A stretch of 64,000 bases of DNA from NCBI RefSeq assembly GCF_004010195.1, contig NC_057754.1:7223906-7287905 (forward strand), in the 5' to 3' direction. The stretch is from Chiloscyllium plagiosum (lineage: Eukaryota). The notes under the pieces were generated by a model, which saw nothing but the letters and a program-made list of their open reading frames with translations, did not search any database and was not told where the DNA came from. Position 1 is the first letter of the stretch. Each line of letters opens with the position of its first letter. A program made the translations under genes and the position numbers. Below are positions 1 through 64,000 of this stretch, piece by piece.

Positions 1-77
1 GGTGGGGGGGTGGGGGGAGATGGTGGCGGGGGGGTGTTTGGTGAATGGATGTGGGCTCTCCCAGAGCTGCTGTTTTC

Positions 78-1163
78 CTAAATGGAGGGGACCAGGCTCG
101 GTTGCTCCTTCTGGAAGGGTGCTCTCCCAATCTTGGGAACCACTTGCTCCCGCTGACAACCAGCTTCCAGTTCGTGATCCATGGTCGCTCCTGGTGGAAT
201 GATGGCCTCCAGATGAGGGACAGTGCTCACTGTCCCTGGGCTGTGGGATCCTGTCTTTGAGGGTTCAGTCTCTGGGGGGTCACTGACTCCCTGCAGAGTG
301 ACGGCTCCAGGTTTTGGGGGTTCAGTCTCTGGGGGGTCACTGACTCCCTGCAGAGTGACGGCTCCAGGTTTTGGGGGTCCAGTCTCTGGGGAGTCACTGA
401 GTCCCTGCAGAGTGACGGCTCCAGGTTTTGGGGGTCCAGTCTCTGGGGGGTCACTGACTCCCTGCAGAGTGACAGCCTCAGAATCTGAGGGTCCAGTGGC
501 TCTCAGTGGAATGTCGGCCCCACAGTTTGAGAGCTCAGATTTCTCAGGTTCGGGTGACTCTATGAGAGGTGGGAGGTTAGGAATAAGGGGTTCAAATACT
601 CCAACAGGAGTGACCGCTTCTGAGGCTGGAGGGTCAGATTCCGGGGATTCGGAATCCTCCAGTTCAGAAACATCCATTTCCGACTCCTGCTGTTCCGATT
701 CCCCGACCTCGGACTCCTGGTCTTCAGATCCCTCCTCGTTTTCCGAGTCGTCATCTTCGGACTCCTCGGTTTCGGATTCCACGATTTCCGATCCTTGGGG
801 ATCGGGGCTTTGCTCGTGAGGAATCGGTTCAGATTCCTCAAGTTCAGAGTCCTGAGGCTGAGCTCCCTGGGACTCGGGATCCTGACGCTCGGAATCCAGG
901 AGTTCAGATCCCCGGGAATCGTATCCCTGGAGTTCGGATTTATCAGGTTCGGAGTCAATGGCTCCAGATTTCCGAAATTCACGTTTGTCGGGTGCCAACT
1001 CCTGGACCTCACATTTCTCGATTTCCAATCCTTTGGATGTAGATTCCTGGTCTTCGGTGACCTGAGGAGGAATGTCTTCAGAACCAGGTATCGGATTTTG
1101 TGGTTCGTTGGACGCAGATGTCTTAAGTCCAGATGTTTCGAGTTCACATGTCTGGGCTCCAGA
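78..1163 (-). CDS. Large acidic, Ser/Glu/Pro-rich coding exon of an unidentified gene (5' end lost in the assembly gap)
   Basis: The ORF-track frame 78..1028 stays open upstream to the gap edge (SGAQTCELETSGLKTSASNEPQNPIPGSEDIPPQVTEDQESTSKGLEIE...), so more than 1080 nt without a stop. GC/CpG content is higher than the flanks and it contains an in-frame 19-aa repeat. No domain recognised. Confidence 0.55.
   Translation of the reverse strand, partial: SGAQTCELETSGLKTSASNEPQNPIPGSEDIPPQVTEDQESTSKGLEIEKCEVQELAPDKREFRKSGAIDSEPDKSELQGYDSRGSELLDSERQDPESQGAQPQDSELEESEPIPHEQSPDPQGSEIVESETEESEDDDSENEEGSEDQESEVGESEQQESEMDVSELEDSESPESDPPASEAVTPVGVFEPLIPNLPPLIESPEPEKSELSNCGADIPLRATGPSDSEAVTLQGVSDPPETGPPKPGAVTLQGLSDSPETGPPKPGAVTLQGVSDPPETEPPKPGAVTLQGVSDPPETEPSKTGSHSPGTVSTVPHLEAIIPPGATMDHELEAGCQREQVVPKIGRAPFQKEQPSLVPSI
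249..476 (-). repeat. 57-bp coding minisatellite, 4 copies (AVTLQGVSDPPETGPPKPG)
   Basis: Four near-identical 57-nt units, in frame with ORF 78..1163. Confidence 0.95.
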
Positions 1164-1164
1164 T

Positions 1165-1664
1165 NNNNNNNNNNNNNNNNNNNNNNNNNNNNNNNNNNNN
1201 NNNNNNNNNNNNNNNNNNNNNNNNNNNNNNNNNNNNNNNNNNNNNNNNNNNNNNNNNNNNNNNNNNNNNNNNNNNNNNNNNNNNNNNNNNNNNNNNNNNN
1301 NNNNNNNNNNNNNNNNNNNNNNNNNNNNNNNNNNNNNNNNNNNNNNNNNNNNNNNNNNNNNNNNNNNNNNNNNNNNNNNNNNNNNNNNNNNNNNNNNNNN
1401 NNNNNNNNNNNNNNNNNNNNNNNNNNNNNNNNNNNNNNNNNNNNNNNNNNNNNNNNNNNNNNNNNNNNNNNNNNNNNNNNNNNNNNNNNNNNNNNNNNNN
1501 NNNNNNNNNNNNNNNNNNNNNNNNNNNNNNNNNNNNNNNNNNNNNNNNNNNNNNNNNNNNNNNNNNNNNNNNNNNNNNNNNNNNNNNNNNNNNNNNNNNN
1601 NNNNNNNNNNNNNNNNNNNNNNNNNNNNNNNNNNNNNNNNNNNNNNNNNNNNNNNNNNNNNNNN
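1165..1664. other. Assembly gap (500 N)
   Basis: Run of N; the round length suggests a placeholder size. Confidence 1.
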
Positions 1665-1687
1665 TTTTCCAGCAACACATTTTCAGC

Positions 1688-1840
1688 TCTTAACCCTCAA
1701 AGTGCCAGCATTCTGACAGCAGCGTTTTGTATTAACCCTCACACACAGTAAGCAGTCTGATAACAGTGTGCTGTATTAACCCTCACACACAGACAGCAGT
1801 CTGATAGCAATCTGCTATGATCACCCCCTCAGTGAGCAGT
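1688..1840. repeat. Degenerate tandem repeat of about 44 bp (ttaaccctcacacacag...agcagtctgata)
   Basis: Three to four imperfect units visible directly. Confidence 0.7.
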
Positions 1841-1894
1841 TCATTTGAAGTGAATTGTGCCCAGCAGATCAGCCTGTTCCAGGGTTCTGTACTG

Positions 1895-2113
1895 GAAATG
1901 TGTTGCTGGAGAAGCGCAGCAGGTCAGGCAGCATCTAGGGAACAGGAGAATCGACGTTTCGGGCATTAGCCCTTCTTCAGGAATCATTCCTGAAGAAGGG
2001 CTAATGCCCGAAACGTCGATTCTCCTGTTCCCTAGATGCTGCCTGACCTGCTGCGCTTCTCCAGCAACACATTTCCATCTCTGATCTCCAGCATCTGCAG
2101 ACCTCATTTTCTC
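1895..2113 (+). mobile_element. Penelope-derived palindromic element (family P1) with two hammerhead cores
   Basis: Perfect 92-bp inverted arms 1893-1984 and 1986-2077. 18-bp direct repeat ttccagggttctgtactg at 1877-1894 and 2114-2131. CTGAAGA-A-GGGC-TAAT-GCCC-GAAA-CGTC core in each arm. Confidence 0.85.
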
Positions 2114-2251
2114 TTCCAGGGTTCTGTACTGCCAGGGGTATTATTAGCATTTTTCTGTTTACATGTTTCTGTGTTCTTATCCTCCCAGGACACCCGAAAC
2201 ACTTCAGTTGGACAAATAAATACAGCATTCGGCCGTTTCTGAAAGAAAAAC

Positions 2252-2257
2252 TTTATT
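2252..2257 (-). terminator. Candidate distal poly(A) signal (AATAAA) of NXF1
   Basis: tttatt on the plus strand. On the minus strand it is preceded by AU-rich sequence and followed by a GU/U-rich tract (GCTGTATTTATTTGTCC, about 2210-2226). It sits at the edge of the repeat-free block. Confidence 0.6.
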
Positions 2258-2464
2258 TACAAACTGATGATTAATCCTTGTTTTTCAAAGAAATGAGAAT
2301 ATTACAATGTAGTAAAATGAAATTTTACAGCAAATTGGACCACACTGTAAAAGCAGACTCTTATAATAGTATATTAACTATATGTATTTTACTGCAAGAT
2401 GCTCTAACATAAACAAAGTCGCAAAATTGACAAAAAGGAGAGGGACCCATACTGGACTGTTACA

Positions 2465-2522
2465 TTAAGGACTGCATTTTCATGATATGTAAGATTTCAC
2501 TGCAGGGTCAAGGTTCAGACAC
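2465..2522. repeat. Dispersed element of about 60 nt, copy A
   Basis: Matches 4225-4289 in two blocks (21 nt and 32 nt, one mismatch each). Confidence 0.9.
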
Positions 2523-4224
2523 AGGCTGTGGGACGGTGGCATGCTGGCAATGGAAGGTGAACAGCAGGAAGCTCAGGGCAGGACATCGCCCAAGGACAGG
2601 CAGAGTACTCAGGAGGCCGTTCTGGTCGGCTGCAGCCATGCAACTCTCAGGAAGTTCCCTCATCGAGAAGGGGTAGCTTCAAACGCGACTCAGGCATGTC
2701 AACGAATGGAGGCCCGTGACCGGGGGGCGGGTGAGGGTAACGGAAGGTCCAACCACGAAGCTCCCCCAGCTCTGGATAAGCAACTCAATCTTCACCCTCG
2801 AGGCACCAACACAGGATCCAACTCTGAACAGCGCAATCTGGAAACTGACCGACATCATGAGACTGTGTTTAAGGAGTAACTTGTAGGAGGCTACAGTTTT
2901 GCCTGCCGCTGCTGGAAGATGATGTGCATTTTCAGTGTTTCAGCAGCAAAGCAATTCCAGCCTTTGCTTCCTTTAGCTGTCACCTTCCAATAATCTCAAA
3001 AAAAAATTCAATGGACTTTTTAAAAAACCTTTTTTTTCCCCCCCGTGGGTCTCAGGTGCAGTCGGGTTAGGTATGCAGCAAAGCTCAAAGCAATGTAAGA
3101 TTATTAGCAACCTTCCTCCATACAAGACACTGTCAGCAACTTTCTCCCCCTCTGCACCTCAACCGATTCTCAAATCATTGAAAACTCTGGCAGTCGACTA
3201 ACTGGTAGTCTAGGGCATTTCACCATGAGAACTCAAAGGACGGTAAAATTGCACCAAGTATGGGAGTGCCAGCAGGCCAAAACCAATTCAGCTTTCTCCC
3301 GTTGCCAGCTCACAGTGTAAGACATCCAAAGTAGAGACCATGGCATCTCGCACTGTGAGCTATTCAGGGGTAGCAGAAGTCGGTGAGCCAATGGCTGCAT
3401 CAGTCCCCAGCAGCTTCGAGCAGTTCGTGCCGAAGTGAGGCACATAGTTAGCAACCTGATGCTATCATTCAAACTGCAAGGTGTCTGATCTGGGCAGGAC
3501 CAAAAAAAAACCCAAAAAGGTGCAAGGTGAGGAATTAAATTCCAAAACACTCCTTCCGTTCACCCCCCCCCCCCAGGATAAACAACAAATCACAACAGTC
3601 CAATGTGTGTCACCTACACAATAACAGGCATTAAAGCATTCCGTTCTGTTGGCTAGCAGACCATCAAAAATCGACATTTCTACCCCAACTCCCCACCACC
3701 CCAAGCCTTCCTTGACTCACTTCTTTCTGAAAATCAGTGTTGCACACACCGCCCTGATCAAAGCAGTGGGAAGAAACCTGCCCCAGGAATCTCCCCGTTC
3801 TTGGGGCAGGCAAGGGCAAGGCAGTGTCATCTTCCATCGCTCTGGGTCAGGCCCCTGCCCAATGCATTTTTGAAATGAGATGGCAAAGTCAGCATGGGGC
3901 AGGGGCGCAGACACCAACCAAAAGCGACATAGTGCGCGCAGCGGCACTCGGTCACAAGTGACCGGCCAGCTATCATATGCAAAGGGTGGGGGAGGGGGGT
4001 GTGTGCAATCACTGAAGTGACAGCATAGTATGGATGGCTGGCGTAGGACACAAACTTTAGATAATAAACAGTGTAACGCTCATTTAGTCAGATAAACTAG
4101 ATGTGAAAGAAAAAAAAATACTGCTTTGGAGAATGCCATGCCATTTCCTGTTGTGTTAGGCAAGAACCCAGGCTATGAGTCCTGAACAATGTAAAGTCCC
4201 TCCTCCAGACTATTTCCTCGACGT

Positions 4225-4289
4225 TTAAGGTCTGCATTTTCATGAAAAGTGGCTTGCAAGATTTCACTGCGGGGTCAAGGTTCAGACAC
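4225..4289. repeat. Dispersed element of about 60 nt, copy B
   Basis: Matches 2465-2522; the central spacer differs (12 vs 5 nt). Confidence 0.9.
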
Positions 4290-5756
4290 CTCTGGTCCTC
4301 CTCTGGTGCCAAGAGGTAATCAATTACAAGCGCTGGATGCTGCATTTGAGAGAAGATGCCTTGAGGGATGACTGCGTGGCATCGGCTCGGCTGGAATTGT
4401 GACAAACTGCGGTCTGTGAGGTTTTTCAGGAATAAGTACAGAACCTGCCAAGAAACACACTGTGGCAACCCTCACAAGGCACGAGTCACAGACAGTTCCT
4501 CTTGCCCGGCAGGCGGCTATTCCGCGAGAAGAGGCAGCGCGTGGTTAGACTGACAGATATTGGATAGTGTGAACTGCAGGACATTGGATTTTTTTTAAAA
4601 TTAAAAGTCGCTCAGCCTTCATGACGGCGAGTGCGGAAGGGTAATGGACTTCCAATCGGGGGACTCGATGCACTGAGGGATGGGAGGGCAAATTTCAACA
4701 AGGACTTTTTCCCCCAATTGCCATGAAATAGGATAACCGTTAGCCAACAGGAGGGAAGGCGCACAATATCCATAAATCAATACAACTCAACAGTTTGAAA
4801 TTCTCGCCTCTCTCCACATCGGCTCAAACCTTCCCAAATTTATAGTTCACAAATGGCAAGAACCTGCTGTCAACCAATGAGGGAGCTGAGGCACAGAGAG
4901 AGATGGAGGGAGGATGAGCTTTTCACTTTTTTGGTATACATTGTTTAAAATAAATATATAAAGCATCGGCGATCATGGAGGGCATTATGGAACAGAAGCT
5001 GGGCTGTGCCAACAAACACCGAACTGCACTGTAAATCCTCAAGGCACATCATCTGGGCTGAGAGCACAAATCTAGCGTCCGACTGGTGAGCTAACGGGCT
5101 GGCTCCTTACGGCTCTTGTGCTCCTCTTTCCTCGAGTTAGTCGCTCAATGTGTGGGTTAAAACCAAATCCTGCCGGTCGCATGGAGGACTGAGTGAGCAG
5201 CAGCTGGTAGGTTCCACATCTGCTTGCGAGAGGTGGCTCATGACTGCATCCAAGCAGGTCAGAGACAATGCTAGTGCCAACCCCTGTGCCCACACAGGCA
5301 ATTCAACACCTGCCCGCAATACAAAAAGAGCTCCTTCATTCTTGGTTTTCCCATGAATAACCCACTGGAGATATGGTACAACACCCAAACAAGAAAAACA
5401 TTCAATTTTGCTCTTACACCAGAATATGAAAAGTATTAGGTGCTGGGGTAGTTCAGTGGGATTTTCAGAAGGGCAATTGGATTTAGAAAGAGTTTAATAA
5501 CAAGAGTGCACCACTTGGTGGATAAGGGTCAAAGTTCTGTTGGTAAACCTTCAACCAAATGAAGTGATGAGAGATTCTCAGGATAGACGGAAGGAAAGAC
5601 GGAAGGTGACCTTTCAGTGGCACCTGGGAAGTGTGGAGAGACTCCATGTGCTGCAGCCTGCAATACCACATCTCTTTATCAGGCTCAAAAAGGCCGTTAC
5701 AGATGATACAGGATCGGAAAACACAATAGCTCTGAATAACAGAGATTGTCGTTCAA

Positions 5757-5757
<1 letters not shown>

Positions 5758-5794
<37 letters not shown>
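5758..5794. repeat. (CA)n microsatellite
   Basis: Direct reading. Confidence 0.98.
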
Positions 5795-5796
<2 letters not shown>

Positions 5797-8060
5797 ATCC
5801 ACTTTCACAGCCCCATGAAAATTTCCACAACTCCACAGGCAAGCATTAGAAATGAGAGCTGCACGATCCAACCCAAACGACCCCCCCAGCCCCAACACAC
5901 ACATACGCAAGAGCTACTGTGACATGCCTGAGAGACTTTCCCTGGTGTTGCTGGCTAATAAAACATCAGCTAACTCTTGGTTAGGCTGAAGATCTATCAA
6001 CCTGGGCTTGCTCCACGCCTGGGTGAAACTCAGTGTCACTGGAATCGGAGTTTTCATTCTAAGGCCTTTCATACTGTACGTAGGCCCAGTGCTCAACCCA
6101 GGTACTAAAGGACCTGGAACAAAGGCCTCCAATCCCTGGACAATGAGTATGAGCAATCTGGCCAATCACTGGGGTTACTGAAGCTGTCGAGCCTGGTTTT
6201 CACTTCACTCGATGCTCACACCACATCGCGATCAAACATGGAAATCCTAGCCATGTATTGCCCCCTCAACCACCTTTTAGCCTACCTACCCACCCACCTT
6301 TCCCCAGCCTAACAGCTCCCCACCATCCCCAAATCCAACAACCCTTACCCAGCCGAACAGCTATCCCTCCGCCCACCTGAAAATATTCCTGCCCCTGTAT
6401 AACTTGCCCCCAACTCTAAGACTATCTGCAAGAAGCTGCCAACTCTTTCTCTCCTTTTCAGAACAGGAAGCGCCCAGGCTCTGCTCTCAGAAGAGCAGGA
6501 ATTCAGCACGAGACAGGCGATCAAAGGGCTCTACAGTGTGTTGTGGTACCTGAGCCAAGTTGAGAAGCTGGATGTACAGACCCATACAAACAGATGGATA
6601 CTAAACCTCTCAACTATTGATCTGGCCTAATATTTGGCCTAAAAACCTGGTTCCCCAACTAGGGAGCAACTTGTACATGAAAGTGCATGAAGGAGAGACA
6701 GCATTACGTAATGGTGCACAGCTAGGTTATCACCTCTGAGTGGCTTTACATGAATGAAATGGGGCTGGGGAGGGCTGCTTGAAATGCAAGGGAGGTGGTC
6801 CAAGTGGTTGGGGCCTAATGGTAGAGATGCAAAACACAGACCTGCAGCCACTAGAGTCTATTTTTTTTTTTAAAAAGCATGCACCCACATTTCACCATTT
6901 TGACATTCCCTTTTACTGGTGGGGTAACTTCTTCAGCCTGGGTCACAAAGCCAGCCCCTTCCCCCTTGACAGTGGAAGGATTGTGGCTGAATGCTAAACG
7001 CTGGAGACATGAACCAGCTCCAGGCAGGAACTAGAATGGGGATGGCTATTTGTCAAGACAAGACTGCATTTAAAAGCTTTCACTATGTGAATAAAGGGCG
7101 ATTTTTTTAAAAAAGGCGTCCAAAATGGGCAAGGGAAACGGAGGTGAAAGCTGTGATAATCTGATCAATGGGGGTGATGAGTTCCTGTTTGTTTACCATT
7201 CTCGGTTGGGGGGGGTCCCTGGATCCTGGGATAAGAGCCCAGTTTGCCTGAGTGGAACAACTGAAGATAAGCAGCCAGGATTTAAAGCTCAGAAAAGTTA
7301 AGCAAATACAACATTTGCTTAGTAGGGAACCAAGTGGACGGTTTGCTGCTTTGAGTCGCTAGATGTCATAAAGACGACTGCCGAACAAATTTAGGGGAGT
7401 CCAGTCAGTCTAAGGTGGTGGTGAAGTGCCACCTGCTTCCCACACTAATGTGCAAACTCACCGGAGATTCCATAGCACTCCAAGCGATGTGGTTTAACAA
7501 CGCCTACTTCTTTAAAAAAAATGACAAAAGCAGCCATGGGAGTGGGGTGAAAGGTCGCTGCTCCACTGTAGTATGATGGCAAGTCGAGAACAGGCAACAG
7601 GTTCACCCGATCACCTCCACTCACCACATACTACTGGAGTCGACAAGCCCAGAGTCCTGTACAACCCCCAACCCTTAGAAAGCCCGATTATCACTCAGCA
7701 GGTAAGGAAGATTTCTACCTCCAAATTTCTCGTGAAGCTCAACAAAACTATCCCCATTTCTATACCCCCCCCACCCCCCAAAAAATCTGTTGGAAAAACA
7801 CTGGCACAGACAATACACATAAGTCAAAGCTACAAGGACTCAGGAAAATACTTACACAATCTGACTTAGAAACACTAACTGCAGTGCATTAGTTTTTAAA
7901 AAATCATGAGTCTTATTGACAAGAAAAATTCACATTATACTTAACATATATCATTTATACCAACATTTAGCTCTTCTTAAAAAAAAAAATCATCCAGAGA
8001 CCCGGCTCTGATGGCTTTAAAAGCCTCGGGTCTGAAGGGGTAGTGTAACTCGTGCTTTCT

Positions 8061-8105
8061 TCATAACTGCTTCACAAATGCTATTTCAGGAATTTTTCCT
8101 TCAGC
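8061..8105 (-). CDS. NXF1: NXF1 exon 21, coding part ([14 protein letters not shown])
   Basis: Acceptor ttttgcag; TGA at 8061-8063; UBA C-terminus. Confidence 0.95.
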   Translation of the reverse strand, partial: AEGKIPEIAFVKQL

Positions 8106-11100
8106 CTGCAAAAAGACAGAGTTAAAACCACAAAAAAAGTAATGAATCACCGACAACTCTGTTCACCGTACCACAGCTCAAAAAGACACTAAAATCATGC
8201 AGCGACTTAGACGTTCATCAGTTTTTTCCTATGCCACCTCTTTGGTTCTGGGAAGGTTAGCCAATCTCTACCCAGTTGGTAAACATAGATTGCAGCATAT
8301 GAGTCAACCATAAAATGATGGGACCCCAAAAAGATGTGTTTTTGCATATACCAGAAGTACATATCAACAACTTCCACCCAACCCTCTTTGGCTATGACAG
8401 GTTTTACTCCCATTAGGAGCCAGCCTCAGTTTCCCAATTCTCAAACGGATCCTTTCCTGGCCAGCACTTTCAAACTGCATGCAAGGGACTAAACCAGGCC
8501 GTATGGGCTGCGTTGCAAAAATCCAAGACACGGTCATGTGGAACGAATGACAAAGATGGGAGACCATCTAATATTTGCACTTGCCACAGCATCCCCCCGC
8601 CCCCCCTCCTCCCCCCCCATTCCCATTTTGGAGGGGATTTTCAAAGCCTTCTTCAACATCCACAGTAACTCATGGATTACACTGCATTATCGGACACAGC
8701 TCCACACCATTTACAAGCTGCCTCCTCCTATCGATGGAGTCGCTTGCTGGAGATTGTGGGAAATCACTGGAGACCTGTCGAAAGAGTACTATCCTTTCCA
8801 CAGGCTGTATTCCAATCTCTGAGAAGTGGTGTGGAGTCTTAAAGTATCATTAAGCAGGTCACCTAGAAAGGCCTTTAGGCCTAAAATACCACTTCAATGA
8901 AGATGGATGTCCAACAGTATGCATAGAAAATACATTGGAAGGACTTATTTCACTTGAAGGAAAATATTCATCCTTATTAAGTAGGTAAGCAGAGAGCAAT
9001 TTATCAGGCACAAGCTCAGGGGAAGCTGCATTAAACCCTGCGTTTTACCTTCAAAATGGCTCAACTGGATTATCCCACTGGACACAAGGATCTTTTCAGG
9101 ACTTTTTGGCCTTCTAATCCTCGCACTAAAATATTTTAATAAACTTACCTTAAGTTGTGTGAAGATTTGGGCAGCTTGATTGAAGTCCCACTCGTTGTCT
9201 TGGAGACACCTGCAGGAAGACAAGAGGAAAACAAGATTTTGGAGTCCAGTTACGGAAAAGACAGGGGAAGCAGGAATGGAGAAAACTCTGAAGGCACAGG
9301 TACTGGCAAGATATCGGGGGAAAACAGCCAGTTGTTGCAGGAAAAGGAAGAGGCCATGAAGGGAGATCACAGCTATTTTGTGATTACTCCGCCTACCTTG
9401 ACTCTTCATGCTCTTGGCTGACAAAAACATATCAACCTCACAGTGAACATCATCAGCTGAGCACTTTCTACCTTTGTGGATCCATGTTCCACTCCACTTT
9501 CTCCACCACCCTCTGCCTGACTCTGACCTGAAGGTTACATCACACCTCTTCCCTACAACAGAAATTTCCTTTCTAAAGCCCAGAAGCTTCAAACAAAATA
9601 ACTCTCAACCGTTTCCATAACAGAGAATGTGAGCCTAGTTTGTACAATCTCTAATTTAACCCTCCAACATCCAGGAAACATCTTGGTCAATCTATTGCGC
9701 ATTCCCTCCAACATAGAGAATATCGTTTCCATGAGGTGGTCTGATCAGGGCTTTGTATGATGCTATAGACCTCCAAATGTAAGGGCTCATATTTCATGAG
9801 CCTTTTAGAACTTTGTTTGGGATGGACTAAGTTCTCAGACCCAATATGGTTGTGTGCCAATGTTCCTTACTTTCCAAAAAAGAAAAACCAGATATATCTT
9901 TTTTTTGATACAAAATGCATGACCTGGGCTAAAAATCCACATGTCACAGTTTTGTTCATTCACTTATTCCAATGCATTTGTTCTTGTTTACAATGTCACC
10001 AGCAAACGTGTATAAAAGGCCCATTTCCTTATCACCCAAGTCATTAATAAACATTTTGATAGTTGGAGTCTTAGCGCAAACCCTTGCTAGCCACGTTCTT
10101 CCAACTGGAGAAGGCAACTCTGCTCTCCACCAACTAAGCAATCCTTTAACCAAATCAACATTTGTGCCTTCAACTACATGAACTTTAATTTGAACTTTGT
10201 CCCCACTGCAAACCTTTGTGATTGAAAGAGCTTTAGCTTTGACCAGGTACTACAAGACCAGGTTCACAATTGCTCTGAACACACTGTTGTGACTTTACTT
10301 TAGCAGGCTGCTCCACGACACAGCTCCATCCATGACAAAACGCATGGCGTTTTAATCCAGTGTCATCTTATATGGAGCTGGCTGATTCATTTGAGTAATA
10401 GGATCCTCTGCAATTGTGTACAGCATGGAAACATACCATTCGGCCCCAACTGGTCCGTGCCAGCATGAATGCTCTATAAAAGCCTTTTCCCTCCATGTCA
10501 GCACATTTCTCTACTGCCTTCGCCCTCATTCACCTCCCGCTAAAATGCCTCAACCAGTCTCTGTAGCAGCAAATTCACAATGCCCTATACTCTGGATAAT
10601 GTAATTTCTCATTTGTTCCTGTTGTTTTAATTTTATGGCCCCTTGTTTAGGTTCCTTTGTGAGTAGAGACATCTTCTTTACACATTCCCTATCCTACGTG
10701 CTCACAGATGTCAATCATGTCCCTTCATGGTCTTCCCTTTCCATGGCACCCCAGTCTGATTCTTCCCACCCACCTATATTACACCTCACCCCAAGTATCA
10801 AGCTACAACTGGTCAAGTTGATCTATCTCACTGTTTGACCTCTTGCCACTTTCCTTGTGCCCTGGCTTTTCTGTATTCGCTCCTACTTCCACTCCCCTCC
10901 TGAGTCATTAGGGTTAGAGTTTCATAGAATCCCTACAGTGGGAAAATAGGCCATTCGGCCCAACAAGTCCACACCAACCCTCTGAAGAGTAACCCACACC
11001 CAGACGCATTCCCCTACCCTATTACTCTACACATCCCCTGACTAATGCACCTAAACTTATACATTCCTGAACATAATTCACCTGACCTGCACATCTTTGG

Positions 11101-14100
11101 ACTGTGGGAGGAAACCAACGTAGACACGGAGGAGAATGTGCAAACTCCACATAGACAGTCGCCTGAGGCTGGAATCGAACCTGGGTCCCTGGCACTGTGA
11201 GGCAGCAGTGTTAACGCACTGAGCCACCGTGCCGCAGTTAGATCCCTCTGACTGACATCCCCACTCCCTGCAGCGGTTCAATGTTCTGACCTTCAGCATT
11301 TTGAACCAAAGCCTAACACAAACATTCTGCCCTCAGCTTGCAACAAGCACACGGCTGTTGGGGATTCAATGGTTCGTACTGACCTCAGCGAATTGGGGTT
11401 GAGGTCCAATATAGCTGGGGAGATATTGAAATAGCTCCCGTTCCTTGTTATACAAGGGCTGCACAGATTGATAAGCTTAGACAAGCAGCAGCAAACATGA
11501 TACTCAATATCTATCAGCTGTTAGAGATACCACTGAGCCAGCTTCCATTCACACTGGTGCCGATTCTGAACTCATCCTTCAAAGACTTCAAAGTGGAAGA
11601 TCTTGGTTGATTTAACACCCTGTTAATTATTAGGCACACCAAGTCTCATCAGTCTCAGTTTAAAAATGTAATCTATAATTGATGGACCACACTCCAGATA
11701 AACAAAACCTCATTCACTTTGAGGTGGTCAATAATTGCTCTCATTCTTTATATCGCTTCCTAAGGTTGACAGTCCTGTGCTGGGTCGAGTGTGGGCACTG
11801 GAAAAGCATAGCAGGTCAGGCAGCATCTGAGGAGTAGGAGAATCGGGCCAGGGTCAGAGCCCGTCAGTCCTGTGTTGGTCCTGGCAAGGTTGAGCTGTGG
11901 GGTTCAAGGGCTGCTCTGTTCTGGTCCAGCACCATTAAGACCGAAAAGTTACACGTTTCCAATTCAAAACATTTGTCTGAAGCACACGTGGGCACATCCG
12001 CCACATTCGCTGAGACATTTAGGGGCAACTCTGAAGAGTTTAGGTGGCTCTCTGAAGAACTGATGGGCTTTTCCTGATACACACATATACACTCCAATAT
12101 AATTCAGGCCACCCAGTGTCAGTTGTCCTAGACTTACCCATTCACCCTTTAGTTTCACTTGAATTTCATGGATCTGAAGATTCAGCACTCTTAATTCATT
12201 TGCTGATAAATTCTAGCTTAGGGACAATTAGCACTGGGGGCCTGTGGGAGGGAACTGTAAATGCACCAGAAGCCCAGAGGCTGCTGAAAATTTCTAATTT
12301 GAAATGCAACTCTCCTTCCTTCTGCTTGAAAAAGACAATTCATGGCAATGCAAGAACATTACTTGTGATCACTGCGCTAGCCGCCCCTAGCTCCAGACCT
12401 AAAATAACACAGCTATCATTTACAGTCCTTGAGTCAGCTGGTTCAGTGAAGTGTACTAGTGGTTCAAAATGCAATTTGTTCTAAATGGCACAATTTACAC
12501 CTCTGCAGAGCAGTACTCCGAGAGATTACCCGTCTGCCTCTGAAGCAGGATGTGCAAACAACAGTTTGAGAGAGGATGTTAGGTGGAGATCAAATTTAAC
12601 TAACTGGCTCTGTAGCAAAAATGAGGCACAGAAGTAAAATATCACCCAAACAAATCAAAATCAGAAAATGCTGGAAATACACGTGTCAGGCAGCATCTGT
12701 AGGGAGGGCTCCTCCTCTGGGTGAAGACTAAAACTGGGGCATACAGCTTAAGAATAAGAAGTCTCTCTTAAATTAAAAGTGAAGTTTTTTGCTACCTGTT
12801 TAAAGGATTTTCAGAGTGTGGAATTCTCTTCCCAGAAGGTTATTAAGACTGGGTCTTGAAATTTAGTCAAAGTGGAATCAAGATAGATTTTTGATGGACA
12901 AGGCAATCAAGAGTGGAGAGGGGTAAATCAGCTGTGCTCATATTAAGTGGTGGAGCAGGCTGAACAGCTTTCCCCTGCTCCTAGGTGCTACACTCCTATG
13001 AAAGAAACAGTGCTGCCATTGCTCATCAATTACCTTTCAGCAAGACTCCCAGGGCATCTGTGAATCCAACGGGGAGGGCTTCAGATGTAAAGCAATGAGC
13101 AAAAACATCTGTCATAGACTCACCACTCCTGAGTGCTAAATGTGGAGTCAATGACGGAGACTCCACAAAACTATTCCAGACATCTACTACCCTCTGGGAG
13201 AGGAAACTCCCCTGTCTCTCAGTTTTAAACAAGTGTCCTCTTATTCCGCAACTAGTTTGACATGTCACTCACTAGTGGAAACACTTTGTCAATGTTGACT
13301 CAGCATATGGACTCAGTGGTTAGCACTGCTGCCTCACAGTATCAGGGACCAGAGTTGGATTCCAGTTTTGGGTGACTGCCTGTGTGAAGTTTGCATATTC
13401 TGTCCACCGTGCCTGCGTGGGTTTCCTCTGGGTGCTCTGGTTTCCTCCCACAATCCAAAGATGTACAGGTTAGGGTGGATTAGCCATGCTAAATTGCCCA
13501 TTGTCCAGGGATGTGTAGGTTAGGTGGATTAGTCATTAGGAGTAAATCAGAGCAATAGGGTGGGGGAATGGGTCTGCATGGGATACTCTTCAGAGGATCG
13601 GTGTGGATTTGTTGGGCCAAATGGAGGGATTCTATGACTCTTGTCAAGCCCCCTCAGAATCTTGTATATTTCAGTAAGATCACCCCCAACTCTTCTAAAC
13701 CATAATGAATAAAGCCTAACCCATTTAGCCATTTTTGATAGATCATCCCAAGAATCAGCCCACTGAGTTGCCTCCAATGCCAGTGTGTCTTTGAATACGG
13801 AGAGACTAAATGGAGAGGGGTCAAGCAAAGCAAATGGAGAGTTTTTGACTCCGTCGCAGTCAGTAACACTCACTTTTGCGACCACTCTATGTTCATGCCT
13901 GACTGCTGGGAGAAGGCCTGCAGCATTTCCTGCTGGGGCGCTGTGAGGGTGGGCACCGGACTGCTTGACGGTGTGGGTGCTGGCGTCACGAAGGCCTTGC
14001 GGATCTCCTCAGTGGTGGCATTCCTGATAAACAGCTGGTCATTCACAATGCAGAGCCTGTTCAGAGGAGGGAAACAGCTAAAGTAGCATCAAGGCAAACA

Positions 14101-17100
14101 ACTATCTGCATCGCTACCCGACTAAAAGCAACGATATTGAAAAATCAGGAAAAAAACAAGCATTGAAAATGATAACCTGAGCAGCTGGAACAGGTGAGGG
14201 GCCAGAGAGCTTGCTTCTAATGTCAGTGATGGCTCAAGAAGCATTAACCCACATGTCTGCTCTCCCACAAGCCTACCAGACTGCTGCATACTTTCTAAGT
14301 AAAAACAATGACTGCAGACGCTGGAAACCAGATTCTGGATTAGTGGTGCTGGAAGAACACAGCAGTTCAGGCAGCATCCAAGGAGCAGTAAAATTGACGT
14401 TTCGGTATTCCTGATGAAGGGCTTTTGCCTGAAACGTCAATTTTACTGCTCCTCGGATGCTGCCTGAACTGCTGTGTTCTTCCAGCACCACTAATCCAGA
14501 TGCTGCATACTTTCTGCAGACTCCAGACTGACATCGGTACTGCACCCACCCTTTTAAACCAACCCGACTCCAGCCTTGAGAAACCATGTGCGAGCCCAAA
14601 CTACACAGTTGTGTATGAAAATGAAAAAATAACTTACCCTGCATTCCCAGCAGGTACAGCAATGAACACTCTTGAGAACGCCCTCACAGACTCCCTGGAT
14701 TTACTATCCACTGTGACAAAATTAAGATTTGTGAAGGATTAGCTTCCAGGAACTTAAACAATAACTTTACTTTTTAAAGCTTAAAAGTAAATTGATTTAG
14801 TTTACGCACCTTCTTTGAAAACTCCATGTACATTAAAACAGAGTAATGTATTCTGAAACAGAAACCAAACGTCTTATATTACATGTTTATTAAAGCACGG
14901 GACAATTGTCAGAGCATTAATGTACTCAAGTCCCATTTTAGAGAGTTGGGCACAGATTCTGGGCTGACACTCTCAGGACTGTACTGAGGAGTGCTGCACT
15001 GCCATCTTTCTGACAGAGCAGTAAACTGAAGACCCTTCTGCCCCTTTTGGGTGGGTGTAGACGATCTCTCAGCCAATATCTTCCTGGTGTCCTGGGGCCA
15101 ATATTTCCCTCTCATCTGCCATCACTGAAAACAAGTTATCTGCCCATTACTGCAGTCACGGCATTGGGAGCATGCTGTGTCCAAATAAGATTTGGAGATG
15201 CCGTTGTTGGACTGGGGTGTACAAAGTTAAAAATCACACAACACCAGGTAATAGCTGAAAATGTGTTGCTGGAAAAGCGCAGCAGGTCAGGCAGCATACA
15301 GGGAACAGGAGAATCGACGTTTCAGGAATCCTGAAGAAGGGCTTATGCCCGAAACGTCGATTCTCCTGTTCCCTGGATGCTGCCTGACCTGCTGCGCTTT
15401 TCCAGCAACACATTTTCAGCTCTGATCTCCAGCATCTGCAGACCTCACTTTCTCATCACCAGGTTATAGTCCAACAGCTCTATTTGGAAGCTCTGAAAGC
15501 TTGTGCTTCCGAATAAACCTGTTGGACTATAACCAGGTTCGGTGTGATTTTTAACTGCGTCCAAATAAATGTTTCCAATGTTATAACAGGGGTTACACTT
15601 CAAAATTAGCCTAAAGACCTTGTGAAAGTCACAGCTAAATCCTAGTTTTTAACTTCTTTACATGGCATTGAGGAATCATTATGTGCAGTCAAATGTCACA
15701 GTACTAATGAAGTCACAGAGTCAGAGTTCTACAGCACAGAGACAGGCCACTGGTCCATGCTGACCAAAATGTCCATCCACGTAAACCCCATTTCCCTGCA
15801 CTTGGCCCATAACCTTCTAAACCTTCTCTATCCCTGTATTTGTCCAAACATCTTTTAAATGTTAATGAAACCGCCACAACCACTTCTATCATGTGTGGTC
15901 ATTATCAGTGTGATATTGAGGCAAACAAGGCAGATAGTCCATGAGTTACTCAAGCAAGTCAGCAGATCTCAGCCAGGATGCTTGCTTTGTCATGGGGAGT
16001 TGCATAACAGGACCCCCAGGCTATAAGGTAAATAACAACAGAGACATCATGGCAATTTTTGTTAACAGAAGCCTGGATTAACGTCTGGACATGAGCAGTC
16101 AAATCTCACCACTACAGCTGGTGGAATGTAAAATCGACTCATGAATAAAACATCAGGGATAAAAAGCTAATCTCAACAATTCAAGCCATCAGTCTAGAAA
16201 CACATCAGGTTCACTAACGGTCTCTAGGGAAGGAGATTTGCTGTCCTTGCTTGGCCTGACCTATATGTATTCCCCAGCCCTTGGCAATGTAGTAGACTCT
16301 GAAATGATGCAATAATCCATACAACAGTATCATACAATGACTGAAAAGCCAAATGAAAATCAAGCTAATTGAAAGGCCCACATTTGACTAAGGCACAACC
16401 AAGCCCTCCTCACTAACACCACTTATATTTTTTGGCATTGGGACAATAGACATGAGTTGTACAACAGCCTCGCAGAGTCACACTCACTGAATCACACCTT
16501 GCAGACATCATTAGCACCAGCCCAAGGAACAAGGGCACAAAATGGACTCTGCACAGAAATGGACTTTAACACCTACCACCAACAGTAGCTTGTTAGCATC
16601 ACTGCTACTGTTATGGTCAAGTTGTAGAAACACAGGTGCCAGACTGGGCCGGAAGCAACCAACAAGAGGGGAAATGCCCGTTTCACCATGCCGTCAAATT
16701 TCAGTCCATGATGGTGATCATTATGGGCCACCAGCAGAACTGTATGCAATCGCAATCTGTAATTTCATGTTTAAAATCACACAACACCAGGTTATAGTCC
16801 AACAGGTTTAATTGGAAGCACACTAGCCTTCATCAGGTGATAGCGGAGGGCTTGATCGTAACACAGAATTTATAGCAAAAATTTACAGTGTGATGTAACT
16901 GAAATTATACATTGAAACACTGATTGTCTGTTAAGCCTTTCATCTGTTAGAATACAGTGATAGTTTCATTTCTTTCATGTGTAAATCACAAAACTTTTTT
17001 TTAAAGTTGCATTCTCGGGTTAGCTGTTAACAATGGTGATAGCCAGACAATATGTTGACAATCAATGTTTCAATGTATAACTTCAGTTACATCACACTGT

Positions 17101-20100
17101 AAATTTTTGCTATAAATTCTATGTTACGATTGAGCCCTCCACAATCACCTGATGAAGGAGCGTCGCTCCGAAAGCTAGTGTGCTTCCAATTAAACCTGTT
17201 GGACTATAATCTGGTGTTGTGTGATTTTTAACTTTGTACACCCCAGTTCAACACTGGCATCTCCAAATCATGTAATTTCATGGCACAGCATGGCCCCCAA
17301 TTTAACATTACCATCGGAATCCTGTTTTAAATAGTCAACATAGAACAGCACAGCATAGGAAGAGGCTCTTCAGCCCCCACGATGCTGTGCCGAACAGGAC
17401 GCCAAATTAAACCAATTCTGCTCTTGGCCCATATCCTTGCATATTCGTGCTTTTACCTAAAAGCCCCTTAAATGCCCCAATTGTATCTGCATAAACTACC
17501 ACCGCTGGCAACGGGCTCCAAACTCCTACTATACTGAAAAAAACTTGCGGAGAAAGTGAGGTCTGCAGATGCTGGAGATCAGAGCTGAAAATGTGTTGCT
17601 GGAACAGCGCAGCAGGTCAGACAGCATCCAGGGAACAGGAGAATCGACGTTTCAGGCATAAGTCCTTCTTCAGGAAACGTCGATTCTCCTGTTCCCTGGA
17701 TGCTGTCTGACCTGCTGCGCTGTTCCAGCAACACATTTTCAGCGCTGAAAAAAACTTGCCCCTCGCATCTCCTTTGAACTTTCCCCGCTCACCTGAAATG
17801 CATGCCCCCTGGTATTAGACATTCAACTCTGGGAAAAGACTGTCAACCTTACCTATGCATCTCAATTTTAGAGACTGCTATCAAGTCTCCCCTCAGCCTC
17901 TACTGTTCCAGAGAAAACAACAAGAGTTTTTCCAGCCTCTCCTTATAGCTCATTCCCTCTAATCCAGGCAATATCCCGGTAAACCTCTTCTGCACCCTCT
18001 CCAAAGCCTCCACATCCTTCCTGTAATGCGTCAACCAGGATTGAACTCAATACTCGGACTGTGGCCTCACCAAAATCTTATGAAGCTGCACCATGATATC
18101 CTGACTTTCATACTCAATTCGCTGACCAGTAAAGGCCATACGCCTTCTTTACCACCCTATCTACTCACGGGGCTACTTTCAGGGAGCTATGGACTTGAAC
18201 CCCAACACCCCACTGTACATCAATGCTGTTCAGGGTCTTGTCATTAACTGTATACTTTTCCTTAACATTTGATCTCCCCAAGTTCAGCACCTCACACTTA
18301 GCCAGATTAAACTCCACCTGCCATTTCTCCCCCGTATCTACAACTGATCTCTATCCTGCTGTACCCTTTGACAACCTTCTACATCATCCACAACTCCACC
18401 AATCTGTGGTGTCTGCAAACGTACTAATCCACCCATCTATACTTTCATCCAAGACATTTAGATATATCACAAACAGCAGAGGTCCCAGTTCAGATCCCTG
18501 AGGAATACCACTAGTCACAGATGTCCAGCCAGAAAAACACCCTTTCATCAATATCCTCTGCCTTCTATGGGCAAGCCAATTCTGAATCCATGTGGCCAGG
18601 TCACTGTGCATCCCATGCAACTTAATCTTCTGGATGAGCCTACCATGAGAGACCTTGTCAAAAGTCTTATTAAGATCCACGTAGACAACATCCACTGCTC
18701 CATCCTCATTGATTATCTTCGTCTCCTTGAAAAGTTCAATCAAGTCTTACTTTATTTTTAAAGCAAGATTCCTGGTCGAGATTCTCCCACAAGCAGAAAC
18801 ATCCTCTCCACACCTACCTTGTCCAGACCCCTCTGGATCTTTTGTTTCAATCAAGTCACTTCTTACTGTTCTAAACTCCGACAGATACAACCATGTCTGC
18901 CCTTCATGAGACAACACGGCCATTCCAGGAATTGGGCTGGTAAACCTTCTTTGAATGCTTCCATTCATCTTTTCATTACTGCAGGCAGAGTGTTTCAGAC
19001 ACTACACCACACTCTGGGTGTAAAAGGTTTTCTTACCTCACGCCCAACTCTTTCCATCAATTATTTTAAACCTATCCTCATCCACGGTCTTTCTTGCCAA
19101 GGGAAATACGTTCTTCCTGTTTCAGGCCCTTGATAACTTTATAAATCTCAAGCAAATCTCCCCTCAGCCTCCTCAGTTGCAAGGAGGTCAGAAGCCACAC
19201 ACAAAACCAGGTTACAGTCCAACAGGTTTATTTGAAATCACAAGCTTCGTCACTCCACCTGACGGAGAAGCAGCGCTCCGAAAGCTTGAGATTTCAAATA
19301 AACCTGTTGGACTAGAACCTGGTGTAGGGTGACTTCTGACCTTGTCTGCCCCAGTCCAACACACGCACCTCCACATCGTGTTGCAGAAAAAACACCAGTC
19401 TATTCAATCTTCCCTCAAAGCTGCATTTTCCAGCTCAAATTATTCTCTGTACCTTCTCCAGCGTAAACACATACTGACTGTAATGAAGTGGCCAGAACAG
19501 CATACAATACTCAGAAGTATGGACTAATTATATATTCAGCATAACTTCTCGCCTCTTCCATACGTGGGGATAATGCACTAAGAGGATCCATCAACCTACC
19601 GAATGATGGATTAGGCTCGAAGGACTGAGTGGCTTCTTTTACTTCCAGTTTCTACATGATTTCTTTTTTGTTTTTATAGAATCCCTACAGTGTGGAAGCA
19701 GGCCATTTCACCCAACAAGTCCACACCAACCCTCCAAAACAGGGACCCACTGATACCTATTCTCCTATTACTCTAAATTTGCCCTGACTAATGCACCTAA
19801 CTACATATGCCTGAGCACTACAGGACAATTTAGCACGGCCAATCCACCCTAACCTGTACATCCCTGAACACTATGGAACAATTTAGCATGACCAATCGAC
19901 CCTAACCTGTACATCCCTGAATACTATGGGACAATTTAGCACGGCCAATCCACCCTAACCTGCACATCCCTGAACACTATGAGACAATTTAGCACGTCCA
20001 ATCCACCCTCACTTGCACTGTGGGACAATTTAGCATAGTCAATCCACCCTGATCTCCACATCCCTGAAAACTATGGGACAATTTAGTATGGTCAATCCAC

Positions 20101-23100
20101 CTAATCTGCCAATCCTAACTGAAGTATCTACCGGTCATTCTACCTTCATAGACCTGCAAACATTGACTCCAAGATCAGAAGTGGGGTTGTTTAATGATGG
20201 ATTATCTGAGGATCTGCGAGCACTATGCAACTGTACCTATTTGACATCAGCCAGGACAACACAGCCACTTTACCAGAATTCCAACCAACACACACAATCA
20301 TTCTTTCCACATTGACACTCAGTAACACTATCTACAAGATCCACTGCAACAACTCATCAAGGCTCCTCCAACAGCACGTTTCAAACCTCTTGGAAGGATG
20401 GGGACAGTAGATTCAGGGAGCAACACCATCTCCAAGTTACACACCACCCTAACTTGGAATTATACTGTCATTCCTTCACTATTGCTCGGTCAAAATCCTG
20501 GGGTGGGCAATAAAGGATTGCAACCACCCCATGAATGAGTTACAAGAAGAAATTCAGATAAAGCGTTCGCATGTTGGACGGATATACTCCACTGGGAAAG
20601 ATTCCCATGCTGGCAGGCCAAGTGAAGGAAGGGTAATACTTGTTTACAGTGGAAAATACAGGGAGCGGTGCATTTAGAGAATAACCTCACTGGTTTACTG
20701 CACCATAAGCTGTGCCACATACTGCTAATTGCTACATTCATGGGCCCATTTCATTTCTGTGACAAAACATAAGACGATCGGGTCTTCCCATACAGCATAT
20801 AACAGATCATCACCAAAAGGCAGAACACGTGCACCAACAGAAGATAGGGATAAGTAAAAGGAAGACATGCAAAAAAACTCGAGAGAGAGAAAGGTAAACA
20901 GCAGGTGCAGTCTACGTTTTTGCCATGCCGCACAGTTATTCCTTCATCATCCCTGGGCCATAGTTCTGCAATGGCCTGCCTAACAACACTCGTGAAGCAC
21001 CTTCACCTTATGCCATCCAGCAAATCAAGGAGAAAACTCACCAACCACCTTCTCAAGAGCCAATTCAGAACAGTTAACTAAAGCAGCTTTTACAGGAAAA
21101 TGCTCACATCTCCAGATTTGACTGAATAAAGAAAAAGAAGGTTGAGTCTTCACTTTCTTCAAAATTTGTTCACAGGGTGCAGGTACTGGTATTTATCGTT
21201 CAACCATTTGAGAAGTAGGTGGTGAGTTGCCTTGTTAAAATGCTGCAGTCAGTGCAGCTGAGGGAGGGAGGTCCACGATTCTAACTCTCCTGTAGTGAAG
21301 GAACGGCTAACACAGTGCCACATCAGCTGAATAGGGGCATGGAGGCAAAATAGGGGCATGGAACTGGTCAAAAGACAAGGAGACTTAGCTTTTGAGGGCT
21401 TGACATGTTCCATGCCCACAACTGCCATTGCGTGACGGAGTCATAAAGAAGGGAAGTATGGATGTCCAAGCTGCGCAGTTCCCCCTGCAGAGGAATTAGG
21501 AGCAGAAGGACATGATTTGGCCCCTCGAACCTACTCCAGCAGTACGAACATTGCTGGAAATCCCAGGCAGGTTCAGATATGGGACACCTGTAAGCCCAAC
21601 AGTTTGCTGACACTCAAAATATAGACTGATCCATGAGGAGTGGACACATAGGCAATGCATTTTTCCACCCCCTCCGCCCAGTCATCATTTTGAAATCTGA
21701 ACTGAGTGTCTCCAGGATGAAGGGGGAGAGAGAGGAAGGCTGCAGAAGGTTGCACAAGGAAGTGAGTCAACAGGACAGTCACAGAAAACAATCAGCCCTT
21801 CCACTTACTGTTTGAGTGCTCACATCCACCACAAAGGAGGCTATGTCATGCTGTGTCTTTGGGAGTTCGTTGAGAAAGGCGACAACATTCAGTCTGGTGT
21901 GTTTCAGCAGCTTCGCCCGAAGTGCTATGAGCAAAACAAAACAAAGGGAGATAATTAGTTGAAAGCAAAAATACCCAAAGAAGGGACTCCAGCAGGAATT
22001 ACAAAAAAAAACACATACTAACTCTTGACTAATGAAGGCCTTATTTGGACTAAGGTATATGCTGTCCAAGCACTGTGCCTCCAATGTTTATTGCTGCAGA
22101 GCAATAAAAACAGGGCCCTGTCACATTCTCTGCTTGTGCCACTGAACGCGGCCGCGACAACATGGAAACATTTTGCAGAAACAACATTTCTCACTTGCTT
22201 CATGCAAGGGGAAGCATTGATTTGTGTTTCAACACATGGTTTTTAAAAATTATCTTCCTGGCTGTCTTCTCATATCTCAATATGTTGACACACTCAGTGT
22301 GGTAAACTTTGGCCTCCAGTGTCTCAAGACTGTACAATAAGGATTTCAGATTGCAGCAGGCAGTAAAAGCATTCATTAGCACAGTGTAACTGACCTTGGT
22401 TACACTGCAGCCAAAACCTAAACTGTGCACTTTCCCTTTTCTAAGTCAAACCCTAGGCTTCAGAAACGGTGACAAATGACAAACCCCAATTATTGGGGCT
22501 CAAATGATTGAATCCTCGAGATGTCTTCAGAATCTCCCTTCAGCATTCCCTTCTGCAGGAAAGCCTCTGAGCTCAGGCACTGCAAGCTGTTTATTAGCTC
22601 CTTCATGCAGTGCCCTTCCTGTCCCAACCCAATGTCTGGATATTCTTGCTGTAGCACAACATACAAAACCGAAGCAGTAGGAGGCCATTTACCCCTCGTG
22701 CGCCATCACACCATTCAACATGACAAGCTTCAATGCCTCTTTCATGATTAATCCTCATAGACCTCAACCCCCCCCACTAATGAAAATAGACCCAATCTGT
22801 TTAGTCATTCTTGAAAAATCAATCCCTTCACCTCAGGAATAAGCCTAGTGAATGTCTTTCAAACAGCCTTTCTTAAAAATGGGGATCAAAACTGCACACA
22901 GTACTCTGGATGCACCTCACCAACACGCTGCTCAGTTGTAACAAGACTTCCCGGTTATTAAATTCCAAACCCCTTGTAATAAATGTTAAAATTCCATTTG
23001 CATTCTTAATTTCTTGCTGCACTTACATGCTAACATTTGATATTTCATGCACAAGAACATACAGATCTCACTGCACTGCATTTTTGGGGTATCCCTTCAT

Positions 23101-26100
23101 TTAAATAGGAGTCTTCCTTTCGATTCTTCTGAATAAAGTCCATTAGTGTTATGAAGTATCTGCTTCAATGCCTTCCACTCACTCTCCTCTTTGCTTATTG
23201 TCCAAGCCTGCTTTGGACAACTCTTTCTTCACACCTCTGTAACTGTCCTTTTTAAGTTGGTTTGAGATGGAGGTGTTCTTCCTGAATATTAATTGAAGGC
23301 GATATTAGAAGATCTAAAAGAGTCCGTTCCTGATTAGGTTCTGCAATGTACTGCTCTAAGAAACAATCCCTGATGCATTCCGCGAATTTGTTTTTCATGG
23401 TACCCTTTGCCTGTCTAAACCTGCACTGATATTTGACGATGATCTTCAGTGAGGCCACTCAATCCTGACTTAAACCCTGGTATTATTGAGCAATATACTT
23501 AAATCTAATTTGGAATACTCTACAAGGTTTTTGTTTTTGAAAAGAGCAGTACTACAATTTTAAATAGCTGAGATAAAGCAAAAGCAGTATACTGGTGTTT
23601 CAATGCTCTCTGAAATGGATGGGGCAGCTGAAGGTTTGTGACATGAGGCCTCAAGCGGAGTTCTCTCCAGCCAGCGCAGCCAAGGGTCACTGGGCATTTG
23701 CCCCGATGCAGTTCAAGAGGCAATGTTCCAGTGTAATGCCCATCTGATAATGCTGTCAGGTTTATACTGCTCATCATCTACTCTTCACACTTGCAACCTT
23801 GCAATCTGGCTGCATTTGCTGCCTCCTGAATGTGGTGCTGGAAAAGCACAGCAGGTCAGGCAGTATCCGAGATGCTACCTGACCTGCTGTGCTTTTCCAG
23901 CACCACACTATCTCGACTCTGATCGCCAGCATCTGGAGTCCTCACTTCCTCCTTAGCTGCCTCCACCCTATCCTTTCATCTCGAGAATCTCTTTCTTCCA
24001 CAATTCTTGTCAGGGGAAATTTGTACTGTGAAGAAGTCCTTCCCTTAACTGCTCTCTGCCCCTCTAAAAACTTCAAATCCATTCCCCCGCTAATACCAGC
24101 AACCACTCCTGTTCCTAAACTCACCCCCTGCCAGGTACAATCATCCTGCTTCTTCCTCCTATCTCAGAGTGCATTTGTACACCTTACATGGTATAGCAAG
24201 GTGTACAAATGTGAGGTACTGCCAGCAATTAAACAGCGCTAGCCATAACAGTGGAGCCTAATTCTACTCTCACTCCACATTCACAGGCTCAGCAGATGGT
24301 CAACTAGAAACTGGGCTAACGTTCAGCTTCTCACAGCAGATTCCTGCCCAAGAGATCAGCAATCATGAAAGCTGGGAACATTCTATCCTGCACAACGCAT
24401 GGGAGGGTGCGCAGGGCTGAAATCGGTTGCACGAATGGCTAGGTGGTGCAGTAATGAGAGACACAAACTGCACAGGTTAAGGTTGAATCCCTGGTCTGTA
24501 CGGAGCTAGCAGATCCTATCCAGGGCTGTGACCATGGGCTCAAAGAACATGACACTGGAGTCATCATTTCTCATTACTGTCAGAGACCCTGTGAATGTGG
24601 GTGCTAGATAACAATTACAATACCCCAATGGCAGAAGAACGTTCATACAAGGTCAGCCTCTCTAGTGAGGTTCCACATAGCTGGAATAAGAGAGGAGCCT
24701 GATTCAGCGATTTCCGGATAGTACGGAGCGAAGTCAAAATAAAAGCTTGAGTTGTTTTCAATATTACTCTTATCAGACGGCAGATTATTTTATCACAGGT
24801 AGAAAAGACAGATAAGATTGCAATTGACAGAATACAAATATATCCTGTAAGACGAGGATTCCAGCAAAAACAATGCAACATCTCAAAAAGTACACAGAGC
24901 CTGGGTTTGGAAAGTGGTGCAAGATACAGCAGTTAATATGAAATCCAGCAGGCACAAGTACACGGATGTGCTATACAATAGGATTGTACTGGACTTTATC
25001 ACCTGCTTCCCCGATCATCTGGGTGCTTTGAAACTGAATGACTCATTTTAAAAAAATCAAACATGGAGTGATAACCTAATGCAAAGTTGGCTTTCAGTAC
25101 TTTTCAAATAAATGCCATTTTGTTTATGACACCAATCATCACATGATCGATCGCAAGAGTCTACACCAGATCTTTCAGCTGGATCAGAAGCTAATCTGTT
25201 TAAAAGAAACGCCCTCGTTTGAGTCCTGAGCGTCCGGTCTGAGCCCAGAGGAATTTTCCATAGTTTTGTTTTAAAAATCACAAAGCAAAACGGATTTTAA
25301 TATCTTCTGATATTGATTGATTTGCGATTCACTTTAGATGGAAACAGAGCAACGGTCATAGAGATATACAGCATGGAAACAGACCCTTCGGTCCAACCTG
25401 TCCATGTCGACCAGATATCCCAATCCAATCTAGTCCCACCTGCTAGCACCCGGCCCATATCCCTCCAAACTCTTCCTATTCATATACCCATCCAAATGCC
25501 CCTTAAATGGTGCAATTGTACTAACCTCGACCACATCCTGTGGCAGCTCATTCCATACACACACCACCCTCTGTGTGAAAAGGTTGCCTCGTAGGTCTCT
25601 TTTATATCTTTCCCCTCTCACCCTAAACCTATGCCCTCTAGCTCTGGACTCTCGACCCCAGGGAAAAGACTTTGCCTACTTACCCTATCCGTGCCCCTCA
25701 TAATTTGGTAAACCTCTATTTGGCCACCCACAGTGTTCTTTTAAAGGACAGAATGCTGCATATGAAATCAAAAATCAAATGGCATTTGACTTACTTGGGT
25801 CCTTCAGTCTCCTCACGTTTCTGCTCTCCTTGAAATACTCTCCCAGACTGCTCCTGCTTGGACACAACACATTATTTTCAGGACAGTGAAGAAGTGCAGC
25901 TCTTGCAAGGTGAGGTAATAGCTGCCCCAAGTTGTTTCCTTCACAACGCCACAGTAAAATGTTATGTAAGAATAACCATTTAAAAAAATTCACTCAAGAA
26001 TCTTCATGCTCTCCTTTCAGTTCTGTTTGCTGCGATAATGCACATTCCAGGTACAGAATATTTTCTGCCTAATCAAAGGGGCAGTGTCTCAAGCATCCAT

Positions 26101-29100
26101 AATGCTTGCTTTAAATGCCTCACCCAAACAGTGTTGGCTTGGCATAGGCAATCTTATTGTTCCCACGTCCAGCCAGCAGGATTCTCACAAAGCTTCCAGC
26201 GCCACTGGGAAGGACCAGAGCTCACTGTTGTAACACAATGTGATCGAGTTCAGTACAGAGGAACCTGAATTATCCAAAGCACACAGGCGGGGAGTATTTC
26301 CTTCAGATAACCGAATGCCGGATAACAGCTTGATCTTGCCAGACAATCTGATATTTGGATAATCAAATGCCAGATAATCAAAGTTCCTCTGTAATCAGTT
26401 TTATCATCCCAGAAAGGTGCATAGAAGGGTACATTCCCTCCCTCCTCCCCCTCCCCCAGCATCCATGAAGAGGGACTCATCTTCCTTTCCAGGGGGTGCA
26501 AGTGTGTGAGGGGCAGAGCAGGAGAAGATCTGTGTGTGGGCTGTAGGGGTCACTGTGTATTTGTGGGGGGTGCGGAGGGGAGGAAAAGAGGGAAGGCAGC
26601 ACATGTGTATGTCTGTGCGCATGTATGTGAGTGCGCAAATACGTACCCGGGGTTCTCGTGCAAAGGTGCATGTTTGGGGTATGGGTGACACATGTGGACA
26701 GCATGTGCAGGGATGCATGGAGGTCGTGGGGTGTGTAAGTGGGTGTGGGCCCAGGGCATGTACAGGGTTGCAAGTGCCAGGTGCAGGTAATGTAAGGTGC
26801 TTATGAACCTGCAAATGTGTGCTTGCATTCAAGCCCTGTATCACTCTGAGTTTGCCTGAAGGTCACAAACCTGGCAGGGTTCTGTGGAGAAAAGGGAATA
26901 CTGAGCGAGCAGCAAGCTGTATCGTGGTAGGCATCCAGCAGCCCTTGCCGGTCTGTTGAATCATAAACCGAATAGTACCTACAAAGGGAAGAACAACAAA
27001 GTCAGGGAGTGGCAACAAAGTGGCAACAGTCAGCTTGGTTTGGATTATTGAAGTCTCTGATATCCCAAAGTGACACTGAACAGTTCACACTAGCTGCTGT
27101 CTCACTCATTCTTTGGTCTAAAATGAGGTGCTAAATGAATGAGAGACAGGAGGCTGACTTGTCTGCAGACTACTTTGTATCAGGAGCTGGGCAGACAGAG
27201 CAATCAATTGTAATAAACTCTCCAACACAAGGAGTACCTACTCTTGATAGACAAGCCACTTTTGGAAGGATGTTGTGAAACTTGAAAGGGTTCAGAAAAG
27301 ATTTACAAGGAGGTTGCCAGGGTTGGAGGGTTTCAGCTATAGAGGGAAGCTGAATAGGCTGGGGCTGTTCTCCCTGGAGCATCGGAAGCTGAGGGGTGAC
27401 CTTATAGAGGTTTCTAAAATCATGAGGGCATGGATAGGATAAATAGACAAAGTCTTTTCCCTGGGGTTGGGGAGTCCAGAACTAGAGAGCATAGGTTTAG
27501 GGTGAGAGGGGAAAGATATAGAAGGGACCTAAGGGGCAATATTTTCATGTAGAGGGTGGTACGTGTATGGAATGAGCTGCCAGAGGAAGTGGCGGAGGCT
27601 GGTACAATTGCAACATTTAAAAGGCATCTGGATGGGTACATGGATAGGAAGGGTTTAGGGGGATATGAGCCAATTGTTGGCAAATGGGACTAGATTAGAT
27701 TGGGATATCTGGTCGGCATGGACGAGTTGGACGGTCTCTGTGCTGTACGTCTCTATGACTCTATTTAACCTGATATATCAACTCTAAAGATACATGAATC
27801 CATAAATCATTTTATGAAAAACATTTCTTCTTCTGGGACTTTGATCCCTTTCTTATATTTTATTTATTTTCCACAAAGGGAGACAGACCACCTGAAAGAC
27901 TTCAAACACAGAAGAGACTAGACAGAGTTCAGACCTTTGTTTTGTTGCTCAGTAATTCTCCAGACTGCAAACTATTTTTAACTGCTCTACTCAGCATGCA
28001 CGTGTTGCCTTCTGTTTTCCTTTAAGGGGAGCAGGAGGCCATTCAGCCCTTCAAGCCCGTTCAACCATTCGATGAGATCACTGATGATCTCTAGCCCAAC
28101 TCCAGATACGATCTTTGGCCCATATCCCTTATGACCTTAACTTTACAAAAATGCAGCTAGAACATAGAACATTACAGCGCTGTATAGGCCCTTTGACCCT
28201 TGATGTTGCACCAGTCTGTGAAACCAAATTGAAGCCTATCTAGCCTACATTATTCCATTTTCAGCCATATCTTTATCCAATTACCACTTAAATGCCCTTA
28301 AAGTTGGCAGGCAGTGTGTCCCACACCCCACTACTCTGAGTGAAGAAACTGCCTCTGACATCTGTTCTATATCTACCACCCCTCAATCTATAGCTATGTC
28401 CCCTCGTGCTAGGCATCACCAGAGGAAAAAGGCTCTCACTGTCCACCCTATGTAACCCTTTGATTATATGTCTCAATTAAGTCACCTCTCAACCTCCTTC
28501 TCTCTAATGAAAACCCCAAGTCCCTCAGCCTTTCCTCATAAGATCATCCCTTCATACCAACATTCTAGTAAATCTCCTCTGAACTATTCCAAAGCTTCCA
28601 CATCCTTCCTATAGCTGTGTCAGATTTAAAATTAACAACTGATCTTTCCTTCACTGCTGTTTGTGGAAGAGTGCCAAACATCTACCACTCTTTCTGTGGA
28701 CAAGTATTTCCTAACATCTCTCCTCAGTGGTCTGGCCCCAATTCTCAGAGTATGCCCCTAGTTCTGGAATCCCCCAACAGTGGAAGTGGTTTATTATCTA
28801 CCCGGTCTTTTCCTGTTTAAAAGAAACAAGGGTGCTATTCCTTTAGCTTCAGTCATGACTTAGAAGTTAACAGCTCCTTTAACACTGAAGTGTTGCGTAA
28901 TTGTCTCTTGATAGGCATATTGTGAAACATGATCTGACACTACGCCCCATAAAGAGATAAAAGGACAGGCCACCACAAGTTTGGCCAGAAACAGGTTTTA
29001 AGGACAGCTTTGGGAGGAGGTTGCAAATGTACAGAGTCAGAAGTGATAGAGATAGAGAGGTTTCAGGCTGACGTTTCAAAAGCTCACAGCAAAGGCATGG

Positions 29101-32100
29101 CTGCCAAAGTCAGAGTTACAACTGTTGACAGAACCGAGAGCTCAGAGAGCTTGGAGGAACTTTTAGAGATAATGCAAAGGGGAAAGGCCATGGAGAGATT
29201 TGAGAATTAGGGTGCATACTTTAAAATCCAGGCGTGGTCAAACTGGGAGTCAATGTAGTCATGACGACTGTAGGCCTGATGGGTGAAAAGGACTTGGAGG
29301 GAAAGGTTGTAGCCTGGGACAAGCTCAAGTCCTGCAGCCTAGAGGGCAGAGGTCAAGGGAAAGTTGGAATTGTCAAGTCTATAGACAACTAAGGCACAGA
29401 TGAGCTCCTTTAGCAGTATAAGTACAGAAATAGGGCAAGGCCTGACACTGTTATGGCAGTGGAAGCTAACAGCAACTAGGCAAAATACTGTCAACACACT
29501 TTGGTGGTGTCACATTACAAATCATCACTGGAAGTTACTGAAGCACAAGGTGACCAGACGTTTGGCTCAAAAACCTTAGCTGAAAGAGGAAAACCTCCAA
29601 GCATAAGCCACGCTGGCTCAGCAACACCCAGAGAACATCAGGAGAATGAAATCTAATGGACACATATAAATAGATATCACACCACAGTCAGGTGGACAAA
29701 CAGAAGACAGAACAAACGATCATGGAATGACAAAATACAGGCACAGCAGGTTAACCTTTGTTGTTTTTAATTTCAGATTTCTAGCTTTTTTCTTTTAAAA
29801 AAAAACAATTTTCCCTTGCTTTTGGTGAAATTGGCTCCAAGAACAAGTTGGGAATAGAAGAATGTGCTGGGTTACAATGAATAGACAAGCGGATGACACA
29901 ACTTTTAATGGACTATTGCATCCAGTTCAAATCTGAGATTCACTGTTTTAAAGCAAAGGATGGCCTGGAATTGGTCGAAAGGACAGAATTATATATGTAT
30001 CTGACAACAAAAAAATCTGTTTTTAAAAAGTTCCTTTTTCTTTATGTATAAAGATTGACACACATCTGATTGCACAGGTACTTACTGCTGTATGAATCGT
30101 GATACGAGCACTTTGATTTCATCTGTACCAAAGTAACTAGCCTGTTAAAAGAAAACAAATAGCGCATTAAACACTATATCCACACTTTACCTAGCGCTAA
30201 TAATCACCGTGATTCTTGCATACCTGACAAACTTGCTCAAAAGAACTTTGAACACAGCATATCTTCAACTTCTTACATAGTGCCTTTAAGATCTCAATAA
30301 GGAGGTGGTGTTTAGGTTAACATCACATCCAATCCAGGACGCCTGACAGTACAGCGCTCCATCAGTTGAATGCCAGAACAACAGGATAGACTTAAATATT
30401 AAGGTAGTGAGTAATACTGCATACAAGATTCTGGGTTTAAACTGAGGTTATGCGTAGCTACAAAGGCAAAGGAGTTACGATAAATTCAAATTGAAACACT
30501 AGCTCACAGTGTGGAGGAGTGTGCCTGATTTTGTTTGGTCTGGTCTCATACTCAGTCGCAACAAATTCAAATTCCACTAGGCTAGCTGAAGGGTTTTAAA
30601 TTCAATTAATTTAAACTGAAATAAAACGCTCAGCTCATGAAAAGTGATCAGGGGACCACTGCATTGTCTCAAAATAGCATCCAGTTCAAAGTTCTTCAGA
30701 ACAGGAAACCTATTGCCCTTACTCAGTCTGGCCTGCATGTGACTCCAAACCCACATCCATGTGGTTTACTCTCAAGTGCCCTTTGAAACAGTTTGCAAAG
30801 CCCCTGAGACATAGAGCTCTGACCACTAACTGCCCGAGGGGAAGAGGCAATAGACAACAACAAAAAAAAAACTGGCTTTGCCAGAGTCACTCACATCCAA
30901 GACCGAATAACAAAAAGAAAGCGCTTTCTCAAGATCACACTTTCGGGAAGGATGTTAAGGCTTTCATAAAGATACAGAATAGATCTGCCAAATTAGTTCC
31001 AAGGATAAGGAATTTCTGTTTCACAGATAGACTGGTGAGCGTGAGAGGTTGAGGAGGATGGAGCTTTGATAAATTGAAAGGGGTTTAAACAAAGGAAATG
31101 GACAGAAAATGTACCCATTGGCAGAGAAGTCAGGAACAGACTTTAACTGACTAGCAAAAGAAGTAACTGCAACATGTGTAAAAAAAGACATTTTAAATGT
31201 TGAGAGTGGTTAGGATTTGAATGCACTGTCTGAAAGTGTGCTGGCGATCTCAGTTAGAGTTAGTCAAAGTGTTCTTGCAGAGAGCTTGCATGAACATGAC
31301 AGGCCAAATGGCTCCCTTTGATACTGCAACCAATATATGATAGATGGCTTCTCTGGTACTTGCAGCAACTGACTCCTGTCTGCCCTGTAACATTCCTGCC
31401 ACCTCACCATGTGATCTGTATGCATTATGATCCCAATGCTCAAGTCTTGCTTGATGCTCAAATTTGTCATTGCTTCATTTCAGGCAAAATACTATAGAGT
31501 CTGTGAAGTACTCTATCCAAAGCCCTTGTGTTGCTCCTAGATTGTAGAATCTAACACCATACCCCAACTGGGTCATGAAATCGACTCAGCATTACCTTTT
31601 GGCCTTTGTGCACTTGATCAAATCTGCAATCTACCCAGAGGTGCTGTGTCATTGACAGTCTCACTGTCTCAACCTGCATCCACCAGATCTTCCACAACAA
31701 GGTCATTTTCAGTACAAGATATCCACTTCTATCAAAGCAGTCTATTCCTACCATACCTTGCACGAAGGAAGCGTAGTTGGAGTCTCAACGTCAAAGGAAA
31801 TGGGAGGTGGGAGTTCATGACCGTCCTATAGGTAGAAAACCACTGAGCATCAGGAGATCGCAGTATAATTCAGTCCTTTCCATTGCCAACCCACCCAAAA
31901 TTAAACAAAAGGCTTTGATATTGGCTTTGTAAAACCAGTTCTATGAAGTCTGTGATCCTGCCAATCTTGCATTGAAAGGTGAATTACAATCCAATAGTTC
32001 TAAATTAAATCAATGAAGACAAGTGGGAAATATAAATAATCACATTACAGTAAATTCAAAAAGACCTGTTTCACAATTGCACCCCACGCCCACCCCCATC

Positions 32101-35100
32101 CCACCAGTATCTTTATTTCAATTCAATTACCGCACCCAGCTCTCAGGGATACTACAAACACCGTATTAATTTCGAGAAACCAGTGAGTGATGTACTTACC
32201 AGTCTGAGTAACTTTGGAAATTTTTCCCTGACAGCACTGTCAAACATTGCAAAGAGGGAGAGAGGTGAAACAAATGAAAAGGGAAAAACATGAGAAAACT
32301 TCCACAGATGAAGAAAGTGGCCCCACATTTGCCTTCCCGCCACCCCCACGAGACGGACTAAAACAAAACCAACCTGATTCTCGAATCTTCGCTAATCTAA
32401 TCAATGTTAAATCTGGACGCTGAAGTCCAGAGAAGTTCCTTTCCCAGCCACAAGGACATTTTCTAAACAGTCCCTCACCAGGAAAGGAGCCTCAAAAAGA
32501 GGTAGGATCTATTTTGATAAAAATGGGGGAGAGTGCGAAATTTTTGGAAGTAAAATGAAATAGAACCAAAAGGATAACATTTAACATTTTGAATAGTGCT
32601 GCCTTTAGAATCGATTTTTCAGGAAGCTGGCGTTTCAGTTGAAATAAAGGTCATGCTGGTTTGTGATGAGAACTTTAACCCACATTCCACACCTTTTGTC
32701 CTGGCCTGGCATTGCACAAGTGGAACACTCTTATCAATAGCTGCCAAATGTTTGAATGGAACACGGTCAGTCAGCAGCAGGCCCCATAAACAACTCAATA
32801 GGATTACTCTCTCACATCTGCAATGCACTCACTACTCAGTAGCAACAGACCAGTGATGGCCTTTTAAGTGCTGCTCTGGAATCACTGTTTGCCACAACAG
32901 TTTGTGAAACTGCATAATTCCCTTGAGAATATAAAGCTGGCGTGGGATAATGCATACTTGCATTTGTAGCCTAACAGAAACTTGGTTCATCTTCACAGTG
33001 CTGAAAATGTGTTGCTGGAAAAGCATTCCTGAAGAAGGGCTCATGCCCGAAACGTCGATTCTCCTGCTCCTTGGATGCTGCCTGACCTGCTGCGCTTTTC
33101 CAGCAACACATTTTCAGCTCTGATCTCCAGCATCGGCAGTCCTCACTTTCACCTTCACAGTGGCAGAGTGCATGTAGGGGTGATTCAGGTTCCATGTTTT
33201 GTAGGAGATGGCACGGTCTAGGATGTGTTATTGGAAGTGATTCTGCTGCTTTGCGTCTGGACATCGGTCATAATTATGTCTAGTAATTGCCATAAATGCA
33301 TCTAAAAGATCAGAATGTTTTGAAATGCTGGAAAAATCAAGCATTAATTGGTTTTAGGTCAACAATTAAGTCTACTGGAGCAGCAAGCTTTTTGTTAGTC
33401 CTATTTAGCAACATTAAAAACACTTACAAAAGCTAAATGCGGCCAAACTTACAGCAATTGTTGAGGTAAATTACTTCTGGAAGCAGGACGAGAAAGGGTC
33501 TCTAGACAGGCACTCACACAAAGTTTCAGTGTAAAGTGAAGTTAGCTTTCATATCGCTGCACCACATTGTCTGTTACTAAAGAATCTCATTTCATTTTCA
33601 TCTGCTTCTGGATATGGGTGCAGCAGACTCATTTCTTTTTAAAGCAAGTGCCTGGAATAACTAAACTGCCCAAACAATTTTAATAATGTGGAATTTACAG
33701 CAACTTGGCGCTAGTCCACACCACATTCCAGCAGCCACACTGAATACTGAGAGACTGGAATTCATTCATTTACGAAACGAGGACACAAACTATCTTGGGA
33801 GTCATCAGCTCACGTGAATAACAGCAAAGCTAAATCTGGGATGCATGGGTGTTTACTCTTAAAAAGCCTTAGAAGGTCAACTAAAAGCAACAGTGCCTTC
33901 ATTCTCCCGCATATTCAGTTTCCGTTTACTTACCAAGCTATCACTCACCTGCGCAGAGGCGACATTTAACAGGATCAATGTTGGGAAAAGAATACCAACA
34001 CTCTGGTTAGTTGGAATTGGGTGGGGAGAAGGATTAAACCAGTGTGATATCACAGAGGTGCTAGCTATCAACTCCACCCAAATTATTACCGGACATCCGG
34101 AGGGAACAAACAAAAATTAACAATTGGTTGGCAAATCTAGATTTTTTTTTAAAAAACCTACAAGAAAGGTCTCATAAGTAGATCTCAAGAGTAACAAAAC
34201 GAGGCAAAAGCCAGTGAAACAGAGAATGATAACAAAGGCAAGGGAAGAGAACTAGGGGAAAACACAGTGGATGAGTTAGGATGAGAGTAGACTGAAGGGC
34301 TGTTGTCCAAAGAACACCTAATTATACAACCACTCATTAAAATTGGTCGTATTATATCATGACATCTTAAAATAATTTTTAAACTACTGATGTCTTGTCA
34401 AGTCTTTTGTGATAGGATTCAATGAGCTTTCCTTCCTTCCCAAAGGTTTGTTGTTAAATCGGTTCTGAAAGATATTTCAACATGCCCACAAAATTGGCAT
34501 TTTCCTTTGTCAAAAATACAGTGAATACAATGTATTGGGTGCACGATTTTCCTTCCATCAAGCTGCTTTGCCAGCCAGAAACTCAGCTAGATTCCCAATA
34601 CAGATGCAAAAGCCAGGGATCTGCCAAAGCCACATGACCACAGGCCACTACTTTGAAGGCCAATGCACGACTGTGCCTGTCTTAGGTTGTTCCTCGCTCG
34701 AGGAATCTTACCCGTCACTGGCTAACCAGTCTTCTTCACTGACCAACAAAAATCCACATCCACTTCGCAGACATAAGGACGGACACAGGCAGTGGTTCAG
34801 ATTTTCTTTTGTTTCTTCAAAATTTGATGCCAAGCAAACTGCTACTGTAGGTTTGCAATTCAAACTTCATCGGGTAAAGAGCAACTGGCTTATTACTGTG
34901 ATCAGTGGCTTTTGAGATCAATCAAAGCTTTTTAGGAATACAAGATGCTGGCTGGGAATCTTTTGGGTAAACAATAGTTTCTTGAGTCTTGAGGCATCTA
35001 GCACTTCACAACCTCTAACCACAGCATAAAAAGCACAAATTTACCTGTTGCAAATTTGAACAGGAAAAACTATACAACTAGGTGGTCTTTGGACTACGGC

Positions 35101-38100
35101 CCTCACATTCTGAGACCCTAAAGGAGACTGATTAGAAATGAATCCATGGTCTTTCACAACAAGAGTTGGGTCTACAGGGTTTTGGTAAAGCTATTACAAA
35201 CAGAATAGGTTATTAACAGCTTGCCTATGGGGAAAGATACTCACTTAGAGCATATATTTATACATGAAATATCAACACCACATCTATATTAATGGTTATG
35301 CAAAAAATAATTTTGTTATCTCCCAATATTACTGATATTCAAAGAAATTAATGAGAAAATTAGAATATTTTTAAATAGAAGTAAGTTTAAGAAAATTATA
35401 TTGTCTGTCATTTGAGGGGCTCCCTGGTACAAAACCACAGCAAGGGGTCCTTCCACTGACCTGACATATGTAGCCTGATCCCGGAAGCTGTCACACAGAG
35501 GGTTCCCATCCAACCACAGCTCTTCCAGCTTGAAGCCTTTTATTTTGTCCAGATCTCTTTCGGATTTGAGCTGAACAGAGATTTAAGTTGCATGTTCCTT
35601 AAGGTGACCACAATGATTTCACTGATATGAAAATAAAACCTTGCCTTTGCAACCTCACTCAAAATGCCTGTGCTACCTATGAACCAGAAATTTCAACTTG
35701 AGATCATTTTCCAAGAATAAGTAAACTATTTTACAAAATGAGTGCATCGCGGCCAAAAGTCCTTTCTTGAAGTATGCGACCTTCATTTTCCATAATACAA
35801 AGTGATACAGGCACTCATGAGTTACATCAATTAATTTTCTCGTAGATGCTCCGTAAAATTGCACAGCTGTATCCAGGAGTAATAGTGCGTGCATCCATCT
35901 CTTACAGAAGTACATTTTGAAAAAATCTTCTAGTGTCTTTTTCTATTAGTCTCTCAAGAACCCAAAGTTGATAAAAGTTAAAATTTATTTGCCCCAGAGT
36001 CACTGCAGCAGAGATTAAGCCCTCAGATGGCAGGATTGCTTTGAGGAGAGATCAAGGAAAGTGGATCTCTATTCTCTGGGATTTTAAAAAAGTGACTCCA
36101 CTGAAACTTATAAAATCCTTACAGGGCTTGACAGGTTAAATATATAAAGGATCTTTCCCCTGGCTGGTGAATCGAGAGGACATCATTTCATGATAAAGGG
36201 GCAGGCCATTTATAATTGAAAAGAAAGAACATTTTTGAAAAGAAATCGGTGATTCTTTGAAATTCTCTATCAGAGGGCTATGGAAGCTAATCATTAAGCA
36301 GGTTTAAGACAGAAATCAATAGGTTTCTGGAGACTAAAAACATTAAGGAATATAGTGATGATGTACGAAGATGACATTGACAAAGTGATCCTCCATTATT
36401 TAGAATTTTTATTGTTCCTAATAAAAAGCAACAGTCAAAACCAGTGAACTTTAAAAACTACCAGGGAAGGTTGGTAATTGAGAATATTGATGAATTCCTC
36501 TAACTCTGCTTCTCTGCAAGTCCAAATAACCCAATACGTCAATGCAAGTACAGAAAGCATTGTTACTATGTGACTGCATCTCATCTGATGAAGGAATTAA
36601 TGGGAATACAAAAGAATTCTTTGAGAAATCTCAAAAACAGCCCTCGGCAGAGTAGTGGTGGTGGTTTGGAGGTAGAATGGGGTGATATATTTCGATCACA
36701 GTTCATATAACAATAACAACTAAGCTTCTGGCCATTGGTGCAAACAGATACTCACCTCGTTTCTGGAAAGGTTTAAAATTTTCAAACTGGGCGCTTTGGT
36801 GATCAGGTCTGCCAGGTCATCCAGTCGGTAGAGCCTGTTATTGCCCAGGTTGAGCGAGAGTAACTGTAAAAACAAGAGGAGTCACAGCTTACAATTGTCA
36901 AACAGACAAGGGCAGAATTCTGAATAGGAGGGCTAGTGGGCAGAATTAGCCATTTTAATGAAACAATCAGCAGTGGCCTGTTAGTTCTACAGTATTGTTA
37001 CAGTCCCCAGTTAGCTATGCATTACAGTATACACAAAGCTACAGAAAGTTCCTCTGCAGTATTTTGCAAACACCAGAGGTTGGCTGCTTCAACCTTTCCA
37101 TTGTTATAGAAAATACGAATGAAGTGTTCCTCCTCCCACAATTTATACCCTGCATACCTCTGGAATGTTCTCCTCTATGATTTTGATGACTGCGTTCATG
37201 GAACTCCTTCTGTTTAACACCACTTCAATATTCTGAGAGACGAGATCTGAGCAACCAAACAATAATTGTTAGGAATCAGAAGCAGTTATTACAATTCATC
37301 CAAGGCCTATACGCAATGATGCAAATTGCCACCCAGCTTAAGGAGGGGTGGGGGGTGGGGGGGGGGGGGGCCTCGGTAAGTGCTTCTACTACCTAGTCAT
37401 TGTGTCACCCAGCCACACAATTCGTGGTCTGTGCTGGGTGAAAGGGTCTCAATCTCCACAGCATCAGCAATTCATCGAACAGTCCTCAGTTCACGAGTGA
37501 GGTGTCTTTCGATACAAGGGCGGGTGGGTCTAAAACAGGCAAACTGGATGGAAGCATTCTTATCTCTTCCAAGCCCACCGATACTGCTGCAAAAACACTA
37601 GCCCTTTCCATGAAATAATTAGCCCGGGACTCCATGAGGTGAGTTTCCAGAGCTTGAGAAAACCCATTAGGCTGAGTTAATTCAAAACACAAGATGTCGT
37701 TGCAATACTGAAATGACTAAATGGTCACCTGGAAATGAGTTGGCTGGCCACCTCCATTCAAGGGCAACAAGGGACGGGCAATAAATGCTGCCAGCCAGCA
37801 ATGCCCACATCCCACAAATGAATAAAAAAAATGAGTCAGAGCTGAGGTCTTTTGAAAAACTCAAAATATCACGTTTCGATTTGGGGGATAGGGGCAAGAG
37901 AGAGAAGTAAAATTATTTCTCAAGTGCCCGGTTTCACCTGCAATAGAACTCAGAAAATGTGAGAACTGGGTGAATAGAAGGTAAGAAGTAGGGGAAGAAA
38001 ACTGGGTAGATTGCAATGTTTTTCATGTAAGTTTTTCTTAACTATCTCAGGCAGCTTCATAGCCATAAAAAACATGGAACCTAACAGATGACAAACAAAC

Positions 38101-41100
38101 CTCAAATTCATACCTGGGTCACTACGTATGCTGTTTAGATCTAGGGCTTGCTGTGATCCATCGTAACGTTTACTCATACACTGCTGCAAATTAAATGGTG
38201 ATATGTCAATGAAATGAAGGAACAGTCTTAGATAGATCAACTGACCACTTGTTGCTTAGCCCGAAGTTACAAAGTCATGCAAGATGTTTTCTTCGAAAGG
38301 TGTCAATTCCTGGCCAAAGCAACACTAATCCTGCCTCTTTCTGCATCATGTTGGAGTGAATCTATAATCTAAACTGTCACTCTAGTACAGTAGCAAGGGA
38401 TAGGACATGGTTAGAGATACTTTTCTTTAAATGAGATGCTAAGCCAAGGCCTTACCTTTCCTCTCAACGACACCAACTGACACTGCGACACGACAAGAAG
38501 TGAACACAGAACAGAACAGTTTCGCAGAGGAATAGGCACTTTCGCCCACCACGTCTGCACTGACCTTAATGCCACTCTAAGTTAATCTCATGGGTCTGAA
38601 TATGATCAATATCCCTCTATTCTCTGCCTGTCTGTCTCAATGTCTCTTAACCTTTGTTACCGTATCTGCTTCTACCTCCCCTGTTGACAGCAAGTTCCAG
38701 ACATCAACTACACTCTGTTTAAAAAAAACTTGCCTTGCATATCTCCTTTAAACTTTCCCCTTCTCACCTTGAACCTAGTATTTGACATTTCAACCCCAGG
38801 AAATAGACTCTGCACCCCACCATTGCCTCTCAATGTTTGAAGATGAGAACACTTTCCTGATGTATGCTAGCATGCATCCCTCAATCAAATACAACTTGAT
38901 CATCCTTTCGACACAAAAGACTCTCAGCTCAACATCCGACACTGCAGTTTACGCTCAAATCTTAACTGCCATTAACGCCTGTAACAGCATCACCTCAAAA
39001 GTAGCACATTAGTTATGAAGTGATTGGATGGAGTGCAAGATGCTGTATAAATGCAAGCTCCTTGTCTGCAATCCTTGTGTTGCTTTCTGGTATAATAGAT
39101 AACTCTTCCTGGTCTTGTCTATTACATCTTACTTCTGTTTTTAAGTGCATTGAAAATAAAGGCTCAAAACAAAACTAGCAACTTCCTCAGCAAAACTTCT
39201 GTTTTTCTTCATAAATTTGGATTTATTAACAACTAGTTGGTCATTGGCCAGCAGCAGCTGAAATGTATTTTTAAATCAAAGTCCAAGAAAGCTTTCCTTA
39301 CCTTTATGTGTTCAATCTCCTCTGATTTGAGCTCATTTGAAACGGAAGATGGCGGCACCGAAGAACTAATGATGATGGCCACCTGAAGGAAATCAAAATG
39401 CTTGCTTGCAATCAAATTTAGGATTTTGCCACTCTCGGGAAGCTCAAAGATCTGTGCGCCCTCTCCTTAAATAAACTTAACAGTGCATTGCCCACAACCC
39501 TCTTGGGTAGAGAATTCCAAAGATTCACAAACCTTTGAGTGCAGACATTTCTTAAGTTCAGCCCTAAATGATCACCACCCTATCATGAAGCCATTTTAGA
39601 CTCCCCAGTCAGCTCAAATTTTCTCAGCATCCACCCGTGGAAGCCCCCTTCTGGATTCTCTGCTGGAAAACAGAAAAGCTTCTGCTTCACATCACTGTGC
39701 AGTTTGAGGACAGGACTGGGACATGGTTGGGCTGACCTCCACCGTGGTCCAGCTTAGTGAGACCCAACTGTCTGGACCTGGTACCCCAGGGGAATGACCT
39801 GATGTCTGGAGGGGTCAATTTTAAAACAATGGCAATTCTTGGTACTCCTGCTGTGGATCCAGATGTGGTTAGGACAAACAACACAGCAAATTTGGTTTTG
39901 TTACATCAAAAGGAATTTTTTTTTAAACCACGGGCACAACACGTTACTGTCAGATATATATCTATATAGCCACATACCCTGTACAAATCCTTATCAACAA
40001 TTCTTCTCGATATCTGCTTTAAAGCATTTGCAGCTGTAGAATCTTCAACATAGAATACTGCCTTGTTGCCATCATAGTGAAACTGTGGAAAGATAGATTT
40101 CATTACTGTCATCGAATTATCAAGTACAAATAAGTCTCTTTCATAAATGTAGAAGAGAACAGAAAGTCATTGAGTGAGATATGTCAGAAAAATACAAAGA
40201 GAGGGGCGATTCGGCCCATTTCTGTTCTCACTCCCCTGTTCGTTCCCTGCAGCCCCACAAATTTCTATTTCAATGGACTTCTAAATTATGGACATAGAAA
40301 AATACAATACAGGAGCAGGAATAAACCCTTCAGTTTCTCAAGCCTGCACAGCCATTTCATAACATCACGGCTGACCTGTGAGTAAGCCCAATTCCACAAT
40401 CCAACCTACCCCAATAACCTAATTCTTTTAAGGAATGGCATCTCAGATCATTATAACTCACCAAGGCATAATTAGTGGTAGCTTAAGATTTTCCATAACT
40501 ATCTGGCCTCTCCTAAACAAGGCCATTTATAGGAGTTGTTGAGTGAAAACCTCAAGCAGTGGGACTGCCAGTGGTGGTGGTGGTGGTGGGGAGGGGACAC
40601 TGACAAGTTAAATGTCAATGCTGACCAGATACTCGACAACTCCAAAAGAGAAAACTGCTCACCTCATTCAGTTACATCCCAATCAATCCCCTGACACTCC
40701 AATACCTACCCTGCTGCTGTTCTGAGCCACAGATAATATTCCATATCCATTTTGCATAGTTAGCTATGCTGATGTATGGCAATGTGGAGAAATTCAGCCT
40801 GGATGATGACATGAGACTGGCGCTGAAAAGTGAGCATTGGCTCGATATAATCGGTTTCAGTTGTTGCCTCTGGCTGTTGCCTCATTGTTTAAGTGATTTT
40901 AATTGGTTGCCTCAATATCTGGCTGATGATAAAGATTAAAACTCTTTTACAGAGCATTTGGTAGTGCAGCCTTTACTGTGACATCACCAATGTTAAAAAG
41001 CAATCAGATTCCCTCTGCATTGTGTCTGCCTGAAGCACATGGGTTGCAGCGGTTCAAGGGGGCAGCTCACCACCACCTTCTCCAGGGAGCAGCTGGGGAT

Positions 41101-44100
41101 GGGCAATGGATGCTGGCCAGCCAGCAGCATCCACATCCTGCGAGTAAATTTTAAAAATGAAATCTGCCTATATTAATAGATTTTTTACAACAGGTAGTGA
41201 CCATTTGAATTGATTTCAACGCAAGGCAACAAATCAGTCATGAGAACTAAAGTCATGACGGCAGCAGCACTCAGGATTTCCAAGTGACTATTGATAAACT
41301 ACCTGGACTAAGTTTAAAAATTCATTCATTCCCTTCCCATTTTCAGCTAGAATTGGCAAAATTGAACATACTTTACATCTGGATGGGGCAGGGGTGCAAA
41401 GTTCAGACGGTAATAGGAAGTTTTTTAAAAAAGGAGGACAGTCTTACACTGACAGCTCGTATACAGAGTCCTAGTGGTAGGTAACTTCTGAGCAACCTGT
41501 TCCAAGATATTATTATACACCTCCTGTAGTAGGTTAGACTTGAACCCAGGTCTCTTGGCTCACAGGTAGGAACACTATCTTTGGTAGATGTGTTAAGTGA
41601 GGGATGAACAACTGATTTCATAATAGGGTGTAATAATAAGGCCACTGCACTAGTAATCCAGAAGCCAGGCTAGTGGCCTGGGTACACAGGTTCAATCCCA
41701 CCATGATAGCTGATGGCATTTAAGTGTGATTAATAATAAAAACAACTAGATTCAAAATCTGGTGTCTGTAATGATACCATAAAACTATCAACTGTCTTAA
41801 GGACTCATCTAGCTCACTAATGTCCTTTAGGAAGGAAACCTGCCATATATTACCAGGCACTATCTACATGGTGGGACAGCATTGTGGCTCAGTGGTTAGC
41901 ATTGCTGCCTCACAGCGCCAAGGACCCAGGTTCGATTCCAGCCTTGGGAGAGTGTGTGGAGTTTGCATATTCTCCCAGTGTCTGCGTGGGGTTTCCTTCC
42001 ACAGTCCAAAGATGTGCAGGTTAGGTGGGTTGGCCAAGCTAAATTGCCCACAGTGTCCAGCAAAGTGCAGGCTAGATGGATTAGCCATGAGAAATGCAGG
42101 GATAGACTAGGGATACTCTTCGGAAGGTTAGTGTGGGCTCAATGAGCAAAATGGCCTGCTTCTACACTGTAGGCTTTCTATGTCATGTCTATGAATGTAC
42201 ATATGGCTCCAGACACATAGCAACATGCTGACTTTCAACTGCCTCCTTAAAATGGCCGAATAAGCCATTCATTCAAGTAATTAAAGATGGGAAATAATGG
42301 CCTTGCTGGTAATGCCCACTTCTCTTTTAAAAATGATAAGAAGCAGCCTGAAGAACTTTTTCCCTTAAGTGGCCAAAAATGAAAACTTTTGGGAACCACA
42401 AATGATATTCAAAAGTTTGTAAAATGACAAACTTCTCTAGGAGAATGCACAATTTGCTTAGAAGATAAATATGTGCATCTTAAGAAATCACATTAAAATG
42501 TACAAAACTCTGAATATCTTTCAGCTCTTCAAAAGTTATAACTTTATCAGTAAAGCCAGCAAAACAAATTAACTCCAGATAGAGAATTCAGGCAATTTTT
42601 CAGCTATTGGCTCTCAAAAAAAGCTCTAATATAATTCATCCAAGCTGTATTAGAAACAATAATGGTCACAACCAAAGAACTCTTCAATAAACCAAGGAAA
42701 TTATCTATAACCATGGTGTAGCAACATAATTTGAACTGGATTACAAAGAGCACAATGATACACGTCATTAAAATAATCATTTAAAACCATAAAATGCAGT
42801 ATAGGAATTCATCTTTTGTATCCATATAAAAAACACTCCACTCTTAAATTTTCAACTTTCTTTTCAACTGGAAAACATACGTTGCCAATAAGTTGTTAAT
42901 GACAAACATGTGGCTCTGAATCTGCGGGTCATAGATCAATCGATTTAAGTAAACCAATGCCACACCAAACACAATGCAGAATGATTTTTCTCCAGCAGGG
43001 CTAGCTTCCCAAGGTTAAGGAATTTTACTCCTCAAAGGGGAGATGCACACCTTCTTCCCATCACTGAACCTCATTTCAAAACTGCATGCACAGCAGGTAC
43101 TGCCTTTGTGCATGACGTCAAATGTAAATGCTACAGAAAAACTAGCGCTTCCAAATAAACCTGTTGTACTACAACCTGGCGTTGTGAAATTTTTAACTTT
43201 GTACACCCCAGTCCAACACCAGCAACTCCAAATCCTACATAAAAACATATTGCATTTGGAACCATGCGTGCAAGATTTCTCAAATGAGCAAACATGCGTA
43301 GTTGACCACTGTCACCGGCGTCAGCAAACACACCAAAACAAAAAGTGGCAAACTCCTTTGGTTGAATGTGTGGAGCTGCATTCCTTCACATTTGTTGTTG
43401 AGGAACTAGCATTACCAGAAGGACGAGGACAACAGCTGTGTTGTTTTAATGTGCAGCATTTTGCTGAGAAAAACAATCACATTTTTACTGTAAGTATTGA
43501 GTTATCTTGGGTGTTTTGTAAACAGTACAATTCTTCAAGGTTGTTATCACTTTAGCTATATATTGACTTAATGTAAAAGGACGTCTCACTCTGACCTCTC
43601 ATGCGTTGTTTATTTTGCATTTATATTTTGCACACACTGTGTAAGTCAAGGATAATTAGGTACATTAGTCAGGGGAAATTTAGAGTAATAGGGTAGGGAA
43701 ATGGGTCTACGTGAGATGGGTCTTCGGAGGGTTGGGGTGGACTTGTTGGGTCAAATGGCCTGTTTCCACATGGTAGGGATTCTACGATGATTCAATAATC
43801 TGTTCTGAGATTTGATGCAATAATACTTTGCAATTTTCTGTCTTACATTTACGATGTATAGTTACAAACAACTTTTTCAGTATATTCTTTATTTTAAAGT
43901 AAGTGGTTGCTAACACTAACAGCTAGAGAGGGGAGAAGCAAGAGAACCTTTAAAACAAAGTCATTGAAAGGTGCAAATTGTATCAGTTGAGCAAGATCTG
44001 AGACAATGAGCTCAAAATATCATTCATGAGAACATGATGGCATAAGACCTATATTCAAAATGTATGGGGGAAGATGATAGAAAATGTTTCCTTATCTCAG

Positions 44101-47100
44101 TGGTAAGCTTTAAAATTCAATGAAATGATGGGGGACAAAACACTATAACCAGTAGGGACAGCCCCATTTGTGAATGACAACTTGATGATTAATCATTACC
44201 TCTAAGGGAACCCAATCAGAAATTGGGTATACACTATTTTAACTAATCCAAGACTGACCATGAACTGCACATGCTGCACATGGCAATAAAGGTTCCTGTC
44301 GTACGTGTTTACTAACTAAATAAATCAACAAACATTGCCAAAACTGCTCCCCACCCCCCAGCTCAGTCAGTCAACAAGATCATTACTGATCTAATAGCCC
44401 AGCCGCAACTTCCTGTGCTATCCCTACATTCCTTCAGGGTCCAAAGATCTGTTCAGCGCTCAAATACATTGCATATCCACAAGTCTCTAGGACAGCAAGG
44501 TCCAAAGATTCATAATCCTCTGGGTGAAGAATTTCAGTCTTAAATAATGAGTCATTCATACAGAGACTGTTACTAACCCTTCGCCTGTGTCCAGAATAAA
44601 ATCACTCAGCATTCACCCAGTCAAGCCCCTTAAAGCATCTTACATGCTCCAAATGTACCATCTCTTCAGAGAATACACGCTTTATCTAATTTACTCAGGA
44701 TACCTTTCATGGGAATTCAAACTCTGCCCGCAACACCCCAAACATTCCTACTGTCAGTACAACTAATATTTAAAGCAAGTTGTTTAAATTGCCCCAGAAT
44801 GGTACAATTAGTTATGCTGTACTGTTTTGGCATATTTTGATCAGCACTAGAACAGATCAATGGATCTCTAACCAAAATTCAGTTAATCGGGTCAGACTCT
44901 AGTGACAAGAGTTTACTGTATGATGCTATATAAATTATATAACAAAACTGGACGAGCTACATTAATATAGCGGCTACAAGAGCAAGTAAGAGTTTAGGAA
45001 TCATAGAGTCATAGAGATGTACAGCACAGAAACAGACCCTTTGGTCCAACTCGTCCATGCCGACCAGATATCCTAAGCTAATCAAGTCCCATTTGCCAGC
45101 ACTTAGACCATATCCTTCTAAACCCTTCCTATTCATATATCCATTCAGAGGCCTTTTAAAATGTTGTCATTGTACCAGCCTCCACCACTTCCTTTGGCAG
45201 TTCATTCCATACACACACCACCCACTGCATGAAAAGTGACCCCTTAGGTCACTTTTAAATCTTTTCCCTCTCACCCTAAACCTATGGCCTCTAGTTCTAG
45301 ACTCCCCCCACCCCAAGGAAAAGACCTTGTCTATTCATACTATACATACCCCTCATGATTTTATAAACCTCTATAGGGTCACCCCTCAGCCTCCGACACT
45401 CCAGGGAAAACAGTCCCAGCCTGTTTAGCCTCTCCCTGTAGCTCAAACCCTCCAACCCTGGCAACATCCTTGTAAATCTTTTCTGAACTGTTTCAACTTT
45501 CAGAACATCCTTCCAACAGGAAGACGACCAGAAGTGTCACAATATTCTGAAAGTGGCCTAACCAATGTCCTGCATAACCGCAACATGACCTCCCAAATCC
45601 TCGTTCACTAACTCACCTCCTGACTCCCCAAAGTCTGTCCAAAGGACAAGTCAGGAGTGTGATGGAATACTCCCCGCTTCCCTGGATGAATGCATCTCCA
45701 AAACCACTCTCAAAGCTTGACACCATTCAGGACAAAGCAGCCTGTTTGATTAGCATCAGAACCACAGAAAGCCATTCCCTCAATCATCAATGATGAGCAG
45801 CAGCAGTGTGTACCACCTACAAGATGCACAGCAGAAATTCACCAGAGCTTCTTTGACCTTCTAAACCCACAACCATTCCCATGTGGAAGGAGAAGAGCAA
45901 TAGAATACCACCACCAGACATATGAATACCTACCTCTTGCAGGCTCCCCTCCAAGCCTCTCACCATCCTAACTTGGAAATATATTGCTATTGCTTGAGTG
46001 TCACTGGGTCATAATTTTGGAACTCCCTCTCTAGTAATATTAAGATTGTCCCGACAGCACACAGATTCTGGCAGTTCAAGGCCGGAGCTCGCCATCACCT
46101 TCTCAACTAGGTATGGGCGATAAAGGTTGGCCCAACCAGTCATCACCCACAAATTAATTTTAAAAACAAAAACAAACATCTACGCTACATTAAATACATG
46201 AGACTTAAGTTCATCTGAAGCCACCAAGCTGTGCCAGGATACCATGTTTCTGACAGCCTGCTCATTGACCTTGGGATACAGAGTCAAGCTCAATCTATGC
46301 TCTGCTCCAAATTCCAAACACCCAGTTTCCAACAGAAGCTTCTGAACAGATTTGGATTGTAAACCACTCGCCTTGGTTCTTAACTCCACATTTTGAGTGT
46401 AGTGAATCAGTCTGAGAAAAATCTAATTTTACTGACAATATTTTAACATTTCTCACAACAACATCATAAGTGCCATCACTCCTACCTGAACAGGAGTAAA
46501 GGGAACACTGCACATATTATGCATGTTTGACAAAAGCCAGGATTTATCATATTTCTTTCCAAAAGGAATCTAAAGAGAGAACAAAAATATTTTGTCATTT
46601 TCATACCTAATATTTAACTTTACAAAATCCATTTGCAAAAACTTTCTAAATTAACACTTGGATAAATATATTCGGATAATAACACAAAGACTCAAGCTAT
46701 TGTATTATACCAAAGTTTGAACTTGACAAGGCATAGAGTTCAGCATGGAATGAATGCAGTAAAGTAATGACACCATTCTCCAATGACTTGGTAGTTAAAT
46801 GCACTTCATAATGTTGTATACTGTGTATAACTTAAATGCATAGAGTTACTCAGTTTCAGTTCTAATCCATACTGCATTAGTAAAGCACAGAACAGGGCGC
46901 ACATTGGTTGTGTTAAGTGTATCTCTTTCTGGCACAGTTTACATGGGAACAGAGTTGAATGGGCTGGGGCTTTCCCTCTGTCAGGAGTCGGGTAGCAGGG
47001 AGCAAAGATCGTGAGAGAAAGATTCTGGGAGCAAGCAGCAAGATAGAAAACAGGAAAACTGTTACAAGTTCTCAAAAGGAACCAGACTTATGAACAAAAG

Positions 47101-50100
47101 GCCTCCATTCTCGTACACCTACACGGTGATCCACACAGCAGCCCAGTATCAAACACACACACGACAGAAAAATAAAGACGAGAAAATAAAGTCCTACAGT
47201 GATTTTAAACCAGGATCGGCGTGCATTGGCGCTTGCATTTCTCTCTGAATTTTGCTTCACTGTAACTTGAATGCTTGAGGGCCCTCCATCACGATCATGC
47301 CAACTGTCCAGGCGACGAGATGGTCTTGCACCATACGGTGTACTGAGGATTAAAAGACAGATTTTTAAAAATTACAAACATTTAAAATCAACCTAATCGG
47401 AGATTGCTTACTTTATCACAGTACCGTCACATGAACATAGAACATTTCAAAACAGAGAAAAATATGCTGTGCTTAACAGATTACTGCCAAACTGAGTGTT
47501 CAGTTTACATTTCAGTTACAGTATGATAACACAGATAATACACAGCACTGACTGACTGCTGCTGAAACTTGTACTCTGTACCGTAGTATTTCTATCAACC
47601 ATTTGGGGCATGGGAGGTTGTCTGCTTCTGGCTGATCTGCCACCCCCTCACTTCACAGTCAGAAGATTGAGAGTTCAAGCCCCAATTCATTAGATCTGAC
47701 CTCATAATTCATGCTAATGTGTCCAGTGCAATCAGGTCCCACCTTCTGGATAAATTAAAGCAACCTGACAAACAATTTCTGTCGTGGGCCCATTTGACAT
47801 ACTGGGACTGTGTGGTTCACCACACACCCTCATCTTGTGAGTGAATAAAGAATGCAGTTGGTAGCTAAACAGTTTGTGTCAGCATGGAGGTAACGATACT
47901 GCTGGTGCAAATTCATTGCAGGATATTTATGCCTGCAAATCTGTATGCTGAGCCTCTGACGTGTTCTTGGAACAGTATTTATATGGGGCTGGTCCAGTTT
48001 AGTTTCTGGTCAAGACAATCCTTAGGATAATGATAGTGGAGGAGTCACTGATGGGCAGTCACGCTCATCTCACCTTTGGAATTCAGCTCTTATGCCCCTG
48101 TTTTGTGTAGAGGATAGACTGGGACAGGTTTCCACATTGTCGGGTAGATGTCAGTGTTGCCATTGTACTGAAACAGCGTGGCTAGAGACACAGCTAGTTT
48201 TGGAGCACTAGTCTTGTGGTCCAGTTTAGTTTCTGGTCAAGACAATCCTTAGGATAATGATAGTGGAGGAGTCACTGATGGCAACGTCATTGAATATCGA
48301 GGTTAGATGATTAGATTTTCTTTTATGGAGCTGGTCATTGGCATCACACAAATGCCAGGCAATGTTACTTGCCGGTTATCCTGAACTAGACATGGTCCAC
48401 ATTTTCCACACGGATTTGGACTGCTTCAATATCTGAAGAATCAGAACTTAAGCTGAACATTGTGCAAGCATCAGCAAACATCCCCATTTCTGATCTTATG
48501 TTGGACAGAAGGTCATCGATGATGCAGCTAAAGATGGATGGGCATAGGACACTTACCCTGAGGAACCTCCTGAAGAGTTGCTCTGGAGTGGAAATTATTG
48601 ACCTCCAACAACCACATCCATTTTACTTTGTGCGAGGCAAGACTTCAACCAGCAGAGATTTCCCTCAGATTTCCATCAGCTCTAATTTTGTTTAGGCCCA
48701 CGATGCCATACTCTTCGAATACTGCCTTGATATCAAGGGCAGTCACACTCATCTCACCTTTGGAATTCAGCTCTTATGCCCCTGTTTTGTGTAGAGGATA
48801 GACTGGGGCAGGTTTCCACATTGTCGGGTAGATGCCAGTGTTGCCATTGTACTGAAACAGCGTGGCTAGAGACACAGCTAGTTTTGGAGCACTAGTCTTG
48901 AGTACTATTGCTGGAATGTTGTTTTTAAGTGCTTTCAGCCATTTGATATCATATGATTTGAATTGGCTGAAGGCTAGCATCTGTGATATTGCAGATCTCA
49001 AGTGAAGCACCTTCCAAATCTGCAATCTCTACCATCTCAAAAGGACAAAGCACGCAACTGCTTGGGAAGTTACCAGCAAGTTCCCCTCCAAGCCACTCAC
49101 CATCCTGACGCAGAACTAGATCACCACCTCTTCACAGTCGTTGAGTCACAGAGTCAGAGAGATGTACAGCACAGAAACAGTTTGGTCCAACCCATCCATG
49201 CTGACCAAATATCCTAACCTAATCCAGTCCCACCTGCCAGCACCCGGCCCATATCCCTCCAAACTCTTCCTATTCATATTCCCATCCAGATGCCTTTTAA
49301 ATGTTGCAATTGTACCAGCCTCCACCACTTCCTCTGGCAGCTCATTCCATACATGCACTACCCTCTGCTTGAAAAAGTTGCCCCTTAGGTCTATTTTATA
49401 TCTTTCCCCTCTCACCCTAAACCTATGCCATCTAGTTCTGGATTCCCCCACCCCAGAGAAAAGACCTTGTTTATTTATCCTATCCATGCCCCTCATGATT
49501 TTAAAAACCTGTATGAGGTGACCCCTCAGCCTTTGACACCTCAGGGAAAACAGCCCCAGTCTATTCAGCTTCCCCCTATAGCTCAACTCCTCCAACCATG
49601 GCAACATTCTTGTAAATCTTTGTTGAACACTTTCAAGTTTCACAACATCCTTTCGATAGGAAGGAGACCAGAATTGTACGCAATATTCCAAAAGTGGCCT
49701 AACCATAGTCCTGTACAGCTGCAACATAACCTCCCACTTCTTTACTCGATACTCTGACCAATAAAGGAAAGCATACCAAACACCTTCTTCACTATCCTAT
49801 CCACCTGCGATTCTACTTTCAAGGAGCTATGAACCTGCACTCCAAGGTCTCTTTGCTCAGCAACACTGCCGAGGACCTTACCATTAAGTGTATAAGTCCT
49901 GCTAAGATTTGCTTTCCCAAAATACAGCACCACACATTTATCTAAATTAAACTCCACCTGCCACTAACTATACCTCCTATGTTCACATCCAAATCATTTA
50001 TACAAATGACGAAAAGCAGTGGACGCAGCACTGATCCTTGTGGCACTCCACTGGTCACAGGCCTCCAGTCTGAAAAATAACCTTCCACCACCATCCTCTG

Positions 50101-53100
50101 TCTTCTATCTTTCAGTCAGTTCTGTATCCAAATGGCTAGTTCTCCCTGTATTCCATGAGATCTAATCTTACTAACCAGTCTCCCATTGGGAACCCTTATC
50201 AAATACCTTACTGAAGTCCATATAGATCACATCCACCGCTCTGTCCTCATCAATCCTCTGTTACTTTTTCAAAAAACTCAATCAAGTTCCTGAGACATGA
50301 TTTCCCACGCACAAAACCATGTTGACTATCCCTAATCAGTCCTTGCCTTTCCAAATACTGGTCAAAATCTCAGAACTCCTGCCCTAGTGACACTGTACAC
50401 ACCAAGGACTGTAACCAGTCAAGAAGATAGCTCAGTGCTGCCCCCTCCTCAGCAATTCGGGATGGACAATAAAGGACCTGGGTTGAAACTTTATTGCTGG
50501 AACAGCACAGCAGGGATGCTGCCTGACTTGCTGTGCTGTTCCAGCAATAAAGTTTCAACTTTGATCTCCAGCATCTGCAGACCTCACTTTCTCCTCCAAT
50601 AAAGGACCTGGCCAATGACATTCACACCTCACAAATGAGCAAAGAAAACTTTTTAGAATGCTGGGCCATTAGATCTTTACCCAATGATTATAGCCAGCAT
50701 GGTAAGCTCAGCAGTGATGACATTTAACATTGTCATTTACCTGCCAGGCAAAAGAATTTCAGCATCTGTGTATCTGCATGCTTAGCATGTACCAGGAAAT
50801 GATTGAATCATCGGATCTGTATTACCGTTAACCCCACGTGACCGTGATGCTTAACTGCTACCCTTTCGGATGCTAATAAAGCCACTGTTTTAAATAGCTA
50901 CAATTTGGGTTCTTTACCCAGAGAGTGGTGGGGGCATGGAATGCGCTGCCCGTGGGAGTGGTGGAGTCGGAATCATTGGCGACCTTTAAGCGGCATTTGG
51001 ATAGGTACATGGATGGGTACTTAATCTAGGTTAGAAGTTCGGCACAACATCGTGGGCCGAAGGGCCTGTTCTGTGCTGTATTGTTCTATGTTCTATGTTC
51101 TACCTGGATTTGCCTATTTATAACAGGCAGAGTAGCAGAGGACAGTTATAATTGGTCAGGTACTGGCTTTATGTGCAGCTCAGATTATTCTGTCATTAAC
51201 AGATAGTAATACAGTACGTGCCATGAGTCAGACATGTACTGCAATATTGTCAGTACCTAGACAAGCAAGATGAATAAACTGGCAAATTGCAGTGGAATTG
51301 GTTGAAAACTAACAGACTTGAATTTATACATTGCCTTTCACTTCCTGAGGATGCCCCAACACCTTTTAAAGCATACTTCTGATGTCTACTCACTGCTGTA
51401 ATATAGGAAGTGCAGATTGCACACAAGCTGCTCCCACAAACAGCAATGCGATAATGGCCACATCATCTATTTGTGATGTTGACTGACAGACTGGCCCAGG
51501 ACACAAGGGAGAACTTCTCTCATCACCTCCCAATACCATGGTGGAATCATTTATGTCCATCTTGAGGTTTGCAGATTTGGTCTCCGTTTGACAGTATGGA
51601 CAGATTTTCTTTTAAATGTTGACACTTCTAAACTTCGGAGTACAAGGAGCACAAAGTGAGCATGCAGCTGCACTAAGCAAGGAATGCAAATGCCCCGTTA
51701 GCCTTTGGTGTAATAGAATTAGAGCATGGGGGAGCTAATGATATAGAAGTAATGCTACTGGACTAGCAACTGAGGCAGCCCAGGACACTACTATGGGGAA
51801 TAAACACTAAGCACTGGAGCTTTGAATGAGAGTCATACAGGGCTCAAGATATTAACCTGCTCCCCCTCTCTATACTCCACCAGGTCCAACAGGTTTATTT
51901 TAAATCACAAGCTTTCAGAGTGCTGCTCCTTCATCAGGTGAAATGACTTGTGTGGTGGAGGCAAGTACAATGGAAGTAAGTTCAGTCAAGGCATGAATTA
52001 TTTCAAGACGATTATTTGAAGAGAAACAACTGGAGGAGAATAGAGAGCCAACATGCACACAATGGGCTTAATGGCCTCCTTCCTTGCCCTAATAATTGTG
52101 ATTGTTTTATTATACGTAGAACCATTCAAATAAAGGCACACTACTACAGCTGCTGGAGATCTGAAATGAAACAAAGTCTGGCAGCAGGTCTGGCAGCATC
52201 TGTGGACAAGGAAACAGAGTTAATGCTCTGAATCCAATGACTCTCCTTTACAAGTCATATTTAGACTTGAAACTTTAACTTCCACTCCACATTTGCTCGA
52301 AGACCTCCTGAGTTTGTCCAGCACTTGCAGCTTCTGTATAGCAGCATTGCAGCTGCGATTTTACGTGTAATTAGGGTAAAGTGATTCCTCTTTCGTTTAA
52401 GTAAGACCTCTCCCTTTCTTTTCCAAAGTCCTTAGGGCTGGAACCCTCAAGACACAAAATTTATTAGGATATGCAACTAATGGTTAGGAACTAGCATGTG
52501 AGATCAGATAGATAGCTCTTTTCTTGGCTGACACAAATAGGCCAAGTGGTTTCCTCCTGTACGATAAATCATAGAATCCCTACAGTTTGGAAACAGACCA
52601 TTCGGCCCATTGTGCCCACTTAAACCCACCACTCTATCCCATCCCTAACCCTGCATTTCCCAGGGGCTAATTCACCTAGCTTGTACATCCCTAGGCACAA
52701 TGGGCAATTTATTACTGCCAATCCACCTTATCTGCACATTTTTGGATTGGAGGAGGAAGCTGGAGCGTCCAGAGAAAACCCACACAGACATGGGGAGAAT
52801 GTGCAAACTCTACACAGACAGTAGCCCAAGGGTGCAATCGAACCCAGATCCCTGGCGCTATGAGACCATGTTTTATGATTCCCAGACAATCTCTAATGGA
52901 ACAAAGGCCAATTCTCCTGCTCATGTCCTGATCTAATTTTGGCAAAAGAAAACGAGTGAATTTGTCATTGATGTAGTTTGTTTGCTAAATTCCTCCTAAT
53001 AATTTTAAATGGTAGATTTTCTGGCAAGAAAAACCTGAAAGTTGTACAGCACCTCAGACTATCCAAAACAGCTTTAGTATTATATCTAAAATGCCATAAT

Positions 53101-54702
53101 TGATCTGGCAAAAGCAGCAACTTTAAATTCTAGCTACTGTTATATCCTCCAGTTTACCAGCAAATCAGTAATCTTCACAGATGTGCTACATGGATGAGTC
53201 ACCCTGGACTCTCTCCTTACTCATCGAATTTTCCATTGTTCTCTTTATCACCTTATCCAAACTCACTATTAGCACCTCCTTAGGTACAATCTTATACTAT
53301 CGAAATCAGCCACTGTTAATTACTGTTGACACAACAGTCTGGAAGTCAGAAAGATTTCAAAACTGTTTGCCTTTGCAGAACATTAATTATACGTGCATCT
53401 TGGGCAAAACTACTAAATTTGCTCAACATATGACCAGTTAGCATTCTGGGCAATCTTCAAGAAAACAGCATGGACATTCGAGACTACATTTCCTTCCTGA
53501 CTGGTGTCAATGGTGACCTGCATTTGGGTGGCAGGAAGCTAAACAAAAGAGCTTGGCCATCTTTAGTTTCGAGATACCCCAGAGTAAATTGGTTTTGCAG
53601 GCCCAAGCACTGCCCAAGTTTCAAACTGAAGGAAGCAGATCAATCACCCAGCCCCACAAGTATGTGGCCTTATTGAGTGATCTGTAATGTGGATTTGTTT
53701 GTCTGGACCTTAACCTTGCCTCCAAGTCCTGGAAGTCTTGATAGTCCAGGCAAATTTCCATAATCTGTTTCACTAGCCTCATGCAAAGTTAAAGGCTGCT
53801 CCCTCTCCTGACTGTGCGGAGCAATGCAATAGAAGGATTTTAAGTGGTTGTCTTATGGAAGGAACAAATTCAGCCTGGGTGTCTTCGACGTGTTTCACAG
53901 AGGACAGAGGACGTAGAGCAAAGACAGGGTACAGCCTTGGCTTGGCACCCGCACCCACAACTAGTCACTCAAATGTCAGATCTGCCAAGACTTCTGCAGC
54001 CACGTCTGCGAGCATCCATTGCAAAGTACAGGGAAAGGTGATCGGGGTAAATGGAATTATGCATAAACAAGCACAGAATAATGGACGGCCAGAGACCAGG
54101 AGGGGAGGGCTGAGGAAGATATAGCAATGCATCATTAATTTTGTACAGTTGAAATTTTAGCTTTAGATTTTTTGTTTCACGGTAATAATAGAGATAATAA
54201 AGAAAGTCTGTTTGTAACGATGTGTAAACCTCCTACCAATCCCAACATAAAGATAAATGACTAAACTTCAACATGGTCTCTTAGTCCCCATTGGTGGAAA
54301 TAATGGAAACAATGCTTGTGAAATTCTCAAGCCAAAACATTTTTGGTGCTAACATTAAGCTGAAGATAACTCCTCTTATTCCAAAGTGAATTTGAGGATC
54401 ATCAGATCAGCCAGGATCACACTCAGTAGTGGAGCAGACTCGGCTGTGAAATGGCAAGCCCCTCATGGTATCATTAACAGTGTAATAAATGCAGATTGCT
54501 ACTCACAATCGTGACCGTGGCGACTCATGATCATTCATAGTCACATCGCCATCATCATCCTCGAACCGCGACCGTGGGTTGGGTCCTCCACTGCCTCGAT
54601 TCCTAGATTTGTGACTTCCCTCGCTGTACATCTTACCCCGGAATGGACCGCGTCCTTTCTTTTTCCGAAATGGAAAACCACCCCCAACTCGGTCGTCATG
54701 TT
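8061..54702 (-). CDS. NXF1: Nuclear RNA export factor 1 (TAP), spliced CDS exons 2-21 (exon 1 outside the window or not found)
   Basis: 20 GT-AG bounded exons join in frame (1838 nt) and give the N-terminal Arg-rich/PY-NLS region, RRM, LRR, NTF2-like and UBA domains in the order and with the motifs of vertebrate NXF1. Confidence 0.98.
9149..9209 (-). CDS. NXF1: NXF1 exon 20 ([20 protein letters not shown])
   Basis: 61 nt, cctgcag / gtaagt; UBA domain. Confidence 0.97.
10922..11235 (-). mobile_element. tRNA-derived SINE (HE1-like)
   Basis: Minus-strand head GGCACGGTGGCTCAGTG..ACTGCTGCCTCACAG..GGTTCGATTCC (A/B boxes) and 3' tail CTGTAGGGATTCTATGA shared with the other copies. Confidence 0.9.
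13311..13640 (+). mobile_element. tRNA-derived SINE (HE1-like)
   Basis: ctcagtggttagcactgctgcctcacag head; same body as the other copies; gggattctatga tail. Confidence 0.88.
13874..14056 (-). CDS. NXF1: NXF1 exon 19 ([61 protein letters not shown])
   Basis: 183 nt, acag / gtgagt; end of NTF2-like domain, linker, start of UBA. Confidence 0.97.
14297..14500. mobile_element. Penelope-derived palindromic element (P1 variant)
   Basis: Inverted arms; 15-bp direct repeat tgctgcatactttct at 14282-14296 and 14501-14515; CTGATGAAGGGCTTTTGCCTGAAACGTC core on the plus strand. Confidence 0.8.
14638..14710 (-). CDS. NXF1: NXF1 exon 18 ([24 protein letters not shown])
   Basis: 73 nt, cacag / gtaagt. Confidence 0.96.
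14810..14852 (-). CDS. NXF1: NXF1 exon 17 ([14 protein letters not shown])
   Basis: 43 nt, tttcag / gtgcgt. Confidence 0.95.
15189..15556. mobile_element. Nested Penelope-derived palindromes: P1 element (about 15255-15456) inserted in a P2 element
   Basis: Inner direct repeat caccaggt(a/t)atag at 15242-15254 and 15457-15469; outer direct repeat g(t/c)gtccaaataa; both elements have inverted arms. Confidence 0.8.
15718..15890 (-). mobile_element. CR1-like LINE 3' end fragment
   Basis: Similar to the 3' ends at 25356, 45001 and 49143. Confidence 0.7.
16770..17270 (+). mobile_element. Penelope-derived inverted element (family P2) with hammerhead core
   Basis: Inverted arms about 16773-16929 and 17057-17229; 12-bp direct repeat tgtaatttcatg at 16758-16769 and 17271-17282. 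Confidence 0.85.
17146..17180 (+). ncRNA. Minimal type I hammerhead ribozyme motif (Penelope pLTR type)
   Basis: CAC-CUGAUGA-A-GGAGC-GUC-GCUCC-GAAA-GCUA-GUG: stem I CAC/GUG, 5-bp stem II, palindromic loop-less stem III (AGCU), predicted cut after A17177. Confidence 0.7.
17338..18745 (-). mobile_element. CR1-like LINE fragment (RT C-terminal part and 3' end), interrupted by a P1 palindrome at about 17549-17744
   Basis: ORF 18384..18743 has RT motifs ([35 protein letters not shown]). The inner element is flanked by the ctgaaaaaaacttgc direct repeat. Confidence 0.9.
19182..19379. mobile_element. Penelope-derived palindromic element (P2 variant)
   Basis: Inverted arms gtcagaag..ccaggtt..agtccaacaggtttatttgaaatc; decayed hammerhead core at about 19256-19290. 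Confidence 0.75.
19676..20110 (-). mobile_element. 5'-truncated HE1-like SINE with an internal unit of about 53 bp expanded to 5-6 tandem copies
   Basis: Repeated catccctgaacactatgggacaatttagcacggccaatccaccctaacctg; SINE tail at 19676. Confidence 0.85.
21809..21924 (-). CDS. NXF1: NXF1 exon 16 ([38 protein letters not shown])
   Basis: 116 nt, tcatag / gtaagt. Confidence 0.97.
23827..23955. mobile_element. Short P1-type palindromic element, core deleted
   Basis: Inverted arms; direct repeat gctgcctcc at 23818-23826 and 23956-23964. Confidence 0.75.
25356..25720 (-). mobile_element. CR1-like LINE 3' fragment
   Basis: ORF 25430..25621 ([25 protein letters not shown]) is the typical CR1 ORF2 C-terminus. 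Confidence 0.9.
25795..25853 (-). CDS. NXF1: NXF1 exon 15 ([19 protein letters not shown])
   Basis: 59 nt, aagcag / gtaagt; phase matches both neighbours. Confidence 0.95.
26256..26391. mobile_element. Tc1/mariner-pogo (Tigger-like) MITE
   Basis: Terminal inverted repeats CAGAGGAACCTGAATTATCC / CAGAGGAACTTTGATTATCT flanked by TA on both sides (26254-26255, 26392-26393). Confidence 0.7.
26871..26978 (-). CDS. NXF1: NXF1 exon 14 ([36 protein letters not shown])
   Basis: 108 nt, tttgtag / gtttgt; NTF2-like domain. Confidence 0.97.
27255..27763 (+). mobile_element. CR1-like LINE 3' fragment
   Basis: Reverse-complement similar to 45001-45598 and 49143-49700; ctctatgactct tail. Confidence 0.9.
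28160..28615 (-). mobile_element. CR1-like LINE 3' fragment (different subfamily)
   Basis: ORF 28288..28476 ([24 protein letters not shown]); (TTCTATG)n-type tail. Confidence 0.85.
30086..30141 (-). CDS. NXF1: NXF1 exon 13 ([19 protein letters not shown])
   Basis: 56 nt, ttttaacag / gtaagt. Confidence 0.96.
31757..31825 (-). CDS. NXF1: NXF1 exon 12 ([23 protein letters not shown])
   Basis: 69 nt, ctatag / gtatgg. Confidence 0.97.
32200..32236 (-). CDS. NXF1: NXF1 exon 11, the 37-nt cassette exon ([12 protein letters not shown])
   Basis: 37 nt, ttgacag / gtaagt. Confidence 0.97.
33001..33152 (+). mobile_element. P1 Penelope-derived insertion inside intron 10, hammerhead core on the plus (antisense) strand only
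   Basis: 10-bp direct repeat cttcacagtg at 32991-33000 and 33153-33162; core CTGAAGAAGGGCTCATGCCCGAAACGTC starting at 33029. Confidence 0.85.
34658..34744 (-). promoter_or_regulatory. Constitutive transport element (CTE) RNA stem-loop, NXF1-binding
   Basis: Sense RNA GGUCAGUG-AAGAA-GACUG-GUUA-GCC-AGUGAC-GGGU-AAGA-UUCCUC-GAGC-GAGGAA-CA-ACCU-AAGACA-GGC-A-CAGUC-GUG-CAUUGGCC has nested stems. Its internal-loop strands match the MPMV/SRV CTE motifs GCCAAUGACGGGUAAGA and AACCUAAGACAGG as I recall them. Confidence 0.93.
35316..35460 (-). CDS. NXF1: Intron-10 read-through tail of a putative short NXF1 isoform (48 aa, then TAA)
   Basis: In-frame continuation of exon 10: [48 protein letters not shown]. 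Confidence 0.5.
35461..35570 (-). CDS. NXF1: NXF1 exon 10, the 110-nt cassette exon ([37 protein letters not shown])
   Basis: 110 nt, gttcag / gtcagt; LRR. Confidence 0.97.
36756..36863 (-). CDS. NXF1: NXF1 exon 9 ([36 protein letters not shown])
   Basis: 108 nt, ttttacag / gtgagt; LRR. Confidence 0.97.
37158..37246 (-). CDS. NXF1: NXF1 exon 8 ([30 protein letters not shown])
   Basis: 89 nt, gctcag / gtatgc. Confidence 0.97.
38114..38183 (-). CDS. NXF1: NXF1 exon 7 ([23 protein letters not shown])
   Basis: 70 nt, tttgcag / gtatga; the NAGNAG acceptor allows a 3-nt shift. Confidence 0.95.
39302..39382 (-). CDS. NXF1: NXF1 exon 6 ([27 protein letters not shown])
   Basis: 81 nt, ccttcag / gtaagg. 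Confidence 0.96.
39978..40082 (-). CDS. NXF1: NXF1 exon 5 ([35 protein letters not shown])
   Basis: 105 nt, ttccacag / gtatgt; RRM. Confidence 0.97.
41873..42190 (+). mobile_element. tRNA-derived SINE (HE1-like)
   Basis: gtggctcagtggttagc..gctgcctcacagcgcc..ggttcgattcc head. Confidence 0.9.
43040..43235. mobile_element. P2-type Penelope-derived fragment
   Basis: Shares the cttccaaataaacctgttg..tttttaactttgtacaccccagtccaacac end with 17181-17270, and an internal segment with 56700-56780. Confidence 0.7.
45001..45598 (-). mobile_element. CR1-like LINE 3' fragment nested in an older LINE remnant (continuing to about 46145)
   Basis: Very similar to 49143-49740; tcatagagtcatagag tail. Confidence 0.88.
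46486..46569 (-). CDS. NXF1: NXF1 exon 4 ([28 protein letters not shown])
   Basis: 84 nt, ctctttag / gtagga. Confidence 0.97.
47198..47342 (-). CDS. NXF1: NXF1 exon 3 ([48 protein letters not shown])
   Basis: 145 nt, cctcag / gtagga; completes the PY-NLS (RSRFTPY) and starts the RRM (WFKIT). Confidence 0.96.
47990..48281. repeat. Local templated duplication: 65-bp direct repeat enclosing a 164-bp copy of 48737-48900
   Basis: 47990-48054 equals 48217-48281; 48053-48216 matches 48737-48900 with 3 substitutions. Confidence 0.92.
49143..50358 (-). mobile_element. CR1-like (HER1-type) LINE, 3' 1.2 kb of ORF2
   Basis: ORFs 49146..49727 and 49742..49957 ([39 protein letters not shown]). Confidence 0.93.
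50481..50594. mobile_element. Short P1-type palindrome, core deleted
   Basis: Inverted arms gttgaaactttattgctggaacagcacagca; flanking direct repeat caataaaggacctgg. Confidence 0.75.
50908..51102 (+). mobile_element. Young CR1-like LINE 3' end
   Basis: CpG-retaining, ttctttacccagagagtggtg..tggaatgcgctgcc, ends in (ttctatg)n. Confidence 0.85.
51878..51945 (-). mobile_element. P2 fragment with a hammerhead core on the NXF1 sense strand
   Basis: Minus strand reads UCAC-CUGAUGA-A-GGAGCAGCACUCU-GAAA-GCUU-GUGA. Confidence 0.65.
52570..52866 (-). mobile_element. HE1-like SINE (5' truncated)
   Basis: Body and tail shared with the other SINE copies. Confidence 0.85.
54507..54702 (-). CDS. NXF1: NXF1 exon 2 ([65 protein letters not shown])
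   Basis: 196 nt, attccag / gtgagt; [10 protein letters not shown] basic motif of NXF1. Confidence 0.97.
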
Positions 54703-54749
54703 CTGGAATAAAACAGGCAAACTTTTAAGTACAAATGCATTACCTGGGA

Positions 54750-55072
54750 GATACGGTGGTTTTGTCATCAGCACTGCTGCCTCAAAGCGCCAGGGACCTG
54801 AGTTCACTTTCACTCTCAAATAACTATGTGAAGTTTGCACATTCACCAAGTGTCTGCATGGGTTTCTTCCGGGTGCTCCGGTTTCCTCCCACAGTCCAAA
54901 GATGTGCAGGTTAGGTGGATTGGCCATGTTAAGTTGCCCATGGTCTCCAGAGATGTTTAGGCTGGGTTGGTTAGCCATGAGAAATGCAGAGTTACAGGTG
55001 GGTCTGGTAGGATGTTGTTCAGAAGGTTGGTGTGAACTCGATGGGCCTGCATCCACACTGTCGGGATTTTAT
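54750..55072 (+). mobile_element. tRNA-derived SINE (HE1-like)
   Basis: agcactgctgcctca..gcgccagggacc head and conserved body. Confidence 0.85.
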
Positions 55073-56631
55073 GAAAAATTATTATTCAAAGGGTGGTCTG
55101 GATTGTTTAAGTTTTCTAATTATGTCACTTTAGCAGCAGCTATTCTGTCTCGTGCCCTTAATAGAATTTCTCCAAAAATGCTCAAAAAACCCTCAAACGT
55201 AACTTGAACTGACAAAAACAGCTTTCCTGCATGTCCTTAATGGCCTTCAATTCTAAAAATCAAGGAGGACTTAGTTTCTGTGCTCAGAACCACAGAATGG
55301 CTATAAAACAGCCACTTGGTCCTTTATTTGTGCTAGGTCTGCAAAACAGCAACTTACCTAAAAGCATTCAATAGCTGATCTGAAGCTGGGCAATACACTA
55401 GATTTTACAACTGAAGGCTTCAGAAGAAAATCAGGTAGATTGCTCTGTTAGCAGATTGCCAGAAAATACCTTTTGTTTAGCTATCACAAGAAAGTATGAG
55501 GGTGCGTGGCTCAGATCGTCTAAACAATAGATCGGCTTAGTGTTTACCAGCAAAAAATGTTACTCAACACCGGAAGGTTATTACCAAACTAAAATCCAAC
55601 CAACAGTCAGAAACCCCTCATGACAGGAAGGAGAGGATGCCTAAAATTATGGTGGTAGCATAGAATCAGCAAACGCAATTATATTAGTTTATGTAGCAAT
55701 AGGTCAACTATATAATCAGAAGTAGTACATACAATAACGCAGAACTTTCATTCATCACCAGAAAGGAAGAGAGATGTGTGCAGTCAGCTTTGTGATCCCA
55801 TTGTTGCAGAAATCCCCAGCAGGGGCCAGTATCTCCAAGTAGTTCTAGGGGCATTCCAGCAGTAATTTCAGGTCTGCTTTTAAACTGTGTAAATCCCTAT
55901 GACAGGGCCAGCAACCAACAATACCTGGTTCTGAAGCAGAAGGCTACAACTCAAGAACAAGTCTGGCATTGGAAAGGATTTGTAAAAGAAAAATGTGGAT
56001 TTAATACAAATATTATATAAAAGCAACTAATGGGGACCAGTTTGTCACCAAAGTCTTAACGGGGAAAAAGAGGAGAAACATATATAGAGTTCAATATTTT
56101 ACCTTTTCGGAAATACTAATCAAACACAAACCAATGAAATTATCATCTAATGTCATAAGCCAGTCTATGTGCTTGAACAGTTACAGAGTTGACTGAAGTT
56201 AACTTACAACTTTCAAATGATTTGCATTATCTTTCAAAAGCCATGAATATTCAGATTTAAAGTGACCTCCAATTGATTGCCTTCATGTTCACTACTGAAT
56301 TCATCCTTTTCACATACACACCAGCAAGGTTACCAGTTAGTCTGATGATCTGTACGTCTTGTTATTTTTAGATGGGAATAAGGGTTAGTTGGAGCCCTCT
56401 CCTCTCTAAGCCACAAAGTTGGGTTATCAGGACCCACTGCAATCATAACACATGACTTGGGCCATCGTCAGTTTTATTAATTGTGATTGGTGACAAGTTT
56501 GGTGTTTCAACGCATCTGACCCGAACTGCCTTACCTGAAGTGCCATTTTTGATTCAAGGATTAAACCAAAGTGACATAAGCTGCCAGTAAAAGATATCAC
56601 AATACAACAAGAGGAGAAACAGGATGAAATA

Positions 56632-56855
56632 AACAAGTTTATTTGAAAGCTCTAGCTTTCAGAGCGCCGCTCCTTCTTCAGGTGTTTTTAATGTAGGATT
56701 TACATGTGATGTCACACACAAAGGCAGTACCTGCTGCACATGCAGTTTTGAAATGAGGTTTAGTGGTGGGAAGAAGGGGTGCTTCCAAATAAACCTGTTG
56801 GACTATAATCTGGTGTTGTGTGATTTTTAACTTTGTACAACGCAGTCTAACACCA
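56632..56855. mobile_element. P2-type Penelope-derived inverted element
   Basis: Inverted arms; the minus strand reads CAC-CUGAAGA-A-GGAGCGGCGCUCU-GAAA-GCUA at about 56650-56684. Confidence 0.7.
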
Positions 56856-57789
56856 AAACAGGATGCTGTCTGTCTTTTCAGTCAATATTTATCCCTCACA
56901 CTTTAGCTAGTCTTTTAACTTATTGCTGCTTGGTGTATACAAATTAGTTGTTCATTTCATTGCATTGCAATAGTGACTACACTACAAAAACATTTCACTA
57001 GCTGAGTGCGCTTTGGTATGAATGGAGGGTATAAAAGGAGTTTAATTCCTAAACCAAAAAAATGGCACATCCAGTAACGCACTAGTACATAAATTTAACA
57101 CAGCAGACCTGAAGAATCTATCACCAATCACAATTAATAAAACAGTGACAAGGAGTTCAAAGTGTTTGGATAAAAACAGAAGTGGATGATATAGGAAGGC
57201 ATTGCAGTCTTAACCACACAGAAACAATTTTTCCTGCTTTCATGCTACATGTACTACCCATCTACTTCATGAAGATAACAAAATGGTAAGCCATTCTTAT
57301 TAGCAACCAATAGACCATGTTGGAAGGATACCTGTGGCCATTAGCTAAGGTTAAAATGTTTGTATCGACTCCTCTGCAGTGCAATAACCAGCCATCATTT
57401 CTGATCCAGACTTAGAGAGGGAAGTACAGACAATAGAAAAAAGGGTTGCTAAGTTTAAAGAGCATCACTGCATTGTGACATAGCACTCCCAAAAGAGGTG
57501 AAGGCACAAAGCTGAAGCAAACAAAATTATGGAGTCTCATGACAGTGACCAGATGTTTCGACATTAGAATTTGCTCAATTATATCTTACATCCAGGTATT
57601 TTGAAGAGTTAGCAACATTTCATTTCTTAAAACTGTAAGCAGCCTCACAAAACAAGCTGAATTAGTTTGAAAAGAAAAGGGAAGTTTGTTAGTTTCGCAA
57701 ATGATGTAATTTGAATTCAAAATCTGAAATGAAAATCTAATAGGAGCCATGCAGCCTTTAATACATATCTGATTCAATGATATTCTTTG

Positions 57790-60390
57790 GGAAACAAATC
57801 TGTCACGCTGATCCAGCCTGACCACGTGATTCCAGACCCACAGCAATTACTTAACTGCTCTCTGAAATCTCTGGCAAGCCACTCAGTTGTAACTGCTACA
57901 AAGTCTAAAGAAAATAAATTAAATCAGACAGACAGACCACAAGACCTCGACATAGGCACCATCAACCCAGCAGATGGTGGCAACTTAATGGCATACATTT
58001 GGGAAGAGAATTGTCTGGGAATCCTCAACATTTGAGAACCAAGTCTCACTGCATCAGGTCAAGCATGACCATGGAAATCCATCCCGTTGGCGGAGGAATC
58101 AGCACCCCCCCCCCCCCCGCCCCGGAAGAAGCACTAAGAGTGGCAAAGATACAGGATATACTCGAGACTAAATCCTGACCTCACAATGAGAATAGCTTCC
58201 ACTATGCTCTGTGGCACTATCACTATGCTAAATGAGACAGGCTAATAGATTTAACAAATCATGGTCCACAATGCCTCATGGATACCTAGCCACAACTTGT
58301 AACTTTATGGCCAGTCGGGCATTCTCTCATTCTATTGCATCAAGATGGGAAATCAACTTTGGTTCAATGAAGCATGCAGGAGGGCAGGCAAAGAGCAGAA
58401 CCAGCATATCTAAAAGTGCAGCATCAATCTGACGAAGAAACAACATAATGTATTTTCATGACAGAAAGTGAAAGCAGCATGCAATTGACAGCACTTCTAC
58501 AACTAACAGATCAAATTTAAGCTCTGCAGTCCTGCCACATCCGAATCATGGATGATGCTTGATAATTAAACAAGTAATAGGAGACAGAGGCCCCACAAAT
58601 ATCTCAATCCCGAGCAATGGGGAAACCACACTTCAGTATAAAAGACAAGGTTGGAACATTTGCGACTGAAGTGGCAAATGAAAGATTCGTGTCAACTTCC
58701 ACCTGAAGCCCCTAGTATCACGGATTCGGGTCTTCAACCAATTCAATTCAGGCCATGTGATATCAAGAAATCGCTCAAAGCATTTGATACTGCAATGGCT
58801 GTGGACCCTGAGAAGATACAGCAATAGAACTAAAGACTTGCGCTCAACAAACAGCTGCACCCCAACCCAGCCATTTCAGTCCAGTGGCATTTACCTAATA
58901 AGGGGGAAAATTGCCCATGTATATTAGATTACTAGATTACTTAGTGTGGAAACAGGCCCTTCGGCCCAACAAGTCCACACCGACCCACCGAAGCGCACCC
59001 ACCCAGACCCATTCCCCTACATTTACCCCTGCATCTAACACTACGGACAATTTAGCATGGCTAATTCACCTGACCTGCACATTTTTGGACTGTGGGAGGA
59101 AACCGGAGCACCCGGAGGAAACCCACGCAGACATGGGGAGAATGTCTGTCTGGAGTTTGCACAGTCGCCTGAGGCAGGAATTGAACCCAGGTCTCTGGTG
59201 CTGTGAGGCAGCAGTGCTAACCACTGTGACATTGTACACAATAAGCAGGGCAATTTCAACTGGCCAATTACCAGACTCTCAATCATCTAGGTGAGGGAAG
59301 GGTTCATCAACAGTGCTATCAAGCAGCAACTTGCGAAAGAAAACCTTGCTCAATGATGCTTAGCCTGGGTCCTTCAGGTTCACTTAATTCCTGACTTCTA
59401 TACTTTAAGACTGCATATGGCATAAAGGAATTCCAGCAAAGCTAGCATCAATGCAAATCAAGGGGAAAGCTCCTTGTTGGTTAGAATCATATCTGGCATA
59501 ATAGAAGATAGTTATAGTTGTTGGAGTTCAATCATCTCAGCTGCTAGATTTCTCTGCACGAGTTCCTCAGGTTAACTGCTCAGCCCTACCACCTTTAGTT
59601 TTTTAATAAATGACTATACTATAACGTCAGACGTGGGTACGTTTGTTGATGTTTATCCAATGTTCAATTCAATGCACCATTCACAATACATAAAACCCAG
59701 ACAATATCCAGTATTGCACAAGTGGCAAGTAACATTTATGAGATACAAGTGCAAGGCAATGATCACCTCCAACAAGAAAAAAATCTATTAACCACTCCTT
59801 GATATTCAAATACAATAGGATCACTGAATCACCCTCACTGTCAACATTCTAAAGGATGACATCGACCAGACTTGAACTGGTTCACACATGCATACTGTGG
59901 CTGCAAAAGCATGATTCACCTGTATCCCCATAGCCTATCCACTGTCTACAAGACACAGGAGTGTGATGGAATTCTCCCCCACTTGCCTGGAGGGGTGCAG
60001 CTCCAACAACACTCAAAAAGCTTGACACAATCCAGGATAGAGCAGCCCACTTCACTTGCATCTCATTCGCCACCACCAGCACTCACGGTGGATCATTTAC
60101 AAGATGCACTGCAGTAGGCAATGCTCCTCTGGCAGCACCTTCCAAACCTGTGAACACTGCCATCTAGAAGGACAAAGGCAGCAGACGCATGGGAATACCA
60201 CCACTGCAAGTTCCCCTCCAAACCATACAATGACATGACCGTTTCTTCGCAGTCACTGGAACAAAATCCTGGAAATCCCTTCCTAACACCACAGTGGGTC
60301 TCTCCAACACAGGAACAGCAGTTCAGGATGACAGTTTAGCACCACTTTCTCCAGGGCAAATAGAGATATGCAATAAACGCTGACCTAGAT
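57790..60390 (+). mobile_element. Old, decayed non-LTR retrotransposon remnant, interrupted by a SINE
   Basis: Degenerate RT-like stretches (gagttcctcagg.., tttgttgatg) and a 3' region similar to 45610-46145 and 20290-20500. Confidence 0.6.
58926..59230 (-). mobile_element. tRNA-derived SINE (HE1-like)
   Basis: Minus-strand head CAGTGGTTAGCACTGCTGCCTCACAGCACCAG..GGTTCAATTCC. Confidence 0.9.
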
Positions 60391-60857
60391 AATGAAGCTC
60401 CCAAAAACATTGTTTTTTTTTCCTGAGATCTAACTACTCGCAGAGGTTTCATTGTTACCTTGGCTCAGTTACAAGCCTACGAATTAGAGCCTCAGATCTG
60501 CTCCTCTATTTGATAAGATCATCGATGGTCAGATCGTAGTCTCAACGCGACCTTTCTGTCAACCCCATAGTCTTACTCCCCATCAGAAGCAAAAATCTAG
60601 CTAACCTAGCATTATTCAACGACCCTGCCTCCATTCTTGTCTGGGTAAAAGAGTTCAACAGATCAACAAACCTGAGATAAAAAAAATTTGCCTCGCCATC
60701 TGAAAAAAAAACCCTTATTTTTGAAAGTGGGTCCCTAACCCACATTTATGATCATCCAGGATCTTATATGTTGAAGAAAGATCATCTCTCATTCTTCTAA
60801 ACACCAATGGATACTGGCAATGCCTTTCCAACCTCTAAGGGGATTAAATGTGAAACG

Positions 60858-61465
60858 GATGTGTTCGCCATGCTGGGAAGTTGATTTGCAGAAATTTTGT
60901 CCCTAGTCTAGGTGACATCTTTAGAGCTTTGGAGCCTCCTGTGAAGCACTGCTGTACAGTCTCTTCCGAAATTTATTTGGTTCCATTTCTGCTGCTTCCA
61001 GTTGCTTGTTGTAGTGGCCGGTATATTGGCTGGTCTACATCAATGTGCTTTTTGATGGAGTCCGTGGATGAGTGCTATGTTTCTAGAAATTATCTGGCTG
61101 TCCTAAGCTTAGCTTGTCCTATGATCATTAAGTTATCCCACTCAAATTTGTGGTCCTTGTCATCAGTATGTATGGCTACTAGGTACAGCTGGTCATGGCA
61201 TTTCGTGGCTAGTTGGTGTTTGTGGATGCAGATTGCTAGTTACCTGTTTGTCCTTTATAGTGTTTCGTACAGTGTTTGCTTGGAATCCTGTAAAATGCGT
61301 TAGTCCTGCACATGATGGGTATAGGGTCTTTTGACTTGGTGAGCACTGAAGACATCACCTAGATAAAGGGATAAAACGCCTGCAAAACAACTCCCCAGCT
61401 TGGCAAATATACCCAAAACCATGACAATTGGCACCTGAGGTACAAACCTAAAGTAAACATGAAAA
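60858..61465 (-). mobile_element. Penelope-like element fragment: decayed GIY-YIG endonuclease end plus pLTR, with an inverted pLTR copy
   Basis: Minus strand translates, with a frameshift and stops, to YRIPSKHCTKHYKGQTG / LAICIHKHQLATKCHDQLYLVAIHTDDKDHKFEWDNLMIIGQAKLRTAR*FLET*HS. Region 60870-60930 is repeated in inverted form at about 61343-61400. Confidence 0.8.
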
Positions 61466-64000
61466 TTCAACCAGGAAACTTCTGTCACGCATGTCCTGGG
61501 TACACACTGCCTGCATCAACTGAGCTGGTGGATGCCAGAATGTTGCTTACCATAACAAGATCAGTTTAATACTTCACTCTCCACGAGCTCTCAGACTTTG
61601 CATCATTGCGATTAAGCATTTATGTTTACAGCAGAGAAACAGCTCATTGCTGCAGCAAGCAGGCTGCACCTTTCACACTTTCAAATGCCAGTGTCAGAAT
61701 TTTTAAAATACATCATTAAGGCTTTTATAAACAATATGCAGCAACAAGACAGATCGTGGGTTTCGAAATCTAGCAAAACTTTAAATTTATTCAGTCATCC
61801 TCAGTTGCCTTTTTTCCACCACTCTCCACAACAGCATGTTTACCCTTTCCTGATAATTATATCTGAAACAAACATGTTAGCCAGTGGTGAAGTGAAATTA
61901 AGTTTGGGTGTCCAACATCATTGATGACAGGAAAGACTGGAAGATCAAGACCTAAAATGTTGGTCCAGTCAGCAAGATCCACATCCCATGAGTGAATAAA
62001 ATAAAGGATTGCAAAAGGATGCAGTGCCCTTGTAATTTGAGTGACAAAAGATGTGTTTCAGAGGTAGGCAGAGTTAAAAGAGACATAAAAAGAAATAAAC
62101 CAAAAGGAAAATAGAGACTAGGAACAGAAGTTAGTGCCTGTAAAAGTTATATTTAGAAAGTGGCAGACCAAATAAAAAAGATTTTGACCAGCTTTACGCC
62201 AGTGACAAACTACCAAAACCCCAGAGGTGCACAATAGCAGACAACCCATCTGCTAATGAAATGGTGGTACCATCAAACATACATCAAGCTACAACTTTCA
62301 AGGTGATAGATAAGTGATAATCTATAACTTTAAAAAAAACCATCTAAGGATAACATAACAAAGGCTGAAAAGGCAAGAGGGATAGATGAATGTGACTAAT
62401 ATCCAAGGAAGGAGTGTGGACTGCCTGCAAGGACTACAGGGAAAGTCCTGAAGAATGTACTACAAGTATCACAAGGAATATCTACAAGACATGAAATTTT
62501 ATTATAGCTGAGGATCCAACAAATGTGTCAGGAATAAGAAAGTGGCCCTGGTCGTAATAGCAGAATAGACCTGAGCAACCGATGAAAGCTCTTTATCAAA
62601 GTTAGGTTTGGAGGAAGACTTTTCTGGCTATTTAATTTCACCACTTCACATCAAGATTAAAATTGAAGAGAACTGGAACAGTACTTTTCTCAGCCATGAG
62701 CGAGCAAATATACCACTGCGTTGAAGGCAGCTAGAAAGGAAAAGAAAAACGCTAAACATTGAGACAGACACAGTTTTGGCAAGATGCCAGGAGTGATTGT
62801 AGGAGAGTTTGGAAGGGAGCCAATGACAACATTCATCTACAGATGTCAGCTGTAAAGACAGAGGCCGAATGAGCTTGAAAATGCTGTAGAGTGAATTTGT
62901 GGAAACCGATGGCATACCAAATCTTGTCACTACCATTGCAACTGTTATATGGCCTTCGCCAAAAACAACTCAATGGGGAAAACAAGTCAACATTTCTTCA
63001 TCGAAAACAGCAAGGAATCCAAAACTAACAAAATGAAGTACATTACAAGTGCAGACAAGAGGAGAGCCAGTTTGGGGCACAGACAGGCTTTAAAGTAAAA
63101 GGTGTAATAACAGAGCAGAGTTAAGATACAGAAAAAGATTGCAGCAGTTGAGAAAAGAAATGCAAGTTCAACTTTGTTGCCCAGCTCTCCCCAAGTGGCT
63201 ACTGCATTCTTTCCTAATAGACCATGGCATTCTGCAGTCCCAAAGTTCAACCTTCAAGTTGGAAAAGCTCATTCAGTTGACTGGGGGTTGGAGGTGGCAA
63301 GCTGTGTACATTACACCCCTTCCTAATCTGTTCAGATGTGGTTTTCTGCCTTTCTCTCCCTCTTACCTCTATATGTGCCTCTTTTTCTCAGTCTCCATTT
63401 CCGTCTTCCTGGCTTTCTTCCATCCCCCCGGAATCCATTATGCTCGATTCCTGATTGCTGGGGGGCTGAACAGAGTCAGGGAAGCAATTTAGTGTCAAAT
63501 AATTCATGTTTAGTTCCAGGCTTGAACAGGGCCTAACTATTTGGGAGAACGGCTTTATTGCAATCCCAGAGTACTTTAAATCATACAATCTGGTCACAGT
63601 AAAGAAATATCCACCTCTGACTTTGCTGAGCCATGTTGAGACACCATGAGCAAGACTTTGGCAACTGCTACTCTGCTCCTTAGTGGTGTCACTGCTATGG
63701 ATACCTATCACAACAAAACTCATTTAAGATCAGCTCTGACAAGATAGACTGCAGTATAAGATACGACAGTCACTGTGTGCAGAAATAGAAGTAACTTTAA
63801 TATCAAGGCAATGTGAAAGTGTTTGACTTGGAAAGGATAGAGATGCTAATAAGAATTATGCTAGATGGCAACCAATACTGGATCACAACTTAAACCTCTC
63901 GCATTTACTAAGAAGCCATATTGGAAGTCAATTTCAATTTGTCACTCACAAATCAGTTCTCATTTAGTAAACCTAAGCAAGTTCAAAACTCCTTCTGCTC

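Follow-up and report, generated by a model that had tools for sequence, protein, structure and literature searches.

The 64-kb window, by which we mean the whole stretch of DNA that was analysed, carries on its minus strand coding exons 2 to 21 of NXF1 (8061..54702; 611 codons and a stop), which were assigned by protein match and are separated by 19 introns that all have GT..AG borders. Their product is identical to Chiloscyllium plagiosum NXF1 (P0054) at 611/611 residues, to the coelacanth protein at 478/609 and to that of a mammal at 417/600. A genome search with a shark NXF1 gave 15 matches, all at this one locus, in a stricter first look that weak paralogues may have escaped, and the peptide encoded by exons 7 to 10 clustered with nine other chondrichthyan sequences in a tree (support 96/91). 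Exon 10 (35461..35570, minus strand, 110 nt), placed by protein match, encodes the end of the LRR domain, and exon 11 (32200..32236, minus strand, 37 nt) was placed by spliced joints. Between them lies intron 10 (32237..35460, minus strand, 3,224 nt, GT..AG), also bounded by spliced joints, which directly follows the last LRR exon and is partly retained in RNA. The exon upstream of the hairpin described below matches human NXF1 in PDB 3RW6 (E 1.8e-16). Exon 1 was found neither in the window nor in 40 kb upstream, where 6,473 N are present, and it may lie within these assembly gaps; the number 10 is therefore based on homology of the flanking exons (human-orthologous numbering). With this numbering, the earlier note was right to place its element in intron 10 of a shark NXF1.

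Several other features of the region were recorded. Between exons 1 and 2, some shark isoforms (P0005, P0062) include an optional exon (about 63371-63469, minus strand), with which the hairpin-bearing intron would be counted as intron 11. A search with a partial probe found neither STX5 nor TMEM223, the neighbours expected from human, in the window, 40 kb upstream or 20 kb downstream. Intron 10 also holds a high-copy 160-nt repeat with inverted self-similarity (about 32995-33155), 1.5 kb from the hairpin, and fragments that by eye resemble the tail of a LINE reverse transcriptase lie in NXF1 introns at 49149-49796, 45170-45536 and 25433-25675 (minus strand). Near the start of the window, at 217-820 and 1165-1664, an open frame is repeated in tandem and the assembly has a gap of 500 N.

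The reverse complement of 34658-34744 (minus strand) folds into an 87-nt hairpin that looks like a single half-CTE unit and is a putative NXF1-binding site; it starts 716 nt past the intron-10 donor and ends 2,421 nt ahead of the acceptor. All the stems named in the earlier note, together with the AGUGAC/AAGACA loop that they enclose, were found in place. From the outside inwards, these are an outer stem formed by GGUCAGUG (34744-34737) and CAUUGGCC (34665-34658), then GACUG (34731) with CAGUC (34673), GCC (34722) with GGC (34677), GGGU (34713) with ACCU (34687) and UUCCUC (34705) with GAGGAA (34695), all on the minus strand. Folding and RNAalifold place AGUGAC (34714..34719) on the 5' strand of a 6x6 internal loop, and folding places AAGACA (34678..34683) on its 3' strand; the latter is the motif that is conserved in the NXF1-binding loop according to the accessible text of PMC4330393. 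A conserved core (34675..34722), delimited by pairing across the shark copy and the two divergent copies L020 and L012 described below, consists in order of the GCC/GGC closing stem, the internal loop, the GGGU/ACCU stem, an AA/A loop, one G-C pair, a 1-nt bulge and a 6-bp apical stem. The hairpin also contains a sequence resembling a 5' splice site, CGG/GUAAGA (34706..34714), that adjoins the internal loop, and a like feature is described in the accessible part of PMC4338338. No spliced joint at this site was seen among the joints listed in shark transcript contigs.

The hairpin has a minimum free energy of -32.4 kcal/mol (z -3.63), which none of 200 shuffles equalled, against a z of -1.48 for the plus strand of the same region. 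The single-sequence minimum adds two pairs (GU/AC) within the internal loop, and keeping the 6x6 loop fully open is less favourable by 2.3 kcal/mol; RNAalifold on the three cellular-type copies (shark, L020 and L012) leaves the loop open. In wider context, the mean pair probability of the stems was 0.96, 0.67 and 0.80 with flanks of 50, 100 and 200 nt, respectively. When intron 10 was scanned in 157 windows (step 20, no window being in exact register with the hairpin), two windows elsewhere fell below -3.63, as did a third at 32500 with a z of -5.2. Since other windows of the intron fold as well or better, the case for the hairpin is its sequence match and its position, not its stability. These windows are also what could be said for a chance hairpin or for an inherited but nonfunctional remnant, a reading that we regard as very improbable considering that hundreds of millions of years have left all 14 core pairs and the two strands of the loop intact and that intron 10 is still retained. 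Separately, a strong single-copy hairpin that buries a donor-like site was noticed at about 32440-32490 (minus strand; z -3.1 to -5.2), some 200 nt upstream of the acceptor of intron 10. Rfam models gave no match across the 64 kb at gathering score, and relaxing the search to E values up to 10 returned just two weak snoRNA matches, neither of them on the 87-nt hairpin.

That hairpin is single copy: a DNA search and two patterns gave one match in the 3.56-Gb genome, with 0 control matches. A pattern of 21 fixed letters taken from the shark core was then run on viral and metagenome collections. In the viral collection it found only three loci. All are 3' ends of retroviruses, beyond env, with an env-like frame upstream (by eye) and two units each; one of them (L003) contains, letter for letter, the viral CTE string that the earlier note had quoted. 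In the alignment to the outer arms of the type D CTE, the 5' arm of the shark hairpin is identical to the first viral unit at 24/29 positions and its 3' arm to the second unit at 18-19/22. The similarity claimed for the flanks is also real: upstream, 13/18 positions agree with viral unit 1 versus 6-8/18 with unit 2, and downstream 5/8 agree with unit 2 versus 0-1/8 with unit 1. At all three loci, the viral closing triplets pair completely (3/3) when taken crosswise and at 2/3 within a unit, and the viral flanks are closer to those of the shark than to those of L020. The published SRV-1 half-CTE primers have the same two arms, and AAGACA is given as the conserved loop sequence in the accessible text of PMC4330393. 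The way in which arm and flank identity is split between the two viral units is the pattern expected from an internal duplication of a host unit in the virus. Viral capture and duplication, as suggested by the earlier note, fit this pattern; the idea was, however, not new, as both steps are already proposed for the host element in the accessible part of PMC4338338.

In the metagenomes, the same pattern found 17 loci, 15 of which appear retroviral by eye, judged on reading frames and on the repetition of cores. These fifteen provirus-like loci (L005-L011, L013-L019 and L021) fall into about three sequence groups and show CTE-like cores, many in tandem, after frames that by eye are pol- or env-like. 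A further match, L022, was rejected as a CTE: it is a chance match in a bacterial cell-shape operon gene, without the fold. The other two of the 17 loci have the architecture of the shark copy. L020 (353-1592 and 2495-2543) is a fragment of a divergent NXF gene in which exons 7 to 10 are present and the equivalent intron contains a CTE. Its four NXF exons of 70, 89, 108 and 110 nt have the exact sizes of shark exons 7 to 10, with AG/GT borders, and Pfam LRR_NXF1-5 was detected on each of them, with scores under the curated cut-off for the individual exons. The L020 CTE core lies 908 nt past the last donor (743 in shark), and its read-through stop comes one codon after exon 10. L012 (562-622, minus strand; CpG ratio 0.34) is a single CTE, and no NXF exon was found within its 2,436 nt.

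The peptide encoded by L020 is identical to that of the shark at 56/125 residues. Compared with 143/143 vertebrate NXFs, it shows 40-51% identity (median 46), versus 59-100% (median 77) for the shark peptide and the same set. Its branch in the NXF tree measures 2.0 versus a median of 0.08, and its attachment point is uninformative since the branch is long and the tree contains no outgroup; the panel contained no cyclostome or invertebrate sequence. The CpG ratio of L020 is 0.74 versus 0.30 in the window. In a profile search with L020, the named rows were all vertebrate among the 120 of 545 matches listed, a representative-sequence search returned five matches that are apparently unrelated repeat proteins, and Atlas gave an NXF cluster. 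From its sequence, we infer that the host of L020 is a non-vertebrate animal.

Across shark, L020 and L012, 42/42 cells of the 14 core pairs are paired, against 36-58% in slid controls, and RNAalifold returns the same fold for the three sequences. Four of the 14 pairs change on both sides in a compensatory manner; this set has three rows that were chosen by a shark-derived pattern, and 5/500 shuffles reach its score. The covarying apical stem lies outside the selecting pattern. The divergent copies act as natural compensatory variants, in which the loop and the closing stems are fixed in sequence and the apical stem in shape only. The full architecture is present in 3/3 cellular-type copies, 0/6 viral units, 0/17 provirus-like units and 0/59 chance matches. 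These comparisons bear on whether the shark hairpin could be the relic of a retroviral insertion into the intron, as its high identity to the type D viral arms and the existence of retrovirus-like elements with related cores (15/17 metagenome loci) might suggest. Such an origin is largely refuted and hardly credible any more: the hairpin is a single copy of a single unit, an element sits in the same intron in L020 and, according to the accessible part of PMC4338338, in mammals, zebrafish and coelacanth, and the apical architecture that it has in common with L020 and L012 occurs in 0/23 viral or ERV units. Moreover, in a search with 8.5 kb (40 of 4,361 candidates scored), the matches listed at other loci were all on the 160-nt repeat and none on the hairpin.

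Four of 24 listed runs were compared over 31700-37300. Three of them are transcript contig sets carrying three organism labels (X1, X2 and X7); they carry spliced joints for introns 8 to 11 and were therefore taken as RNA. The fourth, the raw-read run X20, gave 0 reads there. X7 comes from a relative, with an identity of about 96.7% (78 differences over 2,363 nt), and spans the hairpin, where the differences listed include no indel. An intron-10-retaining transcript, whose detection the earlier note had proposed as a check, was found together with the spliced form in 3/3 informative sets, in data that do not separate nucleus from cytoplasm. Contigs containing exon 10 continue past the hairpin into intron 10, for about 2.3 kb, at depths of 20, 17.2 and 19.4, and the spliced intron-10 joints have depths of 30.8, 19.5 and 46.7 in the same three sets, which corresponds to rough retained shares of 0.39, 0.47 and 0.29, contig depth being a poor measure of level. 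A distal intron-10 contig reaches exon 11 in X2 and X7. Intron 11 has a depth of 0 in 3/3 sets, and for intron 9, X2 and X7 give patchy coverage but X1 a depth of about 8-10.5, which indicates that pre-mRNA contributes to the signal.

Translation of the retained form continues from exon 10 through 48 intron-coded residues (35316..35460, minus strand) to a stop at 35318-35316, which places the hairpin in the 3' untranslated part of the retained RNA. The predicted short protein would have about 386 residues if exon 1 supplies about 10. The intron-coded tail varies in length, with 48 residues in shark, 18 in human and mouse (as given in the accessible literature) and one in L020. Rodent brain produces a short NXF1 protein of 356 residues, according to the parts of the literature that were available. 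Short NXF1 forms that end soon after exon 10 (P0011, P0002, P0049) share a cluster with named bird proteins; in birds, the accessible part of PMC4338338 reports that no CTE was found.

Further into intron 10, a candidate U1 decoy pair (33928..33951, minus strand) consists of CAGGUGAGU (33951-33943) and a donor-like site 15 nt later, and was recognised by its likeness to a mouse sequence. CAGGUGAGU is the sole CAGGTRAGT in the 64 kb and the top-scoring internal donor in the 19 introns, and it belongs to the sole close pair found there. A mean of 1.22 such 9-mers is expected by chance per window (about 0.03, by scaling, for this strand of intron 10); with one expected in the window by chance, the U1 site is a lead only. 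By eye, an AG and a branch-point-like word about 55 nt upstream of the pair could define a small decoy exon; a published study of decoy exons names NXF1 in its reference list only.

These sites bear on a different view of what the hairpin does, namely that it binds NXF1 but mainly controls splicing and nuclear detention of intron 10 together with donor-like U1 sites, so that most of the retained RNA would stay nuclear or be degraded, with export and the short protein being minor. Such a role is compatible with an orthologous CTE and seems to us possible rather than likely. It would account for the donor-like site inside the stem being kept in shark, L020 and L012, for the exact mouse U1 9-mer in the only close pair of donor-like sites, and for a tail peptide that is not conserved (1 to 48 residues). 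It also agrees with mouse intron 10, which contains a U1-dependent chromatin-retention element, NXF1-enChr (accessible text of bioRxiv 10.1101/310433), and with mouse stem cells, in which the accessible literature describes intron-10-retaining RNA as mostly chromatin-bound. Against it stand the chance expectation of the 9-mer, the ordinary fold of the U1-pair region (z about 0) and L020, where no comparable U1 site was found within 900 nt after its CTE. Furthermore, human and zebrafish elements do drive export in reporters, as stated in the accessible part of PMC4338338.

Altogether, sequence comparison supports the shark hairpin as an orthologue of the CTE that mammals, zebrafish and coelacanth have in intron 10, and by analogy we give a probability of roughly 85% to its being such an orthologue with the same NXF1 feedback as in mammals and zebrafish. 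As in those animals, NXF1:NXT would use its RRM and LRR domains to bind the loop with AAGACA and would thereby license export of the intron-10-retaining mRNA. High NXF1 would then divert its own transcripts from full-length protein, and type D retroviruses would carry a duplicated form of the host unit. The autoregulatory loop of which the earlier note spoke is shown for mammals in the accessible literature, where mouse NXF1 shows very heavy crosslinking inside intron 10 of its own gene and a tagged copy reduces the amount of endogenous protein; for the shark it would hold by extension. Zebrafish retain intron 10, and the zebrafish element supports NXF1/NXT-dependent export in human cells (PMC4338338, accessible part). 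The accessible parts of PMC4330390, PMC5170612, PMC4782049, PMC5737842 and PMC6097662 were also drawn on, in addition to PMC4330393 and bioRxiv 10.1101/310433 cited above.

Taken alone, the shark copy makes the element at least as old as the jawed-vertebrate ancestor, the previous minimum being the ancestor of bony vertebrates, and this shift is expected rather than surprising. The jawed-vertebrate date given by the earlier note stands as such a minimum; as a date of origin it is probably too young, as L020 points to something older. We consider it likely that the NXF1 intron CTE predates vertebrates, with a hairpin in the same intron of an invertebrate ancestor, and that the shark copy belongs to a series that also includes L020 and possibly L012. 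The element would then be an ancient animal feedback device, perhaps combined with a U1 decoy in vertebrates, that was lost or replaced in flies and worms and later taken by retroviruses from a vertebrate host. If L020 is from an invertebrate, as its divergence suggests, it becomes very difficult to question that the retroviral CTE came from a host.

The shark copy is real and probably unreported, and the kind of element to which it belongs is already known. We found no report of a shark or invertebrate NXF1 CTE, nor a mention of one in lamprey, in a literature search that was thin on subscription journals. The cellular CTE of NXF1 intron 10 reportedly goes back to Li et al. in 2006, and Mamon and colleagues are said to have treated the retained intron of nxf1 in 2013, in work that may cover further taxa. 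The reports for zebrafish and coelacanth to which the earlier note referred do exist: the accessible part of Wang, Rekosh and Hammarskjold (2015, PMC4338338) describes the element in mammals, zebrafish and coelacanth, and neither sharks, other cartilaginous fish nor lamprey come up in that part. What this analysis adds is evidence of retention, covariation and a sign of a pre-vertebrate origin.

The closest known system is this cellular CTE, which in the accessible text of PMC4338338 agrees with the shark element in gene, intron, place nearer the 5' splice site (as in human, zebrafish and coelacanth), single loop, donor-like sequence beside the loop, retained intron and stop soon after exon 10. 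The shark element differs in its cartilaginous-fish host and in an intron-coded tail of 48 versus 18 residues, and it is known from sequence and transcripts. The mouse NXF1-enChr, as described in the accessible part of its report, shares the 9 nt of the U1 site exactly and, like the shark, has another donor-like site, downstream of the CTE, at a spacing of 14 nt versus 15 nt in shark; the shark pair, compared without alignment, is an element separate from the hairpin and lies mid-intron, whereas that of mouse lies 'towards the 3' end'. With the type D CTE (MPMV, SRV-1; half-CTE complex in PDB 3RW6), the shark hairpin has both loop strands and the GGGU/ACCU stem in common. The viral element, however, lies after env and is duplicated in tandem, its two loops being paired crosswise, whereas the shark element is one unit inside a host intron, closed by a short apical stem and not two-fold symmetric.
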